A DNA stretch of 64,000 bases, from contig OX638340.1 in NCBI GenBank assembly GCA_951812955.1, forward strand, positions 1,920,001-1,984,000. The letters run 5' to 3'. Source of the DNA: an uncultured Gemmatimonadota bacterium. Its GTDB lineage: Bacteria > JAAXHH01. The stretch's first letter is position 1, and the number at the start of each line of letters is the position of its first letter. This document shows positions 1-64,000 of the stretch, piece after piece. Below the pieces are notes generated by a model. The model had not been told where the DNA came from, did no database searches, and saw nothing but the letters and a program-made list of their open reading frames with translations. Made by a program: the position numbers and the translations under genes.

Positions 1-2
1 AG

Positions 3-680
3 TTGCACTGCGGCGGCCTGATGGTCCGATTCGCCGACCTGGGATACGTCACCGGTATTGTCGATATGAGCCTGGGAGAGAAAGGCACCCGCGGCACGGT
101 CGACGACCGGAGACTGGAAGCGGCGGCAGCGGCGAAGGTGCTCGGGCTGTCCGAAAGGCTGAATCTCGAACTGCCGGATTCCCGCATCGGGGCCTGCGAG
201 TCGCACCGCGACGCCCTCGTCGACGCCATACGCCGGTTCCAACCGGACTTGCTTCTCGTTCCCCACGAAGTCGCCCGTCATCCGGATCACGGGGCGACCG
301 CCCGCCTGGCCAGGGACGCGGCCTTCCTGGCGGGCCTGGAGAAAATCGAAACGGACCACCCGGCCTTCCGGCCCCGGCAACTGGTCTTCTACCTCACGCA
401 CCACCGCTATCAAGAACCCAGGCCTTCCTTCATCGTCGACATATCCTCCTCCTTCAACCGGAAGATCGAAGCCGTGAAGGCCCACCGGTCGCAGTTCCAT
501 GACCCGGACTCCGGCGAGCCGGAAACCTACATCAGCCGTCCGGAGTTCCTCGATGAGGTTGAGGCCCAGAGCCGTTACTACGGCACGCTGATCGGCGCGC
601 GGTACGGGGAGCCCTTCGTAGTGCGGGAATACCTTTCGATCGACGATCCCCTGGCCCACTTCACGGGGCGCGCGGGATAG
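3..680 (+). CDS. bshB1: LmbE/PIG-L family N-acetylglucosaminyl deacetylase, bacillithiol biosynthesis deacetylase BshB1-like (5' end outside window)
   Basis: Translation matches LmbE-type deacetylases (HPDHxxx motif region, 'AHRSQF'); immediately upstream of a bshA homolog. Confidence 0.75.
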   Translation: MHCGGLMVRFADLGYVTGIVDMSLGEKGTRGTVDDRRLEAAAAAKVLGLSERLNLELPDSRIGACESHRDALVDAIRRFQPDLLLVPHEVARHPDHGATARLARDAAFLAGLEKIETDHPAFRPRQLVFYLTHHRYQEPRPSFIVDISSSFNRKIEAVKAHRSQFHDPDSGEPETYISRPEFLDEVEAQSRYYGTLIGARYGEPFVVREYLSIDDPLAHFTGRAG

Positions 681-723
681 TGGATCGAGCGGGACGGTAC
701 ATACGGAAGTAGAGGCGAATCCC

Positions 724-1845
724 ATGAACATCGGTATCACCTGCTATCCCACCTACGGAGGAAGCGGCGCTATCGCCGCCGAACTGGGACAGGTCCTGGC
801 GCGAAAGGGACATAAGGTCCATTTCGTGAGCTATTCGATTCCATTCCGCCTGCAGGAATACAGCCAGAACATCTACTTCCACAATGTCGAGGTCATGCCC
901 TACCCGCTGTTCAAGTATCCGCCCTACACCCTGGCGCTAGCGGCGAAAATGGCCGACGTGGCACTGGAGGCGGAGCTGGACATCCTGCACGTGCACTACG
1001 CCGTTCCCCACGCCACCTGCGCCTTCCTGGCGCGGCACATGCTGCGGGACCGGGACATCAAGGTCATCACGACCCTTCACGGAACCGATATCACCCTCGT
1101 GGGCAGCGACAAGTCCTTCTACCGGATCACCAGATTCAGCATCGAGGAAAGCCAGGGAGTCACGGCCGTCTCCGAGTCCCTCAAGCGAGATACGCAGTCG
1201 CTCTTCGAGATCGACACGGATATCCGCGTAATTCCCAATTTCGTCGATGTCAACCGGTTCCGCCGGGGGGACGGTCACTGCGACATCAGCAATTTCGTCG
1301 ACGATGACGAGAAAGTCATCGTCCACGTCTCGAATTTCCGGCCCGTCAAGCGCATCGGGGATATCATCCGCATGTACGCGGAGGTGCGGAGCAAGGTCAA
1401 GTGCAAGCTGCTGCTGGTGGGGGAGGGACCGGAACGTATACCGATGCAGGAACTGGCCCGCGACCTGGGACTGCAGGACGGCGTGGTTTTTCTCGGTGAG
1501 CAGGAGGGAGTCGACCGGATCCTGTCCTGTTCCGACCTGTACCTGCTTCCCAGCGAACAGGAGAGTTTCGGCCTGTCGGCCCTGGAGGCCATGAGCTGCG
1601 GCGTACCGGTCATCGGCGCCAATGCGGGCGGTCTTCCGGAACTGGTGCGCCACGGGGAGACGGGATTCATCACCGAGGTAGGGGACATCCACCAGATGGC
1701 CCGCCACGCCACGGAACTGCTGGCCGATGACGACTTCAGGCAAACCATCGGGCGGCAGGCGCGGCAGCGGGTACTGGACAACTTCGCGGAAGAGGCCGTC
1801 GTCCCGCAGTATGAGGCATATTACGAGGAGGTATTGCGCGGATAA
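724..1845 (+). CDS. bshA: N-acetyl-alpha-D-glucosaminyl L-malate synthase BshA (GT4 glycosyltransferase)
   Basis: Near full-length similarity to Bacillus BshA (MxIGITCYP..GGSG.., HVHYAxPHA, EGFGL, GGxPE motifs); gene order bshB1-bshA. Confidence 0.85.
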   Translation: MNIGITCYPTYGGSGAIAAELGQVLARKGHKVHFVSYSIPFRLQEYSQNIYFHNVEVMPYPLFKYPPYTLALAAKMADVALEAELDILHVHYAVPHATCAFLARHMLRDRDIKVITTLHGTDITLVGSDKSFYRITRFSIEESQGVTAVSESLKRDTQSLFEIDTDIRVIPNFVDVNRFRRGDGHCDISNFVDDDEKVIVHVSNFRPVKRIGDIIRMYAEVRSKVKCKLLLVGEGPERIPMQELARDLGLQDGVVFLGEQEGVDRILSCSDLYLLPSEQESFGLSALEAMSCGVPVIGANAGGLPELVRHGETGFITEVGDIHQMARHATELLADDDFRQTIGRQARQRVLDNFAEEAVVPQYEAYYEEVLRG

Positions 1846-1922
1846 CCGCCCGCGGCGGAATCCAGTGGGGCCCTCCGGACCGTTCAGTAGCCAGCGGACC
1901 GTCCAGAATCCGCGGCCGCCCG

Positions 1923-2369
1923 TCAGGAACCCTCCGATTTCTCCGCCAGCGACGCGTAACTCACCCCTTCGCCGCTGTCGTGACTCACCGGCAGGCCCAC
2001 TTCCTCCCATCCCGGATTGACCACTTGTCCGAATGGGGTCATCTCTCCGCTGAACCCGCATCGCATGTTCACGACCGTCTGGTATCCCATCGATTGCAGC
2101 AACTGGGCGGCATGGTCGGACCGCTGGCCGGTCCGGCAGCCCAGCACGAGTTTGGCATCCTCCGGATAGTTCGCTTTAACCACCTGGACGAAATCGGGAT
2201 TGGGCGTCATCTGCCCGGACTGCTCGTCCGCGTGCAGGAGCGGGATGTTCACCGCCGGCGCGGGGTGTCCCTGGTCGAATTCCGGAACGGACCGGACATC
2301 GATGTACACGTAGCCCTCTGATTCGACCAGCCTGGCCGCTTCATCGGGCATGACCTGATCCACGCTCAT
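1923..2369 (-). CDS. rhodanese-like domain protein (sulfurtransferase)
   Basis: Single rhodanese fold with active-site loop 'CRTGQRS'; convergent with bshA. Confidence 0.7.
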   Translation of the reverse strand: MSVDQVMPDEAARLVESEGYVYIDVRSVPEFDQGHPAPAVNIPLLHADEQSGQMTPNPDFVQVVKANYPEDAKLVLGCRTGQRSDHAAQLLQSMGYQTVVNMRCGFSGEMTPFGQVVNPGWEEVGLPVSHDSGEGVSYASLAEKSEGS

Positions 2370-2390
2370 CTAAAGCTCCTTTTCTTTTCG

Positions 2391-4388
2391 TTACCATGTT
2401 TCCACGATGTGGCCCGAATTCGGAAACCAGATTACATCGACGCAGTAGGAAAGCGCCACGCCCAGCACGTAACCCACCAACATGCCGATGAAGAAGGGCT
2501 GCGTCTCCCGGTACAATCTCGTGCCCCCCAGTTTAAGGATAATGGCCTTAACGAGCCAGACCAGGAAGATCGACGTGGCGATCATACCGATTCCCCAGGT
2601 CTTGGCAACAGCCCAGCCGATGGGATGCAGCGGCCACCAGTGGAAATTGTGGTGGGCCAGGATCAGCAGCCAGGCTATGAAGGCGCCGACCCCCAGGCCC
2701 AGGTACTCCCCGCCGGTCAACTGGGTCTGGTTATTGATCCATGTCGTCAGCGTGTTGTAACCCGCCTTCGCGTTTCCGAATGCGTCCCTGAACCCATCCG
2801 CGCCCGTGGTTTCGTAACCCAGGAAGACAGTATATACTACGGAAATGATGGCGGCCATGACCAGCGCCGAGACGATGACGGGGAAGATGCCGCGCCGGGC
2901 GCCGCCAATCTCGTCGCCCATCTTGTTTACGTGGGCCATGGCGCACATGCCCAGCGTACGCCAGTTCCGTGAGAATGTCTGCGACAGGGTCAGGATGGTG
3001 AGATCCGCGCGGTGCAGGTTCGCCGATCCGAAGGAGAACACCGTAAAGTCATGGGCGTTATATGGCAGGTCGAGATTAATCAGGCCCGCTTCCGCGACCA
3101 CGCGGGTGACCCCAAGAAAGAGGAGCATGCAGGTGGCCAGCAGCGTGGCCGCGGCGGCGAAGGACATGCCCATGCTGATCAGGAAGAAGAACATGTACGT
3201 GATGCCGAGTACCACGCCGCACATGGCGGTCCTGTAGGAGAAAAACTCCCCCGAATCGTCGATGTCGTTTCCCCTTCCGATGGCCTTACGCACCACGTCG
3301 TAGAGGTGGCGCCGGGCCATCCAGAGCCCGAACAGGGTGAACATGAAAAACCCGCCCAGGTGCTGGGCCGTGACGATCTCGGTCGTCTTCGGAATGCCGA
3401 ATCGACTCATGATGCCGATCTGGATCGTGGCCAGCAGGAAGAACACCCAGATGCTGAACAGGATGTTGAGATTCGTAAAGAATCCGATGCCGATGAAGGC
3501 GAAATTGATCTTGAACTGGATCGGCGGGAAGGATTCGGCCAGGGTGATCGGTATGCGGTAATCCCCGCCCAGTCTGATGGGCACCACAGCGTCCCAGTAC
3601 GAGACGATGTTCCAGAGAATGATGAAGAGGGGGATGGAGAATCCGTACCAGAAAACCCTGGACCGGGCGATCCGGGGCAGTACGGAGCCGCTTTGGTCAT
3701 CTTCGATGAGCAACAGGGGCACGCGGGCCAGCGGAAAGGTCAGACGTTCCCGCTCGATCCACTGTTTACGCAGGATCACCATGAGCGACGCGCTGGCGAA
3801 GAAAAGGGCCAGAAAGAAGGTGCCCCACCAACTCATGGGGATGATCCAGTCCCGCCAGGGAATGACGCCGGTGGAGGGCAGCCCCTCGTAGAACCAGTGC
3901 ACCGCCCGCCGTTCATCCGGGATGATGAGCCAGGTCGGGAGATACTCGAAAAACAATTCGACATACCTGTTCTCGGAGTTGGCATAGTAGTGCGGAATGG
4001 ATGGAACGGCGACCCAGTAGGTCGTAAATGCCCATCCGGGAATAGCCGAGGCCGTAAACACGATGAAAAAGATTATCATCAGTTCAGGAGCTGTGAATAT
4101 TCGAGTCGGTGCGAATCGCTTCAACAGGCCGTTTACGACGAAGACGACCAGCATGAAGGGGAAGAGCGCCGCCATGGGCATGTGGGTAATGGACAGGTAG
4201 GATGAATGAGCCTCGAAGGCGGAATGCACGACCCACCACGCCATGGCCGCGGACAGGAAGAGTCCCAGACCCACGGCACGAAGGGTCATGCCCGAAGCAA
4301 GCCCACCGGTTCTGCCGGGAGGACCTACATCGGGAGGATAGGAATCCGGCCTGCCTGCAGACGGGGGAGTCCGCTCTTTAACACTCAT
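2391..4388 (-). CDS. large polytopic inner-membrane protein of unknown function (>=12 predicted TM helices)
   Basis: 665-aa ORF with many hydrophobic segments and aromatic-rich loops; no recognisable catalytic motif; coding strand chosen over the antisense ORF 3012..4205. Confidence 0.55.
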   Translation of the reverse strand: MSVKERTPPSAGRPDSYPPDVGPPGRTGGLASGMTLRAVGLGLFLSAAMAWWVVHSAFEAHSSYLSITHMPMAALFPFMLVVFVVNGLLKRFAPTRIFTAPELMIIFFIVFTASAIPGWAFTTYWVAVPSIPHYYANSENRYVELFFEYLPTWLIIPDERRAVHWFYEGLPSTGVIPWRDWIIPMSWWGTFFLALFFASASLMVILRKQWIERERLTFPLARVPLLLIEDDQSGSVLPRIARSRVFWYGFSIPLFIILWNIVSYWDAVVPIRLGGDYRIPITLAESFPPIQFKINFAFIGIGFFTNLNILFSIWVFFLLATIQIGIMSRFGIPKTTEIVTAQHLGGFFMFTLFGLWMARRHLYDVVRKAIGRGNDIDDSGEFFSYRTAMCGVVLGITYMFFFLISMGMSFAAAATLLATCMLLFLGVTRVVAEAGLINLDLPYNAHDFTVFSFGSANLHRADLTILTLSQTFSRNWRTLGMCAMAHVNKMGDEIGGARRGIFPVIVSALVMAAIISVVYTVFLGYETTGADGFRDAFGNAKAGYNTLTTWINNQTQLTGGEYLGLGVGAFIAWLLILAHHNFHWWPLHPIGWAVAKTWGIGMIATSIFLVWLVKAIILKLGGTRLYRETQPFFIGMLVGYVLGVALSYCVDVIWFPNSGHIVETW

Positions 4389-4599
4389 GGGAATGTACTT
4401 CTGAAGGGATTAAAACTACCGGTATTACAGGCTGTTCCGCGGTTTCCCGGGATGCGCACAATTTACCTTCAAAACGGGGGTTCAGCAAGGACTAAAACGG
4501 CTGCCGGCAGGCGGCTGTTTCCCTTGACACCGGCCCTTGCGCGCCGTACAATGCCCGAGGTTTTAAGCCCCCTGGTTTTCCGTTCAAAGGAAGGTCGCC

Positions 4600-5571
4600 A
4601 TGCAATATCTACTCACCGGCGGATATGGCTGTATCGGTTCGTGGATCGTGAAGAACCTGGTCGACGAAGGGCACGATGTCGCGATCTACGACCTGGTGGA
4701 ACATACCGCCCGCATGGCATTGATCATGGACGAGGAAGAGATCGCCCGGGTCCGGTTCATCGAGGGCGACATCGCCGACGGGACCCAATTCACGCGGGTG
4801 GTAGGTGAAACAGGCGCGTCCCGCATCATCCACCTGGCCGGACTGCAGGTGCCCGTGTGCAAGGCCGATCCCATCAAGGGCGCTACGGTCAACGTAATCG
4901 GCACCCTGAACGTCTTCGAAGCGGCCAGAACCCACGACGACATCGTCCGGCGTATCGTCTACGCGAGTTCCGCGGCCGTCTACGGAATGGAAGACGACTA
5001 CGACTCCGGACCGGTCGGGAACGACGCGGTGCTGAGGCCGGTCACCCACTACGGCGTATTCAAGCAGTGCAACGAAGCCAACGCGCGGGTGTACTTTCTC
5101 GATCACGGTATTTCAAGCTTCGGCCTGCGGCCGTGGACCGTGTACGGACCGGGCCGGGACTTCGGATTGACCTCCGATCCCACCAAGGCGGTCAAGGCGG
5201 CCCTGTTGAACCGGCCGTACGTGATTGGATACGGCGGGCGGAACAACATGCAGTACGTGAACGACACCGCCCGGACGTTCATCCGCTGCGCAGAGGCAGC
5301 CACCGAAGGCGCCGGGGCCTATAGCATACGTGGCGACGTCGTGACCATCGACGAGGTGATCGCGTCCATCGAGCGCGTCGTTCCCGATTCGAAGGGACTC
5401 ATCTCCCACCTGGACATGAACCTTCCCATCGCGCCGGACCTCGATGACCGCGCCATCCAGGAAGACGTGGGCGAGATCCCCTACACGCCGCTGGACGACG
5501 GGATCAGGGAGACCTGGGAAGTGTTCAGCCGCCACCAGGAGGCCGGAACGCTGAGCACGGACGACCTGTAG
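4600..5571 (+). CDS. NAD-dependent epimerase/dehydratase (SDR family)
   Basis: N-terminal Rossmann motif 'LLTGGYGCIGSW', 'YASSAAVYG' and YxxxK region. Confidence 0.75.
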   Translation: MQYLLTGGYGCIGSWIVKNLVDEGHDVAIYDLVEHTARMALIMDEEEIARVRFIEGDIADGTQFTRVVGETGASRIIHLAGLQVPVCKADPIKGATVNVIGTLNVFEAARTHDDIVRRIVYASSAAVYGMEDDYDSGPVGNDAVLRPVTHYGVFKQCNEANARVYFLDHGISSFGLRPWTVYGPGRDFGLTSDPTKAVKAALLNRPYVIGYGGRNNMQYVNDTARTFIRCAEAATEGAGAYSIRGDVVTIDEVIASIERVVPDSKGLISHLDMNLPIAPDLDDRAIQEDVGEIPYTPLDDGIRETWEVFSRHQEAGTLSTDDL

Positions 5572-5702
5572 GGCCGGTTATTCCGTACCCTGCCCGGTTG
5601 CGATCGCTAAACAATGGGCCACCAATCCCCGGTCAATCGGATCCTGATCAAGAGAATCCAGGTCCGTCGAACCATAACGAATAACATCAGGGCGAATAGG
5701 TC

Positions 5703-6497
5703 ATGACGCTGGAACAGCAGATTCAGGCCATGCAGCTCGATGGCTGGTGCGTGCTGGACAACATCATTCCCGGGGACCGGCTTGACGAGGTACGCGGCCG
5801 GGTCATCGCTTCGACGAACCGGCACCGGAATCCCGACGCACCCGAAAACATCGGCCACGTGAGCGGTTTCCTGAAATACGACCAGTCGCTGGCGCCCTGG
5901 CTCGCGGACCGGCGGCTCCTCTGCCTGGTCGAGGCGCTGCTCGGACACCATTTCCGCATCTCCTTCACCACGGCCACCATCAACGAGCCGGGGAACGACC
6001 GCGGTGGATGGCACGCGGACTGGCCCTTCAACCAGCGGAACGCCGGCTATGTGCCCGCGCCGTACCCGGACGCGGTCATGCACCTGACGACCATCTGGAT
6101 GCTTTCTTCCTTCACCGGCGATAACGGCGGCACCCTCATCGTCCCGGGCAGTCATCGAGACTCCAACAACCCGACCGGAAATAACGGGGTTCTGCCCGAA
6201 GCACCCCATTCGACCGAGTTGAACGTGACCGGCGAGGCCGGAAGCGTCCTCGTCATGGACAGCCGTTTGTGGCATTCGACTGCCGCGAACACCTCGAAGG
6301 ATCCCCGCGTCGCCGTTGTCGTCCGCTACGCGCCCTGGTGGCTGAACCTGAACGTGCTGAAACCCGGCTCGGAAGACCGCAGGATCCTGGTAGACGAGAC
6401 CGGCGGAACGGAGAACCTGGTTCCCGCCCTTCCCCGCGACGTGTATGACGGACTACCCGGCGAATTGAAGCCCCTCGTAAGTCACTGGGTGGAGTAG
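5703..6497 (+). CDS. phytanoyl-CoA dioxygenase (PhyH) family Fe(II)/2-oxoglutarate dioxygenase
   Basis: HxD...H facial triad context ('WHADWP', 'RLWHST'), typical PhyH length. Confidence 0.7.
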   Translation: MTLEQQIQAMQLDGWCVLDNIIPGDRLDEVRGRVIASTNRHRNPDAPENIGHVSGFLKYDQSLAPWLADRRLLCLVEALLGHHFRISFTTATINEPGNDRGGWHADWPFNQRNAGYVPAPYPDAVMHLTTIWMLSSFTGDNGGTLIVPGSHRDSNNPTGNNGVLPEAPHSTELNVTGEAGSVLVMDSRLWHSTAANTSKDPRVAVVVRYAPWWLNLNVLKPGSEDRRILVDETGGTENLVPALPRDVYDGLPGELKPLVSHWVE

Positions 6498-6745
6498 GCG
6501 GCATTCCTTATACATTAAAATCCTCTGATCTATTTCTGTGGCATGTTCAAGGTTGCATTCCGTCTTCGTAACGGTGTTGACCTGAACCAGATCCGTTAAG
6601 GTCGAGTATACCTGCCTGGAAGATTCCAAGGTCCTGGAATCACACTACGTGGAACCAGGAAACATTTCTTCCGTCGCCACGGTCCAATGTGTTGGTTATT
6701 TGTCGATAACTTTTCCGATTCTGAATACTGCGATTGGAGGAGGTT

Positions 6746-8314
6746 ATGAGCCGGACTGGATTTGTCACGATTTTATGTGCGTGTTTAGGGCTTTCAAGCG
6801 CGTGCAGCATGCAGGAGTTCGGATTCGAGCGAGACGAACGAGAGATCGAATTTGAGCACGACGGGCAAGACTATATCGATAGCACCAGGCAGAAATACGA
6901 GGTGAACTCCGGTGGGACACTGACGGTCGATGCCAAATTTGGGGCAATTCGCATCAGAAGCTCGATCAATGATGAAGTAGATGTCCTGGTGAGAAAGCGA
7001 TTTCGGGCAACCGATGCTGACCAGGTTCGAAAAGCCTTCAGTAATATCGAAGTCGTAATCGAACAGACGTACAACGGGGTACGAATCGAAGTCGATCAGA
7101 TCAGGTACCCCACGTACACGAAATGGTTCTGGCAGGAAGACTGGCCGGATCGGGTCTATGTCGAAATCAATGTTATAGTGCCTGAGGAATACAACCTCGA
7201 CCTCATTACCATAAGCGGTGATATCCAGACGGGGAATATCGCAGGAAATGTGACGGCTGAGACTCTTACCGGGGAAATTTCGACCGGTCCCACCGAAGGT
7301 GACTTGAGCATAAAATCGAACAGCGGGAATATAGAAACCAGCCGCGTGGTAGGCAGGTTGCACACCACTACACTGACAGGTAACATCAAGATCGGCCCAG
7401 TGGATGGTGATGCCACGGTCGATTCAAACTCTGGTAGAATAGAAACAGGTACCGTAGAGGAGGATCTGCAAGCCAAGACCCTAACAGGTAACATCAAGAT
7501 CGGCCCAGTGGATGGTGAGGCCACGGTCGGTTCGAACTCTGGCAGTATAGAAACAGGTACCGTAGTGGGGAATCTGCACGCCAAGACCCTAACAGGTAAC
7601 ATCGAAACCGGCCCAGTGTTTGGTGATGCGACGGTCTCTTCGAACTCTGGCAGAATAGAAACAGGTGCCGTAGCGATGGATCTGCACGCCAAGACCCTAA
7701 CAGGTAACATCGAAACCGGCCCCGTGGATGGTGATGCGACCGTCTCTTCGGCGACTGGCAGAATAAAAACAGGTACCGTAGAGGGGGATCTGCACGCTAG
7801 GACCTCAACAGGTAAAATCGAGATCGGTCCTGTGGATGGTGATGCAAACGTCAGTACGACATCTGGTATGGTCGAGGCCTCAAACGTGTTAGGGGTTTTC
7901 GAAACCAGATCCCTGAGCGGAGATATCAGACTAGGCCCCACAAGTGGCGACATTGTTGCTAGTTCAACCAGTGGTGATATCGAGGGGGAATTGATCGTAA
8001 CCGATCCATCCGTCGAGGCCAGGTACGACATGCAGACTCTGAGCGGAGATATAACCATTCAAATGCCAGTTGACATCCCGTCTGTTATTGATGCGCAGAT
8101 CACTATCGGGGAGATCATTGATCCGTGGTTGCCAAATTGGTGGCATGTCCAAAGGCGAATTAAATCCGATTTCGACCTGAACTTTAGTAGAATAGAATCT
8201 AGCCCAGGGAACTATGCAATTAAAGCTATCGGTGAAACGAATGGCGGTGGAAACAGAATCAAGCTGGTATCTACCGCTGGTAACATACGTATCCGAAGTA
8301 AAGACGATGAGTAG
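6746..8314 (+). CDS. DUF4097-like repeat protein / putative adhesin-type beta-solenoid lipoprotein (paralog 1 of 3)
   Basis: GGAGGAGG RBS before ATG; signal peptide with lipobox-like 'LGLSSAC'; long run of 18/36-aa 'TLTGNIxxGPxxGDxxVxSxSGxIET' repeats. Confidence 0.7.
   Translation: MSRTGFVTILCACLGLSSACSMQEFGFERDEREIEFEHDGQDYIDSTRQKYEVNSGGTLTVDAKFGAIRIRSSINDEVDVLVRKRFRATDADQVRKAFSNIEVVIEQTYNGVRIEVDQIRYPTYTKWFWQEDWPDRVYVEINVIVPEEYNLDLITISGDIQTGNIAGNVTAETLTGEISTGPTEGDLSIKSNSGNIETSRVVGRLHTTTLTGNIKIGPVDGDATVDSNSGRIETGTVEEDLQAKTLTGNIKIGPVDGEATVGSNSGSIETGTVVGNLHAKTLTGNIETGPVFGDATVSSNSGRIETGAVAMDLHAKTLTGNIETGPVDGDATVSSATGRIKTGTVEGDLHARTSTGKIEIGPVDGDANVSTTSGMVEASNVLGVFETRSLSGDIRLGPTSGDIVASSTSGDIEGELIVTDPSVEARYDMQTLSGDITIQMPVDIPSVIDAQITIGEIIDPWLPNWWHVQRRIKSDFDLNFSRIESSPGNYAIKAIGETNGGGNRIKLVSTAGNIRIRSKDDE
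7373..7912 (+). repeat. intragenic tandem array, 5 x 108-bp units (36-aa protein repeats), first four highly similar at nucleotide level
   Basis: Units begin at 7373, 7481, 7589, 7697, 7805 (ctaacaggtaacatc...); directly visible in sequence. Confidence 0.75.
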
Positions 8315-8406
8315 TAGAGCGAAGACACAACCATTGAATCCCTACGGAAGTCTCAATGACAACTCCGGTAGATGTCTTTACTACACAACCGTGGGAGTGG
8401 AATAGT

Positions 8407-9171
8407 ATGAAGACGATATGGATCACAGCGATTACGTGTATAGGTATTTATCCGGTTCTTGATTCCGGCGCGCAGACCACAGAGGTCATTCAAGTTGGGC
8501 AAGGATACGCGGCAACCATTGAAGAAACATTTACTGTGGAACCGGGCGGCGAACTGACCATCGATGCCGACTTCGGATCCGTCCGGATCGAGACTTCGAC
8601 GAGCAACACCGTGGAGGTTCTTGTGGAAAAGCGCCTGAAAGAGGGCACCGAAGACCAGGCACGCCGAGCCTTCGAAGAAGTGGAGGTAACAACAGAACAG
8701 CGGGGCAACGACGTACACATCGACGTTGACAATTCGCGATGGTTCAAGCGCGCCAGGGTTTCCGTAGCTATGACCGTGCAGGTGCCTTATACATACAGTC
8801 TGGATATCAAGACGGCAGGAGGCGGCATCGAAATCGGGAACCTGGACGGCGAGATCACGGCGAAGACTGCAGGCGGAAGCATCAGGACAGGAACCACGAA
8901 AGGGGACGTGACCGCCAAGACCCTGGGCGGAAGCATCCGTATCGGCCCGACTGAGGGAGGCGTGTCTGCCAAGACGATGGGCGGAAATATCGCTATAGGG
9001 GATACGAATGGGGACGTGTCGGCCCACACGCTGGGTGGAAGCATCCGCATCGGCATTGCGGACGGGGATGTACTTGCCAGGACGATGGGCGGAAACATCA
9101 CCGTTGAAGAAGCCTCGGGTAAAGTGTCTGCCAAGACCCTGGGCGGAAAAGTCCGGGTCGGTTCCACGTAA
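8407..9171 (+). CDS. DUF4097-like repeat protein (paralog 2), secreted
   Basis: Signal peptide 'MKTIWITAITCIGIYPVLDSGAQ'; 20-aa 'KTxGGxIxIGxxxGDVxA' repeats; start moved to 8407 (RBS GGGAGTGG) rather than track start 8356. Confidence 0.65.
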   Translation: MKTIWITAITCIGIYPVLDSGAQTTEVIQVGQGYAATIEETFTVEPGGELTIDADFGSVRIETSTSNTVEVLVEKRLKEGTEDQARRAFEEVEVTTEQRGNDVHIDVDNSRWFKRARVSVAMTVQVPYTYSLDIKTAGGGIEIGNLDGEITAKTAGGSIRTGTTKGDVTAKTLGGSIRIGPTEGGVSAKTMGGNIAIGDTNGDVSAHTLGGSIRIGIADGDVLARTMGGNITVEEASGKVSAKTLGGKVRVGST

Positions 9172-9219
9172 CATATCTCTGGCGAAGACAACACCGCCTG
9201 TTTAGACATAAAGGGAGGG

Positions 9220-10506
9220 ATGATGCGTTTGTTATTGGTCGTGGTCAGTGTCAGTCTGCTCGTTGCCTCGGCATATGCATGCAGCGCACAGGAGGTCACG
9301 TTTATGCGCGACGATATGAGTCACGTAGAAAGAACCCACCAGAAATACATGGTGGATGGAACCGGCACGTTGACCGTAGACGCCGACTTCGGTTCGATTC
9401 GGATCGAGAGCTGGCCGAACGATGAAGTGGACGTCGAGGTAGAAAAACGCCGGACTGGAGTCAGCGAAGACAGCGCACGCGACGACTTCAACGACGTTGC
9501 CGTGGATATCTCACAACGGGAGAACGACGTCGACATCCAGATCGACCGGAAAAGCCGTTTCGGGTCGGAGAGGGTATCAGTGGATATACAGGTCCGGGTG
9601 CCGGAATCGTATAGCCTGGACCTCAAGACCTCGGGCGGGGATATCGATATCGGAGACCTGCGGGGCGACGTTTCCGCCCGCACCTCGGGAGGCGACGTCA
9701 ACGTCGGCACAGTGACGGAAGCGCTGCTCCGCGTTCACACGTCAGGAGGCGATGTGACCGTGAAAGGGGGCGGACGGGAAACGAAGGTATCCACCTCCGG
9801 CGGGGATATTGAGATCCGGGACGCCCGGGGCACAGTGGATGCGACCACCTCGGGCGGTGATATCACGATCGGCGGCACGGCCGGCGAAGTGACGGTGAGA
9901 ACATCGGGCGGCGATATCGAAATAGATCGGGCTGCGGGAAACACAGAGGCGACTACCTCGGGCGGCGACATAACGATAGGCCATACCACAGGGGACGTGA
10001 AGGCGAAGACCTCCGGCGGCGATATCACGATCGAGCGCGCAAACGGTGAGGTGGACGTTCATACTTCGGGTGGCGATGTGACCATCGACAGCGCTGAAGG
10101 AACCCTGAGGGCGGGCACTTCGGGTGGTGATATATCGATCAGCAATGCGCCGGGTGCCGGCTTAACGGCGAAAACCTCGGGTGGCGATATCGAAGCCCGT
10201 TTGAGCCCGACAGCAAGTGCATTGGAAGAAGAATGGATACTGAAGTCGTCCGGTGGGGAACTGACCATCCGCATTCCCGAGGATCTGTCCGCTACAGTCG
10301 AGGCGGAGATCCATCATGAGCGTTCCTGGTTCGGAAGCGACCGGGGGGATTATCAAATCGACTCGGATTTCGACCTGGACGAAGAGGTAGATGACGGTCG
10401 GGACCGAAGGACGATCCGGGCCACCGGCGATATCAACGGGGGCGGCAATCGCATCCGGCTCGAAACCAGCGGCGGCGATATTCGGATTCGTAAGGTGACT
10501 TCCTGA
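9220..10506 (+). CDS. DUF4097-like repeat protein (paralog 3), secreted
   Basis: Signal peptide 'MMRLLLVVVSVSLLVASAYACSAQ'; about 13 x 20-aa 'TSGGDIxIxxxxGxVxAx' repeats; RBS AAGGGAGGG. Confidence 0.7.
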   Translation: MMRLLLVVVSVSLLVASAYACSAQEVTFMRDDMSHVERTHQKYMVDGTGTLTVDADFGSIRIESWPNDEVDVEVEKRRTGVSEDSARDDFNDVAVDISQRENDVDIQIDRKSRFGSERVSVDIQVRVPESYSLDLKTSGGDIDIGDLRGDVSARTSGGDVNVGTVTEALLRVHTSGGDVTVKGGGRETKVSTSGGDIEIRDARGTVDATTSGGDITIGGTAGEVTVRTSGGDIEIDRAAGNTEATTSGGDITIGHTTGDVKAKTSGGDITIERANGEVDVHTSGGDVTIDSAEGTLRAGTSGGDISISNAPGAGLTAKTSGGDIEARLSPTASALEEEWILKSSGGELTIRIPEDLSATVEAEIHHERSWFGSDRGDYQIDSDFDLDEEVDDGRDRRTIRATGDINGGGNRIRLETSGGDIRIRKVTS

Positions 10507-10532
10507 GCCCGTGCCGGACGCGGTTTTGCGGA

Positions 10533-11491
10533 TCAGGCCGCGCCCAGATACCCAGCGAGTTGAGCGGGCATGATGTTCCCGCCGCTGAGCAGAACCACGA
10601 CTTTCTTGCCTTCCAGCGAAACGATGCCGTTCAACAACGCTGCTACGCCCACGGCGCCGCCCGGTTCAACCACGAGCTTGGTTGCCCCGATGAGGTACTT
10701 CACCGCGTCGATCGCCTGCGCGTCGGAAACCAGGACCATTTCATCCACGTAGGCCATTACGTGTTCGAAGGTAAGGTTGCCGGGGCGCGGCGCCACGAGC
10801 GAGTCGCACACCGTGTTCGGTTCCTGTACCTCGCAGATCTCTTTCTTCAGAAAAGATTGATAAACCGCTTGTGACCCTTCGGGTTGCACCCCGATCACTT
10901 TCACCGCGGGGTTCAGCGTCTTCACGGCCGTGGCGACACCGCCGATAAGGCCGCCGCTACTCACGGGCACGATGACCGCGTCCAGATCCTGTGCCTGCGC
11001 CATGATCTCGGCGCCGATGCTGCCGTGACCCCGAACGACGTTTTCGTCCTCCCACGTGTTGATCGCGGTGATTCCCCGTTCTCTGCCCAGCCGGCCCAGC
11101 GTGTCCCACCGGGCCTGGTTGTGGTTCTCGCACAGAACCGCTTCGCCCCCGTAGTCCCTGGTGCGCCGGATCTTGTACGGCGAGGTTTTCTCCATCATCA
11201 CTATGGCGGTTGGTATCTCGAGCAAAGTTCCCATGAAGGCGAAGGCCGTGGCGAAGTTGCCGGAGGACGAAATGGCGGCGCCTTTTTCCTTCTGAACATC
11301 TGATAGGCGGTTCAGGATGGTAAATGCTGCTCGCGTCTTATACGATCCGGTCACCTGCAGGTTCTCCGCCTTGAACCAGACGTCCGCGCCCGATAGATCG
11401 GAGACCGATGGAGACCGGAGGAGGGGCGTGTATACGATCTCCGGTGGTAGTTCCCGCCGTGCCTGTTCGATTTCTACCAACGTGACCATCA
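10533..11491 (-). CDS. threonine/serine dehydratase (PLP-dependent, fold type II)
   Basis: 'FKAENLQVTGSYKTRAA' PLP-lysine motif, 'SSGNFA', glycine-rich 'VSSGGLIGGVA'; true start set at MMVTLV (GGAGG RBS) rather than the 444-aa track ORF. Confidence 0.75.
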
Positions 11492-11633
11492 TGATACCTC
11501 CGGTTCGCTCAACGTCCCGGGTTGTGTCCGTGTCCGGTGGCCCACGGCAGACAGTTCGACCGACTGTTCCGCTTCCGGACAATCTGTTCAGCCAACTTGC
11601 GGAGTCAAGCGATTTTAACCTGTAACAAGGCAC

Positions 11634-11693
11634 AGGACATCCGGCGCAACAGCTCAGGACATCCGGCGCAAAGGTGCGGGACATCCGACGCAA
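11634..11693. promoter_or_regulatory. three direct repeats GGACATCCGGCGCAA spaced 22 bp (plus a fourth GGACATCC at 11725), upstream of the 11879 gene
   Basis: Repeats at 11634-11649, 11656-11671, 11678-11693; two-helical-turn spacing typical of response-regulator binding sites. Confidence 0.4.
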
Positions 11694-11878
11694 GGCAGCC
11701 AAAGAAAACACGGAAAGGTCTGTCTGGACATCCCGGTCATGAACGCCTATATTGCGCCCTTCGTTGTCACCTGGCGCTTCAGTTGAAGAAACAGGGGCAC
11801 TGAATTGTAGAATATAAGATCGAACGTTGCTGTCTGTATCTGGGGAACCAAACTCGTTGTTCGACACTGGAGGATTGA

Positions 11879-14443
11879 ATGTTATTTCGCCTGACCGCCC
11901 GAATATCCGGCGGCCTGCTATGTGCTTTTGCCGGTCTCCAATTGAATCATGCCATTGCGTCAGCTCAATCTACAGACGATCAGGCTACGCTGAACAAAGG
12001 CATAGCGGAAACCGTGGCGGCGATATCGGAAGAAACCGAACGGACCTCTGACCCGCGGCCTTTCAGCGTTCCCCTTCCCGTATCCAAAACACTCTTCGAC
12101 TACGGAAATCTAGATTCCGACGACTACATACTTTCGGCCAAGCGGGCTGTTTCGACTATCGAGGTGGACGGACACCTGGATGAAGCCGAATGGCAACAGG
12201 CTGAAGTCGCCGGCGATTTCTTCCAGCTTGAACCCGTCGAAGGCGCCCCGGCAACCTTCCCCACCGAAGTCAGAGTGCTGTACGACGACAATAATCTGTA
12301 CGTGGGATTCGTCTGTTTCGACCCCAATCCGGAGAACATCATGGCCCCGGACATGCAACGGGACACCCGGATGAGTTTCTCCAACGACATGGTTACGGTC
12401 GTTATCGCATCCCTCGACCACTACCGCGAAGCCTTCGAATTCCAGACCAATCCCAACGGCGCCCGGTCCGATTCCTTCGTCAGCGCTGAAGGTAACAACT
12501 CGGACCGTGACTGGAACGGATTGTGGAATGCGGCCAGCCAGGTGTACGATTACGGTTGGTCGGCCGAATACGTGATCCCCTTCCACACGCTGCGGTTTCC
12601 CAAGCGCCAGAACCAGACCTGGGGCATAAACTTCGGACGCCGAATCCAGCGCAGCAGGGAGGAATCCTACTGGGTTCCCCTGAGCCTGAAGGACGGCGAC
12701 CAGGCGCTGTTTCGATTCGGCAAGGGCGGCCGACTGACGGCCCTGTTCGATATCACGCCGGGCGGACGGGTCCAGGCGACCCCGTTTACCGTACTTGGCG
12801 CCCAGTCCTCACGGATTACCGAATCCGCCCCGACACCCGCTCGCCCGATCGCCGCGACGGACCTCGACAATGGTATGCAGCGGAGTTTGGGCGGCGACCT
12901 TAAGGTCAGTGTCACATCGGGTCTTACGTTAAATGCGACCGTCAATCCCGATTTCGCCCAGGTGGAAGCGGACGACGAGGTCGTGAACCTTTCCCGCTTC
13001 GAATTCCAGTTTACCGAAAAGCGCCCCTTCTTCCTGGAGCGCAGCGATATCTTCACCTTGAACCAGCGGCCGCAACGACGCGGACCGCAACGTGGCGGCG
13101 GCGACCTGACGCCCCAGCTGTTCTTCAGCCGGCGCGTCGGACGACAGTTGCCGGACGGTCAGTCCGTCCCCATCGACCTCGGCATGCGCCTGACGGGAAA
13201 AATCGGGCATACGACCATCGGGTTCCTGAACGTTCAAACCCGGGAGACCCAGTACGACGACGACGGGGAACAGAAGATGGAACCGCTGACCAACTGGCAA
13301 GCCCTGCGTGTAATACGGGACTTCGGGTCACGGTCGAGCGTCGGCATGATGGCTACCTTCAAGGAACCGAATCCCCGATTCGATGACCGGGTCGGGATGG
13401 CCATACCCCGTTACGCCGAGACCGACTATAACCGCGTGATGGGATTCGACCTGAACCTGGCCTCGCGGGGGACGAATCACCGGGGGCAGATTACTTTCGC
13501 CAAAAGCTGGACCGATACGCTGAGCACCAGCAACCAGGACTGGACTTTTCGGATTATCGAGCGGTGGCAGAACCGGTGGCTTATGTACGGGATTTCCTAC
13601 CTCGACATCGGCGAGGATTTCATCGCCCAGTCCGGCCTGGTCAGAGACGAAGGCCTGCAGCGGGTAGGGGGCGGCATGACGGCCAATACCTTTCTCCGCC
13701 GGTTTGGCATTCGGCGGATCAACGGGGGGTTCAGGAGCAATTATGTGACCCGCAAGAACACGGGTTTCTCCGATGCCGATTCCTGGTCATTCCAGCCCAA
13801 TGTATTCCTGGAACTGGAACGGGGAATGTGGATCTCCGCGTCATATAACATGAATTTCGATACACTCAGCGAAACGACGCGCATAGCCGGCGTTCATTTC
13901 ACCGAAGGATCCTATTCCTTCAACCAGGGCAGTCTCTTCCTCTTTACCGACAGTGGCCGGAAGATCTCCTATCAAGGCAGCGTCCGGTACGGCAGGTTCT
14001 ACGGCGCCGACCTCCTCAGCCTGTCGAGTGAACTGTCCATCAAGCCGAATCCCCGTTTCGCGCTGGAACCTGGCATTACCCGCAGCCGGGTCGACCGGGG
14101 CAATCGCCTGGGTCTGGAGGACGACGAATACGATCATCGTACGCAACTCATACCCAGTGTCCGAATGAGTTACGCCTTCACGCCGAATCTGTCGTTCTCC
14201 TCCTTCGTCCAGTTGAACGCGGATCGGCAGCGGGAGATCGACGATTACCACATGAATACGGTAACGATGAACCTCCTCCTCGCCTACCGGTCGCCCTTCG
14301 GTCACTCGTTCTTCCTGGCTTTCAACCAGTTCCGCGATGACGACCTCGATACCGACGGTACCTTCGGCGTCTACGAACGAACGCCCCTGCGCCTGAGGGA
14401 CCAGCAGATCGTCGCCAAGGTGTCATACCTGCTGAACCTGTAG
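11879..14443 (+). CDS. CBM9-like/DUF5916 family outer-membrane-associated protein (putative carbohydrate-binding N-domain plus C-terminal beta-barrel)
   Basis: Signal peptide; 'IEVDGHLDEAEWQQAEV..DFFQLEPVEG...VRVLYDDNNLYVGFVCFD' resembles CBM family 9/DOMON-like modules; long beta-rich C-terminus. Confidence 0.55.
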   Translation: MLFRLTARISGGLLCAFAGLQLNHAIASAQSTDDQATLNKGIAETVAAISEETERTSDPRPFSVPLPVSKTLFDYGNLDSDDYILSAKRAVSTIEVDGHLDEAEWQQAEVAGDFFQLEPVEGAPATFPTEVRVLYDDNNLYVGFVCFDPNPENIMAPDMQRDTRMSFSNDMVTVVIASLDHYREAFEFQTNPNGARSDSFVSAEGNNSDRDWNGLWNAASQVYDYGWSAEYVIPFHTLRFPKRQNQTWGINFGRRIQRSREESYWVPLSLKDGDQALFRFGKGGRLTALFDITPGGRVQATPFTVLGAQSSRITESAPTPARPIAATDLDNGMQRSLGGDLKVSVTSGLTLNATVNPDFAQVEADDEVVNLSRFEFQFTEKRPFFLERSDIFTLNQRPQRRGPQRGGGDLTPQLFFSRRVGRQLPDGQSVPIDLGMRLTGKIGHTTIGFLNVQTRETQYDDDGEQKMEPLTNWQALRVIRDFGSRSSVGMMATFKEPNPRFDDRVGMAIPRYAETDYNRVMGFDLNLASRGTNHRGQITFAKSWTDTLSTSNQDWTFRIIERWQNRWLMYGISYLDIGEDFIAQSGLVRDEGLQRVGGGMTANTFLRRFGIRRINGGFRSNYVTRKNTGFSDADSWSFQPNVFLELERGMWISASYNMNFDTLSETTRIAGVHFTEGSYSFNQGSLFLFTDSGRKISYQGSVRYGRFYGADLLSLSSELSIKPNPRFALEPGITRSRVDRGNRLGLEDDEYDHRTQLIPSVRMSYAFTPNLSFSSFVQLNADRQREIDDYHMNTVTMNLLLAYRSPFGHSFFLAFNQFRDDDLDTDGTFGVYERTPLRLRDQQIVAKVSYLLNL

Positions 14444-14468
14444 CCTGTTCGATCCGGGGGGGAACAGG
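14444..14468 (+). terminator. putative terminator hairpin CCTGTTC-(10 nt)-GAACAGG immediately after stop codon
   Basis: 7-bp perfect stem seen directly; no U-tract. Confidence 0.3.
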
Positions 14469-14629
14469 CATTACTCCCGGATTGCTTGCGTTTACAGCCG
14501 GGAACTATACAAGTACCTGTGCGTTAAAATCGGGCAGGGAACCGTATTCTTGCCGTTACATAACGTCTTCCGCACGACGAACAACCGATTAGAGAGAACA
14601 TTTTCTCACTTCAGGTATACCCCGGATAC

Positions 14630-15535
14630 ATGATTATGAACCTGCAAAAATCAATAGCTGTGCCGTTGGCAATGACGATCTGCCTGGTCCTCGTCTCCGT
14701 TACCGAGGTATCGGCCCAGGATCGGAGGACTTCGGGCTGGTATGTTTCCGGTGGACTGGGCGGCAACCTGGTATACGGCCTCGACCAGGCGGGTTCGAAC
14801 ACGGAATCCACGTGCTATCCGACCAGCGCCTGCTTCGATTTGGTTCTACGGGAAATTCCCGGTTACCGGTGGCGTTACGATCCGTCCGTCGACCGGGGTA
14901 TCGGTTTCGAAGCTGCCGTCGGACGGGTGTTCGACCGTACCCGCATCGAGGTCTCATTCGCGCATAGGAGAAACAACGTCGACCAGGGACCGCCGCTTGA
15001 GATAACCTATCTCGATGGCACCACCGCGGGAGTGAGTACCTATCTCGGACAGGGACTGGCGCAGACCATCAGCAGCAGTTTCATTGAGGATCAGGTTACT
15101 CGTTCGGTTTCATTGAACGCCTACTACGATCTGCCCTTCGGTCCGCAAAGAATCACGCCCTACGTGGGGGTGGGGACCGGTGCCGCCTTCGTTGAACTGA
15201 CCAGGATCTTCTTTTCGATAGAATACACCGACCCTTCAGGAGAAGGCACGCACTACGATCCCCCCCTGTCATTCTACAACAGCAAGCAGGATACGAGGTT
15301 ATCCAATACAGTCTTCGCGGGGCACGTGTACGCGGGAGCAGCCTACAGTCTGGGCGACCGTACTGCCATCGACCTGAAGATGGCCTACTCCAGGGTGGAC
15401 GACGTCGAACACACCGGTACCTACGAGTATCATCCTTATTTAGAGACGGACCCTGCCTTCACGAATAAAAACACGTTCAGCGCCATGAACCAGTGGTCCG
15501 TGACGGTGAACGTCCGTTTCCTGTTTGGAAACTGA
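14630..15535 (+). CDS. outer membrane beta-barrel protein (OmpA-like/porin-family barrel)
   Basis: Signal peptide ending 'VSAQ'; alternating amphipathic beta-strands; C-terminal '...VNVRFLFGN'. Confidence 0.55.
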   Translation: MIMNLQKSIAVPLAMTICLVLVSVTEVSAQDRRTSGWYVSGGLGGNLVYGLDQAGSNTESTCYPTSACFDLVLREIPGYRWRYDPSVDRGIGFEAAVGRVFDRTRIEVSFAHRRNNVDQGPPLEITYLDGTTAGVSTYLGQGLAQTISSSFIEDQVTRSVSLNAYYDLPFGPQRITPYVGVGTGAAFVELTRIFFSIEYTDPSGEGTHYDPPLSFYNSKQDTRLSNTVFAGHVYAGAAYSLGDRTAIDLKMAYSRVDDVEHTGTYEYHPYLETDPAFTNKNTFSAMNQWSVTVNVRFLFGN

Positions 15536-15589
15536 CGCGGGATCGGCAGACAGCGTCAAGATCAACCAAACCGAGCAGTATTCCGCCGA

Positions 15590-15605
15590 ACGAACGCGTA
15601 CGCGT
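15590..15605. promoter_or_regulatory. perfect 16-bp palindrome GAACGCGTACGCGTTC upstream of the ureohydrolase gene
   Basis: Seen directly, 33 bp upstream of the 15638 start codon. Confidence 0.3.
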
Positions 15606-15637
15606 TCCACCGACGCTCACTGAACCGAAATAGATAC

Positions 15638-16477
15638 ATGATTCTCGAATCGCTCAAAGCGGCTCTGGAAAAATCGGATCGGCAAAAACTTGCGCTGGTG
15701 GGGATCCCCGACGACGCCAATTCCACTTTCCTCCGTGGCGCGGCCGAAGCGCCTCCGAAGATCCGTGCGCAACTCTTCTCCGATGCCTTCAACATGTGGA
15801 CTGAGACGGGTGTCGATCTCGGCGAGGACGTTTTACTCGACGCGGGCGACCTGGACCTGGGCGAGGTCCCCGATGCCTGGGCCGCGATCCAGCACGCCGT
15901 CGAAGCGGTGCTCGATCATGGGCTCACACCCATCTGCCTCGGCGGTGACCACGCCATAACCTGGCCGATCGTTAAGGGGTTCCGGCGCAAGTACGACACG
16001 CTCAGCATCCTTCACTTCGATGCGCACCCTGATCTCTACGACAATTTCGGGGACAACCCCCGCTCCCATGCGTCTCCCTTCGCTCGGATTATGGAAAACC
16101 ACCTGGCGGACCGGCTCGTCCAGGTGGGTATCCGCACCGCAAATGGCCATCAGCGGAAGCAGGCCAGACGGTTTGGGGTCGAGATGATCGAGATGCGGGA
16201 GTTGACCGGGGATCTAAGTCTGGCATTCGACTCGCCCGTCTATATATCGGTGGACGTCGATGGTCTGGATCCGGCGTACGCGCCAGGCGTCTCTCATCCC
16301 GAGCCCGGCGGCCTTTCCCCGCGGCAGGTGATCGACACGATTCAGCGTTTGGACGGCAGAATCGTCGGGGCGGATATCGTCGAGGTCAATCCGCGGAGGG
16401 ATTTCCACGATCTGACGGCGGTCGTCGCGGCTAAGATCGTGAAGGAAGTCGCCGCAAAGATGCTGGTGCATGCATAG
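15638..16477 (+). CDS. agmatinase/arginase-family ureohydrolase
   Basis: Binuclear Mn motifs 'GGDHAIT', 'FDAHPDL', 'SVDVDGLDPAYAPG'. Confidence 0.8.
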   Translation: MILESLKAALEKSDRQKLALVGIPDDANSTFLRGAAEAPPKIRAQLFSDAFNMWTETGVDLGEDVLLDAGDLDLGEVPDAWAAIQHAVEAVLDHGLTPICLGGDHAITWPIVKGFRRKYDTLSILHFDAHPDLYDNFGDNPRSHASPFARIMENHLADRLVQVGIRTANGHQRKQARRFGVEMIEMRELTGDLSLAFDSPVYISVDVDGLDPAYAPGVSHPEPGGLSPRQVIDTIQRLDGRIVGADIVEVNPRRDFHDLTAVVAAKIVKEVAAKMLVHA

Positions 16478-16720
16478 TCGTGCATAGTCGTCCGCACCGG
16501 AATCAGGTGATCTGCAGCAACTGCGCGCTATAGTTACGCGAATTCGGAACTTACGCGTACCTTCCACTTTTCGCGGCGAATCGGGCGTTCACAAACAAAA
16601 ACACGTCCAGCGCCACGAACCAACCTGTCCGTGACACTGAACGTGCGTTTCTGCAGGTAATTGACACGGGACGGCGTTACCCAGGACGGTTCAATTCAGC
16701 CCGTACGCCTGCCCAGCCCC

Positions 16721-18091
16721 CTATCCCGTCGAATCCACGAAGACGCTGTGCGCGCTGCGGTCCTTGCCCGCGTCCTGCGTGTGCTGGTACGACCGATGCT
16801 CGGAAGGTTTGCCAAGTGAGGTGAGGTCAAGCATCTTCTCCGCGGTTCTCGTCGCCACATAGGGCCGCCGGATGTCGGTCGGATTGGCCTGGATGTGCTG
16901 CTTCCAGGCGCCCAGGTCCGTCTTCGCCTGGATCAGCCCCTTGATCATGCCCATGTCGTTCAGCATGGCCACGTCGTCCGCGGGTCCGAGGATGACTGCT
17001 CCGGTGATCGTGGAGCCGTTCCAGATCAGCTTGCGGTAGACCGGCCGGTTGGCGTTGATCACCTCGGTTACGTCGCCGTCCCCCGACCAGTCGCCGAAGC
17101 TCGCGCATTGGAGCCCGCACACGTCGAGGATATTGATCAGCAGGCTGCCGCCATATTCCACGTCCTGGCCGGCCATGTTGGCCCCGGCGATCCGGCCGTG
17201 ATCGACCGCGGTCGGCTGGATGGCGTGCACTGCCTGCCCGCCCGTGGACAGGTCCGGTCCCTCGGCCACGTCGCCCGCGGCGTACACGTTCGCCGCGCTG
17301 GACTGGCAACGGTTGTTGACCAGGACGCCCTGGTTGGTCTCGATACCCGAGCCTTCGAGAAAGCCGATGTTGGCCCTGATCCCGGTGGCCACGATGACCA
17401 CATCCGCCCGGGTGGACGACCCGTCGGAAAGCTGCAGGGTCTTGACGCCGTCGTGGCCGTGATCGATTCCCTGCACGCTTACGCCGGTGTGGACTTCAAC
17501 GCCCTGCGACTCGAGCCAGGAGTTCACGAGGGACGCGCCCTGGGCGTCCAGCATGCGGGGCAGCACCTGCCCTTCGAGCTCGATCACCTTCAGGCGGGCG
17601 CCGCGTTTGTGCATCGCGTTCAGAATGATGAAACCGATGAACCCGGCCCCGATGAAAGCCACCTCGGCATCGCTACCGAGGGCGCTCACGGTCTTTTCCG
17701 CGTCCGCTACGGTCCAGAGATTGTGGACCCCGTCGCCGTCCGCGCCGGGAATGTTCAACTGCTGGGCGGATGACCCGGTGGCGATCAACAGGTTGTCGAA
17801 AGGTACCATGGAGCCGTCGCTGAGCGAGACCATGTTCGCGTAGGGATTCACCTCGGTGACACTGACCCCGAAGCGGGTCTTCACTCCCAGCCTGCCGAAA
17901 TAGTCGTCGTCTCCGGTATTTACCTGTTCGACCGGGATATTCCCTGAGATGTAGTAAGGCAGGGCCATGCGGGAATAGGCCGGCTCATCGGAGATCAGGG
18001 TAATGGACGCGTCCGCATCGTAACCGCGTATCGTTTCGATAGCGTTCATCCCGCCCGGTCCGCCGCCTATAATCACGTGTTCTGTAGCCAT
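16721..18091 (-). CDS. FAD-dependent pyridine nucleotide-disulfide oxidoreductase (NAD(P)H:acceptor/ferredoxin reductase-like)
   Basis: 'VIIGGGPGG' and second 'IGAGFIG' dinucleotide-binding motifs, 'AAGDVA'; last gene of fdx-AOR-AOR operon. Confidence 0.75.
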   Translation of the reverse strand: MATEHVIIGGGPGGMNAIETIRGYDADASITLISDEPAYSRMALPYYISGNIPVEQVNTGDDDYFGRLGVKTRFGVSVTEVNPYANMVSLSDGSMVPFDNLLIATGSSAQQLNIPGADGDGVHNLWTVADAEKTVSALGSDAEVAFIGAGFIGFIILNAMHKRGARLKVIELEGQVLPRMLDAQGASLVNSWLESQGVEVHTGVSVQGIDHGHDGVKTLQLSDGSSTRADVVIVATGIRANIGFLEGSGIETNQGVLVNNRCQSSAANVYAAGDVAEGPDLSTGGQAVHAIQPTAVDHGRIAGANMAGQDVEYGGSLLINILDVCGLQCASFGDWSGDGDVTEVINANRPVYRKLIWNGSTITGAVILGPADDVAMLNDMGMIKGLIQAKTDLGAWKQHIQANPTDIRRPYVATRTAEKMLDLTSLGKPSEHRSYQHTQDAGKDRSAHSVFVDSTG

Positions 18092-18154
18092 AATCCGCTC
18101 CTTCAGAGAAAGTACCGAAAATCGAAGTACAGGTCATCCGTGGTTTGGGTTCCG

Positions 18155-19984
18155 TTACGCGAGTCCCAGTTCCATCAGTTTCTCCGTGGTGGGCCGTCCG
18201 TCCGCCGACCAGCCCCTTGCCGCGTAGTAGTCCGGCAGCATGGCGTCGAGATCGACGGTCACCCCCGCGGAAGGACCATCCTTGTGGGCTTCTTCCATCA
18301 ATCGTTTAGGCAGCGTGTCATCGGCCGCGGTGAGGCCCGCCCTGAGATTCCACAGCCGTTCGATATTCCAGATGCGCTCGCCGATGTGCACGAAGTCTTC
18401 CATGGTATAGTCTACGCCGGTGGCTGCGGACAATACGGGGATCAGGTCTTCCAGCGGCGCGCCCGCCGTGGTGAACATGCAGATGCCCGTGGCGTCGTGG
18501 GCCGTGGTCCGGTTTTGTTCCTCGGCCACCCAGACCGACTTGCCCTCGGTGCCGTGGGGATCGTGCTCGCCGGTGGTCTCGATGCCGGGTGTCCAGGCCC
18601 TCAGGTGACAGGCGCCGCGGTTGCAGGTGGCATAGGCCACGCCCATGCCCTGGAATCCCCGTGGATCGTAAGCGGGGAATTCCTGTCCCTTGACGCCCAT
18701 GAAATACTCCGGATGCTCGAATTTCTCGGTCATCCGCTTTGACCCTTCGGCCAGTTCGTCGCCGAAACCCTCCCGGAATCCCGTGGCTTCCGTCATGGCG
18801 ACCAGAGCCTTGCCGTCACCGAACCGGAACGCCATGCCCGTCTGCCCATCGCTCAGCAGGCCCCGCTCATACATTTCCATGGCCGCGGCCAGCGTGGCGC
18901 CCATGGAAATGGGATCCATGCCGAGATCGTTGCACAGGTAGTTCGCCATGACGATGGCGTCCATGTCATCCACGCCGCAGTCGGCCCCGAGCGACCAGAG
19001 GTTCTCGTATTCGGGTCCTTCCCCGGCGACCTTCCAGTTGCGGGGATGCATGTTGACCATGTACTGGTCGGCATTGGGGGAAACCTGGGTCACACGGCCG
19101 CAGGCGATGTTGCAGGCGAAGCATGCCTTGTTGGCGACCAGCCAGTTATCCTTGATGCTCTCCCCGTTGATCGCCTCGGTGCCCTCGAACTGTCCGGCCG
19201 TGAAATTGCGCGTCGGCAGCCCGCCGAAAGCGTTGACGAGGTCGATCGTTGGCGCTGTGCCTAATTCCGTAAGGCCTTGCCGGCCAGGGCTTTCGGCCAG
19301 GTGTTCGTGATAAGGCCAGATGGCGGACATGTAGTCCCGGGGCCGGGCAATCCGGACCCCCTGGTTGCCGCGTACGGCGATCGCCTTGAGGTTCTTGGAC
19401 CCCATGACGGCGCCGACGCCGGAACGGCCCGCGGCACGGTGCTTGTCGTTGACGATGCACGCGAACCGCACCAGGTTCTCGCCCGCCGGTCCGATGCCGG
19501 CCACCCGTAGTTCGGGCATGCCGGTCTCGTCGCGGATGGCGTCCTCGGTTTCCGAGACCACCTTGCCCCACACATTGGAGGCGTCGCGGATCTCGACGCG
19601 GTCATCATCGACAAGGAGGTAGCACGGACGGTCCGACCGGCCTTCCACGATCACCATGTCGTAGCCGGCGAACTTGAGTTCCGGACCCCAGTGGCCGCCT
19701 GAATTGGACGTCGTGATGGCGCCCGTCAGCGGTCCCTTGGTCACCACCATGTACCTGGATCCGCAGGAGGCGTTGGTGCCCGTCAGCGGCCCGGTGGCCA
19801 TGATCAGCTTGTTGTCCGGTCCGAGGGCGTCGACAGAGGGGTCCATCTCCTCGTAGAGGTACCGCGCGGCCAGCCCGCGGCCGCCGATGTATTCCTCGGC
19901 CCAGTCGAGCCTCAGAGGCTCTTTGGTCGCCTTGCCCCGCGAAAGATCCACCCGCAGGATATGGCCGGCCCACCCGTGTGTCAT
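18155..19984 (-). CDS. aldehyde:ferredoxin oxidoreductase (tungsten/pterin AOR family), paralog 2
   Basis: AOR N-terminal domain 'ILRVDLS..GGRGL..YLYEE', Cys ligands 'CFACNIACGR'; start set at MTHGWAGHIL. Confidence 0.85.
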   Translation of the reverse strand: MTHGWAGHILRVDLSRGKATKEPLRLDWAEEYIGGRGLAARYLYEEMDPSVDALGPDNKLIMATGPLTGTNASCGSRYMVVTKGPLTGAITTSNSGGHWGPELKFAGYDMVIVEGRSDRPCYLLVDDDRVEIRDASNVWGKVVSETEDAIRDETGMPELRVAGIGPAGENLVRFACIVNDKHRAAGRSGVGAVMGSKNLKAIAVRGNQGVRIARPRDYMSAIWPYHEHLAESPGRQGLTELGTAPTIDLVNAFGGLPTRNFTAGQFEGTEAINGESIKDNWLVANKACFACNIACGRVTQVSPNADQYMVNMHPRNWKVAGEGPEYENLWSLGADCGVDDMDAIVMANYLCNDLGMDPISMGATLAAAMEMYERGLLSDGQTGMAFRFGDGKALVAMTEATGFREGFGDELAEGSKRMTEKFEHPEYFMGVKGQEFPAYDPRGFQGMGVAYATCNRGACHLRAWTPGIETTGEHDPHGTEGKSVWVAEEQNRTTAHDATGICMFTTAGAPLEDLIPVLSAATGVDYTMEDFVHIGERIWNIERLWNLRAGLTAADDTLPKRLMEEAHKDGPSAGVTVDLDAMLPDYYAARGWSADGRPTTEKLMELGLA

Positions 19985-20070
19985 GAAGAAGGCTCCGTTC
20001 CTCGGCGCTAGCCGGGTGATGCAGGGCCGCGCCCTGTGGATCACCCTTCCGGCTCATGCCGGATGAAGCG

Positions 20071-21918
20071 CTAGGTCAATCCCAGCGACGACAGCTTCTC
20101 CTGGGTGGGTTCGCCTTCCGCGTTCCAACCGCGGAGTTCGTAGTATTCCGGCAGCATCTCGCCGAGCCGGTTTACTTCGCCCTTGGTCGGGCCATCGGGG
20201 ATCGGGTCTTCGAGCAGCCGCTTAGGCAGCGTGTCGTCCTTGCCCGAAAAGCCCGCCCGCTGGTTCCACATGCGTTCGATATTCCAGACGCGTTCTCCGA
20301 CTTCCATCAGTTCGGGTACGGAGTAGGAAATCCCGGTCACCGCCTCGAGCTGGGGCTGTATTTCGTCCAGGCCCACGCCGAAGGTCAGGAACAGGCAGAG
20401 TCCAGACGCGTCCACGGTGCAGGTGGCGTCCTGGAAGATCTTCGTGATCTCTGCTTTACCTTCCGTCACGGCCGGATCCATCTTCTCCGGAATCCCCAGG
20501 ATCTCGGGGGCGACCGTGTAGCTTTTCAAATGGCAGGCGCCTCGGTTCGAGGTCGCGTAACCCAGCCCCATACCCTGGATCGCGCGGGCGTCATAGGCTG
20601 GGAATTCCTGGCCGCGCACGCCCATGAAGTACTCCGGATGATTGAACTTGGCGGTCATGCGCTTCGATCCTTCAGCCAGTTCGTCGCCGAAGCCTTCGCG
20701 ATAGGCCGCCTTCTCCACCATGGCGACCAGCGCTTCGCTGTTACCGAAGTTGAGCGCCATGCCGGTTTGCTCGTCGGTGACTGCGCCGTTTTCGTATAAC
20801 TCCATGGCCGCGGCCAGGGTGGCTCCGAAGGAGATCGGATCCATGCCGAGTACGTTGCAAAGGGCATTGGCCTTGATGAGCGCATCCAGATCGTCGATGC
20901 CGCAATCGGCACCCATGGCCCAGGCGTTCTCGTACTCCGGTCCCTCGACCGCGATCTTCCAGTTGTGCGGCCGCGTGGTCACGGTGAACTTGTCCTGCGC
21001 CTCGCCCGGAAGCTGCGACACCCTCCCGCAGGCTATCGTACAGCCAAAACACGCCTTGTTGGCCACCAGTCGCGTATCGGCAAGGGTCTCCCCGCTGATG
21101 TTGTCCGCGCCTTCGAGCTGGGATACCTGGTGGTTGTTTGTCGGCAGTGCGCCGCTCTCATTGATGATATTGACCAGCACCGCGGTGCCGTATGCGGCCA
21201 GACCCTCACCCGTTACCGGATGCTCGACCAGCTTGCTCTTCATCTCCCACATGGCCGACATGAACTTCTGCGGGTCGGCGATGGGTACGCCCCCGGTACC
21301 GCGTACGGCAATGGCTTTGAGGTTCTTGGAACCCATGACCGCGCCGACGCCGGATCGTCCGGCGGCCCGGTGCCGGTCATTGATGATGGCGGCGAAACGC
21401 ACGAGGTTTTCGCCAGCTGGACCAATACAGGTAACGACCGTGTCGTGCTGTCCCGACTCTTCCCGGACGATGTCGTCCGTCTCCCATACCGTCTTGCCCC
21501 ACAGGTGTTCTGCAGAGCAGATGCGGACGTCGTCATCACAAATGGATATGTAGGACGGAACCGGCGCCCGGCCTTCCACGATCAGCATGTCGTAGCCGGC
21601 AAACTTCAGTTCCGGCCCCCAGTGGCCGCCGGAGTTGGACGTGGTAATGGCGTTCGTCAACGCCCCCTTGGTGATCACCATGTAACGGGAACTCGTCGAT
21701 GCGTTCGTGCCGGTCATGGGACCGGTCGCGAAGATCATCTTGTTGTCCGGGCCCAGCGCTTCCGCCGCCGGGTCCATCTCTTCATAGAGGTACTTGGCCC
21801 CGAGACCGCGCCCGCCAACAAAAGACGTGGCCCAATCCATGTTGAGGGGCTCTTTGGAGATCCGACCGGTGGTCAGATCGACGCGCAGAATCGTGCCTGT
21901 CCATCCGCCGTTGCTCAT
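20071..21918 (-). CDS. aldehyde:ferredoxin oxidoreductase (AOR family), paralog 1
   Basis: Same domain organisation as 18155..19984; start at MSNGGWTG with GGGAGGGAA RBS and ATGA overlap with upstream ferredoxin stop. Confidence 0.85.
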   Translation of the reverse strand: MSNGGWTGTILRVDLTTGRISKEPLNMDWATSFVGGRGLGAKYLYEEMDPAAEALGPDNKMIFATGPMTGTNASTSSRYMVITKGALTNAITTSNSGGHWGPELKFAGYDMLIVEGRAPVPSYISICDDDVRICSAEHLWGKTVWETDDIVREESGQHDTVVTCIGPAGENLVRFAAIINDRHRAAGRSGVGAVMGSKNLKAIAVRGTGGVPIADPQKFMSAMWEMKSKLVEHPVTGEGLAAYGTAVLVNIINESGALPTNNHQVSQLEGADNISGETLADTRLVANKACFGCTIACGRVSQLPGEAQDKFTVTTRPHNWKIAVEGPEYENAWAMGADCGIDDLDALIKANALCNVLGMDPISFGATLAAAMELYENGAVTDEQTGMALNFGNSEALVAMVEKAAYREGFGDELAEGSKRMTAKFNHPEYFMGVRGQEFPAYDARAIQGMGLGYATSNRGACHLKSYTVAPEILGIPEKMDPAVTEGKAEITKIFQDATCTVDASGLCLFLTFGVGLDEIQPQLEAVTGISYSVPELMEVGERVWNIERMWNQRAGFSGKDDTLPKRLLEDPIPDGPTKGEVNRLGEMLPEYYELRGWNAEGEPTQEKLSSLGLT

Positions 21919-22406
21919 GCCGCGTTCCCTCCCTCGATGGACTGCAGATAGGAAGCATTGACCTTTTCGGCCCAGCCACCCAGCCAGTCGGCCGATTCGC
22001 TCTCGGTGTATTCGATCGCGCCGGTGGGACAGGCGACCGCGCAGGCGGGATTGCCGTCGCACAGATCGCACTTGAAGGCCTTCTGCGTATCCGGATTGTA
22101 GAACACCGTGCCGAAGGGACAGGCAATGGTGCACAACCCGCATCCGACGCAGTTTGCATCGGCCACGACCTTGGCGCCGGTATCCGCGTCGACACTGATG
22201 GCGTTAACGGGGCAGGCCGTCATGCACCAGGCTTCGTCGCACTGAAAACAGGTGTACGGCGCGTAACTGGCCTGCTCATCGAAAATGTTCACGCGAATCA
22301 GCGACCGGGATGGTTGAAACATGCCGGTCTGCACCCAGGAACATGCCAGTTCGCACTGCATGCACCCGGTGCATTTTTCGGGTATAATGCGTAGAGATTT
22401 AGCCAT
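21915..22406 (-). CDS. 4Fe-4S multi-cluster ferredoxin (AOR electron acceptor)
   Basis: Four CxxCxxCxxxCP-type cysteine clusters; first gene of minus-strand AOR operon. Confidence 0.8.
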   Translation of the reverse strand: MAKSLRIIPEKCTGCMQCELACSWVQTGMFQPSRSLIRVNIFDEQASYAPYTCFQCDEAWCMTACPVNAISVDADTGAKVVADANCVGCGLCTIACPFGTVFYNPDTQKAFKCDLCDGNPACAVACPTGAIEYTESESADWLGGWAEKVNASYLQSIEGGNAA

Positions 22407-22482
22407 ACCGACTCCCTTCTGTAACGATGAGCTGGGTTTGGAGGCGTTTCTTTCTGCAGTCCAAAAAACGATAACGAGAGCC

Positions 22483-22515
22483 TCTTAGACGGGCCTCAAT
22501 TACGGGGTCTTAAGC
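22483..22515 (-). terminator. hairpin GACGGGC-(19 nt)-GCCCGTC between GYD gene and ferredoxin operon
   Basis: 7-bp stem seen directly; T-rich run (GTTTTTTGG) about 20 nt downstream on minus strand. Confidence 0.3.
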
Positions 22516-22665
22516 CCGTCATCACGAGACGACTGCGATGTGATTCTTAAGGTGGTATCCTTAGAGACTACAGGGGTTACCAATCAGTATAATGACCCTG
22601 AAAAGGATTGGCAACAGCAAAACTTGCGACCGTTCGATTTATCCGCGGAGTCCGGCCGGAATCGA

Positions 22666-22986
22666 TCAGGCTCCGGGCAGCCTGTACGGCACGCTCTTGT
22701 TTACCGCGTCGTCGATCGTTTCCGGCGATAAAAGGACCGTGGTGGAGACTTCGAGCGCGCCTGCCGCGGCCACGTTCAGGGCAATCGCGGTCGCGGTCGC
22801 TTCGTCGGGAACCTCGGCGATGAGAATAAGATCGTCGTCGCCCAGGGCGTAGTAGAATCCTTCCAGCGCACCGCCCATCCCCTCGATCGTCTGCGAAAGC
22901 GCCGCACGCCGCCCGGTTCCGCCTTCCTTAAGAAGTCCCTGCAGGCCGGTTTGCGTGTACTTGGTACGGAACATGTACTTCGCCAT
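22666..22986 (-). CDS. GYD domain-containing protein
   Basis: 'EGFYYALGDDDLILIAEVPD' GYD signature; about 100 aa. Confidence 0.7.
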   Translation of the reverse strand: MAKYMFRTKYTQTGLQGLLKEGGTGRRAALSQTIEGMGGALEGFYYALGDDDLILIAEVPDEATATAIALNVAAAGALEVSTTVLLSPETIDDAVNKSVPYRLPGA

Positions 22987-23301
22987 GGCACCTACCTCCC
23001 ACGGTAGCAGTTATTTGAATCGTGTTGCGCATCCGCCGGACGCGGATAACGGTTTAATTCACAATTGCATGTGCATTTAACAAGGCATGGTCGCGCGCCA
23101 CCTGTCAAGCGGATTTTTGGTCCTGCAGGCAGGCCGAAAACCCTGGATTGCACGGGTTCTGATACGTGGTCGTATTCTGAAGCACTTCCCTTGCGGCAAC
23201 GATGCGTCCCAACCTATATTAAATATACCGGAAACAGTTGATTCCTTGCAAACCCCGGGCAAACAAACAGAATAGACAACTCCCAGACCAGGCCGGCTAC
23301 T

Positions 23302-24123
23302 ATGTCCGCCAAGGATCCCGCCCAGACTTACCGCATGCACGACGCCAATCGCCTTCACTGGGACAAGTCCGCCGGTTACTGGGCTGATATGCGCGAGCGG
23401 GACGGAATGTGGCGCCGCTGTCCGCTGGAACCCGAATTGGGATTCGCGGGCGGCGCCTTCGAGTTGATCGGATCCTTCGCCGGCGACCTGGAAGGAAAGG
23501 AAGTATGCGTCGTCGGCAGCGGGGACAATCATGCCGTCTTCGCCCTGGCGGGCATGAAGGCCCAGGTCACTTCCATCGACATATCGGAAAGGCAACTGGA
23601 AACAGCTTCCGAACGCGCGAAGCACCTGGGCCTGGCGATCGACTTCGTCCAGGCAGACGTGATGGACCTTAAGCCGCTTTGTGACAGGAAGTTCGACCTG
23701 GTCTGCTCGACCAACGGTTTCTTCGTCTGGATCGCGGATCTTCGTGCGGTATTCGAGGAGATCTTTCGCATCCTGAAACCGGGCGGACACTACGTTTTCT
23801 ACGATGTACATCCCTTCCAGAGACCCTGGAAAGACGGGAATCGGACGGTCGAAGTGGACAAACCTTACTGGCAAACCGGACCGTTACTAGACGAAAAAGA
23901 GGGCACCTTCGAATTCAACTGGACGCTCGGCGACCTGCTGAATCCGTTGGCGGATTCGGGATTCGTCCTGGGGCGTATCCTGGAACATCCCGCCGGGAAT
24001 TCGAGCTTCTGGGAAGGATCTTCCTACTTGCCCGGGGAGAAAGACAGCTTGCTCGACTGGAAGGAGAATCCCAGGGCCGCCCTGCCGGTCTGGCTTTCGG
24101 CGGCTCTGCAGCGACCGGGATAG
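23302..24123 (+). CDS. class I SAM-dependent methyltransferase
   Basis: Motif I 'VCVVGSGDN'; paralog of 36389..37201. Confidence 0.7.
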   Translation: MSAKDPAQTYRMHDANRLHWDKSAGYWADMRERDGMWRRCPLEPELGFAGGAFELIGSFAGDLEGKEVCVVGSGDNHAVFALAGMKAQVTSIDISERQLETASERAKHLGLAIDFVQADVMDLKPLCDRKFDLVCSTNGFFVWIADLRAVFEEIFRILKPGGHYVFYDVHPFQRPWKDGNRTVEVDKPYWQTGPLLDEKEGTFEFNWTLGDLLNPLADSGFVLGRILEHPAGNSSFWEGSSYLPGEKDSLLDWKENPRAALPVWLSAALQRPG

Positions 24124-24197
24124 CTCCTGGAGGTCCGACCATACAGCATGGCTATTTTAGTTCAGCAATCCTTTGAATCACTATCCCCGGATGGGCC

Positions 24198-24797
24198 ATG
24201 GGCATGAACGGCGTCGCATACTACCGCGGCCTGCCCATTGGCCGCCGGATCCACGTCACCGGAAACAGTTGTTCCGGGAAATCCACCCTGGCGAACCAGT
24301 TGGCGGCCGCGCTCGAGGTCCCCCGGGTAGAGTTGGACGCCCTCAACTGGCAGCCCGGATGGGTCAGCCTGGCTGATACGGAACCGGAGGAACTGGAATG
24401 TCGTATGACGGTAGCCACGCATGGTGAAGCCTGGGTGGTCTCCGGCTCCTACATGGGGTTTTCCCGGAAAGTCTTCTGGCCGCGCGTGGAGACGGTCGTC
24501 TGGCTGGACCTGCCGAGATACCGGCTTATCTGGCGCGTGCTGATTCGGAGTTGGAAACGCTGGCGGTCGAAGGAGTTGCTATGGGGAACGAATTACGAAC
24601 GATTCTGGCCCAACCTCAAGGTATGGAACCGGGAAGACTCGCTGATCTGGTGGATCATTACGCAGCAGCGCAGAAAGCAGCAGCGCATGCATGCCCTGAT
24701 GGGCGATCCGGCCTGGAACCATATCACGTTCATCCGGCTCGGGTCCGCGGCCGAGATCGACGCGTTCGGGAGGGAAGTAGGGCTTTCAAATGACTGA
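24198..24797 (+). CDS. P-loop NTPase, adenylate-kinase-like (FlaR / topology modulation protein family)
   Basis: Walker A 'GNSCSGKST', 'LDALNWQPGWV' matching FlaR-type kinases. Confidence 0.65.
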   Translation: MGMNGVAYYRGLPIGRRIHVTGNSCSGKSTLANQLAAALEVPRVELDALNWQPGWVSLADTEPEELECRMTVATHGEAWVVSGSYMGFSRKVFWPRVETVVWLDLPRYRLIWRVLIRSWKRWRSKELLWGTNYERFWPNLKVWNREDSLIWWIITQQRRKQQRMHALMGDPAWNHITFIRLGSAAEIDAFGREVGLSND

Positions 24798-24996
24798 ATG
24801 GGACCCTTCGATCCTTTTCAAACGCCGATTAGATAGTACGGCTCTATCAGCGTACATATCCATCTGCTCCGCGCCTTACCTTTCAAACACATACGCTTGC
24901 CTAATCAGATTCAGATACGAGTAGAACAGAAGACGTATCAGGCTAATTCAAAATTAAACTTTGATTTGGCCTAATTTGATGTTTAACTTGCAGATT

Positions 24997-26181
24997 ATGA
25001 TTAAACGAGACCTTGCCGAGGAGTTGAAAAAGGCGGCACGGCGGTTCCCTTCAATCACGCTTACCGGACCACGGCAAAGTGGGAAGACCACACTGTGTCG
25101 AGCGCTATTTCCCCGTCTGCCCTACGCGACCCTTGAAGCGACGGACGTACGCTCTTTTGCAAGGGATGATCCCCGGGGGTTCCTGGCTCAGTTCGCCGGA
25201 GGCGCGATCATCGACGAGGTACAGCGCGTCCCCGACTTGCTGTCCTATTTGCAGGGCGTTATCGACGAAGAACCGGCGCCCGGCCGTTGGATTCTGACGG
25301 GTTCGCAGAACCTGTCTTTGCTCGAATCGGTCAGCCAATCGCTGGCCGGAAGGACCGCCATATACCATCTGCTTCCCTTGAGCCGATGTGAGATCCTGCG
25401 CTTTGACCGATATCCAGTCAGTCTCGAAGAGACGCTGTTCGCCGGGACGTACCCACGGGTTTTCGATCGCGGACTTGAACCGGCTGACTGGTTCAGGTCC
25501 TATGTCGCCACGTACGTCGAGCGTGACGTGCGCTCCACTAACAACGTAGGGGACCTGACGACGTTCCAACGATTCGTAGAGCTCTGCGCCGGGAGAACGG
25601 CGCAACTTGTCAACTATTCGTCACTGGCCAACGACTGCGGCATATCACAACCGACAGCCAAGGCGTGGCTCAGCATACTCGAGACCAGTTTTCTCGTTTT
25701 CCGCCTGCCGGCATTTCACTCGAATCTGCGAAAGCGACTTGTGAAGATGCCCAAACTGCACTTCTACGATACGGGTCTCGTCTGCTGGCTGCTGGGAATA
25801 CGCACGCCCGATCAACTGCGAAGCCATCCGTTGCGGGGTTCCGTCTTCGAAACCTGGGTTGTCTCGGAAATCACGAAACACAGACTCAACCGCGGCGAAT
25901 CGCCGAGGCTAAGTTTCTATCGCGATCGCAATGGCGTCGAAGTCGATCTCATCATCGAACAACCTTCTCATCGAACACTGGTCGAGGCAAAGTCGGGCGA
26001 AACGGTATCCGCGAATCTGTTCGCCGGAGCGCAGAGGGTCCAGAAACATATCACCCGGCCAACCCGCCCGGATTCCATAGCCGTGGTCTACGGCGGCGAC
26101 CAGTTCCAACATCGAACGCCGGGGTCTCTGGTACCCTGGAGTGGGCTTCACGAAGCGGATTTCTGGAAAACGGGGTCCTGA
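24997..26181 (+). CDS. AAA ATPase with C-terminal DUF4143 domain (COG1373-type)
   Basis: Walker A 'GPRQSGKTT', Walker B 'IIDEVQ'; C-terminal DUF4143-like region; start taken at MIKRDLAEEL. Confidence 0.7.
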   Translation: MIKRDLAEELKKAARRFPSITLTGPRQSGKTTLCRALFPRLPYATLEATDVRSFARDDPRGFLAQFAGGAIIDEVQRVPDLLSYLQGVIDEEPAPGRWILTGSQNLSLLESVSQSLAGRTAIYHLLPLSRCEILRFDRYPVSLEETLFAGTYPRVFDRGLEPADWFRSYVATYVERDVRSTNNVGDLTTFQRFVELCAGRTAQLVNYSSLANDCGISQPTAKAWLSILETSFLVFRLPAFHSNLRKRLVKMPKLHFYDTGLVCWLLGIRTPDQLRSHPLRGSVFETWVVSEITKHRLNRGESPRLSFYRDRNGVEVDLIIEQPSHRTLVEAKSGETVSANLFAGAQRVQKHITRPTRPDSIAVVYGGDQFQHRTPGSLVPWSGLHEADFWKTGS

Positions 26182-26228
26182 TGAGTCGGCTCGGTTTGCC
26201 GGATCCCAAACCGGTGCTTTACCGCATC

Positions 26229-26762
26229 ATGCACCTGGCGGTCTGCGTCGCCATAGTGGTATCCTTACCTGCCGCCGCCCAGGAAACAGCGGAGAATAAC
26301 ACCATGTTCTGGTCGACGACGCTGAAGATGATCCGTGCGAAGTTCCCCGGGGTCGCCCAGCTTTCCACCGACAGCCTGCAGGTTTGGCTCGAAGCGGCGC
26401 CGGACCGGCCGGGCCGGGAAAGCCCGTTGCTTCTCGACGTGCGGGAAAAGGAAGAATACGAGGTCAGCCACCTGGAAGGCGCCCTGCTCGCCACCTCGGA
26501 AAAAGAAGCACTGCAGGCGCTGGAAGACGTTCCCCCGGACCAGCCCGTCGTGCTGTACTGTTCCGTGGGCTACCGCTCATCGGAAATGGCCGGCTATCTG
26601 GAGAAGAAGGGGTTCAGGAAAGTCTTCAACCTGGAGGGGTCGATCTTCGCCTGGGCGAACGAGGGACGGCCCGTATACCGGGGCGACGATCGCGCGCATG
26701 TCGTCCATCCCTACGACCGCGTATGGGGCAAGCTGCTGAAGAAGGCGCTTCGGGCTAGGTAA
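26229..26762 (+). CDS. secreted rhodanese-like domain protein
   Basis: Signal peptide 'MHLAVCVAIVVSLPAAAQE'; rhodanese active-site loop 'CSVGYRSS'; an alternative start at 26181 overlaps upstream stop (TGATG). Confidence 0.65.
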   Translation: MHLAVCVAIVVSLPAAAQETAENNTMFWSTTLKMIRAKFPGVAQLSTDSLQVWLEAAPDRPGRESPLLLDVREKEEYEVSHLEGALLATSEKEALQALEDVPPDQPVVLYCSVGYRSSEMAGYLEKKGFRKVFNLEGSIFAWANEGRPVYRGDDRAHVVHPYDRVWGKLLKKALRAR

Positions 26763-26814
26763 GCCGAGGCTATTCGATTTTGGCTGTTGCATTGCTCCCT
26801 TTGGCCTAGTCACG

Positions 26815-26898
26815 AGAAAGGTGGATTGTTGACACGGAAAGGATGGTTCGTTGAAGAGTGGTACATTGTTGAAGCGTAACAGACGAACCGGGGCGGTT
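26815..26898. repeat. copy A of an ~85-bp imperfect direct repeat (partner at 33894..33976)
   Basis: ggtggattgttgacacggaaaggatggttcgttgaagagtggtacattgttgaagcgtaacagacgaaccggggcgg versus copy B; roughly 85% identity by eye. Confidence 0.5.
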
Positions 26899-27150
26899 TC
26901 CCTAATCGATCGGCTCGGGTTCCCTGAACTGCGCTGACGTGACGAGCCAAGTCGCTAATTCAAAGGGTGATCCGTCTAAACGCGTTGACAGGATGGTTCT
27001 CAAATGCTTATAGTCCGGTAGAGAACCACTCAGTTGTATCTCGGCCTCATGCGGTCACGTATTGCGCAGTCCAAAACCAGTAAAATGGCCGTGCGAACTG
27101 CCGATCATGGTATGTTACAGCACACATGCGATGACAAGCGAACGATTAAC

Positions 27151-28098
27151 ATGAACCATTCGCCAACCGATACGTCCGCGCCGACAGGTACGCTCGCGCC
27201 AACCAGGCACGACCCTATCGAAGTTTCTCCGATACGGGCGGTGAACGTGGCTTTGGTCCCTCAACGAAGTCCGCTGCGGTACCCCGGTGGAAAGACGTGG
27301 CTGATTCCGCATATCCGGTTCTGGCTCGGCAAGATCGACCCTTCGCCTCGACTTCTGATCGAACCCTTCGCCGGCGGCGGGATCGTCTCCCTGACAGCGG
27401 TCATGGAAGGACTGGCCGAGCGGTGCATCATGGCGGAACTGGACCCCGACGTGGCTGCTTTCTGGCAGGCGGCGCTCAGGTCCGGACCTGAGCTCTGCGA
27501 CAAGGTGCTGCGCTTCCGACCAACGCGGGAAGCCGTCGAAGCCGTGGCGAGTATCAGACCGAGCGACCCGGTAGACCATGGTTTCCGCACGCTCGTGCTC
27601 AACCGAACGCGAAGGGGTGGCATTCTGGCTCCCGGCGCGGCGCTCAGTCGGGCGGGAGAAAACGGGAAGGGCGTCGCGTCCCGCTGGTATCCCGAAACCA
27701 TCGTAGGCCGTTTACGAGAGATCGCGGAACACGCCGACCGCATCGGCTTTCGCGAAACCGACGGCATCGGGTTGTTGGAGGAGTTGCTGGAAGCACGCGC
27801 GGGATCGGCGCTGGAGAACCCTTCCGACCCGGTGGTCTTCGCCGACCCTCCGTACACGGCCGGCGGCAAGCGCGCGGGAAGGCGGCTGTACACCCACAAC
27901 GAGATCGACCATCACCGGTTGTTCGAACTGCTTGCGGACAGCGGTGCGCGTTTCCTGATGACCTACGACAGGTCGTCCGAGATCGTGGCTCTCAGCCGGA
28001 AGCATGGATTCCACGCGGTACAGGTGACCATGAAGAACACCCATCACGCACGGATACCGGAACTGATCATCACCCCCGAACCGGTGTTCGTCAGTTGA
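27151..28098 (+). CDS. D12-class (Dam-like) N6-adenine DNA methyltransferase
   Basis: 'RYPGGK' motif I region and 'FADPPY' catalytic motif IV; start taken at MNHSPTDT (track ORF begins 27034). Confidence 0.8.
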   Translation: MNHSPTDTSAPTGTLAPTRHDPIEVSPIRAVNVALVPQRSPLRYPGGKTWLIPHIRFWLGKIDPSPRLLIEPFAGGGIVSLTAVMEGLAERCIMAELDPDVAAFWQAALRSGPELCDKVLRFRPTREAVEAVASIRPSDPVDHGFRTLVLNRTRRGGILAPGAALSRAGENGKGVASRWYPETIVGRLREIAEHADRIGFRETDGIGLLEELLEARAGSALENPSDPVVFADPPYTAGGKRAGRRLYTHNEIDHHRLFELLADSGARFLMTYDRSSEIVALSRKHGFHAVQVTMKNTHHARIPELIITPEPVFVS

Positions 28099-28973
28099 GT
28101 TCCCGTTACGGCATCGCGGAATGGTACGGGTTGCCATTCCCCTATCTCCCACCTGCTGCCCGCCATCATCTTGCAAAAAAAGCGTTACGGGAAGACCCCA
28201 ATGCTCCCGCGTGTCCGTTTCAAAACGGCCGGCCTCCATGCCGAAAGCGTGGCGGAATATGTTCCCTTGTTCGCTATGAACGGGATTCGGACGGAAGGCT
28301 TGGCTTGCCAAAAGGAAATCCGGTCATCGTTTGTCCGTCCCGATTCGAGGAAGAGCAACTGCTCGTTACCTGGTTGGCCGAGATCGTTGGCTTTGGACCG
28401 GACGAGGCGATGATCGCTCGCGAAGTAGCCTTCATGGAAGGAACCAGCACGGAGAGACCGGCTGGAAAAATCGATCTAGTCGTCGCCAGGGCCTCCAATG
28501 ACGATCTGAAATGGTTTGGACTGGAAATACAAGCCGTCTATTTCTCAGGTCAAGGCATGCCGTCCGAGTTCGCCAACCTACGGGACGACGATCATCGAAG
28601 ACCACCGTTTCCAAACGCGGTCCGTAGACCGGACTGGCGCTCTTCGAGCGCAAAGCGCCTCATGCCGCAGTTGCAAATCAAAGTGCCGACGCTACGCCGA
28701 TGGGGTTCGAAACTCGCCGTGTCGGTAGACCGGCCGTTTTTCGATTCGATTGGTGGTCCCAGTGCGCATCCCAGCCAGGACCTCAACGATGGGGACATCA
28801 TCTGGTTGATCCCGGAGTTGAAGCGGGAAGCCGGTGGTAACTTCAGGCTCACTCGGGGACATTGGGAAGTGCTCACGTTGGAGGATACGACCCGGAAACT
28901 CCTTGCGGCGGAAACGATCCGGCGGGAAGCGTTTGAGCAGGAGCTCCGCAGCAAACTCGAAGCGCTTCGGTGA
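28095..28973 (+). CDS. NotI-family type II restriction endonuclease
   Basis: N-terminal alignment to R.NotI ('IAEWYG' vs 'IAEFFG', 'CPF', 'GICSL' vs 'GVCVV', 'VCPSRF' vs 'VCPNRA', Cys4 metal site); TTG start overlapping MTase stop (TTGA). Confidence 0.6.
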   Translation: MSSRYGIAEWYGLPFPYLPPAARHHLAKKALREDPNAPACPFQNGRPPCRKRGGICSLVRYERDSDGRLGLPKGNPVIVCPSRFEEEQLLVTWLAEIVGFGPDEAMIAREVAFMEGTSTERPAGKIDLVVARASNDDLKWFGLEIQAVYFSGQGMPSEFANLRDDDHRRPPFPNAVRRPDWRSSSAKRLMPQLQIKVPTLRRWGSKLAVSVDRPFFDSIGGPSAHPSQDLNDGDIIWLIPELKREAGGNFRLTRGHWEVLTLEDTTRKLLAAETIRREAFEQELRSKLEALR

Positions 28974-29073
28974 GGCAGCGGACGACACCCGGGATACTGG
29001 GGTTCAAGATCGACGACTCGGTGTTAACCTTATGTCATCGGATGTGTAGTGCACCCCAAAATGGGACAAGTAG

Positions 29074-29950
29074 TTAAGCTACAGTTTTAACACGTGTCAT
29101 CCTCTGCTCGAACTCGACCGGCGGTCTGTAGTCCAGGGCCGAGTGCAAGCGCTTGCGATTGTATAGTTTGTCGATGAAGTAGCCGATGCGTGATCGGGCT
29201 TCTTCCAGGGATTCGTACTCGTAGAGATAGACCTCCTCGTATTTGAGCGTCCTGATGAAGCGCTCTGCCCTGGCGTTGTCATAGGGGTTGCCTTGCCGGC
29301 TCATGCTGATCCGTATGCCAGCGTTCTTGAGCGTGTCTACATAGGCTTTCGAGGCATACTGCACGCTCCGGTCGGAGTGATGCACAAGCCCTTTCTGCGC
29401 TGGTCTGGCGGCCAGGGCGCTGTCGAGGGCGTTCAGGGCCAAGGTGGCATCGAGGGTTCGATCCAAGGCCCAGCCGATGCATCTTCTGCTGCAGGCGTCA
29501 AGGATCACCGCCAGATAGACCCATTCGCGAGCCAGCCTTATGTAGGTGATGTCGGATACCCAGAGCTGGTTGACATTGGTTACGTTCAGTTCCGGGACCA
29601 GGTTGGCGTAAACGGCGCGGTCGTGATTCGAGTCGGTGGTCGCTACGAAGGCTCGGCGCCGCAGGGCAAGCAGGTTGTCCTCGCGCATGAGACGCAGAAC
29701 GCGCTTGTGGTTCACATGGTATCCCATACGCTTTAGCGCGCGGGTCATGGGACGGTAACCGTAGGCGGGTCAGGAAAGGGCGAGCCTGTGGATCTGATCC
29801 CGCAGTGCAAGGTCCGGATCCGTACGACCACGACGACCGCGGTAGTAGCTGGATCGACCGATCGAGAGCGTCCTGCACAGACGCTTGACCACGGCGCGGT
29901 CGGTGGACGCCTTTGATTGAGCGACCAGGCAGATCATGAGCTTCCTCCAT
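29074..29950 (-). pseudogene. IS3 transposase orfB (integrase core) interrupted by an in-frame TGA
   Basis: 'LCRTLSIGRSSYYRGRR...IHRLALS*PAYGYRPMTRALKRMGYHVNHKRVLRLMRE...DITYI...DRSVQYAS...YNRKRLHSALDYRPP' DDE/rve motifs. Confidence 0.7.
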
Positions 29951-30259
29951 TGCCTCGGGCTGAGCGTGGGATCTCCTCGAGCCGACTCAAGACTTTTTTT
30001 AACACATCGTTCTCCATGGTCAGTTGACCGACCTTGCGCTCAAGGGCCTAGGGTCCGGGCCTCGTCACTTACCGCCTTGCCATCCATTACCGGGGAAAGC
30101 GCGGTCGCCCTGGCGGCGAAGCTGCTGACGCCACCTGTGGATCAGCGTAGGATGGACCTGGTGTTCTCGGGCCAACTGGCTGATGGATTTGCCCGAATCG
30201 GCTTCCTGGAGAACCTGGAGCTTGAACTCGCGGGTGAACTGACGGCGTTTCAGGGACAT
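29951..30259 (-). pseudogene. IS3 transposase orfA (HTH), frameshifted
   Basis: 'MSLKRRQFTREFKLQVLQEADSGKSISQLAREHQVHPTLIHRWRQQL' then stop; leucine-zipper part 'ALERKVGQLTMENDVLKKVLSRLEE' continues in another frame. Confidence 0.65.
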
Positions 30260-30328
30260 GGGGTACCTCCTCGTTCAGAAGGAAGCTTAACTCACTGTCC
30301 CGGACAAGGGTGCAGTACACAGAACACG

Positions 30329-31252
30329 TTACAGAGGAAGTTTGTTGTAGCTGATTCCGAATCCAAACCGCACATCGTAAGAGCTCTGAGTCGGGACGGT
30401 GCTAAGCTCTTCGATATTCGAAGTATCGATCTTAGAGCCGCCCTGCATCGTCGGACCTTGACTTATATGAGCACCAAAGGTGAGCCAAGTAGACTTTCCG
30501 ATCTCCAAACTTGGACCGAAGATATATTCTAGAACCGTTCCCGGTTCGCCTCCGATTTCTGCGAGCGTTCCTAAACTCAAGTTTACATCCCAACCATTAC
30601 CAATCCGCAAAACGTGCGAATTAACAACGGTTCCTGGCATCACTTGGAAATCCGACCAACTTGTGAAGAAACCGACGCTAATAGAGAACGGGGACTCGCA
30701 AACGAACGTGACCAAAGGATACTCATTCTTCTTGGCGGCTTCGTTTTTCTCCCCGTCCTCATTATCTTGCGGGAACAAGTCGAAAACCACCAAGGTCCAC
30801 TCTTCTTTTCGAGATTTGAAGTCGCACTCGATCGACTGTGAGATTTCAGACTTGGTGCCCTTGTGCATCTCAATAGATGATTGAAGGTATCTTTTTAATG
30901 CCGTAATCTGATCGTTCGCTTGACTCCACTTACTTTCTGCTAATTCAATCTCTACAAGAGCACTGCCAGTCTGCGTCAACGCACTGTCAATCTGTGCCAA
31001 CAAAACACTGTCAGGTAATTGCAATGCACCGCCAAGTGCCTCCCTGTTGTTCCTATTTGCCAAGTTCATCAAACGATCCTGAAGGGAAACTTGGCGATCC
31101 TGAAGGGAAGATATCTGCGGCCAGTTTCCCTTCTCAATTTCACCTATGAGTTGACCGCTTCTGTATATCAGTGTGTCGCTTGGAAAATACATATTACTAA
31201 TATCAATGAAATCGCGCAGTTTCTTAATCTGATTAGAGGTTACTTGACGCAA
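30329..31252 (-). CDS. hypothetical protein (AT-rich foreign gene; coiled-coil N-terminus, beta-rich C-terminus)
   Basis: 307-aa ORF with markedly lower GC than surroundings; no recognisable motifs. Confidence 0.45.
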   Translation of the reverse strand: MRQVTSNQIKKLRDFIDISNMYFPSDTLIYRSGQLIGEIEKGNWPQISSLQDRQVSLQDRLMNLANRNNREALGGALQLPDSVLLAQIDSALTQTGSALVEIELAESKWSQANDQITALKRYLQSSIEMHKGTKSEISQSIECDFKSRKEEWTLVVFDLFPQDNEDGEKNEAAKKNEYPLVTFVCESPFSISVGFFTSWSDFQVMPGTVVNSHVLRIGNGWDVNLSLGTLAEIGGEPGTVLEYIFGPSLEIGKSTWLTFGAHISQGPTMQGGSKIDTSNIEELSTVPTQSSYDVRFGFGISYNKLPL

Positions 31253-31767
31253 GCTGTTAGCCTGGTTTTGTGCAACGTCGGTTTCTTAAGCAAAGAGGCG
31301 GTTTCTCTAAATAAAGAATCGATGCCTTCAGGCGGTGTGCCAACGTTGCTTATATTAAACGAGGAATTGACGTTTTGAAACACACTATCAGCCTGGATTT
31401 CATTCGTCATCTCCCATTGGCATAGCTGGCGCAGGTAGTTGAGCGTATTGGGGGCGTCAAGCGCCTCAACCTGACGGCGGATTTCGTATCTATAGCGAAC
31501 TAAGTTAAGATCCACTACTGTGATGGATGCTTTGTAATGAACTTGCACTTCACCATAGGAACCTTGGGGCCTTTGAAGGGAGTAAGTCAAATCTTGTCCG
31601 GCAGCTACCGGCATATCTGATCCGACAAACAACAGCACACCGGCGATGTGGAAAAGAGCATTTAATAGACGATACTTCGTCCGAGATCCCCGTGGTGGTC
31701 CTAAGGAAACGAGCGGTATTCCTGAAATGACGGTTCTCACGTTTCGGTTCTCCGACATCCCTTTCAT
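31240..31767 (-). CDS. hypothetical protein with N-terminal signal-anchor
   Basis: 175-aa ORF overlapping downstream gene by 13 nt (operon); hydrophobic segment 'LLNALFHIAGVLLFVGS'. Confidence 0.4.
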   Translation of the reverse strand: MKGMSENRNVRTVISGIPLVSLGPPRGSRTKYRLLNALFHIAGVLLFVGSDMPVAAGQDLTYSLQRPQGSYGEVQVHYKASITVVDLNLVRYRYEIRRQVEALDAPNTLNYLRQLCQWEMTNEIQADSVFQNVNSSFNISNVGTPPEGIDSLFRETASLLKKPTLHKTRLTACVK

Positions 31768-31849
31768 AAACGACCTCCTGTAATTGGCCTCAAAAACTGG
31801 ATCTCGTCAAAGGTGGATGTACCATAGCAGACAACCCGGCACGCGGAAG

Positions 31850-32245
31850 GCCGATGGTATGTTGAAAAGACGCAGACGGGCCCAGCGTCCGGTGCAAGTT
31901 TCAGGTGGCTCTCGAAGCGCTCATGGGACTGAAGGCCATCAGCCAGTTGGCCGCGGAGCATCAAGGCCAACACAATCAGATCACCAAATGGAAACGCCGG
32001 TTACTCGATGAGGGCGATCAAGTTTTTAACCACAGGCGACCGGTCCCGATGGCGTTCAAGATGCCATAGTGGACCAGCTCTACGAGCAGATCGGACGCTT
32101 GAAGATGGAACTGAAGTGGCTAAAAAAGTTGCCCTTTCAACGCGTCACAGACGCCTGATGATCGATGTCGATACGCCTCGGCTTTCCATACGCTGTCATT
32201 GCGAACTGATGGATCTTTCAAGGTCCAGCTTCTACCAAGAATAGG
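31850..32245 (+). mobile_element. fragment of a second IS3-family element (orfA remnant plus first ~20 codons of orfB), frameshifted and truncated
   Basis: Frames give 'KFQVALEALMGLKAISQLAAEHQGQHNQITKWKRRLLDEGDQVF', 'VDQLYEQIGRLKMELKWLKKL', 'LSIRCHCELMDLSRSSFYQE*'. Confidence 0.55.
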
Positions 32246-32273
32246 ACTTGCATAACATTAGCATGTCGGGCAG

Positions 32274-33062
32274 TTACAATGTATTACGGATCCTGTTCGC
32301 TATACACTTGAATACCCATTCATTAGGATGGAGTTCATCATCCCAGAAATTCTTGTAATGACCTGGACTGTTACTAAGAAGATCACGAACATCTACGTAA
32401 CGTACATAGTCATAGTTTACTGCCAACAACTGAAGCATTTCGTTGAACTTGTCTATCAGTACCTCCATCACCCTGGTAGCAAACCAAAGGTCATCGTGAC
32501 TTTTTTTAATATTGTATCCCTTTTTCCTGAATACCGGATAGAGCCAAGGCCCCTTTACCTTTATCCAAAACTTGAACTTGCGTCCATCGGGAACTGGGTG
32601 GCCATATCCATGGACGATTATCGGAATATCACTTTGGGGCCAATACACTAAACAAGCTCCCCTTATAACTTCGATAAGTTGCGAGTAGTAAGTACGAAGA
32701 TAGCAGAATATCATTTTCTGGACTTCATTCGTGTCTAACGCACTATTTACATCTGATGCTGATGTACGATCGTTAAGCATTTTCTTCAGCTTCTTTGTCA
32801 GATCATTGCCGCCACCGGAGAGGAGGACTGCTTTGGGTTTGCTATTGAGTTTGTGTAGTTTTTGTAGTTTTTTAAGAAGGGCTTTGTGTTGTTCTTGTGC
32901 ATAGGCCATATCCTTGAGCGTGTCACCGTGTTTAGCTACACTTCTCACTTTGTATCCCATGCCCCTTAACCCCTCTAATACATCATCAGCTTGATTTGTA
33001 GAGTTTGGCAAATCGAACCATGAATCACCCTCCGCTACCAAGATTGGTTTTTGATTTGGCAT
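32274..33062 (-). CDS. SGNH/GDSL-family hydrolase (AT-rich foreign gene)
   Basis: Block I 'VAEGDSWFD', block III 'GGGND', block V 'DELHPN'; low GC. Confidence 0.55.
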   Translation of the reverse strand: MPNQKPILVAEGDSWFDLPNSTNQADDVLEGLRGMGYKVRSVAKHGDTLKDMAYAQEQHKALLKKLQKLHKLNSKPKAVLLSGGGNDLTKKLKKMLNDRTSASDVNSALDTNEVQKMIFCYLRTYYSQLIEVIRGACLVYWPQSDIPIIVHGYGHPVPDGRKFKFWIKVKGPWLYPVFRKKGYNIKKSHDDLWFATRVMEVLIDKFNEMLQLLAVNYDYVRYVDVRDLLSNSPGHYKNFWDDELHPNEWVFKCIANRIRNTL

Positions 33063-33184
33063 GTTAGTTCTCCTCTATAGGTGGATTACTATAGGAACCT
33101 CTGATCAAGTCTACCCGCCCCGGGGAAGCTGATGTCACTCATCTTTCGCGGACGGTTTACGGTTAGATATTCAGATTGATTCCT

Positions 33185-33532
33185 TTAGTACAGATCGACC
33201 CGGAAGGCGCCTCGCGTCAAGGCCTCCTGCAGTCTCGTCTGGTGGCTGCGATGACGCGGATGTCCGATGATACTGCCCGGACGCTTCCCAAGGGACGATA
33301 GGTCTTCTCGGAGAGGACCCGCAGCGTGGATCGCCTTGGCGATCAGTTCCTTGCCGGCCCCCGTTTCGCCCGTGATCAATACGGGCATATCCTTTGATGC
33401 GTAACGGTAGGCTCTCGCCGGGATCCATTTCATCTCGTGGCTCCTGTGCTTGATCGCATCGAAGGCGCCGTGCGCTTCATGCCCTTGCGCTGGTTCCGGC
33501 GGATTCTGGCTCGTCATCAGGGAGTACGCCAT
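33185..33532 (-). pseudogene. fragment of a sigma-54-dependent transcriptional activator (start of AAA+ domain only)
   Basis: 'VLITGETGAGKELIAKAIH' Walker A of the sigma-54 interaction domain, then divergence and stop after about 115 aa. Confidence 0.5.
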
Positions 33533-33893
33533 GGTTGCTCCGGATTAAGGCAGGTAAACCTAGCAAAAATCGGACCCGGTATTTTCGTGTTTTTCATGTA
33601 AAGTGGTATGAATTACAATATGATGGAAAAAGAGTGACTTGTGTGTGAATTATCCGCTCAGCAAGAAGAATATTGCGCGAATTTTACGCATAGTGTATCA
33701 TATCGCCATCACGGCCAGCTCTCGATCGGCCTCCGGCGGGCATTCCAGCGCGTCCGCCCAACCTGAGCGTTTCACCCTCAGAAGGCGATCTATCCGGCCG
33801 GCCTCCGACGGGCGTTCCGGCGAGTCGACCTCCGGCCGCAGGAGCGCCGCATGCCGCAGGGATCACGGGCAAGGGTCACGGGCAAGGGTCACG

Positions 33894-33976
33894 GGAAGGA
33901 TGGATCTGTGACACGGAAAGGATGGACCGGTGAAGCGTGATACATCGGTGAAGCGTAAAGACGGACCGGGGCGGGA
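33894..33976. repeat. copy B of the ~85-bp imperfect direct repeat; overlaps the 5' end of the hybrid kinase gene
   Basis: ggatggatctgtgacacggaaaggatggaccggtgaagcgtgatacatcggtgaagcgtaaagacggaccggggcgg. Confidence 0.5.
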
Positions 33977-36305
33977 GATCGAGGCGCTGCGCGAACGCAT
34001 CTCGATGCTGAGCGCGGCAAGCCTGCGCATCAGCGCGAGCCTGGACCTGGAGACCGTCCTGCACGAGGTCATCAACAGCGCCCGCGCGCTGATCGAGGCT
34101 CGTTACGGCGGCATCGTCACCATCGACGAGTCCGGGCAGCCCCGGGACTTCATCACCTCCGGTTTCACCGACGCGGAGCACCGCCAAATGGCCGACTGGC
34201 CCGACGGGCCCAGGCTCTTCGAGCACTTCCGCGACCTCAAGGGCGTGCTGAGACTGCCGGATGCGCGCGCCTACGTGCGCTCGCTCGGCTTCGCCTCGGA
34301 CCGGCTGTCGTCCGGCACCTTCCTGGGCACCCCGATGCGCCATCGCGGCCTGCACGTCGGCAACTTCTATCTCGTCGAGAAGGAAGGCGGAGCGGAGTTC
34401 ACCAGCGAGGACGAGGAGATCCTGGTGCTGTTCGCCTCCCAGGCTGCGACGGCCATCGCCAATGCCCGCACGTACCAGGCCGAGCAGCGCGCCCGGGCCG
34501 ACCTGGAGGCCCTGGTCGAGACCTCGCCGGTGGGCGTCCTGGTCTTCGATGCCGGGACCGGCCGGCTCATGTCGTCCAATCAGGAGGCGAAGCGGATCGT
34601 GGAGGGCCTGCGCATGCCGGGCCGTCCCATGGAGGCGCTGCAGGAGGTGATCACCTGCCGGCGCGCCGACGGGCGCGAGATCGCACTGGAGAAGTTGCCC
34701 CTGTCGCAGGTGCTGAACCGCACCGAGACGGTCCGGGCCGAGGAGATGGTGCTCTCGGTCCCCGACGGACGAAGCGTCACGGCGCTGATCAATTCCACGC
34801 CGATCCACTCGGAGCAAGGCGCTGTCGTGTCCGTTGTGGTCACCATGCAGGACCTGGCGCCGCTACAGGAACTGGAGCGATTACGGGCGGAGTTCCTTGG
34901 CCTGGTGAGTCATGAGTTGCGCACCCCGCTCACGTCGATCAAGGGCTCGGCGGCCACGCTGCTGGATGCCGCCCCGAAACTCGACCCGGCGGAGATGCGC
35001 GAGTTCTGCCGCATCATCCTCTCGCAGGCCGATCACATGCGCGTCCTGATCAGCGACCTGCTGGACGCGGGCCGCATCGACACGGGCACGCTGTCGGTGA
35101 CGCCCGAGCCCTCCGAGGTCGCCGCCCTGGTGGACCGGGCGCGGACCACGTTCCAGAGCGGCGGCGGCAGGCACCCCGTACTGATCGACCTGCCGCCCGA
35201 TCTGCCACGGGTCATGGCCGACCGGCAGCGCATCGAACAAGTGCTGAACAACCTGTTCGCCAATGCCGCGCGGCACGCTCCCGAGTCCTCTCCCATCAGG
35301 GTCTCCGGGGCGCGCGACGGGGTGCATGTCGCGGTCACGGTACGCGACGAAGGCGCGGGAGTAGCGCCCGACCGGCTCCCGCATCTCTTTCGGAAATATG
35401 CCGGGCTCGAGGGCGGCGACCGCGAGTCCGGGGCTGCCGGCTCGGGGCTCGGTCTGGCCATCTGCAAAGGGCTGGTCGAAACTCACGGAGGGCGTATCCG
35501 GGCCGAAAGTCCGGGCATGGGCCAGGGCACGCGCATCACCTTCACGATCCCGGTAGCCGCCGAGGCCGCCGAGGCCGCCCGAGAGCCGGTTCGTACCGAC
35601 CCGCAAGACACCGGAGAAACTGGCGAGCCGACGCGCATCCTCGTGGTCGACGACGACCCGCAGACGCTACGCTACGTGCGCGAAGCGCTCACGGCGGCCG
35701 GCTACTCCGCGCTCGTGACCAGCAACCATGACGAACTGGCGAGCATTATACACGCCGAGCGACCCGAACTGGTCCTGCTGGACCTGCTGCTGCCCGGCAC
35801 GGACGGTATAGCGTTGATGGAACGCCTGCCCGAACTGGCCGAACTTCCGGTCATCTTCATCTCCGCCTACGGACGGGACGAGACCATCGCGCGGGCGCTC
35901 GATACCGGCGCCGCCGACTACCTCGTCAAGCCCTTCTCGACGACCGAGCTCGTGGCGCGGATCCGGGCGGCGCTGCACAGACGGGCCGATCCCGACCCCT
36001 TCGTGCTGGGCGAACTCGCCATCCACTACGATCGGCGAAGGGTGAGCACAGGCGGTGTACGGGTCGACCTCACCGCCACCGAGTATGAGCTGCTGCGCGT
36101 CCTCTCGCTCAACGCGGGACGGGTTTTGACCTTCGCCACCCTGATGCGCCAGGTCTGGGGTACGCGCGCCTACGCCAATCCGAAGCTCGTGCGCGCCTTC
36201 GTCAAGAAGCTCCGCCACAAGCTCGGCGACAATGCAGACAAGCCTATCTACATCTTCAACGAGCGCGGGGTCGGCTACCGAATGGCCCAGCCGGCCGAAT
36301 CGTAG
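33930..36305 (+). CDS. single-polypeptide two-component system: GAF-PAS-HisKA-HATPase_c-REC-OmpR/PhoB-type winged-helix DNA-binding domain
   Basis: H-box 'LVSHELRTPLTSI', G-boxes 'GSGLGLAICKGLVETHGG', REC 'ILVVDDDP...DLLLPGTDG...KPF', trans_reg_C 'VDLTATEYELLRVL...RGVGYRM'; very GC-rich. Confidence 0.8.
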   Translation: MKRDTSVKRKDGPGREIEALRERISMLSAASLRISASLDLETVLHEVINSARALIEARYGGIVTIDESGQPRDFITSGFTDAEHRQMADWPDGPRLFEHFRDLKGVLRLPDARAYVRSLGFASDRLSSGTFLGTPMRHRGLHVGNFYLVEKEGGAEFTSEDEEILVLFASQAATAIANARTYQAEQRARADLEALVETSPVGVLVFDAGTGRLMSSNQEAKRIVEGLRMPGRPMEALQEVITCRRADGREIALEKLPLSQVLNRTETVRAEEMVLSVPDGRSVTALINSTPIHSEQGAVVSVVVTMQDLAPLQELERLRAEFLGLVSHELRTPLTSIKGSAATLLDAAPKLDPAEMREFCRIILSQADHMRVLISDLLDAGRIDTGTLSVTPEPSEVAALVDRARTTFQSGGGRHPVLIDLPPDLPRVMADRQRIEQVLNNLFANAARHAPESSPIRVSGARDGVHVAVTVRDEGAGVAPDRLPHLFRKYAGLEGGDRESGAAGSGLGLAICKGLVETHGGRIRAESPGMGQGTRITFTIPVAAEAAEAAREPVRTDPQDTGETGEPTRILVVDDDPQTLRYVREALTAAGYSALVTSNHDELASIIHAERPELVLLDLLLPGTDGIALMERLPELAELPVIFISAYGRDETIARALDTGAADYLVKPFSTTELVARIRAALHRRADPDPFVLGELAIHYDRRRVSTGGVRVDLTATEYELLRVLSLNAGRVLTFATLMRQVWGTRAYANPKLVRAFVKKLRHKLGDNADKPIYIFNERGVGYRMAQPAES

Positions 36306-36388
36306 ACACCTTCTGTTTCCCGGCAAGGCGAGCAGGACGCGAAGAGCGGAGATCAGAGTCCCTCAGGGAAGGCAAAAGTCCGCAGCCT

Positions 36389-37201
36389 TTAAACCCGCTT
36401 CTTCCGACCCACCAGGACCAGGTTCGCCGGCATTTTCTCAAGCGGCGCGCCGCCCTCCCAGTCCTGGTTCCCGTCACCGTACTCCTCCACGGCCAGGAGT
36501 TCGCATCCACTCTCGATCAGCGCGCGGATCATGTCCGAAACGGTCCAGTGGAATTCATAACTGGGGAGCGGACTGGGCGGTCCTTGGCGTCCTTGCGTAC
36601 CGGACGGCCCCGCACCCTCGGGCAGTTCCTCTGACCGGTCATAGGTAAAGGGACCGTGGTCGAAGTAATGATATTCCTGTTTCAGCGGCCCGGCGTCGAG
36701 TTTCCATAGCCTGCGGAACGGATGGTACTCGTTGACCATGAAGAGTCCGCCGTGTTTGAGAATCCGGATTCCCTCGCCGTAGTAGCGCTGCAGGTCGGAC
36801 ACCCAGACAGCAACGTGGCCTCCCGTGTAAACGATGTCGAAATGATCGTCCGGCAGTTCGTGCAGATCAGTCACGTCAGCCTGGAGAAACCGGATCGAGA
36901 GTCCAAGCTCACCCGCTCTTCCGGCGGCGATATCCAGCTGGGTCTGCGATATATCCACGGAGGTGACCCGCGCCCCGGCACCGGCCAGGGCAAAGGCCGC
37001 CAGGTTGTCTCCGCTGCCGAGCACGCAGACGGACCTTCCGGATACCTCGCCGAGGTATTTCAATTCGACGGCGTCCAGCACAAGATGGATGTTGTCCGGG
37101 ATGCTCCGCCAGTCCACCCTGGCGTCGATCTCCGCCTGCCATCCGGCGGAAACGGCGTCCCAGCCCCTGCGATTCGCCTCGTGCATGGGATGCTGGCTCA
37201 T
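36389..37201 (-). CDS. class I SAM-dependent methyltransferase (paralog of 23302..24123)
   Basis: 'VCVLGSGDNLAAFALAGAGARVTSVDIS...FLQADV...ILKHGG' colinear with 23302 protein. Confidence 0.7.
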   Translation of the reverse strand: MSQHPMHEANRRGWDAVSAGWQAEIDARVDWRSIPDNIHLVLDAVELKYLGEVSGRSVCVLGSGDNLAAFALAGAGARVTSVDISQTQLDIAAGRAGELGLSIRFLQADVTDLHELPDDHFDIVYTGGHVAVWVSDLQRYYGEGIRILKHGGLFMVNEYHPFRRLWKLDAGPLKQEYHYFDHGPFTYDRSEELPEGAGPSGTQGRQGPPSPLPSYEFHWTVSDMIRALIESGCELLAVEEYGDGNQDWEGGAPLEKMPANLVLVGRKKRV

Positions 37202-37204
37202 TTA

Positions 37205-37375
37205 CTTAAATCCTCCCAGCGACATCGATCCGCCCAGAGCTCTCCCGATTCAGGCACGCTGGTTCAGGGCCCTCCCGGTTCAGGCTCTCCCGCTCAGGGC
37301 CCGCTCGAGTCAGGGTCCGCCTGGCTTGACCCAGGTACTCCCGACTCAGGCACGCAGCCTCAGGTCCGCGCGGCT
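37205..37375. repeat. degenerate tandem array of about 17-18-bp units (consensus CTCCCGNTTCAGGCNCG, about 9 copies) between two methyltransferase genes
   Basis: Seen directly: ctcccgattcaggcacg ctggttcagggcc ctcccggttcaggctct cccgctcagggcccg ctcgagtcagggtccg ... ctcccgactcaggcacg. Confidence 0.45.
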
Positions 37376-38157
37376 CAGACTCTCCTGGCTACCCACACTT
37401 GCTCATGTCCATGCCGGAACGGTCCGCGTCGGAAGTCGCCGTATAGTGCCTCGACTTCGTAGCCACATACTTCGAGGAGGTACTGCATTTCGAAACGGTG
37501 CACGTAGCGCAGGTGTAGCGGGGTGGCAGTCTTCGAAAGTACACGGCCCTCGTCGTCCACTTCCTCGAAGAACCGGTGTTCCTCCAGCGTCTGCTCCAAC
37601 GGATCGTACCGGCGCGTATCCGATACCATGACGCGGCGTCCCGTTTCAGGATGCACGATCGATTCCATGTAATTGATGGTACCGGAAGGTCTCGACATGT
37701 ACGCCGCGATGATCTCGATGCTCGGATCGAAGATGTTGAACACCAGGCGCCCTTGCTCCGTCAGGTGTTCTCGGATGCGGGTCAAGGCCCGCCGCTGGTC
37801 GTCGGGGGTCATCATGTGAAGGAACGCGCGGTACGGTATGATGGCCAGCGGGAAACGCCGTTCCAGGCTGAATGTCCGCATATCGCCTTCGACGATCTGA
37901 ATGCGCCGCTGTGTATCGTCCGGCAGCGCGTCGATCTTCCGACGCGCCACATCCAGCATCGCCGGCGCCCGATCCAGTCCGACGATGGACGTACCCGACT
38001 CGGCGATCGGGATCGTGATCCGGCCGGTTCCGCAACCGATTTCCAGCACGGGGCCGTCCGCCCTGGCGGCTTCTTCCACGTAGAATGCCTCGTCGCCTTC
38101 GAGCCCCGTCGAGTAGCTGTCGTATATCCCGGCGTCCGTCCTGTCGTATTCTGACAT
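37375..38157 (-). CDS. class I SAM-dependent methyltransferase
   Basis: Motif I 'VLEIGCGTGR', 'LTEQGRLVFNIF'. Confidence 0.7.
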   Translation of the reverse strand: MSEYDRTDAGIYDSYSTGLEGDEAFYVEEAARADGPVLEIGCGTGRITIPIAESGTSIVGLDRAPAMLDVARRKIDALPDDTQRRIQIVEGDMRTFSLERRFPLAIIPYRAFLHMMTPDDQRRALTRIREHLTEQGRLVFNIFDPSIEIIAAYMSRPSGTINYMESIVHPETGRRVMVSDTRRYDPLEQTLEEHRFFEEVDDEGRVLSKTATPLHLRYVHRFEMQYLLEVCGYEVEALYGDFRRGPFRHGHEQVWVARRV

Positions 38158-38383
38158 GTCCTGCCCTCCCGGAAAACTGGCTTTATCTTTGCCAAATCAC
38201 TTGTATGCGCAACGTCATTGCTACAGCACACCATGCTGGATGCAGGATACCCGCGATCCACTTCCAGCGTACCGAACTCGTTATACCAAATTATACCGGT
38301 TGATTTCGCTATTGTCCCGGTTTTACTTCAGTTGAAGTCTGCCCAATTGCCTACATCAGTCACGCCACGGCCAAGGATCATTT

Positions 38384-39346
38384 ATGCCAGACCGACAACG
38401 CATTGTAATACCCGGTGACGATCCGCCCCAGATGCAGGGATCACCCCACCTGGAACGCCTTGAGGCTTACGGAGAAGTCGTCCTGTACACCGATCGTCCC
38501 GAGACTTCTGATGAGAAAATCGAGCGGGTCAAGGGCGCCGGGGTGATGATCAATTCCCGGGGACTCGTCAAATGGCCCGGTGACGTCCTGCGTTCGCTGC
38601 CGGATCTCCGCATGATCGCGACTTGTTCGATCGGCGTCGACAGTTTCGATCTTGTCGCGGCGCGGGAATGCGGCATCGCCATATCCAACCAACCGGGACG
38701 GACGGCGCCGGTCGTGGCGGAACATACCTTCGGCCTGATGTTCGCCCTCGCGAAGAGAGCGGCGTACTTCACGGGCGCCATGAAAGCCGGCCAATGGCCG
38801 CGACTGGACGCCTACTACCTAAAGGGGAAGACGCTCGGGGTCATCGGAACGGGTCCAATCGGATCGGAGTTGGCGAAGCTGGCGGGCAGCGTGGGGATGG
38901 ACGTGATCGCCTGGACGTACAACCCGTCGGACGAAAGGGCCAGGGAGATCGGGGCGGCCTACGTGGAACTCGACGAACTATTGAGCAGGTCGGACGTGGT
39001 GTCGCTGCATGTCAGGCTTACGGAGGATAGCAGGCACATGATCGACAGTGCATCGCTGGGAAGCATGAAACCGGGCGCGCTGCTGATCAACTGCGGCCGG
39101 GGAGGCCTGGTGGATACGGACGCGCTGGTGGAAGCGCTGAGCTCGGGGCATCTGGGCGGCGCAGCCCTGGACGTCTTCGAGGAAGAGCCCCTGCCCGCGG
39201 ATCATCCCCTGCTCGGCATGGAGCAGGTCGTGCTCACCCCGCACTGCGCGGACATGACGCCCGAAGGGGTCGAACTGCTCAACGAAGGCGCGGTGGACAA
39301 CGTCATCGCATTTCTCGAAGGTCGTCCCCGGAACCTGGTGGTCTGA
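38384..39346 (+). CDS. D-isomer-specific 2-hydroxyacid dehydrogenase (NAD-binding)
   Basis: 'GVIGTGPIGSELA' Rossmann motif, catalytic 'NCGRGGLVD', 'TPHCAD' His. Confidence 0.8.
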   Translation: MPDRQRIVIPGDDPPQMQGSPHLERLEAYGEVVLYTDRPETSDEKIERVKGAGVMINSRGLVKWPGDVLRSLPDLRMIATCSIGVDSFDLVAARECGIAISNQPGRTAPVVAEHTFGLMFALAKRAAYFTGAMKAGQWPRLDAYYLKGKTLGVIGTGPIGSELAKLAGSVGMDVIAWTYNPSDERAREIGAAYVELDELLSRSDVVSLHVRLTEDSRHMIDSASLGSMKPGALLINCGRGGLVDTDALVEALSSGHLGGAALDVFEEEPLPADHPLLGMEQVVLTPHCADMTPEGVELLNEGAVDNVIAFLEGRPRNLVV

Positions 39347-39403
39347 GTGGTCTGCGTGGTCTGAGCAATCCGCGGTACGCAGTGGTCCGAAAACCGGTAC
39401 CGG

Positions 39404-39805
39404 TCACTCCGGCGCCCGGTGCCGCAACTCCCGGCCCTTGTCCGGGGTGGGGTCCTCGACCATACCATACATCTGCCGGCCCTCGTGGTCCTCGGGAAGA
39501 TACTCCGTGATCGGCAGTCCCTCGGGTGTCACGAATAGCAGGCAGTGACAGTACTTCCAGATCTTCATCTCGTCGCAGGCGCAGACCCATTCGCGGCTGC
39601 GTTCCAGTTCGGCCTTCTTGTCGGGATAGAAATTGCACGGGCACAGGGGCCGTCCCAGTTCGTCCACGTGGGCGGCGAGCCCCTTGACCACGGAATCCTT
39701 CACTTCCGCGTTCGGATGGGGCGAGGTGCCGGTTTTCTCCCAATACTTCTCGCAGTATTTCTCCATGCGCCGCATGCTTTTCTCGGAAGGTTGCTGTTCG
39801 TTCAT
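39404..39805 (-). CDS. ferredoxin:thioredoxin reductase catalytic subunit-like protein
   Basis: 'CPCNFYPD...WVCACDEMKIWKYCHCLLF' CPC/CHC cluster-ligand motifs. Confidence 0.7.
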   Translation of the reverse strand: MNEQQPSEKSMRRMEKYCEKYWEKTGTSPHPNAEVKDSVVKGLAAHVDELGRPLCPCNFYPDKKAELERSREWVCACDEMKIWKYCHCLLFVTPEGLPITEYLPEDHEGRQMYGMVEDPTPDKGRELRHRAPE

Positions 39806-40062
39806 TTACCGCTCCTTGTATGGGTAACGCTTCCCGGTACTCCTACAGATCGTCGGCCCTTTCAATCTGAATATAATCTATTCTTACCTCCCCTTCATGT
39901 CAATCGGTCCGTGCCAGGATCCGTGGAATGACAGCGCCCTGAAAAACCGCGCCGGGAATTGCGAATCCGCAGAACGATTTGCAGTCCGCGAAGCCGACGA
40001 GTCGTCGAAAATCCCCGCCGACAGACTCGTCGTCAAAAAACCAATTTTTTGTGGATTTGTAT

Positions 40063-40091
40063 TGACTTTGTTAGCGACGCGGCATATCGTG
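40063..40091 (+). promoter_or_regulatory. candidate sigma70-type promoter for act operon (TTGACT-17 bp-TATCGT)
   Basis: Seen directly about 70 bp upstream of actA start. Confidence 0.3.
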
Positions 40092-40158
40092 TACAACTGT
40101 TTGTCGAATACCGTTCATTTGTCGAGAAACGTAACAGAAAGAGATAGAACGAGTTCTT

Positions 40159-40827
40159 ATGCCGCAGATTTTCTCCCCCGCCGCTAATACGTGGCTCAAG
40201 GCGAGTATTGTTGGCGGGGCGTTGCTTCTGGCAACCACATTAGGTGTGATTTTATACCTCGGTTCGACTTCCTATGTTACCCGGCAGCACCAGGTAAGAC
40301 CCCAACCCGTTCCCTTCAGCCATCGGCACCACGTCAATCAACTCGGCATCGACTGCCGTTATTGCCACACGTCGGTCGAAACGAGCGCTTTCGCCGGCCT
40401 GCCGCCGACCAAGACGTGCATGAGCTGCCACTCGCAGGTCTGGACCGACGCGCCCATGCTCGAACCGGTGCGTACGAGCTACGCCACTGGAGAATCCCTG
40501 GAATGGACCCGGGTGCACGACCTTCCGGACTACGTGTATTTCGATCATAGTATTCATATAAACAAGGGTATCGGCTGCGAGTCCTGTCACGGCGCCGTCA
40601 ACGAGATGGCCCTGATGTGGCAGGAAGAGTCGCTGCAGATGATGTGGTGTCTCGAGTGTCACCGCAACACCGATGCCTTCATACGGGAACGGGCGGACGT
40701 CTACAAATTCGAATCCCAGCCCGATTACTCGGCGCCGACCGACCAGATGGCACTCGGCGCGCAACTGACCCGGGGCTACCGGGTCAACAAGGAACAGTTG
40801 GAAGACTGTTCCATCTGCCATAGATAG
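40159..40827 (+). CDS. actA: alternative complex III subunit ActA (pentahaem cytochrome c)
   Basis: N-terminal TM anchor; five CxxCH motifs (CRYCH, CMSCH, CESCH, CLECH, CSICH). Confidence 0.8.
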   Translation: MPQIFSPAANTWLKASIVGGALLLATTLGVILYLGSTSYVTRQHQVRPQPVPFSHRHHVNQLGIDCRYCHTSVETSAFAGLPPTKTCMSCHSQVWTDAPMLEPVRTSYATGESLEWTRVHDLPDYVYFDHSIHINKGIGCESCHGAVNEMALMWQEESLQMMWCLECHRNTDAFIRERADVYKFESQPDYSAPTDQMALGAQLTRGYRVNKEQLEDCSICHR

Positions 40828-40895
40828 CAGGGACGAGGCCACGGTAACGGACCATGAATAACACTTCTGAACGGCAGATCACGGAAAAGGAAGCA

Positions 40896-43868
<2,973 letters not shown>

Positions 43869-43913
43869 GGCCGGACGTGGGTTAACAGGAAGACACGGCT
43901 GCAGACACCGTGA

Positions 43914-45314
43914 ATGAGGAGTGGCTCCTTGTCGCAACAGGGTGTTGACATAGAAAAGGCCAAAACGTACACCGGCGACGGTTTCGTAGCGCCCGAGTAC
44001 ACCAATACCACCGTCACGGAGAAGATCTCCAACATTGTCCTCCGGTCGCACACGCCATTGGGGTGGTTCCTGGCCGTGGCGGTCCTGCTGCCGGTCGTCG
44101 GCATGCTGGGCATCTCCATTACCTGGCTGGTGTTGATCGGGACCGGGATCTGGGGGCTGAACGTGCCGGTCGGCTGGGGATTCGCCATCATCAACTTCGT
44201 CTGGTGGATCGGGATCGGCCACGCCGGGACGCTCATCTCCGCCATTTTACACCTGATGCGGCAGGACTGGCGCAACTCGATCAACCGGTTCGCGGAAGCC
44301 ATGACGATCTTTGCCGTGATGTGCGCCGGCATGTTCCCACTGCTTCACGTGGGGCGTCCCTGGCTCGCCTACTGGCTGCTTCCGCTGCCCAACACCATGT
44401 CGCTCTGGCCCCAGTGGCGTTCGCCGCTGGTCTGGGACGTCTTCGCCGTATCCACTTACTTCACCGTTTCCCTGATTTTCTGGTACATGGGCATGATCCC
44501 CGATCTCGGCACGTTGCGGGACCGGGCGAAGCACCCCATTACAGCGCGGATCTTCGGCGTTCTGTCCATGGGCTGGCGCGGCGCGTCCTCCCACTGGGCG
44601 AGGTACGAGAAGGCCTACCTGATCCTGGCCGGCCTGTCCACGCCCCTGGTCCTGTCCGTGCACTCCATCGTTTCGCTGGACTTCGCCGTCTCGCTGATCC
44701 CCGGCTGGCATACCACCGTGTTCCCGCCCTACTTCGTGGCCGGCGCTATCTACGCCGGATTCGCCATGGTGCTGACGCTGACGATCCCGGTGCGCAAGTG
44801 GTTCAAGCTGGAGGGACTCATCACGACGCGGCACCTGGAGAACATGGGCAAGGTGACCCTGGCGACAGGTTTCATCGTCGTGTACGGATACGCCATGGAA
44901 ATGTTTATCTCGTGGTACAGCGCGAGTCCCTACGAAGGGTTCATGATGTGGAACCGTATGTCGGGGCAGTACGCGCCGGTCTACTGGGCGCTGATCTTCT
45001 GCAACGCCGTCAGCATCCAGATACTCTGGTGGAAGCGGGCCCGGCGCAGCCCGGTCGTGCTGTTCATCGTCTCCCTGATCGTCGGTGTCGGCATGTGGCT
45101 CGAACGGTTCGTCATCGTCGTGACCAGCCTGGCCAACGACTATATGCCTTCGTCGTGGGACTACTACGCCGGGACGATCTGGGACTGGAGCCTGTATATC
45201 GGCACCATCGGTTTCTTCCTGTTCATGATGTGCCTGTTCATCCGGTTCCTGCCCATGATTCCGATGTCCGAGATGAAGATGGTCATTCCGAAACACCGGA
45301 AGAAGGACGCCTGA
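43914..45314 (+). CDS. actC: alternative complex III subunit ActC (NrfD/PsrC-like quinol-interacting membrane subunit)
   Basis: Ten-TM NrfD-like protein following actB. Confidence 0.8.
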   Translation: MRSGSLSQQGVDIEKAKTYTGDGFVAPEYTNTTVTEKISNIVLRSHTPLGWFLAVAVLLPVVGMLGISITWLVLIGTGIWGLNVPVGWGFAIINFVWWIGIGHAGTLISAILHLMRQDWRNSINRFAEAMTIFAVMCAGMFPLLHVGRPWLAYWLLPLPNTMSLWPQWRSPLVWDVFAVSTYFTVSLIFWYMGMIPDLGTLRDRAKHPITARIFGVLSMGWRGASSHWARYEKAYLILAGLSTPLVLSVHSIVSLDFAVSLIPGWHTTVFPPYFVAGAIYAGFAMVLTLTIPVRKWFKLEGLITTRHLENMGKVTLATGFIVVYGYAMEMFISWYSASPYEGFMMWNRMSGQYAPVYWALIFCNAVSIQILWWKRARRSPVVLFIVSLIVGVGMWLERFVIVVTSLANDYMPSSWDYYAGTIWDWSLYIGTIGFFLFMMCLFIRFLPMIPMSEMKMVIPKHRKKDA

Positions 45315-45315
45315 T

Positions 45316-45864
45316 ATGAATCACGGACCCGCACAACCTGAATTGCGCGGCCTCATAGCCGAATTCGAGAACGAGGCGGCCATCGTGGAAGCCACGCAGA
45401 AGACCGTGGACGCGGGGTATCATCATATAGAGACGTACACGCCCTACCCGCTCGACGAGTTGCTTGACATCCAGCATCTCCACAAGAACAAGGTGGCGCT
45501 GGTGATCCTGATCGGCGGGTTGACGGGCTGTGCCGTAGGCTTCTTCATGCAGTATTTCGCCTCCGTGATCCACTACCCGATCAACGTGGGCGGCCGGCCC
45601 TTCAACAGCTGGCCGGCTTTCATTCCGGTCATGTTCGAGTGTACGGTCCTGTTCGCTTCCTTTGCCGCGCTGGTCGGAATGATGGTCATGAACAAGCTGC
45701 CGCGGCCGAATCATCCGCTTTTCGATATCGAGCGATTCCGGTACGCGACCCAGGATCGGTTCTTCCTGTGCATCGAGGCCGAAGACCCATACTTCGAGAA
45801 GGACGCGACACGTCAGTTTCTCGAAGAGATGAATCCGCACGAGGTGAACGAAGTTGAAGCGTAA
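45316..45864 (+). CDS. actD: alternative complex III subunit ActD (DUF3341 membrane protein)
   Basis: Position and size in act operon; two TM helices. Confidence 0.7.
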   Translation: MNHGPAQPELRGLIAEFENEAAIVEATQKTVDAGYHHIETYTPYPLDELLDIQHLHKNKVALVILIGGLTGCAVGFFMQYFASVIHYPINVGGRPFNSWPAFIPVMFECTVLFASFAALVGMMVMNKLPRPNHPLFDIERFRYATQDRFFLCIEAEDPYFEKDATRQFLEEMNPHEVNEVEA

Positions 45865-46456
45865 CCCCTTGGCTCTCTTATACGCCGGTATCCTGTGCGT
45901 CCTTTGCCTTGCCGCCACGGCGGCCTGCCGGCAGGACATGCACGATCAGCCGCGCGCCGAGCCCTTCGAGGAGAGCGACTTCTTCGGCGACCGGCGTTCG
46001 GTGCGTCCAGCGGTGGCCGGGACCATACCCCGGGGCCACCTGCGGCTGGACGAGCATTTCTACACGGGCAAAATCGACGGCGCGCTTGCCACGGATTTCC
46101 CGTCTCCGGTGACGATCGAAATGCTGAAGCGGGGGCAGGAACGGTACGATATCTTCTGCGCGCCGTGCCACAGCAAGACCGGGGACGGCCTCGGCATGAT
46201 CGTGCAGCGGGGCATGAAACAGCCGGAGTCCTTCCACAGCCAGCGGCTTCTCGATGTGGAGGTGGGCCATTATTTCGACGTGGTAACCAATGGTTTCGGC
46301 AACATGTACAGTTACGAGGATCGCATCGACCCGGCTGACCGGTGGGCCATCGCCGCCTATGTCCGTGCGCTGCAGATGAGTCAGGGCGCCAACCTGCCCG
46401 AACTCCCGGAATCGGATCAGCAACGCATCCGGCAAATCGTGGAAGTGGAAGAATGA
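45854..46456 (+). CDS. actE: alternative complex III subunit ActE (monohaem cytochrome c lipoprotein)
   Basis: Lipobox 'LAATAAC'; single 'CAPCH' haem site. Confidence 0.75.
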   Translation: MKRNPLALLYAGILCVLCLAATAACRQDMHDQPRAEPFEESDFFGDRRSVRPAVAGTIPRGHLRLDEHFYTGKIDGALATDFPSPVTIEMLKRGQERYDIFCAPCHSKTGDGLGMIVQRGMKQPESFHSQRLLDVEVGHYFDVVTNGFGNMYSYEDRIDPADRWAIAAYVRALQMSQGANLPELPESDQQRIRQIVEVEE

Positions 46457-47655
46457 CCGCAATCTCCAATCATCTTCTGGCGCAGATCAACGGCGTACAG
46501 ACCCGTGCGTTGACGGCCGGCGTCCTGCTGCTTCTGGGCGGGCTGCTATACGCCTTCGCCATGGGCGAGATGTCCGGTTTCTACCAGGCCTACCTGGTGG
46601 GCTACATGATCTGTGTAGGCATCACCCTGGTGTGCATGGCCTTCATCATGCTGCACCACCTCATCGGCGGCCGCTGGGGATTCGTCATCCAGCGACTGCT
46701 CGAAGCCGCCATGAGCACGCTGCCCGTGCTGCTCGTCCTCTTCATACCCATCGTGCTGGGCATGCACGACCTGTACCACTGGACGCACGCGGAAGTTGTG
46801 GCCGTCGATCCGATCCTGCAGCACAAGGAATCCTATCTCAACGTGCCCTTCTTCCTGGCGCGGACCATATTCTATTTTGCCATCTGGATCACCGCCGCCT
46901 TTCTGCTGATCAGATGGTCCAGGTCCCAGGACACGTCGGGAGACCCGAGGCTGACGGACAAGATGCGGAACGTCTGCGGACCCGGCGTCGTGGTGTTCGC
47001 CCTGACGATGACTTTCGCGTCCTTCGACTGGATCATGTCCACCGACCCGCACTGGTTCTCGACCCTATACGGGGTCATGATGATCGTGAACAGCGGAGGC
47101 GCCGCCCTTTCGTTCATCGTGATCATGATGACCTGGCTCAGGAAACACGAACCCCTGTCGGAACTCGCCGACGCGGACCGGTTCCACGACTGGGGCAAGC
47201 TGCTGCTGGCCTTCACGCTCCTCTGGTTCTACATGATGCTGTCCCAGTTCCTCATCATCTGGGCGGCGAACCTGCCGGAAGAAAACCCCTGGTACGTGCA
47301 CCGCGTCAATGGCGGCTGGGAAATCGTATCCGTCGTCCTGGTGCTCTGCCGGTTCGTGATTGCCTTCTTCCTGCTCCTGTCCATACCTCGGAAGCGGGAC
47401 CCGCGCCGACTGGTGCGCGTGGCCTGGTTCATCCTGGTCATGCACCTGGTCGACATCTTCTGGCACGTGGCGCCCAACTTCCGTCTGGATGGATTCGAAG
47501 CCAGCGTGTTGGACGTGATCGTTCCGGTCGGGCTGTTTGGCATCTGGTTTTACTTTGTGCTCAATCGGCTGAAGAGCAATCCATTGATTCCGCAGAAGGA
47601 TCCGCGATTCGAGGAGATCGTCGCATCGGTCTCGAAGGCAAAGGTACAAGGCTAA
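46453..47655 (+). CDS. actF: alternative complex III subunit ActF (NrfD-like membrane subunit)
   Basis: Start MTAISNHLL with ATGA overlap on actE stop; polytopic NrfD-like. Confidence 0.75.
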   Translation: MTAISNHLLAQINGVQTRALTAGVLLLLGGLLYAFAMGEMSGFYQAYLVGYMICVGITLVCMAFIMLHHLIGGRWGFVIQRLLEAAMSTLPVLLVLFIPIVLGMHDLYHWTHAEVVAVDPILQHKESYLNVPFFLARTIFYFAIWITAAFLLIRWSRSQDTSGDPRLTDKMRNVCGPGVVVFALTMTFASFDWIMSTDPHWFSTLYGVMMIVNSGGAALSFIVIMMTWLRKHEPLSELADADRFHDWGKLLLAFTLLWFYMMLSQFLIIWAANLPEENPWYVHRVNGGWEIVSVVLVLCRFVIAFFLLLSIPRKRDPRRLVRVAWFILVMHLVDIFWHVAPNFRLDGFEASVLDVIVPVGLFGIWFYFVLNRLKSNPLIPQKDPRFEEIVASVSKAKVQG

Positions 47656-47656
47656 A

Positions 47657-48082
47657 ATGAATCTCGGCAAGAACCATCACATCGTCGACGAGGCGTCAAT
47701 TGAACGGGGCCACGAAGTATTCGAAACCAACGTGCCCCTGGTCATCAAGTTCGGCATCGGCCTGACTGCGCTCGCCATCATTTCCATGGTTTTGATGTGG
47801 TTGATGTTCGTGGTGATCGAAGATTACAACGCGACGACCTTCGACACGCCTTCACCTATGCTCGAAGAGAACGCCATTCCGCCCGAACCGCGGCTGCAGG
47901 TCATCCCCGAAGAGGACCTGATCGCCCTCCAGGAAGCGGAAAATAAGAAACTGAATACTTACGGGTGGGTGATCCGGACGGCGGAAATCGTCCAGATCCC
48001 GATCGACCGGGCCATGCACCTGATCGCGACCGACGACCGGTACAAACTGCCCTCGGCGGCGGGAACCGGGGAAGGACAGTAA
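47657..48082 (+). CDS. small single-TM membrane protein (possible ActG-like accessory subunit)
   Basis: 141 aa, one hydrophobic helix, tightly linked after actF. Confidence 0.45.
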   Translation: MNLGKNHHIVDEASIERGHEVFETNVPLVIKFGIGLTALAIISMVLMWLMFVVIEDYNATTFDTPSPMLEENAIPPEPRLQVIPEEDLIALQEAENKKLNTYGWVIRTAEIVQIPIDRAMHLIATDDRYKLPSAAGTGEGQ

Positions 48083-48086
48083 GACT

Positions 48087-49010
48087 GTGGTCACATACCG
48101 ATTCAAATACGCTGCCTATTCCGCATACACCGCATTTGCCGCGGTCCTGGTTTCGACCCTGCTGGCGCTGCCCTCGGGGAGCTATGGGCAGGAAGGCGAA
48201 AGCGGCCCGGCGATCATGAAAGACATTGGCTCCGGACCCGGGCTGGACGCGAGCGCTACGCCCGAGATCCTGAAGCACGTCGGCATTGACCAGAAGATCG
48301 GGGCCTCGCTGCCGCTGGACCTGAAATTCCAGGATGAAACGGGTACGCCGGTCGAGCTGGGCAGCTACTTCGGGGAGAAACCCGTCATCCTCACGCTGGT
48401 CTACTACGACTGTCCCATGCTGTGTACGGAAGTCCTTAACGGGCTCAACCGGAGCCTGGCCCCGCTGAATTACAGTATAGGCGAAGAATTCAAGGTCGTG
48501 ACCGTCAGCTTCGACCCGAGGGAAACCCCACAGCTCGCATCGCAGAAGAAGGCGGTTTACACGCAGCGGTACGGACGGCCCGGCACTAAAGCAGGCTGGC
48601 ACTTCCTGACAGGTGACGCATCGGCTATCGACGCGCTGACTGAGACCGTCGGCTTCAACTACGTCTACGATGAAACAGAAGGGCAGTTCGTGCATGGCAG
48701 CGCCATCATGATCGTCAGCCCCCGGGGCACGGTTTCCCATTACTTCTTCGGGATCGAGTATCCTTCGGAGGACGTCCGGCTGGCTCTCGTCGAGTCATCG
48801 GAAAACAAGCTGGGCACCGTGTTCGACCAGGTGATGCTGTACTGTTTCAACTACGATCCTGAACAGGGAAAGTACGGGGTCGCCATCATGAACTCGATGC
48901 GCGTCGCCGGGCTGATTACGCTGCTGGCCATGGGTTCCTTCATGGTCGTCATGTTCAAGCGTGACAGACGCAGAAAGCGGGCGAGGCGCGAAAGCGGGAA
49001 AAACGCGTAA
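48087..49010 (+). CDS. SCO1/SenC copper chaperone for cytochrome oxidase assembly
   Basis: Thioredoxin-like 'DCPMLC' CxxxC copper motif and conserved His; N- and C-terminal anchors. Confidence 0.8.
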   Translation: MVTYRFKYAAYSAYTAFAAVLVSTLLALPSGSYGQEGESGPAIMKDIGSGPGLDASATPEILKHVGIDQKIGASLPLDLKFQDETGTPVELGSYFGEKPVILTLVYYDCPMLCTEVLNGLNRSLAPLNYSIGEEFKVVTVSFDPRETPQLASQKKAVYTQRYGRPGTKAGWHFLTGDASAIDALTETVGFNYVYDETEGQFVHGSAIMIVSPRGTVSHYFFGIEYPSEDVRLALVESSENKLGTVFDQVMLYCFNYDPEQGKYGVAIMNSMRVAGLITLLAMGSFMVVMFKRDRRRKRARRESGKNA

Positions 49011-49102
49011 CGGACGAAAGAGGCCCGGACAGACCGGGCCGGAACGGCGCACCTGCCATGCGCCATGGCGGAAAAGATCCGACATAACCGTAAAGTGAGC
49101 GT

Positions 49103-50046
49103 ATGAACAACCAATTCCAACTCCATCCCGAGATCGCATCTACCTTTGCCTTCGACGTCGATCTGCTGTATTTTTTCGTAGTGGCCATAAGCATATTCTT
49201 CATGGCCCTGATCTGTGTCCTGATCTTCGTCTTCGCCATGAAGTACCGGCGCCGCACCGAGGACCAGCAGGCGGAAACCCAGACGCACGGCCACCTCGGG
49301 CTCGAAATTACGTGGTCCGCCATACCGCTCGTCCTCATGCTGATCATGTTCGCATGGGGCGTCTGGCTCTTCTTCAGAGTGTACCAGATCCCGGACGGCG
49401 CCATGGAGTATTACGTGGTCGGCAAGCAGTGGATGTGGCATGTGCAGCATCCCACGGGGCAGCGGGAAATCAACGAAATGCACGTGCCGATCAACACGCC
49501 GGTGAAGCTGACCATGGCGTCCGAGGACGTCATACACAGTTTCTTCATCCCGGCGTTCCGGGTGAAGAACGACGTGATTCCCGGGCGGTACACCTCGCTG
49601 ACCTTCGAGGCGACGAAACCCGGCAAGTACCACCTGTTCTGCGCAGAATACTGCGGTACCGAACACTCGCAAATGATCGGAAGCGTTTACGCCATGGAAC
49701 CGGAAGACTACCAGAACTGGCTGGGCGGCGGCGTGGCCGACGAGACGCCTGAGGAGGCCGGGGCCCGGCTCTTCTCGCAGCTCAACTGCGATACGTGTCA
49801 CAGCGACCAGGCAGCGTCCCGGGGGCCGTCCCTGAACGGGAAATTCGGCACGGAGGAAGTCCTCGCCAGCGGAGAACGCATTCTGATCGACGAAGCCTAT
49901 ATCCGGGAGTCCATCGTGAATCCCCGGATCCGGCTGGTAGCCGGCTATCCGTCGATCATGCCAACCTACCAGGGTCAGATCACGGAGACCAATATCTTCA
50001 ATCTGATTTCCTACATTAAGACACTGCCGAGTACGGAGGGCGCCCA

Positions 50047-50050
<4 letters not shown>
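49103..50050 (+). CDS. coxB: cytochrome c oxidase subunit II with C-terminal cytochrome c domain (caa3-type)
   Basis: CuA site 'HSFFIP...[12 protein letters not shown]'; C-terminal 'CDTCH' haem c site. Confidence 0.85.
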
Positions 50051-51714
<1,664 letters not shown>

Positions 51715-51782
51715 GCTGCGGGCATACGCATAGCCTGCGGGCGTGCCAGATGCGCGCAGGCATCCTGTGAAGGAGCAAGATC

Positions 51783-52478
51783 GTGTCAGTCAGTACGGAA
51801 GCGGCCGCACACGGCCACGATGTACACGAAGATCATCCTCAATACATGCGTCACCAGTTCGACGACATGGATCAGCAGAACGATGCCGCGAGCCTGGGGA
51901 TGTGGCTGTTCCTGTTGACGGAGGTCATGTTCTTCGGCGGGTTCTTCCTGGGGTATTCGATCTATCGCAGCGAGTACTACGATTCTTTCGTCATCGGCAG
52001 CCAGAATCTGGACGTCTTTCTCGGCGGCCTGAACACCGTCGCCCTGATCACCAGCAGCGTCACCATGGCATTCGCCGTCCGGGCAGCCCAACTCGGCAAG
52101 AAGAACCACATCATCGCCTTCCTGGTGATGACCCTCGTACTCGGATTCGTGTTCATGGTGAACAAGTACATCGAGTACTCCCACAAGCTGCACGACGGCC
52201 TGATCCCAGGTTACAATTTCCTGTGGACCGGCGCGGGTGACGGGCAGACCATACAGCTGTTCTACGGGTTCTACTTCTGCATGACCGGGACCCACGGCCT
52301 CCATGTCCTCATCGGGCTCGTCCTTATCATCTGGCTGCTGGTCCGCGTCTGCCAGAACAAGTTTACCACCGAATACTACGCACCGATCGAGAATTTCGGC
52401 CTGTACTGGCACTTTGTCGATCTGGTCTGGATCTTCCTGTTCCCGCTGCTGTACCTCATCGGCGGATTGGTCGTATAG
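51783..52478 (+). CDS. coxC: cytochrome c oxidase subunit III
   Basis: Seven-TM CoxC-like, '[14 protein letters not shown]'. Confidence 0.8.
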
Positions 52479-52488
52479 GAAACATGCA

Positions 52489-52845
52489 ATGACGGAACAC
52501 GCTCAACACAGCCCGCACACTGAAAGCGGCCACGGGGAACACCACGGACCCCATATCGCGAGTGTGGCCAACTATCTGACCATCTTTGCGGCGTTGCTGG
52601 TCCTCACGGCAGTGACCGTGTGGGTCGCCACCGTGGACCTCGGTCTCTTCAACACGGTCGTGGCCATGGCCATCGCCTCCGTCAAGGCCATCCTGGTCAT
52701 ACTGTACTTCATGCATCTGAAGTTCAGCCCCGGCCAGACCAAGCTCGCCGCAGCAGCCGCTATCTTCTGGCTGCTGATCCTCCTCATCATTACCTTCTTC
52801 GATTACATCGGACGTACCTGGCAGGACAATCCGCCCGGTTGGTAG
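52489..52845 (+). CDS. cytochrome c oxidase subunit IV (prokaryotic caa3-type small subunit)
   Basis: 118 aa, three TM helices, directly after coxC; start set at ATGACGGAACAC. Confidence 0.6.
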   Translation: MTEHAQHSPHTESGHGEHHGPHIASVANYLTIFAALLVLTAVTVWVATVDLGLFNTVVAMAIASVKAILVILYFMHLKFSPGQTKLAAAAAIFWLLILLIITFFDYIGRTWQDNPPGW

Positions 52846-53518
52846 GGGCGGCGACTTCAATGACGAAACCCCTTACGATATTTGACCCCGCCCTGTTGTT
52901 CCAAGCCCGATTGGAAAACAGTTAAGGAGCCCGCTATCTACCTTGATGTCCGGTCAAGAGGTATGATGTACTTCGTTCTGACGATAATCACGTAGAACGC
53001 CGGGACCGCGGGGACGCTGCCTACCCCTTTGGGCCTGGGAAACACCGTCCGGGATAGGATCACGGGAAATTCACCAATAATGTGCTATTCACTTACAACT
53101 TACTTCATATCATGTATATTTGATAGCGAAGACTGATCAAAGTATCATATAATCTTGTTCATTCAAGCCACGCCAGGACTTGAGATGAGCCTTGAAGTTG
53201 TACCGCTTGAACAATTCTCCTTCGTCTGATTTACTTGCCTATACCAAGCAGTGTGATCTAAGGAAACTCATTACAGTTCACCTCCTCGCGGCACACTTAG
53301 GCTTACCCCCCAATACACCATACGACCGGTACGGCTTAGTACGAACTTATCCGCGTTCACCGCCCAACTGTTCAAGTGTAAAAATCGCTTTTGGACGAAC
53401 GTGCCTGCTCGGTGTTAATAAAGGTCCGTTCTGTTCGGACGATGTGACATGAAGTTCCACTCGATCGACGTATCAATCCCCTATTTATTGTTGTCGAAAC
53501 GGAAGGATAGAAAATACC

Positions 53519-54586
53519 ATGATAATTCGCTTTAGCATACTGCTTCTGTTTATTGCGCTTCTCGCTTGCGAAGGAAAACCGGGTCCAACCGGCTCCTCAG
53601 GATCTAGAGGTCCCGCTGGACCACAGGGATCTGTGGGATCAATTGGGCCAATTGGACCCCAGGGTGAAACTGGACAGACCGGCGCCCAGGGCCCGGCGGG
53701 ACCGCAGGGGTCGGCAGGCGAACCCCTGAACTGGGCGGACGTGATCGAGGAAGGGAATATTGACGAGGCCGTTTATGCGATCGGTGTTCGAGTACGTGGA
53801 CAAAACTACGTGCTGGGATCAGGATTCGTTGCTCACTTTACGAACGCGATTTGGACCAATGCCCACGTTGTTGAAGCAGTAATCTCCGAGATCAGATCTA
53901 TTGCATATCTCGATCCGAGACCATTTGCCGTAAAATCGGGAACGGTGGTCGGCGGATCGGATACGTATTGGTTGAACACATACCGCCTTCATCCTAATTA
54001 CGATGGCACGACAGTATCGCCAGATGTGGCGTTGTTGATAATCGATGCGAGCCTGACGGGCCTTCCTTCTTTCTTGCCAAGAGACCACATCCATGGACTG
54101 CGCGTGGGACAACCGATAGCTACAATGGGGTTCCCCGGTGAGCTTTCGGAAACTCCAAAAGAGGTTCCGATAGCTACCTTCAAAGAGGGTACCATCAGCG
54201 CGATGCGTCCCTTCGCGGATGTAATCGCCACCCCAGAAAACAGTCGAGTCATCCAACATAACCTGGACTTGACTGGGGGTACGAGCGGCAGCCTCATCTT
54301 TGACCATGAGGGATTCATCATAGGGATAAACCACGCTGGGTATGAAAGGATTGTATACGACGTAAATGGAAATCCTCAACGTGTACCTACGGGTAATATC
54401 GGACTTGGTATCCGGGTAGATGAGATGTGGAGTCTTTTCGATCAGACTAGAGTGCGCCGGACGGCACCAAAAGTCGCGGGAAGGACCGCAAGCACCGTGT
54501 TGGAACTCCTCCCTTCAAGAGACTATCCGCATTCTACCTATCAACCTTTCCCCGTAAACTGGAACGGAGAGACTGTTGTGCCTTAG
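53519..54586 (+). CDS. lipoprotein with collagen-like (GXY)17 repeat fused to trypsin-like serine protease domain (Trypsin_2/S1)
   Basis: Lipobox 'LLAC'; 'GKPGPTGSSGSRGPAGPQGSVGSIGPIGPQGETGQTGAQGPAGPQGSAGEP'; catalytic-triad motifs 'WTNAHVV', 'DVALLII', 'GGTSGSLIF'; AT-rich. Confidence 0.7.
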   Translation: MIIRFSILLLFIALLACEGKPGPTGSSGSRGPAGPQGSVGSIGPIGPQGETGQTGAQGPAGPQGSAGEPLNWADVIEEGNIDEAVYAIGVRVRGQNYVLGSGFVAHFTNAIWTNAHVVEAVISEIRSIAYLDPRPFAVKSGTVVGGSDTYWLNTYRLHPNYDGTTVSPDVALLIIDASLTGLPSFLPRDHIHGLRVGQPIATMGFPGELSETPKEVPIATFKEGTISAMRPFADVIATPENSRVIQHNLDLTGGTSGSLIFDHEGFIIGINHAGYERIVYDVNGNPQRVPTGNIGLGIRVDEMWSLFDQTRVRRTAPKVAGRTASTVLELLPSRDYPHSTYQPFPVNWNGETVVP

Positions 54587-55153
54587 TACTTCAGCAGAAT
54601 CGTAGATGTTTCGAACCCCGCAGGCGTCCAACGGTTTTAAATTTAAAGTACCAGTCGCCAGCGGGGTTTTCTATTGGACGTGGTCGGTATCAGACCGTCA
54701 TACCGCTCAAGGTTTTCATTTTCTGTCGGTGATAATTCAAACCCAAAAAAGATACGATTAAATCCTAACAAAACAGACTATGCCTAAAAGATATCAGCTC
54801 TGCTGCGTGTAATTCGTATCATGGCAGGTACCCGATCGTATATGCCATAGATCGATCATCTTAATGAGGCAGGAAAAGGGACGGTTTCAGTGGATGGTAT
54901 CCCGAATGTAAACTCGGAAGAACGGATTTCGCCTTCTAATGACGTTCTTGCAGTGGATATTGACGCTCCCTGAGAAAATGGTGGACCAACACGGTATCGG
55001 CGTCATCCGCACGGCGTCCTTCTTGCTGGCCAACGGAGAGCGAAGCGAGATGCCGGTAGCCGGCCCTCGCACTAGCCTGGGGTGGTGTCGAGCCACTCCC
55101 TGACGGCACCCACTGCTTCAACCCTACACGCAGATCAAGGCCGAGGCCCGGCG

Positions 55154-56524
55154 CTATTCCGGCTGACCGACCTCGCTTCTCGACAACCGATAGGTCGCGT
55201 ACATCAACCCGGATAGCAACACCAGCACCAGGCCGGTGCCGACGAGCAATGCGTATTCGTCTACGAGCAAGAGCAGATACAGGACCGTGTAGAGCGTCGC
55301 AAGCACGACGGACACGTATGCCGTGCCCCGGCCGGACCTGGAGGCGGCAGCGACGTATATTCCGTTCATCGACGTGATAAGCGCGGCCGCGATCAGGTAG
55401 CCCCATCCGAAACCGATGTGCTCGGCCAGCGACAGCAGCGCGAGAAAGAACACGACGAGGCCAATGCCCACCACGCCGAATTGCACGATGTGAAAGCGGA
55501 TGCCGGTAATCAGTTCTATGCATACCACGCTGATCATGGTGAAGACGATAAACAGAATACCGTATTGCAGGCTGCGGGTCACGGAACGATAGATGTCATC
55601 GGCCTTGAATACGCTGAATCCGACCCCTTCCCGGTATTCAGATGGAGCAGTCGCGTTCCGGCGGCCCGGTTCCGTGAAGGATTCGCCGCGGGTCGTGAAA
55701 GGCAGCATTTCGGCGGCACCGCGACCGTACGCGTCCAGAACGCGTGAATAACCTCTGGCGAGCCTTCCCGTGGTCCACTCGGCCGTGAAACCGCTGTCGT
55801 CCACGGTGTGTTCATCCGGCAGTATGCGACCGTCGAAGCTTGGATGGGGCCACGTCGACGTCATCGTGATACGCGTCTCGTCTCCCACGGGTTCAATGCC
55901 GAACCGCTCGGTCCCACGAAACGTGAGAGCGAGCTGAAACGTACGGTCCCACGTCATTCCGGCAAGACGCACCGGAGCCTGCACCCCTTCGCCAATCGTG
56001 TCGAAACCGGTACCGGACTCCAGATCGACCGGGATGTCGCCGAGTCTCAACGTTCCTTGCTGAATGCCCCGGGTGTCCGACACGCCCACTAGAACCGTCA
56101 TACGGTCCAGGATGATTTCACCGTACTGGTTCTGCAATTCCGAAACGTCGAGATCGGGGAATTCGCCGGTGGCGTCCAGGGACGCGGTGAAGACTGGTAC
56201 GTCGAAGATCCCTCTGGAACGGATTTCGTACGTACTGTTCAGTTCCGCGCTCAGTTTGTCGGGCATGACGAAGATATGCGGTTCGCCATCGGGGTAGCCC
56301 TCTCTGTCGTCGTCCTGGGGAGGGTTGTAGGGTATAGCCAGGATCGGTCCGACGATGGTCTGCGGCCCCGACCATGAATGACTGACGTTCGTAAGCGCCT
56401 CGTCCTGGTATCCGCTGCGGTCCATCACCACGACATTAAGCAATGCCCACGGGATCATCAGGCCGACGATCAGGATGATCGCGATCAGGAATCGAATGGT
56501 TGTCGACGAAGTATTGATTTGCAT
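55154..56524 (-). CDS. creD: cell-envelope integrity inner-membrane protein CreD family
   Basis: N-terminal TM, large periplasmic domain, C-terminal 5-TM bundle typical of CreD. Confidence 0.7.
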   Translation of the reverse strand: MQINTSSTTIRFLIAIILIVGLMIPWALLNVVVMDRSGYQDEALTNVSHSWSGPQTIVGPILAIPYNPPQDDDREGYPDGEPHIFVMPDKLSAELNSTYEIRSRGIFDVPVFTASLDATGEFPDLDVSELQNQYGEIILDRMTVLVGVSDTRGIQQGTLRLGDIPVDLESGTGFDTIGEGVQAPVRLAGMTWDRTFQLALTFRGTERFGIEPVGDETRITMTSTWPHPSFDGRILPDEHTVDDSGFTAEWTTGRLARGYSRVLDAYGRGAAEMLPFTTRGESFTEPGRRNATAPSEYREGVGFSVFKADDIYRSVTRSLQYGILFIVFTMISVVCIELITGIRFHIVQFGVVGIGLVVFFLALLSLAEHIGFGWGYLIAAALITSMNGIYVAAASRSGRGTAYVSVVLATLYTVLYLLLLVDEYALLVGTGLVLVLLSGLMYATYRLSRSEVGQPE

Positions 56525-56688
56525 CGTAGTGCATTTCCCTTCATGGCGGCGACGTTCCTGCTATGACAATGGCGTCTGTATCAGTGAATTAGACGAAGGA
56601 CCCGGGAGATCGTTCCTTCTCCGCGACAAAGCCGGTCCGGTTGTTCAATTCGTCGCAGTTGATCCGTGTGGTTGGTTTTCAGGGCGGG

Positions 56689-58011
56689 CTAGATGTATCG
56701 TACCCAACTGCTGGGCCGGCGGGATTTGAAACGGCGGAACCAGAGGCACACGGGATAGAGCAGGACCAGCACGGCCAGGGCGGCCAGGTAGGCGGCGCCT
56801 ACACCTTGATTCATGAACATGCCCATGGCCAGCGCACTGAATATCAAAATGTGCATATGAATCAAGTAGAAGAAAAAGGCGGTCTGACCGAACACAAGCA
56901 GCGGATTCCAGGCTCTTGCCGGTCTTTTCATCGTCCGCTGGTATCTGAAGAAACCCCACAGGAACAGGGCCATCAGTCCCAACTCGAGCAACGCAAACGT
57001 CAGGCTGGGCGGGTACTTGTTGACATGCAGCCATTGCACCAGCGAGAAGTCTTCACGCAACAGCAGCATATTCCCATAGCCATTCCAGGCGCGAAACAGC
57101 ACAAACAGACCCAATGCCAGCATGCCCGCGATGAGCAGCAGGCGTTCGACAGACATCGGCGACCGGGCGTTCGGACGTTGCGGCGTTGCGGCGGTAGGCA
57201 CCGGTTCGACGGGTACTGCGGCGGTCAGGCGTTGCAGCAGGAACCGGCCAAATAGCCAGCCCAGTATCATCATCCCCAGCCAAGGCACAAAAGGATACTG
57301 TACCCACAAGGGTATGGGGCCGATCTTGACCAGCAGTCCCGGATGGAAAAAGGGGTTGAAGATGCTCATCCAGCCCAGGTTTCGGACCTGGGCGGCCGCG
57401 TCGTTCATCGCATCCTGATCGAATTCCCCATCCGGAACCGGCATATTCGTCACCTCGCGAATCATGTCGGCTGTAACACCCCCCAGATGCATGATGCCCC
57501 AGAACAGGGCCTCGTACAAAAACAGGATCGCCAGCGCGGTGATCAACAGGGTGCGGGTGGACAGGCGCCGCAAGGGGATCATGCAGATGAGACCCATGCC
57601 GATGGCGAAGAGGACCTGCAGCGAAAACGGTGCCCACCACAGCAGTTCAAAAGCCAGGATGACGAGCGCTCGTTTGAAAAGGTGCCAGTCCAGGTCGCGG
57701 TCGCGAGCTCCCACCAGGCGGCGCCGTTCGAAACTCAGCGCCACCGCGGTTCCGGCCAGAAAGACGAAGGTAGGCGCGCACAGGTGGGTGATCCAGCGGG
57801 TAAAGAACTGGGCGGCGGGCAGTTCGGATCCCGCCTCGTGCGCGAACCACGAATCGTCCCCGAGCCGGCCGCCGTTAAATGCAAGGCTGGCGTGGTCGAT
57901 GGCCATCAGGACCATGACGAGGCCGCGCATCCAGTCGATGGCTGCCAGGCGGTTCGCGTCCGTGGTTAACGGCCTCCCGGGATCAACGGCGTTCTTGACA
58001 CCAGTAGCCAT
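56689..58011 (-). CDS. DUF1624/acyltransferase-3-like polytopic membrane protein
   Basis: 'IDWMRGLVMVLMAIDH' N-terminal motif of DUF1624/HGSNAT-like proteins. Confidence 0.5.
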   Translation of the reverse strand: MATGVKNAVDPGRPLTTDANRLAAIDWMRGLVMVLMAIDHASLAFNGGRLGDDSWFAHEAGSELPAAQFFTRWITHLCAPTFVFLAGTAVALSFERRRLVGARDRDLDWHLFKRALVILAFELLWWAPFSLQVLFAIGMGLICMIPLRRLSTRTLLITALAILFLYEALFWGIMHLGGVTADMIREVTNMPVPDGEFDQDAMNDAAAQVRNLGWMSIFNPFFHPGLLVKIGPIPLWVQYPFVPWLGMMILGWLFGRFLLQRLTAAVPVEPVPTAATPQRPNARSPMSVERLLLIAGMLALGLFVLFRAWNGYGNMLLLREDFSLVQWLHVNKYPPSLTFALLELGLMALFLWGFFRYQRTMKRPARAWNPLLVFGQTAFFFYLIHMHILIFSALAMGMFMNQGVGAAYLAALAVLVLLYPVCLWFRRFKSRRPSSWVRYI

Positions 58012-58079
58012 TCGGATTGCTCTCTATCGTTGAAATTGGATTTCATCTCTGATTCGATCGGAGTTGCCATCCAATTGGC

Positions 58080-59429
58080 CTACAACAGGGACATGTAGGT
58101 TTTCAGTTCGTAGTCGGTGACCTGCGACCGGTAGCGTTCCCACTCTTCCTGCTTGTTCTCGATCAGTTTGTCGAAGACCTCTTTGCCAAGACATTCCACC
58201 AGCAGCTCGCTTCCTTCCGCCAGTTTGATCGCCTCGTTCAGGTCCTTGGGCAGGGACTTGATGCCCAGTTGCCGCCGTTCTTCGTGGGACATGCTGTACA
58301 AGTCGGTTTCAGCGGGCGGACCGAGTTCGTATCCGTTTTCGATGCCCGCAAGGCCCGCCGAAAGGATGACGGCGAAGGCCAGGTAGGGATTGCAGGAAGG
58401 ATCGGGAGCGCGGTACTCCACGCGCATGGCTTCGTGTTTCGCGGGGTTGTAGGTGGGCAGCCGGATCATGTCCGCGCGGTTGTGCAGTGCCCAGGAGACG
58501 AAGAGGGGAGCTTCGTATCCCGCGATCAGGCGCTTGTACGAGTTCACCCACTGGTTCGTGACCAGCATGGTCTCGGGGGCGTGGCGCATCAGCCCGGCGA
58601 TGAAGGCCCGACCCGTGTCCGACAGGTGGTGTTCTTTGTCTTCGTCGAAAAAGGCGTTCGTATCGCCACGGAACAGCGAAAGGTGTATATGCATCCCGCT
58701 CCCGTTGTGGCCGGCGTGGGGTTTGGGCATGAAGGTGGCGTACACGTTGTGCCGGAGGGCTACTTCCTTCACCACCAGGCGGTAGGTCATGGTGTAGTCC
58801 GCCATGGTCATGGCGTCGGTATATCGCAGGGAGATCTCGCTCTGGCTGGGGCCGCCCTCGTGGTGGCTGAACTCGACGCCGATACCGACCTCCTCCAAGG
58901 CCATCACGGTGTCGCGTCGCAGGTCGGTCGCCCAGTCCAGGGGGGTCAGGTCGAAGTAGCCGCCCCGGTCGAGGGGCTGGGGCGGACCTTCGCTGGACTT
59001 GAGGTAGTAGTATTCCAGTTCTGGCTGGACGTAGAAGGTAAACCCGTGCTCCGCCGCGCGCTGTAGGCTTCTTTTCAGGATCTGGCGTGGATCGCCTTCG
59101 TAGGGCCCGGCGCCATCCGGATCCAGGATATCGCAGAACATGCTGCCCACGGCGCTCTTCCTCGCATCCGGGCGCCAGGGGAGGACCTGGAACGTGCTGG
59201 GATCCGGCATGGCGATCATGTCCTGCTCGCTGTGCCGGATGAATCCCTCGATAGACGAACCGTCGAAGACCTCGCCGTCCTTCAAAGCGTCTTCCAGTTC
59301 CTCCACCGTAATGGAGAAACTCTTCAGAAAACCCAGTATATCCGTAAACCACAACTGGATGATCTTAACGTTGTGTTCCTGGGCCGTATGGAGTACGTAG
59401 TCCTTCGCCGCATCCGATGTGTCGCTCAT
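58080..59429 (-). CDS. glnA: glutamine synthetase (type I-like)
   Basis: Beta-grasp 'HNVKIIQLWFTDILG', 'NGSGMHIHLSL' ammonium/ATP site motifs. Confidence 0.8.
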   Translation of the reverse strand: MSDTSDAAKDYVLHTAQEHNVKIIQLWFTDILGFLKSFSITVEELEDALKDGEVFDGSSIEGFIRHSEQDMIAMPDPSTFQVLPWRPDARKSAVGSMFCDILDPDGAGPYEGDPRQILKRSLQRAAEHGFTFYVQPELEYYYLKSSEGPPQPLDRGGYFDLTPLDWATDLRRDTVMALEEVGIGVEFSHHEGGPSQSEISLRYTDAMTMADYTMTYRLVVKEVALRHNVYATFMPKPHAGHNGSGMHIHLSLFRGDTNAFFDEDKEHHLSDTGRAFIAGLMRHAPETMLVTNQWVNSYKRLIAGYEAPLFVSWALHNRADMIRLPTYNPAKHEAMRVEYRAPDPSCNPYLAFAVILSAGLAGIENGYELGPPAETDLYSMSHEERRQLGIKSLPKDLNEAIKLAEGSELLVECLGKEVFDKLIENKQEEWERYRSQVTDYELKTYMSLL

Positions 59430-59799
59430 GCCTCACCTGTCAGAGTTTCCAGACTGGCTACTTGGACGGCTTTACCTTTCTTTTTCTCTTCATCTGGCGG
59501 ACCGCGGCCTTGCGCCTCTGTTCCTTGCGAAACCGCTGTCTCCGTAGTTCCTTCTGGCGTTCACGCATATCCACTCCCTGGTACATGTCCCGGCTCTACG
59601 GCCCGGACGGTATAATGGGCTCCCGACGATCCTGATCACGGGGATCCTCGCGGAGGTTCTACGGCTGTTTTTTTTATCAGTTTGTCATTGATTGCAGCTT
59701 CAAGGACGATTATACAATCTAAACCGGACCAACAGTCCGGGCAATCAGTTTCTCGCTCGCTTAACACACCATGAGTCCTTCTTCCGATCGGAGCCTTTC

Positions 59800-60786
59800 G
59801 TGAACCAGGTACGCCTTCTATCCAGGTCGGATATGGCTTCCGTCCTCGCCATGCCGGATGTGATCGAGGCCGTGGAAGAAGGATTTCGCTCCGTCGGCGA
59901 GAAAGATCACGTCCCCGTCCGCCTGCCCGTCCGGGTGGCGGACCGGCCCGCGGTCGCGCTCTTCATGCCGGCCTACCTGCATGGTTCGCATACGCTGGGC
60001 GCCAAGGTCGTTTCCGCGTTTCACGACAATCCATCCAGGGGCCTTCCCATGATCACAGGGTTTTACGTCCTGTGCGACGCGGAGACCGGCCGGCTCATCG
60101 CCCTCATGGACGCCACTTTCCTCACCGGTATTCGGACGGCGGCCGCGTCCGCGGTGGCCACGAAGTACCTGGCCCGCGAGGATGCGAAGGTACTGGGCAT
60201 AATCGGAACGGGCGTTCAGGGCCGGTTCCACGTAGACGCGATCGCGGCGGTCCGCCCTATTGAACGGGTCGTCGCGTACAACAGGACGGCCGAGCGGGGA
60301 CGCGCATTCGTGGAAGGCCTTCAATCCCGGGGGATATCCTGCAGGCTGGCGGACACCGCCGCCGAATGCGCGGCCGAAGCGGACGTGCTGGCGGTCTGCA
60401 CTTCCGGCAAGACCCCCCTCTTCGACGGCGAACTGGTCCGTCCCGGTACGCACGTGAACGCCGTGGGCGTCTTCACCGCCGACTCGCAGGAACTGGACGT
60501 CACGTTGATACAGCGGGCCCGCGTCTTCGTAGATACGTTCGAAGGCGCGTTCGAGGAAGCGGGCGACATCATCGTTCCCCTGCGGGCGGGCGACATCGAT
60601 AGGGATCACATCCTCGCGGAATTGACCGAACTCGTTACCGGCCGGAAGGCCGGACGGACAAACCGTGAAGAGATCACGGTGTTCAAGTCCGTGGGATACG
60701 CCATGGAGGACGCGGTCACTGCAAAGCTGGCCTATGAGCGGGCATCGGCCGCCGGGACCGGGTCCGTCTTCGACCTGGAAGCATGA
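59800..60786 (+). CDS. ornithine cyclodeaminase/mu-crystallin family protein
   Basis: 'GIIGTGVQGRFH' NAD motif; GTG start chosen at VNQVRLLSRSDM. Confidence 0.7.
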   Translation: MNQVRLLSRSDMASVLAMPDVIEAVEEGFRSVGEKDHVPVRLPVRVADRPAVALFMPAYLHGSHTLGAKVVSAFHDNPSRGLPMITGFYVLCDAETGRLIALMDATFLTGIRTAAASAVATKYLAREDAKVLGIIGTGVQGRFHVDAIAAVRPIERVVAYNRTAERGRAFVEGLQSRGISCRLADTAAECAAEADVLAVCTSGKTPLFDGELVRPGTHVNAVGVFTADSQELDVTLIQRARVFVDTFEGAFEEAGDIIVPLRAGDIDRDHILAELTELVTGRKAGRTNREEITVFKSVGYAMEDAVTAKLAYERASAAGTGSVFDLEA

Positions 60787-61769
60787 AGCGCGTTCTGATC
60801 ATCCGGTCCGGCGCGGTCGGCGACCTGATCCTTACCCTGCCCGTGCTCTCCGCGCTGAAGAAGCACTACGAAGGCCTGTCCATCGACATGATGGGCGATC
60901 CGGTCCGCCTGGCCCTGCTTAAGCATTGCGGCTGCGTGGACAACGTGCTTTCAATTGACGACCGCGTATTCACCCCGTTGTTCGCGCCGAGTGGTGCACC
61001 CTCGGGCCCCGGGTTGCACAGCCTGCAGTCTTACGAAGCGATCATTTCCTACCTTCCTGATGCAGACGGAGTGTTTGAGGATAACCTTCGAAAATTCGTG
61101 GGCGGTCCAGTGCTGACAGGGCTGTCCCGTCCCCCCGAAGGCCGTAGAATCCACATGACCCATGTGCTGATGGACGCCCTGGAGCCCCTGGGAGTGGACG
61201 CCATCGCCGATCCACCCGAGATCGACCTTCCTTTGGGCGCGGCAGCGGAGGATGTCTCACACCTGGCTTCGGACAGAACGCCCATCGCCATCCATCCAGG
61301 CAGCGGCGGACCCGCGAAATGCTGGCCGGCAGAGCGGTTCGTGGCGCTGATCGAATGCCTTGTCGGCTTGGGCTACATGCCAGTCGTCACCTTCGGTCCC
61401 GCCGACGACGCGGTACGCCGTCGCATACTCCCGCGCATCTCGGATAGCGACGTGCTTATCGTGGAGAACCGCCCGCTCGTCGACATGGCCGTCCTCTATG
61501 GCCGATGCCGGGCGATGATCGGCAACGATTCCGGCATGACCCACCTGGCCGCGGCGACGGGCACGCAGGTCATCGGCCTTTTCGGACCGACCGATCCGGC
61601 CGTTTGGGGTCCCAGGGGGAAAAGTGTGAGGATTTTGTGGGGGAAGGAAGTGATTGAGGAAGACGTGGGAGCGGCGAGGTGTACGGATGTGTTTTATGTC
61701 AGAAGGTTGAAGGATATAGCCGTGGGGTCAGTCCTGAACAAACTGGCGGTTCTGCAAACTCCAACCTGA
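60783..61769 (+). CDS. glycosyltransferase family 9 (LPS heptosyltransferase-like)
   Basis: 'IHPGSGGPAKCWP', 'GNDSGMTHLAAATGTQVIGLFGPTDP'; ATGA overlap with upstream stop. Confidence 0.75.
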   Translation: MKRVLIIRSGAVGDLILTLPVLSALKKHYEGLSIDMMGDPVRLALLKHCGCVDNVLSIDDRVFTPLFAPSGAPSGPGLHSLQSYEAIISYLPDADGVFEDNLRKFVGGPVLTGLSRPPEGRRIHMTHVLMDALEPLGVDAIADPPEIDLPLGAAAEDVSHLASDRTPIAIHPGSGGPAKCWPAERFVALIECLVGLGYMPVVTFGPADDAVRRRILPRISDSDVLIVENRPLVDMAVLYGRCRAMIGNDSGMTHLAAATGTQVIGLFGPTDPAVWGPRGKSVRILWGKEVIEEDVGAARCTDVFYVRRLKDIAVGSVLNKLAVLQTPT

Positions 61770-61805
61770 GGGATAGTTAGCGTTACCGATTTGGTTTGAG
61801 CAGAC

Positions 61806-62798
61806 CTAGGGCCTGAAGGACCACGTGGCCTTACCCGTCCTCTCCACGGTAAGGCGGCACGCGGGACCAAAGGTATGGGTCGTGGTTACGGAAACAGACT
61901 GCGTTTCCATGGTAAAGGCGCTGATGCCTCCGACGCTTCCGGTTCCTCCGCCCACTCCATTTTGCCCTGTTCCATCGCGGTCTTCTTCCTGCAGCATCCG
62001 TTCCACTACGATTTCGAGATCGGGACCGCGGAACTTATTCCGATCAGGGGAAGTTTTTGGCTCGTCCCCGGTTTCTCCATTCTTCCCAAGGTCCCGGTCG
62101 ACTCTATTCACACGCTCTAAACCATCCCGTCCCACCGGCGCTTCGTGTCCAGCCTCTTCCCGGGCATATCCGAATATATCGAGCTCCGCTTCGAGCAAAT
62201 CGGCCTCATCGGGGGGCAGGGTCACGGTCACCGACGTGATATCCCGGAAGAGCCGGTCAGGCAGGTCGTCACCGATGGCGGAACGGTAGCGGGTCAGGAA
62301 CCTGCTTCGGGCGATGCCGGGGGTACCCGCGCCTGGCATCCCGGGGGGAAGATCGGGCGCCCAGTGGGCCAGGAACCCCGGGTTGTACTCCATTACCCAG
62401 GAAATCAACCGGGCATCGTCCGCGCGCGGAACCTCGACGGACCAGAACCAGGGGATGTCCTGGTCCCTGTACCTTCTGTTGCGCCTGTAACGCCTCACTT
62501 CGACTTCCGTGGCCTGTTTCAGCCGGCGCGCTAACTCTTCCGACCCGCCTTCCGACTCAATGCCGAATGCCAGGCCGTCGCGGGGTGCCCAGGAAGTCTT
62601 CTCCGGATTCATGAACTCGAAATAGGTCTGGCGGCCGTAGTAGTAGCGGCCGGTCCACGACATGCCCGTGGCCTGATCGTGGGTCGTACGTTCTTCCGAA
62701 CAGGCGAAGTGTTCGTTCAAGAACCCGGACGCGGACAGGGCGCGGTAGGTGTCCCGGTCGACGAATACGAGCAGGTGGTTCAGATAGACGGAATGCAT
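61806..62798 (-). CDS. hypothetical protein
   Basis: 330-aa ORF, no recognisable motifs; coding strand inferred from length and operon context with sulfatase. Confidence 0.45.
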   Translation of the reverse strand: MHSVYLNHLLVFVDRDTYRALSASGFLNEHFACSEERTTHDQATGMSWTGRYYYGRQTYFEFMNPEKTSWAPRDGLAFGIESEGGSEELARRLKQATEVEVRRYRRNRRYRDQDIPWFWSVEVPRADDARLISWVMEYNPGFLAHWAPDLPPGMPGAGTPGIARSRFLTRYRSAIGDDLPDRLFRDITSVTVTLPPDEADLLEAELDIFGYAREEAGHEAPVGRDGLERVNRVDRDLGKNGETGDEPKTSPDRNKFRGPDLEIVVERMLQEEDRDGTGQNGVGGGTGSVGGISAFTMETQSVSVTTTHTFGPACRLTVERTGKATWSFRP

Positions 62799-62801
62799 GG
62801 C

Positions 62802-64000
62802 TCAGACCGGGTACTGCGGATCGTCGGCCGCCGAGAGGTCGCCAGGACGGTTCAGCACGCCCCCGGGATCCGGAGGCACGACCTCGTGATCGACCAGGGG
62901 ATCGCCCGTTGAAGCCATCCAGCGGTCGAGCCGGGCACGCATGTCGCGCAGCGTATCGGCCGCTTTGGGACAGTCTGCCAGGTTGTTGGTCTCCGACGGG
63001 TCGAACAGGGTGTCGTAGAGCCGTTCGCGCGGCACGGGTCTTTCACGCCAGCCCGAATCGATCAGAGTCGACTTCGTGATCGATGCATCGCAGTTGGTCA
63101 TGACGGGCAGGTCGCGGCAGCCGTACCGCCGGATATACTTCCATCGGCGGGTCCGCACGGCCCGCTGGGGTTCATAGGCCGCGTGGAAATTCACCTCGGC
63201 GAAGACTTCATCGCGCACCTCTTCGGTTTCGCCCTGTACCAGGGGATCGAATGAAACGCCCTGCAGCCAGTCCGGACGTTCGATCCCGGCCAGATCGCAC
63301 ACGGTAGGGAATACGTCGATGTGGCTCACCATGCCATCGACGACCTTGCCGCCGCGGTATCCCGCGGGACCGCGCAGTATGAGCATGACGCCCATGCCGT
63401 GGTCGGTGAGGTGGCACTTCATCATGGGAAAGGCGATGCCGTGGTCGGTGGTACATATGACCAGGGTGTCGTCCCCCCACCCGTTCCGGTCAATCGCCTC
63501 GAGCACGCGTCCCATCTTCTGGTCGAGCGTCCGCGCGGCATCGATGAAGAGGCCCATGTCGCGGCGAAAATCGTCGGAATCCGGAAAAGGCGCCGGCGGG
63601 CGCACAAAACGGGGATCGGTCGACACTTCCCCATCGGGCTGCGCTGAGAATCCAGCACCCCTGCGATGGGTTTCGCCGAATCCCACGTCGAGGAAGAAGG
63701 GCCGGTCATGGGATTCCGCCAGGAACGATGCGGCCAGTTCCTCGGCAGGCGCCTTTTCGTTGCCGGCCTCTTGCGGCATGACGCGGGACCACCCGGCTTC
63801 GTCCAGGTCTTTGACGACGTGCTGGAATCCGGCCATCACCGTGTCGTACCCCGCCCTTCGCAGCGTGTGCATGATAAGTCGTTCCGGATGATGGATCGAC
63901 CAGCCCCGGTTGACCAGGCCGAACATGCCGCAACTGTGCGCCCACTGACCGGTAAGCAGGGCCCCGCGGCTCGGTGAGCAGGACGGGTTCGCACAGAAGG
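62802..64000 (-). CDS. Cys-type (formylglycine-dependent) sulfatase, N-terminus beyond window
   Basis: In-frame upstream 'CSPSRGALLTGQ' FGly signature at 63930-63965; sulfatase core 'ICTTDHG'. Confidence 0.8.
   Translation of the reverse strand, partial: FCANPSCSPSRGALLTGQWAHSCGMFGLVNRGWSIHHPERLIMHTLRRAGYDTVMAGFQHVVKDLDEAGWSRVMPQEAGNEKAPAEELAASFLAESHDRPFFLDVGFGETHRRGAGFSAQPDGEVSTDPRFVRPPAPFPDSDDFRRDMGLFIDAARTLDQKMGRVLEAIDRNGWGDDTLVICTTDHGIAFPMMKCHLTDHGMGVMLILRGPAGYRGGKVVDGMVSHIDVFPTVCDLAGIERPDWLQGVSFDPLVQGETEEVRDEVFAEVNFHAAYEPQRAVRTRRWKYIRRYGCRDLPVMTNCDASITKSTLIDSGWRERPVPRERLYDTLFDPSETNNLADCPKAADTLRDMRARLDRWMASTGDPLVDHEVVPPDPGGVLNRPGDLSAADDPQYPV

Follow-up and report, generated by a model that had tools for sequence, protein, structure and literature searches.

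Three adjacent Toastrack (DUF4097) genes in a Gemmatimonadota bacterium encode predicted envelope beta-solenoids whose relatives differ in length by whole rungs

Introduction

Toastrack domains (DUF4097/PF13349, with DUF2154 and DUF2807) were defined by Ravi et al. (mSystems 2024) from the structures 4QRK and 4OPW, and most of them are predicted to be intracellular, sub-membrane platforms (PMC11237479). In some genomes, several Toastrack genes lie side by side (PMC11237479). The Toastrack protein LiaX is exposed at the cell surface, and it inhibits a membrane sensor through protein-protein interaction by its beta-strand domain (PMC6936494). Another group of relevance is the Periscope proteins, which are bacterial surface stalks of variable length (for instance SasG, Rib, Sgo_0707, and CdrA; PMC8201768).

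Solved Toastracks include 4QRK, 4OPW, 3LJY, 3PET, 3LYC, 3JX8, and 4YGU. To our knowledge, tests of the role of Toastrack/DUF4097 proteins are limited to a few stress systems of Firmicutes. Here we describe three neighboring genes from an uncultured Gemmatimonadota bacterium. They were found in a window of 64,000 nucleotides, which is the whole stretch of DNA that was analysed. They are new representatives of this known, poorly understood family and do not make up a system of a new kind.

Results

Three paralogous genes in a row

Three co-oriented open reading frames on the + strand, at 6734/6746–8314, 8356/8407–9171, and 9220–10506, encode proteins of 526/522, 271/254, and 428 amino acids (we will call the genes g1, g2, and g3). 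For g1, we chose the ATG at 6746 over the TTG at 6734, because the ATG is supported by a Shine-Dalgarno-like sequence directly 5' of it (GGAGGAGG, 6736–6743, + strand, as read from the sequence). The orthologs of g1 likewise start with MSRTG, which fits this choice. With this start, g1 (6746–8314, + strand) encodes a 522-aa Toastrack/DUF4097 beta-solenoid protein, as indicated by its reading frame, PF13349, AlphaFold, and its orthologs; it is probably a lipoprotein. For g2 (8407–9171, + strand), GGGAG lies 9 nt 5' of the ATG at 8407, and relatives of g2 are called at 254–257 aa. The 254-aa paralog has a hydrophobic N-terminal signal or anchor (predicted), an N cap, and about 7 rungs, without the C-terminal module. 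g3 (9220–10506, + strand) is a canonical DUF4097/Toastrack of 428 aa, with a predicted signal peptide and an N cap ahead of about 11 TSGGDI rungs, and a C-terminal module at its end.

In BLASTP comparisons, all three proteins match each other (E = 3e-59 for g1 with g3, 1e-51 and 42% identity for g2 with g3, and 6e-46 for g2 with g1), which bears out the preliminary description of three consecutive paralogs. That description also assigned them to DUF4097 and called for a Pfam scan. PF13349 matches g1 (5.5e-10, 39.5 bits) and g3 (6.8e-24, 85 bits) above the cutoff of 22.9 bits, so the assignment holds directly for these two. The scan of g2 gave no match even at E ≤ 1; we place it in the family because it is paralogous to g3 and g1 and has a weak match to the NCBIfam model for LiaG (2.4e-5). 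The family is very large: g1 alone has 7491 relatives among 1.84 billion cluster representatives, and g3 has over 7000 homologs. Judged from these searches, the subfamily of g1 itself is tiny, with 3 relatives at E < 1e-100 and 27 at E ≤ 1e-30.

The GC content is 50.5% for g1, 56.9% for g2, and 59.4% for g3. The three genes do differ in GC, as previously noted, but the earlier figure of about 48% for g1 was too low. GC3 is 0.54, 0.64, and 0.68, respectively, versus 0.74–0.83 in flanking genes. Gaps of 92 and 48 bp separate the genes, and terminator prediction gave none on the + strand across the array, which is probably an operon. The neighbors, in the window and at all of the syntenic loci, are an epimerase, PhyH, PALP, DUF5916, and an outer membrane (OMP) beta-barrel. 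Nothing in this neighborhood is an evident partner protein, ligand, or regulator.

Rungs of 18 residues

All three proteins are built from rungs of 18 amino acids (54 bp), with direct repeats spaced by 54 bp in g2 and g3 and by 108 bp in g1. AlphaFold models residues ~170–400 of g1 as a solenoid with 18 residues per rung (pLDDT > 95), and the strands assigned by DSSP have the same period; residues 76–140 are poorly modelled (pLDDT < 50). The model of g3 has a mean pLDDT of 91 and a pTM of 0.85, and its N-terminal cap is confidently modelled. When we compared g3 to the PDB with Foldseek, the top 21 matches were all of the Toastrack type (4QRK, 3PET, 3LYC, 4YGU, 3LJY, 4OPW, 3JX8, and 7MUC), with E values of 4e-5 to 2e-2; the next matches had E > 0.3. 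As in 4QRK and 4OPW, the fold is a single-stranded beta-helix whose rungs are stacked and whose N-terminal region is rich in strands. At the sequence level, no solved chain was matched, even with a profile of 80 sequences.

In g1, the N-terminal Toastrack cap region (about residues 45–149; 6878–7192, + strand) can be aligned to the N-terminal regions of g2 and g3. It is followed by about 15 rungs of 18 aa (7193–8005, + strand; from 18-mer splitting and DSSP), which alternate between two types, TLTGNIxxGPVxGDATVx and SNSGxIETGxVxxDLHAK. The C-terminal module (…DPWLPNWW…NGGGNRIKL…IRIRS; 8006–8311, + strand) is common to g1 and g3, whose BLASTP alignment extends to both C-termini, and it is kept in all full-length orthologs of g1. 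g2 ends in …TLGGKVR[VI]GST, a sequence that all lineages retain. A Ca2+-binding beta-solenoid of the RTX or MpAFP type was also considered, and no GGxGxD-type Gly/Asp-rich Ca2+-binding turns were found in these proteins.

Predicted export

g1 begins with a putative signal peptide and a lipobox (…LGLSSA-C20; 6746–6805, + strand; PROSITE-style pattern). The lipobox pattern is present in 32 of 34 g1-type proteins (both misses were due to the K/R and start-site filters that we used), and all 14 aligned orthologs keep Ala19-Cys20. The most likely reading is that g1 is a lipoprotein. The N-termini of g2 and g3 look like signal peptides, so all three proteins are predicted to sit in the cell envelope. 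The lipobox search by regular expression found nothing in g2. It did match g3 in the window, and in several orthologs the cysteine is replaced by serine or is preceded by Glu or Asp. Thus, of the earlier claim that these are secreted proteins or lipoproteins, the part about g1 stands on its sequence pattern, g3 is ambiguous, and g2 shows no lipobox. The replaced cysteine, the missing lipobox, and the published view of most Toastracks as intracellular all speak against an envelope location, though LiaX is surface exposed.

The 108-bp units of g1

Tandem Repeats Finder reported a period of 108 bp at 7376–7845 in g1 (4.4 copies, 87% matches, score 660), which is far beyond chance and agrees with the array reported in the preliminary description. 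Four tandem units of 108 bp (36 aa, or two rungs) span 7370–7801 on the + strand, and are 81–90% identical to each other in nucleotides and 69–81% in amino acids. A fifth and older unit (7802–7909, + strand) is 59–65% identical to these in nucleotides; it is orthologous to units in two related loci (L003_400 and L013_316, 68–71%). Exact matches of about 30 nt occur among the units. In g2, the same program reported 1.9 copies with a period of 108 bp at 8896–9099.

Four of the units had been described as nearly identical, which overstates their similarity, and as the product of a very young expansion. dS between units is 0.07–0.44, with dN/dS of 0.4–2.5. Furthermore, all five units have positional orthologs, in the same order and with 97–99% identity, in L001, a related locus with about 95–97% DNA identity to the window. 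The array must therefore predate the split from L001. Slipped-strand mispairing, one of the two mechanisms suggested earlier, is unlikely because the units are 108 bp long and only 81–90% identical. The other, recombination, fits better, probably by unequal exchange between homologous units or by gene conversion; in support of this, the mismatches between the window and L002 form a mosaic.

Relatives differ by whole rungs

The orthologs of g1 have 522, 486, or 450 amino acids, with gaps of exactly 36 aa. These alleles are 77–95% identical to the protein in the window (the missing unit accounts for part of the drop at the low end), and the ortholog in L001 is 95% identical. In the orthologs of g3, gaps in the rung region are multiples of 18 aa (18, 36, and 54 aa), and two shorter proteins have gaps of 91 aa. 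So the suggestion that the locus is prone to length variation was correct.

L003 has a separate array, with 4.1 copies at 95% match. Its central units are 91–97% identical to each other; its first unit is 81–84% identical and carries a 3-nt insertion. The central units of the window and of L003 are only 58–81% identical (70–81% without the first unit of L003), while the flanking rungs are positional orthologs at 74–84%. By these identities, the expansion in L003 is independent, lineage-specific, and younger than the array in the window.

Gene number also varies. In related Gemmatimonadota MAGs, the site between PhyH and PALP holds 3, 4, or 5 Toastrack genes, including truncated forms of 282–330 aa and fusions of 615–655 aa (P0026 and P0027 have 615 and 651 aa).

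At interspecies distances, dN/dS is 0.27–0.46 for g1, g2, and g3, versus 0.09–0.14 for flanking genes. The Toastrack genes evolve faster at the protein level than their flanks. Between the window and L001, dN/dS of g1 is 0.6–0.9. Because dN/dS is under 1 at longer distances, relaxed constraint explains these values as well as diversifying selection does.

Discussion

A proposed role as envelope scaffolds

We propose that g1, g2, and g3 are exported Toastrack beta-solenoids that serve as interaction scaffolds or spacers in the envelope, with lengths that change by unequal recombination and faces that are free to diversify. We give this a probability of about 0.6. Each protein consists of an N-terminal cap domain and a series of stacked rungs with 18 residues each; the C-terminal capping module closes g1 and g3, and g2 finishes in an open rung. 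Since the rungs of g1 alternate between two types, it is the 36-aa (108-bp) double rung that can be duplicated with the stack left intact. Double rungs would be added or removed when adjacent units undergo unequal homologous recombination or gene conversion. The standard cross-beta spacing is 4.8 Å, so each unit would alter the length of the rod by about 1 nm. g3 changes by single rungs of 18 aa, and the site itself, fixed between PhyH and PALP, also gains, loses, truncates, and fuses paralogs. Change by whole rungs is expected of a modular scaffold or spacer, not of an enzyme.

We also considered that these proteins might be accessories of an envelope stress response, as with LiaG or LiaX, and restrain a membrane sensor or anti-sigma factor that is encoded elsewhere until perturbation releases it. 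All three proteins have weak matches to NCBIfam LiaG (NF049997) and g3 also matches LiaX (NF038025), but the scores are far under the equivalog cutoffs (60.5, 23.7, and 70.4 bits for g1, g2, and g3 versus 285; 36.2 bits for g3 versus 350). Toastracks recurrently adjoin signalling genes (PMC11237479), LiaX uses its C-terminal beta-strand domain to inhibit LiaFSR (PMC6936494), and distant g3-type homologs in Ignavibacteriaceae and KSB1 directly follow genes for ECF sigma and anti-sigma factors. However, there is no gene for a sigma or anti-sigma factor, PspA, PspC, LiaI-LiaF-TM, or a two-component system beside the array in the window or at any of the syntenic loci, and tblastn with the sigma and HEAT proteins gave no match in either the 64-kb window or another 22 related loci. 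Also, for a regulator with a fixed partner, free variation in the number of genes and the length of the rod would not be expected. Such a role is possible but unlikely. A variable-length adhesin or "Periscope-like" stalk, which would attach to host (sponge) matrix or to particles and tune its reach or evade recognition by repeat number, seems doubtful. It would account for the varying repeat number, the raised dN/dS, and the predicted lipoprotein signal of g1, and the sample behind at least one relative (SB0665_bin_8) also gave sponge-symbiont Poribacteria. The defining trait of Periscope proteins is variation in repeat number that is driven by high DNA identity (PMC8201768), but the units of g1 are not near-identical, and they are rungs of one continuous fold instead of independently folding domains. 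We found no distinct adhesive tip domain in the array proteins, whose ends are the family's ordinary N- and C-terminal caps; the whole rod would be only about 7 nm long; and no autotransporter, TPS, or other surface-export partner is nearby. The "putative adhesin" label on PDB relatives is the depositors', and matches to beta-helices are generic for such a fold.

Could the length differences be assembly artefacts around a static, ordinary repeat protein? L006 and L008 differ by one clean 108-bp indel, an exact unit, with 0 mismatches, and both are short, low-coverage short-read contigs. Within species, the 486/450-aa differences come at least partly from such contigs (L006 has 2.7x coverage), in which assembly can lose units, and the ~30-nt exact stretches could mislead a de Bruijn assembler. 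On the other hand, four contigs, which represent two alleles, yielded the 486-aa form in independent assemblies, and all indels are in frame and exact multiples of rungs. The structure also differs between lineages in contigs whose names suggest long-read assemblers (ptg000768l, 2.47 Mb; ctg61287_23.25x_c, 3.97 Mb; ctg522382l; and contig_1, 1.15 Mb; the technology is inferred from the names). Finally, the identity matrix of the units shows a lineage-specific expansion, which could not arise from collapse. We consider an artefact very improbable.

A bolder version of our scaffold proposal is rather unlikely: the PhyH–PALP site might be a contingency-type hotspot that diversifies a repertoire of envelope solenoids in a clade of Gemmatimonadota that is probably sponge-associated. 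If so, cassettes of 18 or 36 aa, capped and uncapped forms, and fusions would yield rods of varied lengths, under diversifying selection from interactions with a host, phage, or neighboring cells. g2, which is conserved and uncapped, might join its capped paralogs end to end in hetero-oligomeric rods. For studies of Gemmatimonadota symbionts, the site offers an inexpensive marker at the strain level and is a candidate locus for interactions. The variation at this site is ordinary repeat-protein evolution, and it leaves the knowledge of how repeat proteins evolve unchanged.

Comparison with known systems

Like the solved Toastracks, which are their best fold matches in the PDB, the array proteins have an N-terminal cap followed by beta-helical rungs, and g1 and g3 match PF13349. 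Unlike them, g1 and g3 form much longer rods, with about 11–15 rungs, versus crystal structures of about 210–250 residues. Unlike most Toastracks, these proteins carry predicted signal or lipoprotein N-termini; an extracytoplasmic role would be a departure because most Toastracks are regarded as intracellular (PMC11237479).

The array also differs from PSP- or Lia-linked Toastracks in that it has no PSP or Lia partner genes nearby. It shares the DUF4097 beta-strand domain with LiaG of B. subtilis and LiaX of Enterococcus, which belong to the LiaFSR system, but it lacks the alpha-helical N-terminal sensing domain of LiaX, has no liaFSR, liaYZ, or PspC nearby, and is from a diderm in a different phylum. 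In the four loci from Ignavibacteriaceae and KSB1 (L009–L012), three-gene operons encode an ECF sigma factor, a zinc-finger anti-sigma factor (with HxxxCxxC, a TM segment, and HEAT repeats), and a DUF4097 protein. This third protein is a full-length homolog of g3 (33–35% identity, >90% coverage), with the same TSGGDI rungs and caps. In the window and at the syntenic Gemmatimonadota loci, the sigma and anti-sigma genes are absent, and the DUF4097 gene has been multiplied into an array.

As in Periscope proteins, there are tandem DNA repeats in a gene for a (predicted) cell-envelope protein, their number varies between close relatives (some of the contigs are short-read assemblies), and intragenic recombination is the proposed cause (PMC8201768). 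In Periscope proteins, the repeats are long domains that fold on their own, are highly identical, and bear a functional tip. Those of g1 are 108-bp double rungs of one continuous solenoid with caps (AlphaFold), and reach 91–97% identity only in L003. To the known picture of Toastracks, this locus adds predicted export, arrays, and length change by whole rungs between close relatives.

Three neighboring Toastrack genes

ORF calling gave three ORFs on the + strand, head to tail, with intergenic gaps of 92 bp (g1-g2) and 48 bp (g2-g3). The ORF for g1 covers 6734-8314 from a TTG, but ATG 6746 is more likely to be the true start, because GGAGGAGG lies just upstream and the orthologs have the same N-terminal beginning; from this ATG the protein has 522 amino acids. 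g2 is open from 8356 to 9171 and more likely starts at ATG 8407 (254 amino acids). This ATG has GGGAG 9 nt upstream, and the g2 of relatives is called at 254-257 amino acids. g3 (9220-10506) encodes 428 amino acids. Upstream of the array are genes for an NAD-dependent epimerase and a PhyH dioxygenase; downstream are a convergent gene for a PALP enzyme and then genes for a CBM9/DUF5916 protein and an OMP beta-barrel protein. A terminator scan found no terminator-like site on the + strand inside the array. The promoter and terminator scan gave nothing exceeding shuffled expectation (the promoter scan was uninformative), and an Rfam search at E ≤ 1 over 6000-12000 had no match.

Several gene calls in this neighborhood need correction. 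Two minus-strand ORFs run antisense through g1 (7156-8058, 300 amino acids) and g2 (8353-9174, 273 amino acids), with GC3 of 0.54-0.56. The repeat periodicity leaves these frames free of stops as a by-product; they are not genes and should not be annotated. The PALP gene (threonine dehydratase/serine racemase-type; Pfam PALP, 1.8e-74) is 10533-11492 (-), with 319 amino acids, as called in all relatives, and the mechanical 444-residue ORF at 10533-11867 (-) is over-extended. A divergent spacer of 386 bp separates it from the DUF5916 gene, which starts at 11879. Farther upstream, by synteny with the related contig L001 (1532-5069), window positions 3-680 and 724-1845 belong to a bacillithiol biosynthesis set (a BshC-like protein, the PIG-L deacetylase BshB, and the GT4 glycosyltransferase BshA), which is followed by a rhodanese and then a 665-residue DUF6785/DUF6784 protein (2391-4388, minus strand).

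The preliminary description had called all three proteins DUF4097-like. PF13349 (DUF4097, or "Toastrack") does match g1 (5.5e-10) and g3 (6.8e-24), both exceeding the gathering score, but g2 has no Pfam match even at E ≤ 1. Even so, g2 has 42% identity to g3 (E = 1e-51) and 38% to g1 (6e-46), and the alignment of g1 with g3 covers both proteins from end to end (3e-59). Like the other two, g2 has the N-terminal domain and rungs, but it is without the C-terminal module: it terminates inside a rung. This uncapped end (TLGGKVR[VI]GST) is kept in the orthologs from all lineages, so g2 is a maintained gene, not a fragment. The g1 subfamily is narrow, with just 3 of 7491 related cluster representatives scoring below 1e-100, and an exact-sequence search with the g1 and g3 products of the window matched no record.

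In the AlphaFold model of g1 (from 14 orthologs), residues ~170-400 have pLDDT above 95 and form strands every 18 residues, while the N-terminal region is poorly modelled. The model of g3 (from 80 homologs; mean pLDDT 91, pTM 0.85) has about 11 rungs between a strand/helix domain at the N-terminus and a cap at the C-terminus. The anatomy is a capped stack of 18-residue rungs. When we compared the g3 model to the PDB with Foldseek, the first 21 matches were all Toastrack-type structures (E from 4e-5 to 2e-2; subsequent matches had E > 0.3). These include 4QRK, 3PET, 3LYC, 4YGU, 3LJY, 4OPW, 3JX8, and the DUF2807 protein of the Legionella Dot/Icm complex; Toastrack was defined on 4QRK and 4OPW (PMC11237479). 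A sequence search of the PDB, with g3 alone or with a profile of 80 sequences, did not meaningfully detect any solved chain.

Sequence patterns at the N-termini suggest that the proteins are exported. g1-type proteins begin with a short basic stretch and a hydrophobic stretch, followed by [SGY][SGA]-A-C. Ala19-Cys20 of g1 is invariant in 14 aligned orthologs, and a PROSITE-style lipobox pattern matches 32 of 34 g1-type proteins (the two misses are filter artefacts). The N-terminus of g3 in the window reads …ASAYA-C, but in some orthologs the cysteine is replaced by serine, and in others it is preceded by glutamate or aspartate, so cleavage by signal peptidase I after AYA is as plausible as lipoprotein processing. 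g2 has a hydrophobic N-terminus that ends in …VLDSGA-Q, without a lipobox. All three proteins are acidic (pI 4.5-5.0).

A 108-bp repeat array in g1

Tandem Repeats Finder confirmed the 108-bp array in g1 (7376-7845, 4.4 copies, 87% matches, score 660) and gave a weaker signal of the same period in g2 (8896-9099). The units had been described as nearly identical, which overstates their similarity. Among the four best in-frame units (7370-7801), identity is 81-90% for nucleotides and 69-81% for amino acids, and the next unit (7802-7909) is only 59-65% identical to them. The rungs of g1 beyond these five units are not recognizable at the DNA level. In g2 and g3, the same motif is spaced 54 bp.

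The three genes do differ in base composition, as first noted, and they form a gradient: GC is 50.5% in g1, 56.9% in g2, and 59.4% in g3, and GC3 is 0.54, 0.64, and 0.68, versus 0.74-0.83 in the flanking genes. We considered recent horizontal transfer as the source of the low GC of g1. But g1 orthologs at the same syntenic site have low GC3 (0.51-0.65) in every lineage, which rules this out; low GC3 is an old property of g1.

Length differences in the rung regions

The locus had been suspected of being prone to length variation, and its relatives bear this out. Orthologs of g1 have 522, 486, or 450 amino acids; their alignment has gaps of exactly 36 residues within the rung region, and both ends are conserved. 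The 486-residue form was assembled independently in several contigs. One such form is on a syntenic 65-kb scaffold (L002) whose flanks are similar to the window throughout. Of the 59 mismatches between these two g1 genes, 40 are concentrated where the rungs begin (gene positions 510-762); such clustering is mosaic, as is typical of recombination or conversion. Two short contigs, L006 (486 residues; 2.7x coverage) and L008 (450 residues), have g1 genes that differ by one in-frame 108-bp indel and no mismatches. This could be a unit lost in assembly, and the single 450-residue allele may be an artefact, but assembly cannot account for the differences between lineages.

More distant relatives have arrays of their own. 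L003 (a 1.15-Mb contig) has a 568-residue g1 ortholog with a 108-bp array of 4.1 copies (95% match), and the related locus L017 has 2.2 copies (95%). In a unit-by-unit matrix, the non-expanded rungs of the window, L003, and L013 are positional orthologs at 74-84% identity. The central units are 81-90% identical inside the window and 91-97% identical inside L003 (81-84% for its first central unit, which has a 3-nt insertion), versus 58-81% between the two (70-81% omitting the first unit of L003). L013 has just two central units, 74% identical to each other. The same cassette has thus been amplified, or homogenized, lineage by lineage.

g3 orthologs vary as well (390, 408, 411, 426, or 444 amino acids), with gaps of 18, 36, or 54 residues in the rungs only; two further, shorter proteins have 91-residue gaps. 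Two fused homologs (P0026 and P0027) have 615 and 651 amino acids, 36 apart.

We also noticed changes in neighboring sequences. L003 has two tandem repeats that are absent from the window: one of 43-45 bp between the epimerase and PhyH genes (6795-6931; 3.1 copies, 95-97% match), and one of 49 bp (7710-7808; 2 copies, 98%) at the 3' end of PhyH. L008 matches L006 exactly over 2012 bp, after which it has 69 additional bases (L008:2013-2087). Only a short ORF of 80 residues is called there where L006 has the 263-residue PhyH, although one PhyH-like ORF of 286 residues still runs across the site; PhyH may be inactivated in L008, or the assembly may be in error.

The expansion is not very young

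The nearest relatives are Gemmatimonadota MAGs. One of them, SB0665_bin_8, is from a sample in which sponge-symbiont Poribacteria were recovered too, so these Gemmatimonadota are likely to be sponge-associated, as judged from the relative's sample rather than the window's own. Scanning metagenomes with g1-specific peptides found nothing, and a second scan with alignment patterns added two close relatives and no more.

L001 (a 2.47-Mb contig) has the same three genes and is ~95-97% identical to the window in nucleotides over 18 kb. Its g1 also has 522 amino acids, with a positional ortholog for each of the five units at 97-99% identity, so the five-unit array is older than the window-L001 split. 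The dS between g1 units is 0.07-0.44; flanking genes of the window have a dS of 0.06-0.19 against L001 and of 0.4-0.7 against L003 or L013. These values, along with the positional orthologs in L001, place the expansion after the L003 and L013 lineages had separated and before the window-L001 split, so it does not deserve the label "very young." g1 has a lower dS against L001 (0.03) than its flanks do, and against L002 its dS is 0 in the C-terminal part and 0.12 in the rung region, which suggests that mosaic, recombinant g1 alleles circulate within the species.

Turnover of paralogs at the PhyH-PALP site

The flanks are conserved in 16 distinct related loci (86-98% amino-acid identity for PhyH and PALP, and 78-97% for DUF5916), while the gene content between PhyH and PALP varies. 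There are three Toastrack genes in the window, L001-L003, L013, and L019; four in L004/L015, L014, L017, and L041 (and at least four in L016); and five in L005 and L040. L018 has at least three (a 655-residue fusion, g2, and g3), counted outside a 650-bp gap. g1 also occurs in truncated forms (282-330 residues) that terminate within the rungs. A g1-like N-half (326-330 residues, with a stop after …YHTR) is split or fused at L004:8001-9853, L005:8001-9848, and L018:6989-8956. In some genomes there is a 4-nt overlap between it and the beginning of the Toastrack gene that follows; in others it is joined in frame to a g3-like protein (615-655 residues), which has lost its own lipoprotein signal. 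These are gene fissions and fusions within the array.

The Toastrack genes also evolve faster at the protein level than their neighbors do. At interspecies distance, their dN/dS is 0.27-0.46, versus 0.09-0.14 for PhyH, PALP, and DUF5916; comparing the window with L001 gives 0.6-0.9 for g1. Pairwise dN/dS for the four young units of g1 ranges from 0.4 to 2.5, on 36 codons only. The variable residues of the units sit between conserved G, I, V, L, T, and A positions, which we take to mean that the conserved residues probably face the core and the variable ones are probably exposed.

Proposed mechanism and role

Two types of rung alternate in g1, which makes 36 residues (108 bp) the smallest indel that keeps register. 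By the standard 4.8 Å rise per beta-solenoid rung, one unit changes the length of the rod by about 1 nm, and the ~15 rungs of g1 span about 7 nm. We infer that copy number changes when neighboring units undergo unequal homologous recombination or conversion, because the indels are exact and in frame, alleles are mosaic, and units are homogeneous within lineages. Slipped-strand mispairing, the other mechanism suggested at first, is unlikely given the 108-bp unit and the divergence observed. We rejected two other sources of variation. For phase variation by an invertible promoter, there are only two 16-nt inverted repeats, which is chance level. For a diversity-generating retroelement, the variable sites of the four units lack an adenine bias (the majority base is A at 10 of 29 variable sites, versus 31 of 108 sites overall).

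A putatively exported, lipid-anchored rod whose length, number, and surface residues are all free to vary probably acts as a scaffold or spacer in the envelope, not as an enzyme. Toastrack domains that have been studied work by protein-protein contacts on their broad sheets (LiaX, for instance, inhibits LiaFSR; PMC6936494), and Toastracks have been proposed to be docking platforms (PMC11237479). We also considered that these rods might be adhesins or Periscope-like proteins, which would fit with the variation in copy number and the fast evolution. However, they have no tip domain, their repeats are neither highly identical nor independently folding, and surface exposure is unsupported here. 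A role in signalling is a real lead, as two distant g3-type homologs, from Ignavibacteriaceae and KSB1, are encoded directly behind genes for an ECF sigma factor and an anti-sigma factor with zinc-finger, TM, and HEAT parts. But array-linked sigma/anti-sigma genes are absent from the Gemmatimonadota loci, the 64-kb window, and 22 further related loci. A scaffold or spacer remains our preferred reading for this array.

The sigma-linked homologs form a conserved three-gene unit in Ignavibacteriaceae and KSB1 (L009:5460-8125, L010, and L011/L012:5433-8311), in the order ECF sigma, anti-sigma (HxxxCxxC, a TM segment, and HEAT repeats), and distant g3-type Toastrack. This may be an undescribed arrangement of ECF partners.

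The locus could be used as a strain marker and points to an extracytoplasmic biology of Toastracks; as a whole, it will not surprise a specialist. The family, its fold, and change in repeat number by intragenic recombination are already known. What is specific to this locus is the narrow g1 subfamily, the double-rung cassette as the unit of change, and a fixed chromosomal site with turnover of Toastrack paralogs that are predicted to be exported.

Follow-up and report, generated by a model that had tools for sequence, protein, structure and literature searches.

A clade-specific array of 22-bp direct repeats between two divergent genes: a candidate row of protein-binding sites

Direct repeats in bacterial DNA are familiar as sites for DNA-binding proteins. 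Iterons, the 17–22-bp direct repeats of plasmids and phages, are bound by Rep initiators; pho boxes adjoin, or substitute for, a poor –35 element of the promoter that is activated; and the proximal site for XylS overlaps the –35. The sites of the OmpR/PhoB family are composed of direct-repeat elements of approximately 10 bp at a spacing of 11 bp, to which further elements, at 11 or 22 bp, may be added, as described for ArcA (PMC3798270). At the Pm promoter, XylS recognizes two homologous 15-bp direct repeats, in which box A (TGCA) and box B (GGTA) are 6 bp apart, with one monomer bound per repeat (PMC5481539). Repeats may also differ in number, and tandem-repeat copy-number variation in M. tuberculosis provides an example of variable-number tandem repeats in intergenic and promoter DNA (PMC12817950). 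Finally, repeated decoy sites for a transcription factor have been described in a synthetic yeast system (PMC3322331).

Below, we describe an array of direct repeats in a 64-kb stretch of DNA from an uncultured sponge-associated bacterium (referred to here as the window, by which is meant the whole of the stretch that was analysed), and compare it with these systems. On balance, and with modest confidence, we take the array to be a row of sites for one sequence-specific DNA-binding protein, a reading in which the binding itself is deduced from the DNA. It is probably an ordinary kind of regulatory feature and nothing categorically new.

The array and its surroundings in the window

The window sequence at 11630–11695 (plus strand) consists of three 22-bp units in tandem, head to tail and without intervening sequence; TRF assigns to it a period of 22, 2.8 copies and a score of 85. 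Each unit contains a 15-bp core and 7 bp of spacer. Unit 1 (11630–11651) is GCACA + GGACATCCGGCGCAA + CA, with its core at 11635–11649, and unit 2 (11652–11673) is GCTCA + GGACATCCGGCGCAA + AG, with its core at 11657–11671. Unit 3 (11674–11695), which adjoins the ancestral downstream flank, is GTGCG + GGACATCCGACGCAA + GG, and its core (11679–11693) has one mismatch to the exact pair that precedes it. The cores start at 11635, 11657 and 11679, and the spacing is thus exactly 22 bp. The sequence-only reading of this DNA had reported three direct repeats at that spacing, and on the evidence of TRF and of the cores they are real; its further statement that they lie exactly two helical turns apart is correct as regards the spacing and approximate as regards the turns, two of which amount to 21 bp at 10.5 bp per turn. 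There are no further copies of the 15-mer core at two or fewer mismatches in the whole 64-kb window, and the five matches found there at three mismatches are at chance level.

The array sits in a gap of 386 bp between two divergent genes. On the minus strand (10533–11492) is the gene for a PLP-dependent, Ser/Thr-dehydratase-like enzyme of the PALP family (Pfam PF00291, E = 1.8e-74), which also matches the NCBIfam threonine/serine dehydratase models, in each case below their cut-offs. The true start of this gene is the ATG at 11492, which lies behind a GGAGG; the GTG of the mechanical ORF, far upstream, is not. On the plus strand (11879–14443) is the gene for an 854-residue CBM9/DUF5916 protein (Pfam PF19313 and PF06452), for which no sequence match was found among solved structures; its ribosome-binding site, GGAGGA at 11869–11874, is kept in nearly all of the aligned orthologues. 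From the end of the array to the ATG at 11879 there are 184 bp, and the earlier placement of the repeats between divergent genes, approximately 190 bp upstream of that start, is therefore sound. The repeats are non-coding. A 93-residue ORF (11522–11803) spans the array; it was rejected as a coding sequence because the 22-bp copy-number steps seen among relatives would shift any reading frame.

When the upstream regions of related genomes are aligned, four conserved blocks (A, B, P1 and D) stand out amid DNA that is otherwise unalignable. P1 (11725–11753, plus strand) is the predicted promoter of the CBM9/DUF5916 gene, with a –35 of TGGACA (11725–11730), a 17-bp spacer and a –10 of TATATT (11748–11753). 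It is σ70-like, with 10 of 12 consensus matches and a predicted transcription start near 11760, and is the sole promoter called by the scan in the intergenic region. A pattern check of 22 genomes found the same hexamers at the same 17-bp spacing in 19, and the promoter is visible by eye in a twentieth (L005), where a long array had pushed it outside the stretch searched; the promoter scan found it again in L020 and L013. Block A (11581–11608, minus strand) is a putative promoter of the PALP gene. It has the form AATCTG-N17-GTCAAGCG and is conserved where the PALP gene remains adjacent; on the minus strand this gives TTGAC(G/T), 16–17 bp and CAGATT, and in the window a –35 of TTGACT (11608–11603) and a –10 of CAGATT (11586–11581). 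As a promoter, block A is plausible but weak, since it has a weak –10 and was not called by the scan; the proposal comes from its conservation.

The 22-bp unit itself corresponds to block B, for which the pattern across relatives is GCGCAGGAT(A/T)TCCG...GTTGTCAAAGA. Between the array and the –35 of P1 is an A-rich stretch, CAGCCAAAGAAAACACGGAAAGGTCTGTC (11696–11724, plus strand), which in the alignment matches GTTGTCAAAGA, conserved in the relatives with one copy, and which could serve as an UP-like element. Block D (11773–11824, plus strand) is a leader block between P1 and the start codon; it reads GGCGCTTCAGTTGAAG...ATTGTAGAATATAAGATCGAA in the window and CTTGAAGGATT...ATTGTAGAATATAAGATGGAAG across relatives, and is present in all 21 aligned lineages. 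RNAalifold gave no consensus structure for this leader, and Rfam no match. Two other kinds of element were considered for the intergenic region and rejected. An RNA element or other structured nucleic acid was set aside in the light of the Rfam searches, which gave no match either permissively in the intergenic region or at the gathering threshold in the window, and since the array folds no better than shuffled sequence (z-score –0.13) and the leader has no consensus structure. A σ54 enhancer site was set aside since no GG-N10-GC promoter of the –24/–12 type was seen, by eye, on either side in the intergenic sequence.

The array ends 30 bp upstream of the –35 of P1. A fourth GGACATCC, at 11726–11733, had been put forward as a further repeat; it coincides with the –35 hexamer of the clade-conserved P1, and its start is 47 bp after that of the third, which is 2 × 22 + 3 and so 3 bp out of the 22-bp phase. 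The bare 8-mer is weak evidence when taken alone, because there are five other occurrences of it in the window. A different explanation of the whole array would be that its units are copies of a promoter element, each with a –35-like AGGACA (TGGACA at P1), that serve as decoy or auxiliary docking sites for RNA polymerase or sigma factor, or are the remnants of promoter duplication. The core starts with GGACAT, as does the –35 region of P1 (CTGGACATCCCGG compared with CAGGACATCC-GG), and in the clade of the window GGACATCC is found both in the array and at the –35. Outgroups have GGATATCC-like elements and GGACAAC or GGACAAT at the –35, and the other amplified block, in L004–L007, also has a –35-like TTGATA or TTGAAG. 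However, there is no –10-like hexamer 16–18 bp after any unit, and the invariant GCAA patch at the 3' end of the core has no counterpart at P1. The recurrence of the shared 8-mer in the window and the register of the fourth motif also count against this explanation, which we consider very unlikely.

Copy number of the element among relatives

Species-representative genomes were scanned with the CBM9/DUF5916 protein, and this gave 22 loci of close relatives in different genomes, at 77–99% identity over the matched segment. All 22 are from metagenome-assembled genomes labelled Latescibacterota or Gemmatimonadota, and a part of these genomes comes from sponge metagenomes. The upstream region is present in 20 of the 22, and it is these 20 that were used for the upstream comparison. 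Additional contigs from close relatives were obtained by a metagenome scan anchored on P1 and by exact-protein look-ups; exact look-ups of the two flanking proteins yielded no contigs of the same species.

Thirteen more distant genomes have a related element just once, at the position homologous to the array. Seven of these have an exact GCGCAGGAT (including L002, L020, L013, L015, L018 and L003) and three more have it with two or fewer mismatches (L017, L010 and L021), whereas in L019, L016 and L006 it has decayed further; most of the single-copy relatives also conserve the downstream GTTGTCAAAG. The multi-copy state is limited to the clade of the window, in which the protein is at least 94% identical. 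Three units are found in the window, in L050/L051 and in L046, where the spacers are identical; those of L050/L051 are orthologous to the units of the window one for one, from unit 1 to the odd third unit, GTGCGGGACATCCGACGCAAGG. There are two units in L001 and in L047/48/49, and six in L014/44/45, where they have a higher-order period of 44 bp. In the adjacent gene, the six multi-copy lineages differ from one another at 10–20% of 4-fold degenerate sites, and from the single-copy L002 at approximately 30%. On this comparison of sequences, an older, single-copy upstream element has been multiplied in tandem in this clade alone. Since relatives have a single copy and members of the clade have from two to six, the 22-bp ‘phasing’ is the register of a tandem duplication that took place inside the clade and was later expanded or contracted.

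The arrays are identical within L047/48/49, within L050/51 and within L014/44/45. It should be noted that these assemblies are consensus sequences and are near-identical throughout (0–0.2% at 4-fold sites), and the identity of the arrays within a lineage excludes only very fast phase variation. The element has also been lost in several lineages, namely L008, the L004/5/7/12 clade and, at the orthologous position, L011, and is therefore dispensable. In the L004/5/7/12 clade, a 1.4-kb insertion with a periplasmic-binding-protein gene has replaced blocks A and B, and both P1 and the CBM9/DUF5916 gene are intact. L008 is without block B and P1 and has kept blocks A and D, and L011 has a compacted arrangement in which the –10 of P1 is fused to block A.

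These arrangements bear on the question of which promoter the element serves. Relative to the predicted starts, near 11760 for P1 and near 11574 on the minus strand, the centres of the cores are at approximately –74, –96 and –118 from P1, and for the block A promoter the corresponding values are approximately –68, –90 and –112. Wherever both blocks are present, block B begins 19–20 nt from the GTCAAG of block A, a distance that the first unit of the array keeps in every lineage; from block B to the –35 of P1 the distance is variable, at 45–52 nt in the single-copy genomes. The array had been regarded as a promoter element of the CBM9/DUF5916 gene. It does share the upstream region of that gene, and to this extent the assignment holds, but the fixed spacing to block A of the PALP gene and the retention of P1 in genomes without the element make it uncertain. 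Because of the fixed spacing to block A, the dehydratase-like gene is favoured as the presumed target of control. Block B is thus an accessory element, and its tie to the CBM9/DUF5916 gene is, if anything, looser than that to the divergent dehydratase-like gene.

Core, spacer and the candidate binding protein

Among the three units of the window, one of the 15 core positions is variable compared with six of the seven spacer positions (Fisher p = 6e-4), and pairwise mismatches amount to 2/45 in the cores (4%) and 12/21 in the spacers (approximately 57%). When the 14 distinct units of the six lineages are taken together, non-consensus letters make up 10/210 of the core and 21/98 of the spacer (p = 2e-5), counts that are not independent in that many of the units are related by descent. 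These 14 units can be summarized as GGAcatCcGgyGCAA. The invariant core positions are GGA...C.G..GCAA, with GGA at unit positions 6–8 and GCAA at 17–20; these two patches are 8 bp apart, or approximately one helical turn, within an asymmetric 15-bp core. Between the orthologous cores of the window and L050, one position in 45 differs (by hand count), compared with approximately six differences expected from a divergence of 13.8% at 4-fold sites. The conservation of the core suggests that GGA-N8-GCAA is a bipartite protein site under selection. The contrast is not uniform: in L046 the identical spacers indicate a recent duplication and there is no signal of selection, and in L014, with a very recent duplication, the difference between core and spacer is weak. 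It should also be noted that the part that is conserved across species (GCGCAGGAT) overlaps just partly with the part that is conserved within the arrays (GGA...GCAA). Change in the spacers seems to outpace that at 4-fold sites and consists chiefly of transitions at the CpG of the spacer (GCGCA to GCACA, GTGCG or GTACA), for which deamination driven by cytosine methylation would fit as the cause.

A palindromic operator was considered and rejected. The ancestral unit, as reconstructed, is GCGCAGGAY.ATCCGGCGC, an inverted repeat at seven of nine positions. In the window its left arm decays and its right arm is kept, and single-copy relatives have 1-bp indels at the centre, so that the dyad symmetry is not the thing conserved.

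The combination of a conserved 15-bp core with a variable 7-bp spacer fits a DNA-binding protein, and in this respect the earlier reading of the array as a regulator site is supported; it is the attribution to the OmpR/PhoB family, discussed below, that fails. The candidate protein would recognize GGA-N8-GCAA, an asymmetric site of 15 bp in two parts, with its contact patches approximately one helical turn apart, and the 22-bp spacing would place successive protomers head to tail along almost one face of the helix. The array lies between predicted back-to-back promoters, the strong σ70-like P1 and the weaker block A that is defined by conservation. The number of units (two, three or six) would change occupancy or cooperativity, in addition to the distance between the promoters. 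Among the ORFs scanned, none encodes a helix-turn-helix regulator that flanks the locus; regulators can be unlinked from their targets. Outside this intergenic region, RGGAYAWCCGR has three matches in 309 kb of clade DNA, compared with approximately 2.4 expected by chance, and no regulon signal above chance was found in that DNA.

Alternatively, the array might be a neutral or near-neutral minisatellite, in which duplication by slipped strands or unequal exchange happened to catch an old promoter element and the extra copies are merely tolerated. Evidence for this includes the copy number of two, three or six among sister lineages without visible pattern, the very recent duplications in L046 and L014 and the lack of a regulon signal in the 309 kb. 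In the same 309 kb, TRF finds 33 arrays with a period of 10–45, nearly all of them non-coding when over-extension of ORFs is allowed for. Arrays of short period (13–32 bp) are frequent in the non-coding DNA of the clade, so a mutational origin needs no function. The regulatory region considered here has been hit by arrays independently at least three times. In addition to the 22-bp array, there is a 19-bp array, TGGCGTATCACTTGATATC, of one to approximately eight copies in the leader block of L004/5/7/12, with a 17-bp version of the same leader block in three copies in L006. A 16-bp array, GTGGCGCACRCGCGAG, of 2.5–4.5 copies lies upstream of the dehydratase-like gene in L004/5/7/12. Since the lineage evidently generates such arrays with ease, each of them is a priori less likely to be functional. 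Against this, a contrast such as that between core and spacer in the window and L050 would hardly be expected unless the core were under selection, and it is the main argument against pure neutrality; the orthologous cores are slower than 4-fold sites, and the duplicated segment is one of the few intergenic blocks conserved across the clade. We regard a neutral array as rather unlikely. A broader proposal, which we hold to be unlikely, is that the tandem amplification of conserved cis-regulatory blocks is a recurrent form of regulatory evolution in this clade of sponge-associated bacteria, with the number of operator copies tuned separately in each lineage; the core in the window would then be under purifying selection, and the regulator of GGA-N8-GCAA would define a new binding-site family.

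If the array is indeed bound by a regulator, as we favour, it belongs to a clean natural series from uncultured symbionts, in which promoters that are otherwise nearly identical have one, two, three or six copies of the operator, and this series could show how the duplication of a site retunes a divergent promoter pair. The array would also be a first candidate cis-element for the genes of an abundant sponge-symbiont lineage that is without genetics. If it is neutral, it is still useful as a marker for lineage typing. Either way, no new kind of system is revealed by it.

Comparison with known systems

The array has features in common with each of the systems introduced above. With iterons it shares a unit of approximately 22 bp, phased direct repeats and the presence of several copies; it differs in that the locus is chromosomal, syntenic in approximately 20 genomes and placed between housekeeping-type genes. 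An iteron array or replication origin was rejected for the reasons that there is no rep gene, no adjoining AT-rich unwinding region, no similarity to plasmids and no turn in GC skew, together with the chromosomal synteny. With variable-number tandem repeats it shares head-to-tail copies in non-coding, promoter-adjacent DNA and a copy number that differs between related genomes. Here, however, there is no variation among near-identical assemblies of one lineage and no sign of rapid phase variation, and the cores are more conserved than the spacers, which simple slippage does not predict. By comparison with the decoy sites, tandem copies of one site might titrate its factor and make the response sharper; the decoy system is eukaryotic and synthetic, and the analogy would be one of function only.

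The architecture had been described as classic for the OmpR/PhoB family, in which case a response regulator of that family would bind the phased repeats and activate the CBM9/DUF5916 promoter. The likeness consists of direct repeats upstream of a promoter, approximately two helical turns apart, in a family that can use extra repeat elements at a spacing of 22 bp (PMC3798270); moreover, the window encodes a Trans_reg_C (OmpR-type winged-helix) protein, a GAF-PAS-kinase-receiver hybrid at 33930–36305. The defining pair of elements spaced by 11 bp is, however, absent. The identity of the array with itself is 82% at an offset of 22 and 31% at an offset of 11, the latter being no different from the background of 15–40% at other offsets, so the 22-bp unit is not itself built of 11-bp repeats. 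Nor does the array replace or abut a weak –35, since P1 is a good promoter and persists without the element in L004/5/7/12. The hybrid kinase, which is the sole Trans_reg_C protein found in the window, is encoded at a distance of 22 kb, on the edge of an island that is delimited by repeats of its own. A regulator of the OmpR/PhoB family is thus very improbable, and the label ‘classic’ does not apply.

There remain the operators of the AraC/XylS family. No AraC-family gene (HTH_18/AraC domain) was found among the scanned ORFs of the window, and the similarity is for this reason to be understood as a resemblance and not as membership. The array differs from the XylS operator in its number of units, which is up to six compared with two, and it does not overlap a –35, unlike the proximal XylS site. 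What is shared is the anatomy, namely an asymmetric 15-bp core, two short patches that would lie in successive major grooves, and a head-to-tail arrangement of the repeats, here with a 7-bp spacer and a period of 22 bp. Judged by that anatomy, the 15-bp direct repeats of the AraC/XylS type appear to be the closest look-alike of the array among the systems compared here.

Leader block and the arrays derived from it

Between P1, the predicted sigma70-like promoter of the CBM9/DUF5916 gene, and the start codon of that gene lies a leader block, CTTGAAGGATT...ATTGTAGAATATAAGATGGAAG (window 11773-11824), which has orthologous counterparts in the leaders of L001-L021, the corresponding loci of relatives. 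Its sequence is kept in all of these lineages, including those that have no P1. Neither a consensus RNA structure nor an Rfam match was found for the block, and read as a promoter, TTGAAG-19-TAGAAT, it fits poorly.

The regulatory region of other lineages holds a second tandem array, with a 19-bp unit, TGGCGTATCACTTGATATC, present in 1 to ~8 copies. It is found in L004 (3827-3886), L005 (3749-3886) and L007 (3846-3886), and as a single unit in L012; an independent version with a 17-bp unit is present three times in L006 (3843-3891). The array is placed between the -10 element of P1 and the conserved leader block, of which it duplicates the 5' half.

Repeats on the dehydratase side

L004, L005, L007 and L012 also have a 16-bp tandem repeat, GTGGCGCACRCGCGAG, of 2.4-4.5 copies just upstream of the dehydratase-like gene (2605-2643, 2497-2567, 2608-2662 and 2636-2676, respectively). 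In the clade with this array, a gene for a periplasmic binding protein is inserted between the dehydratase-like and CBM9/DUF5916 genes. L011 has, at 3809-3823, the sequence GGAAATCCGTCGCAA, which agrees with the 15-bp core of the window's 22-bp array units at 13 of 15 positions and retains all of those that are invariant across arrays; the chance expectation for such matches in these intergenic regions is ~0.015. Its location is non-orthologous, between the start of the dehydratase-like gene and block A (the putative promoter of that gene), and a rebuilt P1, TTGACT-16-TATATT, follows ~70 bp downstream of it.

Upstream of the dehydratase-like gene, in-frame coding repeats with a 108/54-bp period (window 7376-7845 and 8896-9099) lie in or near DUF4097 (toastrack, LiaG-like) genes, and 54-bp arrays occur in most of the L loci as well. 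Both strands are open across window 8353-9174, where neither translation has a Pfam match.

Elsewhere in the window: hybrid kinase and possible island

Two aldehyde:ferredoxin oxidoreductase paralogues stand in tandem at window 18155-22143, adjoining a pyridine-nucleotide-disulphide oxidoreductase gene. Two methyltransferase genes on the minus strand (36389-37201 and 37375-38157) are separated by a gap that contains a degenerate tandem repeat of ~2.8 copies with a 15/30-bp period (37230-37314).

The protein encoded at window 33930-36305 combines GAF, PAS, HisKA, HATPase and receiver domains with an OmpR-type Trans_reg_C DNA-binding domain in one polypeptide, that is, a whole two-component pathway fused in a single chain. 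Directly upstream of this hybrid kinase gene is a 13-bp repeat in three copies (33858-33899), and its start is abutted or overlapped by the second copy of an ~85-bp sequence common to window 26811-26900 and 33886-33975. The two copies are in direct orientation with 83% identity, and inside each is a 22-bp repeat, GACACGGAAAGGATGG..., present twice. They enclose a ~7-kb stretch that carries a D12 methyltransferase and NotI-like endonuclease pair, an IS integrase (rve), a GDSL lipase-like ORF and a sigma54-activator fragment; a segment within it has ~50% GC, whereas the value elsewhere is ~60%. Flanking the stretch in this way, the ~85-bp copies look like the attL and attR of an integrated island.

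Follow-up and report, generated by a model that had tools for sequence, protein, structure and literature searches.

The 3′ end of a gene for an outer-membrane beta-barrel protein (OMP) occurs twice in the window, the whole 64-kb stretch of DNA analyzed here: once as the working end of the gene, and once as a non-coding relic on the far side of an inserted agmatinase gene. We found that this insertion is polymorphic among relatives, that the relics are orthologous, that the repeated DNA forms a structure specific to one strand, and that constraint has been transferred from the coding copy (copy 1) to the relic. What is repeated is a strand-specific hairpin plus U-tract under selection, a feature that the original prediction for this locus overlooked. 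We consider it likely that a terminator embedded in the OMP end was duplicated along with the agmatinase insertion, after which copy 1 kept the coding job and the relic kept the job of terminating the neighboring oxidoreductase gene (PNDR). The relic has most likely been conserved because it carries the stop signal of this opposite-strand neighbor.

The repeat and its surroundings

The intact OMP gene (14630..15535, plus strand; stop codon at 15533-15535) encodes 301 aa and matches Pfam OMP_b-brl (1e-9) and Surface_Ag_2 (1.5e-9), and its orthologues are 68-93% identical in 20 syntenic loci. A BLASTN comparison of the agmatinase-PNDR spacer with the 64-kb window returned only one significant non-self match, in which 16545-16675 aligned with 15415-15547 at 74% over 134 nt with 4 gaps (E = 1.4e-14); the next-best match had E = 0.15. 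Identity in the repeat core is ~80%. The original prediction had reported that the OMP gene end recurs downstream at this level, and the two stretches that it named do align, at 83% mean column identity rather than at background. Its translation of copy 1 was also correct, but its length of ~85 bp was too short: the BLASTN repeat spans ~131 nt, from ~40 codons before the OMP stop to ~12 nt beyond.

Copy 1 (15415..15547, plus strand) is the working OMP 3′ end, with codons ~262-301 and a further ~12 nt. Copy 2 (16545..16675, plus strand) is the relic of the original 3′ end; it corresponds to OMP codons ~262-301 and the stop, and is damaged by a +1 frameshift near 16625 and a 2-nt deletion, with the former stop TGA at 16662-16664. 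Across the frameshift it translates as GTYAYLPLFAANRAFTNKNTSSATNQ / LSVTLNVRFCR*, the OMP counterpart being GTYEYHPYLETDPAFTNKNTFSAMNQWSVTVNVRFLFGN*.

The inserted cassette opens with a leader (15548..15637, plus strand) that contains the palindrome GAACGCGTACGCGTTC, which had been recognized in the original prediction but placed at 15590-15605; the sequence read gives 15592-15607. Across agmatinase-bearing loci, conservation of the leader is limited to the ~55 nt adjoining the agmatinase start. The palindrome is without mismatch in the window and L001 alone, has one mismatch in L002, and is non-palindromic in six other agmatinase-bearing relatives; as it is lineage-specific and not conserved, we rejected its reading as an operator. 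The gene that follows (15638..16477, plus strand; 279 aa) encodes a predicted SpeB-type ureohydrolase (Pfam Arginase, 3e-69), and its score of 191.4 bits, over the NCBIfam TIGR01230 equivalog cut-off of 174.3, predicts that it is an agmatinase. Homologues at 64-79% identity (L040-L043) share nucleotide homology with it in the ORF only, and a donor arrangement with an OMP-like gene upstream, sought around these homologues, was not found in their unrelated contexts. Between the agmatinase stop and the relic lies an insert tail (16478..16544, plus strand; read from the sequence), which starts inside a 10-nt tandem duplication (GCATAGTCGT twice, at 16472-16491) and is absent from L001 and L002.

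Past the relic hairpin, a fast-diverging spacer (16647..16720; deep-pair identity 0.55) extends to the PNDR stop codon. It is orthologous to the OMP-PNDR spacer of genomes that lack the agmatinase gene, and its motif GGGCGTTACCC also occurs in the L010 spacer. PNDR (16721..18091, minus strand; Pfam Pyr_redox_2, 3e-49) encodes an FAD/NAD(P) oxidoreductase of the pyridine-nucleotide-disulfide type, whose best NCBIfam match is PadH-like and under its cut-off. It is the last gene of a minus-strand run, upstream of which lie two aldehyde:ferredoxin oxidoreductase (AOR) paralogues and a 4Fe-4S ferredoxin (18155..22406, minus strand; Pfam AFOR_N and AFOR_C); the order Fer4-AOR-AOR-PNDR is seen in the gene calls of L048 and L049. 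Exact look-ups of the window OMP, the window agmatinase, and P0121 returned no record, and Rfam gave no match over 14300-17000.

Sites with and without the cassette

In the first 20 syntenic relatives, the OMP gene is directly convergent with PNDR in 12 and separated from it by the agmatinase gene in 8. L049 is a ninth carrier, which brings the syntenic total to 21 (12 empty, 9 occupied). The synteny check proposed with the original prediction, namely whether the OMP gene stands directly before the downstream gene in relatives, thus gave a positive answer in the 12 convergent cases, and the placement of the agmatinase gene between direct repeats was borne out, as an insertion with one copy at either end. 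A second OMP gene or an OMP fragment of more than ~40 codons was found in none of the 21 syntenic relatives (tblastn in 20 loci, gene list in L049); this absence indicates an insertion that displaced the original 3′ end, not a decayed tandem array. The downstream flank of the relic is homologous to the OMP-PNDR spacer of empty-site genomes, which makes copy 2 the original 3′ end of a single OMP gene, left in place. On both counts, the tandem OMP array envisaged in the original prediction was not supported.

The relics of L001-L005, L007, and L049 are orthologous to that of the window and have the derived motif CACCTGTCC in common. In L003, L004, L005, and L007 the relic starts 5-8 nt past the agmatinase stop, exactly at the U-tract described below, so the part kept in all of these lineages is the candidate terminator. 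The hairpin part of the relic has been lost from L017 and L025, which are apparently viable, and a different hairpin of 12 perfect bp is kept in their spacer. L005 carries two units in tandem.

For the cassette in L017/L025, fourfold-site identity is 0.74-0.81 in the agmatinase gene versus 0.52-0.65 in the flanks, and it is probable that the cassette spread horizontally into this second clade; the breakpoints of the putative transfer were not located by sliding-window identity. A concatenated tree of DUF5916, PNDR, and AOR was incoherent: DUF5916 is a mosaic whose identity varies non-monotonically within 76-96%, and best matches are confused by AOR paralogues or the lack of them. Single-gene NJ trees were used instead, which are weakly resolved, and the locus is recombinant.

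The window contains another repeat, at 26.8 and 33.9 kb, with copies of 88 nt that are 83% identical around a restriction-modification island. The original prediction drew a parallel with it, as a repeat that likewise includes a gene end. The repeat is real, but there is no gene 3′ end in it: the upstream stop codon lies 47 nt before the first copy, and the second copy extends over the beginning of a histidine kinase ORF.

The minus-strand hairpin and the shift of constraint

A terminator scan and RNA folding identified a candidate intrinsic terminator of the PNDR run in the relic (16591..16646, minus strand). The hairpin occupies 16601-16646 on the strand of PNDR, begins 74 nt past the PNDR stop codon (16721-16723), and is followed by UUUUGUUUGU at 16600-16591; in the relic core, the minus-strand hairpin has G-U pairs and then UUUUUGUUUGU. 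Its stem has 20 uninterrupted pairs, 10 of them G-C and 5 G-U. The minus-strand fold reaches −40.3 kcal/mol (z = −4.8), with 0 of 200 shuffles as stable; the plus strand gives z = 0.03. Energies are about −33 to −36 kcal/mol for minus-strand folds and −16 to −22 kcal/mol for plus-strand folds, and the relic of L049 folds with z = −7.1. In the scan of window positions 1-60000 the relic hairpin came out on top, with 20 pairs versus 8 or fewer at every other site. The first 9 nt of the U-tract include 6-8 U in all eight relics, seven of which have 7-8. Its shape and its conservation are the basis on which we infer that the relic element terminates the PNDR run.

In all 12 empty-site genomes, this element falls within the last ~25 codons of the OMP coding sequence (mean −33.1 kcal/mol), with 7 of 9 U in the U-tract of 10 of them. 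OMP homologues at 33-47% identity lack the element despite their kept C-terminal peptide pattern. Within about 460 kb of related DNA the hairpin was found only at the OMP-PNDR locus, and a metagenome scan with the hairpin pattern gave four unrelated chance matches and no extra loci. In an alignment of 29 sequences (27 distinct), 91% of cells are paired, versus 33-44% in slid controls. The same alignment contains no two-sided compensatory changes, only one-sided ones such as C-G to U-G, so the case for the structure is built on thermodynamics, strand asymmetry, and conservation. An apical A-U to C-G change seen by eye in L049 is not in this count. Canonical terminator-like sites are not enriched in the window (19, 15, and 16 versus 14.6, 17.9, and 14.3 in shuffles), and the organism may have no general reliance on intrinsic terminators.

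On the minus strand of copy 1, the corresponding hairpin and U-tract (15460..15521, RNA fold) are weakened: the 62-nt core folds at −23.9 kcal/mol with three unpaired stem positions and the tail UUUUAUUCG. Across relic-bearing genomes, copy 1 has stem mismatches of 2.4 versus 1.25 and poorer U-tracts, and in L049 its U-tract is destroyed. Synonymous constraint in the OMP gene of empty-site genomes is 0.873 in the 22-codon core versus 0.676 in the rest of the gene (rank 2/285), compared with 0.783 versus 0.788 in relic-bearing genomes (rank 162/285); the genomes in such comparisons of empty-site and agmatinase-bearing groups are not phylogenetically independent. The relic core, in turn, has a pairwise identity of 0.90; the corresponding value is 0.55 for the spacer next to it and 0.74-0.78 for fourfold sites of PNDR, agmatinase, and OMP, while a fourth gene, AOR2, gave 0.85 at fourfold sites from partial data. 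The excess over fourfold sites has a binomial P of 7e-5 to 2e-3 in four of five deep pairs and 0.053 in the fifth. Copy 1 is only 0.77-0.87 identical to the relic of its own genome, and the relics have derived states in common; gene conversion therefore does not explain the conservation.

Alternatives, parallels, and implications

The damage to the relic, with its frameshift and small deletion, and its decay or deletion to differing extents by lineage outside the hairpin core, would fit a neutral scar, that is, a non-functional pseudogene piece whose seeming conservation stems from recent insertion or from gene conversion by copy 1. Relic 2 of L005 does resemble copy 1 of L004, which indicates some exchange between copies. 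We find this explanation improbable, as the core is far more conserved than fourfold sites and spacer in the same genome pairs, relics are nearer to each other than to their own genome's copy 1, and relic stems are more perfect than those of the coding copies. There is a similarly small chance that the hairpin acts in plus-strand RNA, where it would terminate or stabilize the OMP or OMP-agmatinase mRNA, or that it is a bidirectional terminator. Empty-site genomes have a T-rich run, CGTTTCCTGTTTGG, after the hairpin on the plus strand, the L004 relic folds almost equally well on either strand, and the relic follows closely on the agmatinase stop in L003, L004, L005, and L007. Against this stand the poor plus-strand folds given above and the loss of the T-rich tail from relics; moreover, a plus-strand terminator in empty-site genomes would cut the OMP mRNA upstream of its own stop codon, which excludes the idea that the element is the OMP gene's own terminator.

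Other explanations concern the origin of the arrangement. Copy 2 clearly derives from an OMP C-terminus, and some distant genomes do have OMP paralogues (e.g. L020/L021 and L036/L037, each pair in one assembly), so it could be the leftover of a second tandem paralogue into which the agmatinase gene was inserted or most of which it replaced. This is very unlikely given that the syntenic relatives contain no second OMP or larger fragment and that, in the 12 empty-site genomes, the 3′ end and spacer of a single OMP abutting PNDR match the relic and its flank. We give just as little credence to the repeats being att sites of a site-specific mobile element, or an attC-type integron-like cassette conserved for DNA recombination, even with a single-gene cassette between direct repeats, an imperfectly palindromic repeat, two tandem units in L005, and a cassette that seemingly moved between clades. 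Direct repeats at both ends and empty sites are present, as for a site-specific element, but neither the cassette (agmatinase only) nor its neighbors (DUF5916, OMP, PNDR, and AOR) include an integrase or transposase. Owing to its 3-5 G-U pairs, the structure is specific to one RNA strand, and the hairpin, found at this one locus in about 460 kb of related DNA, is already present in the OMP gene of genomes that never show the cassette. In integron attC sites, an RYYYAAC core site precedes a GTTRRRY one, and an integron integrase is encoded nearby; the arms here, ACGTTCAG...CTGAACGT, have GTT 5′ and AAC 3′, the opposite order, and the attC reading was rejected on this and on the lack of an integrase among the neighbors. 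An agmatinase arrangement ancestral to the clade, with the 12 empty sites produced by repeated deletion between direct repeats, is unlikely but deserves some weight. Single-gene NJ trees place empty-site genomes among occupied ones (L010 and L014 for PNDR, L008 for OMP), L018 nests with L017/L025, and the direct repeats and L005 duplication show that unequal exchange occurs. These trees, however, are weakly resolved at a recombinant locus, the relic itself shows that OMP-PNDR adjacency preceded the insertion, relic-specific states such as CACCTGTCC do not occur in empty-site OMP ends, and the low fourfold divergence of the L017/L025 agmatinase relative to its flanks suggests transfer and not ancient vertical descent. 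Secondary loss of the agmatinase gene in a few lineages is plausible.

Under the duplication and division of labor that we favor, the OMP gene and the Fer4-AOR-AOR-PNDR run would have been convergent in the ancestor, with the stop signal of the run (minus-strand hairpin plus U-tract) inside the last ~25 OMP codons, so that one DNA stretch had two jobs. In one lineage, a ~1-kb cassette of leader and agmatinase would then have been inserted along with a duplicate of the OMP 3′ end. Copy 1 would have completed the OMP frame while the original 3′ end, the relic, stayed beside PNDR. From then on, copy 1 would have been under protein-coding constraint only, its antisense hairpin and U-tract eroding; the relic would have lost its frame while purifying selection kept its hairpin and U-tract, with a cleaner stem, as a putative terminator or 3′-end-forming element of the PNDR transcript. 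Candidate routes for the duplication plus insertion are homology-anchored illegitimate recombination, single-crossover integration of a circle, and template switching. Later history would include one tandem re-duplication of the unit (L005) and a probable horizontal spread into L017/L025. It is also conceivable, if quite unlikely, that the duplicated end makes the cassette portable, as a recombinase-free unit bounded by a coding-embedded terminator, with the 26.8/33.9-kb repeats as a second product. The unit [OMP end - leader - agmatinase - relic] would then carry its own homology arms, each of which matches the one OMP end that any empty-site relative has, and host recombination alone could excise it, re-duplicate it (L005), or install it elsewhere (as suggested for L017/L025).

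Rho-independent terminators serve convergent genes, and some are bidirectional, according to the account of Ju, Li & Liu 2019 cited in PMC8060035. The candidate resembles intrinsic terminators in its GC-containing stem-loop and U-tract after the last co-directional gene, between convergent units. It differs in its ancestral placement within the opposing gene's coding sequence, in a strong strand asymmetry that comes from its G-U pairs, and in an unusually long stem of 20-21 bp, in a host where such sites are not generally enriched. In Rhs, CDI, and T6SS effector loci, C-terminal displacement leaves orphan 3′ fragments via homology-facilitated illegitimate recombination (PMC5361080 and references therein). 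As in those loci, the OMP gene is intact with a new 3′ end, followed by incoming DNA and the old 3′ end, a short homology is repeated at the gene end, and arrays can grow (L005). Unlike those loci, this one has an OMP and an agmatinase in place of a variable toxic domain or immunity gene, its old and new 3′ ends encode nearly the same peptide, and the displaced piece is ~40 codons, probably kept for a non-coding function on the opposite strand. The elements e14 and phage 21 integrate into E. coli icd and supply a substitute 3′ end. There too the insert lies between a functional 3′ end and a displaced, diverged copy, but these elements have an integrase and defined att sites, whereas the agmatinase insert is a 1-kb single-gene cassette without a recombinase. 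In duplication-degeneration-complementation, each duplicate keeps one ancestral function and degenerates for the other. The OMP end would be similar in having had two functions of which each copy keeps one; the unit, however, would be a 60-nt DNA segment instead of a gene, with a protein C-terminus and an RNA terminator on opposite strands.

The locus reveals no new kind of molecular machine. The OMP-end DNA encodes a protein C-terminus on one strand and, as we infer, the transcription stop signal of a neighbor on the other. A gene insertion that duplicates such two-job DNA would let each copy keep one job, the evidence here being a measurable move of constraint from coding copy to relic. This would explain how a "dead" gene fragment stays conserved, and it warns annotators that such relics may be regulatory. 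It also offers a testable model for the entry and spread of small metabolic genes between convergent genes of uncultured bacteria associated with sponges.

The OMP end beside PNDR and the inserted agmatinase

The OMP_b-brl beta-barrel outer-membrane protein gene (OMP, 14630-15535, plus strand) lies downstream of a DUF5916/CBM9 protein (11879-14443) and upstream of an arginase-fold protein (15638-16477), a predicted agmatinase that scored 191 bits with the NCBIfam agmatinase equivalog model (cut-off 174). Convergent with OMP is a Pyr_redox_2 flavoprotein, an FAD/NAD(P) oxidoreductase (PNDR, 16721-18091, minus strand), with two aldehyde:ferredoxin oxidoreductases and a ferredoxin upstream of it on the same strand. 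The two oxidoreductases are tandem paralogues (18155-22143) with ~60% protein identity and nucleotide repeats 1931 nt apart; related loci L004 and L016 have a single paralogue instead. Coding repeats at 7208-7855 and 8854-10194 have periods of 108 and 54 nt, respectively, the latter within DUF4097 "toastrack" proteins.

Using the agmatinase-PNDR spacer (16478-16720) as a BLASTN query against the whole window, we obtained one significant non-self match, the OMP 3' end. The match pairs 16545-16675 with 15415-15547 in a 134-column alignment (4 gaps, 74% identical, E=1.4e-14); the runner-up had E=0.15. The two segments originally named also aligned well with each other, which bears out the OMP-end repeat observed around the agmatinase. 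The repeat, which a gapless repeat finder missed because of its indels, spans from ~40 codons upstream of the OMP stop to ~12 nt past it. The downstream copy translates to GTYAYLPLFAANRAFTNKNTSSATNQ/LSVTLNVRFCR*, with a +1 frameshift between the parts, resembling the OMP C-terminus (GTYEYHPYLETDPAFTNKNTFSAMNQWSVTVNVRFLFGN*), and is therefore a non-coding relic of an OMP C-terminus.

An OMP search with one genome per species yielded 39 loci, 20 of them syntenic (L001-L019 and L025), from MAGs labelled Gemmatimonadetes, Latescibacterota, or just "bacterium." By tblastn, agmatinase lies between OMP and PNDR in L001, L002, L003, L004, L005, L007, L017, and L025, and OMP is directly convergent with PNDR, with a gap of 26-162 nt, in the empty sites L006, L008-L016, L018, and L019. 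L049 is an additional occupied locus, joined to the set after the first 20. In every occupied genome of the window's clade, the relic directly follows the agmatinase stop. The relics have derived states in common (e.g. CACCTGTCC replacing CACTGGTCC), and the DNA 3' of the relic matches the OMP-PNDR spacer of empty sites (e.g. GGGCGTTACCC, also in L010). These features identify the relic as the original OMP 3' end, its position beside PNDR unchanged, and the working 3' end (copy 1), leader, and agmatinase as the added material. The empty sites and this flank support the insertion that had been proposed. The accompanying idea of a tandem OMP array found no support, as tblastn mapping revealed a second OMP at none of the syntenic loci and the relic is the original end of a single OMP.

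A 10-nt tandem duplication (GCATAGTCGT twice, 16472-16491) crosses the agmatinase stop codon (TAG, 16475-16477). In the close relatives L001 and L002, the ~65 nt that follow it are missing and the left part of the relic decayed differently; the more distant L049 agrees with the window (85% over 91 nt). In L004 (8900-8935), two copies of the post-stop motif TTGACGCGGGA, spaced by 15 nt, lie in the stretch from the OMP stop to the agmatinase leader; they could reflect the original junction or a second small duplication.

Agmatinase homologues (64-79% identity) occur in unrelated contexts, one beside a DDE transposase, and their homology with the window is confined to the ORF, from start to end. 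None of these contexts offered a donor in which an OMP end precedes the agmatinase, and the insert has no recombinase nearby. Its geometry would fit any of three routes: homology-facilitated illegitimate recombination, proposed for displaced 3' ends at T6SS and Rhs loci (PMC5361080), single-crossover integration of a circle bearing an OMP-end homologue, or replicative template switching.

A candidate minus-strand terminator in the repeat core

The repeat core is an imperfect palindrome with an A-run at its left and T-rich sequence at its right. On the minus strand, the relic can form 20 uninterrupted base pairs including 5 G-U (16601-16646), followed by UUUUGUUUGU (U-tract, 16600-16591). Its predicted minus-strand fold has −40.3 kcal/mol (z=−4.8; 0/200 shuffles equally stable), and the plus-strand fold is unremarkable (z=0.03) because the G-U pairs turn into A-C mismatches. 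In a terminator scan, this hairpin ranked first in the region and was the only site in 1-60000 with more than 8 pairs, all others having 8 or fewer; hairpin-plus-T-run sites as a class were not enriched over that span (19, 15, and 16 found vs 14.6, 17.9, and 14.3 in shuffled sequence). Rfam gave no matches across 14300-17000.

All 12 empty-site genomes have this same minus-strand hairpin and U-tract within the last ~25 OMP codons (62-nt cores, mean −33.1 kcal/mol; L010, z=−3.6). OMP homologues from other phyla (33-47% identity) retain the C-terminal peptide pattern with no such hairpin or U-run; the structure therefore does not simply follow from the protein sequence. A terminator acting on the plus strand here would stop the OMP mRNA ahead of the OMP stop codon. 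The sole sensible client of this candidate terminator would be the convergent PNDR run: read along the minus strand, the hairpin begins 74 nt past the PNDR stop codon. Among 27 distinct aligned sequences there were no two-sided compensatory changes; one compensatory change near the apex was seen by eye in L049.

Constraint on the two copies and later history of the cassette

We measured synonymous constraint as third-position identity at same-amino-acid codons. Among phylogenetically non-independent genomes, this was 0.873 in the 22-codon core vs 0.676 elsewhere in empty-site OMPs (n=12; core rank 2/285, best non-overlapping window 0.807) and 0.783 vs 0.788 in relic-bearing OMPs (n=7; rank 162/285). 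In a group comparison that is likewise phylogenetically non-independent, copy 1 of relic-bearing genomes had 2.4 stem mismatches vs 1.25 at empty sites (relics, 1.5) and 5.9 T in the 9 nt of the U-tract vs 6.75 (relics, 7.0). It also folds more weakly there (window, −23.9; L002, −18.8), and in L049 its U-run is wholly gone (AAA to ATT).

Pairwise identity of the 54-nt relic core averaged 0.90 across the seven relic-bearing genomes, against fourfold-site identities of 0.775 (PNDR), 0.776 (agmatinase), and 0.743 (OMP); AOR2 reached 0.848, with partial data or none for several pairs. Binomial P values for the core against fourfold sites were 7e-5 to 2e-3 in four of five deep pairs and 0.053 in the fifth, window vs L004. 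Identity in the hairpin-to-PNDR-stop spacer was just 0.55 in deep pairs. Concerted evolution does not account for relic conservation, since copy 1 is only 0.77-0.87 identical to its own genome's relic. Hairpin and U-tract make up the part of the relic present in every lineage; in L003, L004, L005, and L007 the relic begins 5-8 nt past the agmatinase stop, its edge falling exactly at the U-tract. We propose that function was transferred between copies, with the sequence constraint moving from coding copy 1 to the relic.

L005 has two units, in the order OMP, agmatinase, relic 1, second gutted unit, PNDR. The second (4206-5200) comprises, in order, an L004-type leader, the first ~45 codons of another agmatinase, a 209-aa membrane-protein ORF (4390-5019, minus strand), the ~20 final codons of this agmatinase, and relic 2. 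This arrangement indicates tandem duplication of the cassette by unequal exchange between repeats, then another insertion.

The distant clade of L017 and L025 shares the agmatinase-to-relic junction (TAGGTGCCCGCA...) and lacks the hairpin part of the relic. Both retain, distally in the spacer, a perfect hairpin of 12 bp (GGACCGGC...GCCGGTCC; also ACACGGACCGGC...GCCGGTCCGTGT) whose sequence is homologous to OMP-PNDR spacer DNA in L006 and L012. Placed ~70-110 nt upstream of the PNDR stop codon in plus-strand terms, it may be a substitute 3'-end element. Fourfold-site identity to the window's clade is 0.74-0.81 for their agmatinase vs 0.57-0.65 for PNDR and 0.52-0.58 for OMP, suggesting that the cassette reached this clade via transfer into the same locus. 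A few empty-site genomes fall within the occupied clade in single-gene NJ trees, so some secondary agmatinase losses are possible. The DUF5916/CBM9 protein and its L001-L025 orthologues have mosaic identities to the window (76-96%) that do not track neighbor genes; this mosaicism suggests frequent recombination at the locus and spoiled a concatenated tree.

Related arrangements in the window and in known systems

The palindromic agmatinase leader that had been described exists, with its position corrected to 15592-15607; it is perfect in the window and L001 only, other lineages having ACCGTGTACGCTTTCTCGCGTGCC there. The proposed parallel at 26.8/33.9 kb holds as far as a direct repeat is concerned (26809-26896 and 33888-33974; 88 nt, 83%, E=9e-22). 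It fails in that no gene 3' end is included: the first copy begins 47 nt beyond the preceding stop codon, and the other overlaps the 5' end of a hybrid histidine kinase ORF (GAF-PAS-HisKA-HATPase-REC-Trans_reg_C, 33930-36305). The enclosed ~7 kb opens with an adenine methyltransferase of the D12 class and a restriction endonuclease of the NotI family. L048 and L049 lack the entire 26.8-36.3 kb block, and their rhodanese gene directly adjoins the methyltransferase genes found at 36.4-38.2 kb in the window, so we read the ~9.6-kb block as a whole as an insertion in the window genome.

The candidate terminator at the OMP end has the defining shape of an intrinsic terminator and the same position between convergent units. 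Bidirectional terminators were reportedly described by Ju et al. in 2019 (as cited in PMC8060035) at sites between convergent units; unlike them, this element is strand-specific and embedded in opposing coding sequence. The gene-end duplication is like polymorphic-toxin C-terminal displacement, but without toxin or immunity content or an integrase. The icd/e14 case is a gene-end duplication of a similar kind, but the present locus again has no integrase. What is new is the combination: an insertion duplicated a segment with a probable dual use, after which the relic took over the constraint once borne by the coding copy.

Follow-up and report, generated by a model that had tools for sequence, protein, structure and literature searches.

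A direct repeat around a strain-variable restriction-modification locus of an uncultured bacterium as a probable relic of a kinase gene start

In the 64,000-nucleotide stretch of DNA analyzed here (the window), two similar 88-base segments in direct orientation, spaced 7079 bp apart, bracket a restriction-modification (RM) cassette together with other genes (Table 1). An earlier note on this DNA took them for att-like or iteron-like repeats left by site-specific integration of a defence/cargo island. Does such a repeat mark an integration site, or does it have another origin?

The left-hand (copy A) and right-hand (copy B) segments lie essentially where the earlier note had placed them, and their similarity is significant: 73 of 87 positions are identical, with an additional 1-nt indel (~84%), and blastn gave 83% identity over 88 columns with an E value of 4.5e-17. 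The longest run without mismatch is 17 nt (TGACACGGAAAGGATGG), which is the Shine-Dalgarno (SD) region of the kinase and is kept in all leaders. Both copies contain a 22-nt tandem duplication, and an 18-nt duplication is read directly from the sequence, in line with the paired motifs previously reported in each segment; the motifs of copy B are the cleaner ones. Conversion of copy B by copy A was considered as the source of the 18-nt unit in the window and rejected, since the two units differ from each other at 4 positions. The 88-bp unit is present twice in the window; a 16-mer core matches exactly in copies A and B only, and its near matches within the 64 kb are a 2-mismatch repeat inside copy B and two chance-level sites with 3 mismatches (0.74 expected).

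The 3′ half of the repeat is coding sequence of the downstream hybrid sensor kinase/response regulator, whose DNA-binding domain is of the OmpR type. The earlier note had placed the start of this kinase in copy B, and the first 15 codons (MKRDTSVKRKDGPGR) are indeed found there, in agreement with the N-terminal peptides of orthologues (P0009, MKSDTSLKRNDEPGR). On these alignments, the kinase gene has its working 5′ end in copy B, which consists of a predicted ribosome-binding site, the start codon and an apparently unconstrained N-terminal tail. The AT-rich promoter region upstream accompanies the kinase into non-syntenic loci, and the GC-rich 5′ UTR that follows carries a 13-nt tandem repeat (x3.2, 33858-33899, TRF) as well as repeats spaced 72 nt, the repeat number differing from strain to strain, as seen from indels against strain L095. 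Promoter and kinase form a module that is 98-99.5% identical among strains whose neighbour genes differ by 10-20%, and that at the protein level retains 60-86% identity across more than 10 phyla; some genomes carry the kinase family in several copies. A coincidence of the repeat end with a recombination boundary of the kinase body was also considered. It was rejected, as the last difference among close strains lies at 33948, 27 nt before the repeat end, and the coincidence is thus only approximate.

Several searches bear on how widely this leader is distributed. A leader model, run with nhmmer in three stages on all but the last of the 97 loci fetched, matched only upstream of orthologous kinases and at copy A, which makes the leader lineage-specific. 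A strict leader pattern had no match in 185,579 species genomes, and five of its six matches in metagenomes were due to chance, the single true one being orthologous. Within the 64 kb and the loci examined, no dispersed short-repeat family of the REP/MITE kind was found, with two copies in the 64 kb and others only at orthologous kinase starts. Rfam returned no structured RNA at E values up to 1, folding compared with shuffled sequences gave no signal (z-scores of +0.25, -0.47, -0.02 and -0.96), and no tRNA was found. Nor do the repeats resemble iterons: the 22-nt and the 18-nt motif each occur in just two units, these overlap the SD, start and coding sequence, no replication (rep) gene lies between the repeats, and what the paired motifs duplicate in tandem is the ribosome-binding site with the start and N-terminal codons of the kinase.

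Table 1. Features of the locus (positions in the window) and the evidence on which each assignment is based.
Feature	Position	Strand	Basis or content
Rhodanese-domain gene, left core flank	26166..26762	+	Pfam Rhodanese
Spacer left of copy A, 42 bp	26767..26808	.	Also in L088, L095, L096
Copy A	26809-26896	+	Truncated, frame-shifted kinase translation-initiation region (alignments)
Spacer from copy A to RM cassette, 81 bp	26897..26977	.	No homology in L007 or other loci
Type II RM cassette	26978..28976	+	Pfam, PADLOC, promoter scan
D12-class N6-adenine MTase	~27154-28098	+	Pfam, PADLOC
NotI-family REase	28095-28973	+	Pfam, PADLOC
IS3-family element	29045..30321	-	Pfam rve/HTH_21; inverted repeats TGTGTAsTGCACCC; frameshifted transposase
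AT-rich segment absent from L088	30322..32273	-	46% GC; two orphan ORFs and IS3-like stub
Two ORFs without family match	30329-31252 and 31240-31767	-	Pfam, NCBIfam, PADLOC, PHROGs: no match
Weak second IS3-like orfA stub	31896-32027	+	tblastn, 48% aa identity, E 4e-6
SGNH/GDSL hydrolase gene	32274..33062	-	Pfam Lipase_GDSL_2
Sigma-54-dependent activator remnant	33158..33532	-	Pfam, NCBIfam; tblastn against near-complete L088 gene
AT-rich conserved upstream (promoter) region of kinase	33560..33720	+	74-78% DNA identity to L003-L010; promoter-like hexamers
GC-rich repeat-laden 5′ UTR	33721..33887	+	TRF, repeats, indels vs L095
Copy B	33888-33975	+	Functional leader of kinase: SD-like GGAAAGGATGG, GTG start 33930, first 15 codons
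Hybrid sensor kinase/response regulator, right core flank	33930..36305	+	Pfam GAF-PAS-HisKA-HATPase_c-REC-Trans_reg_C; homologues

The gene inventory that the earlier note had drawn up for the DNA between the repeats (an MTase/REase pair, a degenerate IS3 with inverted repeats, orphan genes, an IS3 stub, an SGNH hydrolase and a sigma-54 activator fragment) agrees with the Pfam, NCBIfam and tblastn results. Its view that this DNA differs from its surroundings applies to positions 30322-33184, with 46% GC against 59% for the window, but not to the RM and IS3 parts (59-60%). The RM cassette has a promoter of its own according to the promoter scan (TTGACA-18-TATAGT, 26985-27014), and its MTase is 100% identical to protein P0121. 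The cassette is 87.8% identical to L007 9826-11823, where copy A is missing and the context is an unrelated one, with cysS on one side and an HTH gene on the other; no kinase is found near the closest foreign cassettes (L007 and L097). The IS3 element, of which L009 has an 83% copy, has its orfA in three pieces in the window, and the L095 copy has uninterrupted orfA and orfB. The SGNH gene shares only 67% DNA identity with the SGNH-like gene of L088, and the activator remnant comprises the N-terminal 27 aa plus residues 1-39 and 107-162 of the L088 protein. Among ORFs of at least 60 aa between 26.8 and 34.0 kb, Pfam, NCBIfam and PADLOC revealed no tyrosine or serine recombinase, the only related item being the IS3 DDE transposase remnant. 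A composite or one-ended transposon was discarded, no third IS3-like end being found near 26767, and a split terminator hairpin joining 26758-26777 with 32168-32187 was judged a chance pairing, one among 53 similar pairs.

We compared the locus with those of six related strains recovered from public assemblies. The variable DNA is limited by the rhodanese gene on one side and the sigma-54-activator/kinase pair on the other, and these flanking genes are kept on both sides in the window and in strains L001, L003, L088 and L095, L096 being represented by the left flank and ending inside the IS3. L003 is near-empty, with the rhodanese gene, 485 bp and the kinase, and has a single leader (84% identical to copy A and 83% to copy B), as the earlier note had anticipated for a relative without the insertion. 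The ~440 bp before this leader (sigma-54 remnant, AT-rich promoter and GC-rich region) have their collinear counterpart upstream of copy B: L003 9505-9957 corresponds to window positions 33614-33887, not to the DNA left of copy A. Therefore, the 7 kb are not one element inserted at the repeat. The L003 site is not the pristine ancestral state, because most of the sigma-54 gene has been lost there too. In L001, other cargo of 6.6 kb with MmeI-type RM and DUF1353 genes occupies the same place, without copy A. The block of copy A, RM cassette and IS3 is shared by L088, L095 and L096; L088 and L095 read through to the kinase, their downstream parts differ, and L088 shares with the window only 26767-30319 (the left ~3.55 kb), the right part being different. 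The near-identical block of the four strains begins at 26756, takes in copy A and stops at the IS3, with only 12 differences between the window and L088 from 26756 to 29016; the adjacent 3′ half of the rhodanese gene is unusually divergent between strains (82-89%). Furthermore, the sigma-54 activator forms a decay series over the strains, and allele divergence is raised right at the borders. Judging from gene order, the interval is a recombination/integration hotspot flanked by core genes and filled with different cargo in different strains, so that the defence/cargo island of the earlier note stands as a strain-variable one. As the repeats flank a patchwork in which strains carry different cargo, they look like ordinary recombination debris and not like an integration site.

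Copy A abuts the rhodanese stop codon across the 42-bp spacer, and homology to all relatives stops 4-7 bp past that codon (blastn ends at 26769 for L001 and 26766 for L003). It contains the SD-like GGAAAGGATGG, a TTG start and ~15 codons, the translation reading MKSGTLLKRN before a 1-nt insertion; tblastn of the window found no further kinase fragment behind it or elsewhere. Outside the strains with copy A, the 42-bp spacer had no detectable homologue, its local alignment scores not exceeding those of shuffled sequences. The 42-bp and 81-bp neighbours were also tried as sigma-54 or promoter-region DNA left by tandem duplication and later deletion, and this was rejected with scores no better than shuffles. 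The sequence of copy A is identical in four strains, which might suggest selection, but the adjoining RM block is equally conserved. Copy A is probably an inert fossil of the kinase 5′ region, derived from a kinase allele of the same lineage.

How it came to its present place is likely a matter of multi-step recombination at the hotspot, which left a kinase 5′ end behind as a fossil and in which no recombinase uses the repeats. The 7 kb would have been built by several events: (a) acquisition of copy A with the RM cassette and IS3, (b) a later AT-rich insert and another SGNH allele, and (c) the gradual decay of an ancestral sigma-54 activator gene. The stub itself may have formed when incoming foreign DNA was held on one side by homology to the highly conserved kinase module; on the other side it would have been joined illegitimately at kinase codon 15, displacing the resident 5′ end, and a second deletion would afterwards have taken the promoter region left of the stub. 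This route to copy A needs at least two events, and no strain with the intermediate structure was found among the relatives. In relatives from other phyla, too, inserted DNA is repeatedly accompanied by a kinase 5′ stub, which we count as support for the mechanism. L070 has a 4.3-kb insert at kinase codon ~57; its stub is still collinear with L026, a relative without the interruption, and a divergent upstream region and 5′ coding sequence came in with the insert; related duplications are present in L023, L032, L057 and L063.

Among the alternatives, copy A could have arisen elsewhere beside another kinase copy and have come in a mobile block of 2.3-3.5 kb (42 bp, copy A, 81 bp and RM cassette, with or without the IS3). 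The extent of the near-identical block and the multi-copy nature of the kinase family in some genomes are in favor of this possibility. However, no second kinase with this type of leader was seen in the loci examined or in two collection scans, no IS3-like end lies near 26767, and the sharp left edge is equally expected if donors without the block later replaced the rhodanese allele; we consider this origin unlikely.

Insertion of RM genes with a long target duplication, as described by Furuta, Abe and Kobayashi 2010 (PMC2853133), could also have produced a repeat pair. As in those insertions, a direct repeat of more than 30 bp surrounds an insert below 20 kb with R and M genes, both repeats align to one sequence that is single-copy in an insert-free genome (L003), and long kinase-5′ duplications surround the inserts of L070 and L063 in other lineages. 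Against it, collinearity with the empty site is lacking on the outer left side, the insert also contains an IS3 and other cargo, a single event would not suffice, the promoter region left of copy A would have had to be deleted in addition, and the 84% repeat identity falls below the 92-100% (44/46 to 47/47, 384/412 to 417/423) tabulated between upstream and downstream repeats in PMC2853133. We find this explanation rather improbable.

Copy A might instead be retained as a functional cis-element, for example as a second operator for the OmpR-type domain of the kinase or as a mini-ORF of 28 codons that is translated, and the kinase would then control the RM genes. The 22-nt direct repeat within the unit, the identity of copy A in four strains, its position 90 bp upstream of the RM promoter, the absence of a predicted terminator between the rhodanese gene and copy A, and kinase-upstream repeats near surface-protein genes in L022, L042 and L063 would fit. 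Notwithstanding, the repeat spans SD, start codon and coding tail and not the promoter, a consensus promoter belongs to the RM cassette itself, which does without copy A in L007, and copy A is no more conserved than the adjoining 2.2 kb. Besides, of the four substitutions that separate the 81-bp spacer from that of L088, at least two change the peptide of the mini-ORF running across it. Such a function is very unlikely. Hardly credible, finally, is one 7-kb island put into the kinase leader by a site-specific recombinase with duplication of its attachment site, as the earlier note had it: a direct repeat with a 17-nt identical core brackets variable DNA and a relative without the island has one copy, but there is no integrase or resolvase, the single-copy left flank of L003 (sigma-54 remnant and promoter) sits inside the supposed island beside copy B, L001 lacks copy A and has another island at this site, the 7 kb are a mosaic common to L088 only in part, and the repeats are just 84% identical.

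Chromosomal integration hotspots and defence islands between conserved core genes are known from bacterial pangenome comparisons. The present locus has in common with them the same flanks with a content that varies by strain (RM and IS3, MmeI-type RM and DUF1353 genes, or almost nothing); it differs in that it is found in uncultured bacteria beside a horizontally spread kinase module, and in that a gene-start relic makes a direct repeat across it. Homology-facilitated illegitimate recombination, the one-sided homologous anchoring of foreign DNA, occurs in naturally transformable bacteria. A stub, foreign DNA, and a new upstream region with an intact conserved gene are what it would leave with the conserved kinase as the anchor, most cleanly in L070 compared with L026, although a further deletion must be assumed in the window. 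Copy A, the sigma-54 activator pieces and the IS3 stubs are truncated, frame-shifted leftovers with no substantial difference from gene remnants of other variable regions, and the case of copy A is in this sense ordinary. For annotation, it means that an 88-bp direct repeat can surround a defence island convincingly and still be the relic of a gene start instead of an attachment site, the two being told apart only by comparing strains with other cargo. The locus also provides a worked example of hotspot build-up in uncultured bacteria through an RM cassette, IS3, later inserts and erosion of a regulator gene.

It is tempting to speculate that the conserved promoter and kinase module serves as a portable homology anchor, by which cargo such as RM and surface-protein genes would be imported through one-sided recombination, each time leaving a kinase 5′ stub. 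We regard this generalization as doubtful; if true, the direct repeats here and in L070, L063, L023 and L032 would be scars of a recurrent, family-specific route of gene acquisition. The one-chain sensor kinase/response regulator with its upstream region, present in many phyla and repeatedly accompanied by 5′ stubs, may deserve a study of its own. The horizontal spread of the promoter and kinase module is, in itself, a side observation of modest interest.

The cargo interval of about 7 kb between the rhodanese gene and the kinase gene is bracketed by two direct 88-nt units, copy A and copy B, which lie 7079 bp apart and, as the earlier note had proposed, are genuinely similar: 73 of 87 aligned positions are identical, with one 1-nt indel (E = 4.5e-17, blastn). 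Exact matches to the 16-nt repeat core are confined, within the 64 kb, to these two copies, the other approximate matches in the window being one internal repeat and two at chance level. Copy B is the leader of the kinase gene. It holds the SD-like GGAAAGGATGG, a GTG start at 33930 and kinase codons 1-15 (MKRDTSVKRKDGPGR), in agreement with the proposal that the repeat supplies the first codons. Matching N-terminal tails are present in orthologues at 78-98% identity (MKRKDGPGR, MKSDTSLKRNDEPGR, MKRDTSSSAKAKD...), and the conserved protein, a hybrid kinase (GAF-PAS-HisKA-HATPase-REC-Trans_reg_C; 68% GC), starts directly after the tail, at EIEALRERIS. The paired motifs noticed inside each repeat also exist, and are two small tandem duplications, one of 22-nt period across the SD region and one of 18-nt period spanning the start codon and five codons. 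One 18-nt unit is missing in several strains, which places the start six codons later. No tRNA is present, no Rfam match was obtained at E up to 1, and four leaders folded as RNA did no better than shuffles.

Copy A has the same layout as copy B (SD, TTG, MKSGTLLKRN...) and begins 46 bp after the rhodanese stop. It contains a 1-nt insertion, its similarity to the kinase gene ends past codon 15, and unrelated DNA follows; no further kinase fragments were found in the window. An nhmmer model of the leader (three stages, covering all but the last of the 97 fetched loci) matched only orthologous kinases of the lineage, on their 5' side, and copy A, while a strict leader pattern gave no match in 185,579 species genomes and a single true match, orthologous, in metagenomes. 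Copy A is most plausibly the fossil 5' end of a kinase gene, and the repeat pair is probably a relic left by recombination at a hotspot.

Through kinase search and contig look-ups, the locus was recovered in six related versions. L095 is collinear with the window over the whole 21-kb locus (96.7%), with a single-unit leader B, and L096 up to its contig end inside the IS3. L088 has 23337-30319 in common with the window, namely the rhodanese gene, 42 bp, copy A, 81 bp, the type II restriction-modification (RM) cassette and the IS3; beyond that it has a different SGNH-like gene (67% identity). In L001 (kinase 98%, flanks as in the window) the cargo consists of an MmeI-type enzyme, one ORF of 125 aa and two DUF1353 genes; copy A is lacking. 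L003 (kinase 85% identical in protein and 89% in DNA, synteny on both sides) has a rhodanese-kinase gap of 485 bp with one leader, the single copy predicted for a relative lacking the island. L094 is a further strain with the activator and a single-unit leader. L088 has a nearly complete but frameshifted sigma-54 activator gene, L094 and L001 have parts of it, the window and L095 retain three short pieces, and in L003 only a few dozen codons are left; this gene is divergent from the kinase, and its stage of decay differs in every strain. The cargo island suggested in the earlier note is thus supported, and it is strain-variable, with different contents in L001, L003 and L088 between common flanks.

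The gene inventory of the earlier note was likewise correct: the interval holds an adenine methyltransferase with a NotI-family restriction enzyme, an IS3 (inverted ends, broken transposase), two ORFs without family match, a weak second IS3-like stub, an SGNH hydrolase and the sigma-54 activator fragment. Its claim that this DNA differs from the surroundings holds, as regards composition, for 30.3-33.2 kb (46% GC vs 59% in the window) but not for the rest. The two overlapping ORFs in the 46% GC segment (307 and 175 aa) had no match in Pfam, NCBIfam, PADLOC or PHROGs; L095 has this segment and L088 lacks it.

Coordinates of features in the window and the comparison loci
Feature	Locus	Position	Remark
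Copy A	window	26809-26896	88-nt unit
Copy B	window	33888-33975	88-nt unit
RM cassette proper	window	26978-28976	own TTGACA-18-TATAGT promoter
307- and 175-aa ORFs	window	30329-31767	minus strand
Kinase promoter and gene	window	33560-36305	
Kinase 5' UTR	window	33721-33938	
13-nt tandem repeat, x3.2	window	33858-33899	in kinase 5' UTR
Sigma-54 activator remnant	window	33158-33532	
Sigma-54 activator	L088	14533-15551	
Sigma-54 activator remnant	L001	9123-9688	
Sigma-54 activator remnant	L094	189-808	
Sigma-54 activator remnant	L003	9505-9715	
Second kinase 5' copy	L070	5221-10025	4.3-kb insert
Second kinase 5' copy	L023	9789-11214	1.06-kb tandem duplication of 5' region
Second kinase 5' copy	L032	6914-7613	decayed
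Second kinase 5' copy	L057	18393-19039	inverted
Second kinase 5' copy	L063	8043-9940	235-bp repeats flank CsgG-like gene
Second kinase 5' copy	L022	17684-17892	
Second kinase 5' copy	L042	1049-1239	

On this reading, the ancestral order was rhodanese, convergent sigma-54 activator, then promoter, leader and kinase, the rhodanese-activator gap being a hotspot that took up cargo differing by strain; the 7-kb interval is the product of several events and not one element. When each kinase locus was compared with itself, second copies of the kinase 5' region close to the gene proved to be common in other phyla. L070 shows this most clearly: set against L026, which is uninterrupted, it has a 4.3-kb insert at about codon 57. 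The stub remains collinear with the left flank, and at its end the insert carries a divergent upstream region and 5' coding sequence of its own, which are fused to the body of the kinase. Across several unrelated lineages, partial second copies of the kinase 5' or upstream region are found no more than 10 kb from the kinase, and some bracket inserted genes. Such 5' stubs fit a recombination event in which one end was anchored in the conserved kinase and the other was joined illegitimately. For the window, one additional deletion would have to be assumed, removing the promoter region to the left of the stub; among the strains, no intermediate structure was found. It is unlikely that copy A was instead captured elsewhere and arrived together with the RM block.

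Copy A does not differ among its four carriers (window, L088, L095, L096), but the adjoining RM block is likewise conserved (12 differences from L088 over 26756-29016; 4 from L095 over 26750-29000), whereas the rhodanese 3' half beside it (26300-26760) has 82-89% identity among strains. The cassette recurs at 88% identity in L007, between cysS and an HTH gene, and L097 has at the same position a related methyltransferase without a restriction-enzyme partner; neither has copy A or a kinase nearby. No source was detectable for the 42 bp and 81 bp that flank copy A.

The reading of the repeats as att-like sites of one integration did not survive comparison with the strains. Homology between the window and L003 ends at 26766 and restarts at 33614 with the AT-rich promoter region, leader and kinase; the DNA before the single leader of L003 therefore corresponds to that before copy B and not copy A, and flank collinearity fails. 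In addition, no recombinase is present in the interval, L001 has an island without copy A, and the interval is only partly common to L088. Direct repeats around RM genes have been sorted into site-specific recombination, insertion with long target duplication and chance (Furuta et al., PMC2853133). Compared with the long target duplications, the locus agrees in sizes and in the single-copy test, but differs in that its flanks are not collinear and another mobile element is present. Iteron-like repeats are rejected because the internal repeats are a ribosome-binding site and start codons, and a dispersed repeat because no other copies occur in the 64-kb window, loci and collections scanned. The locus adds one more example of known structures, namely a cargo hotspot flanked by core genes, a mobile type II RM cassette, an IS3 and gene remnants, and its repeat does not represent a new type of element.

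Within the locus, it is the kinase module that may merit closer study; among strains, the module is far more conserved than the neighbouring genes. The kinase occurs at 60-86% protein identity in metagenome-assembled genomes (MAGs) of more than 10 phyla, and its non-coding upstream region of about 375 bp is conserved at the DNA level across phyla (BLAST clusters of 19 and 12 loci). With both upstream region and gene so conserved, promoter plus gene appear to be the unit of horizontal transfer. The MAGs are labelled Latescibacterota, Gemmatimonadota, Alpha- and Gammaproteobacteria, Binatia, Terriglobia, Vicinamibacterales, Nitrospirales, Spirochaetia, Chloroflexi and others (loci L008-L087), and many of their isolate names look sponge-derived. 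The kinase, one chain of GAF-PAS-HisKA-HATPase-REC-OmpR, is multi-copy in some genomes, with at least four copies in OZ253547.1. Its 5' UTR contains, besides the 13-nt tandem repeat, repeats at 72-nt spacing and the 18-nt start-codon duplication; copy number varies among near-identical strains (13-nt and 18-nt indels vs L095), and such changes shift the start codon and alter the N-terminal tail by six residues.

Gene-specific conservation or recent exchange has made a patchwork of the locus. The kinase coding sequence (34000-36280) shows 98.3-99.5% identity among strains, with about 98% for the DUF4143 ATPase; the downstream methyltransferase genes (36400-37500) have 10-40 differing positions per 100 bp. 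Two tandem paralogous aldehyde:ferredoxin oxidoreductase genes (18601-22143; 70-76% DNA identity, spacing 1931 bp) are conserved in all related strains. Finally, a large repeat protein is suggested by long coding repeats of 54/108-nt period at 7208-10194, which occur in up to 9 copies and include motifs like ...TCGGGCGGCGATATC....
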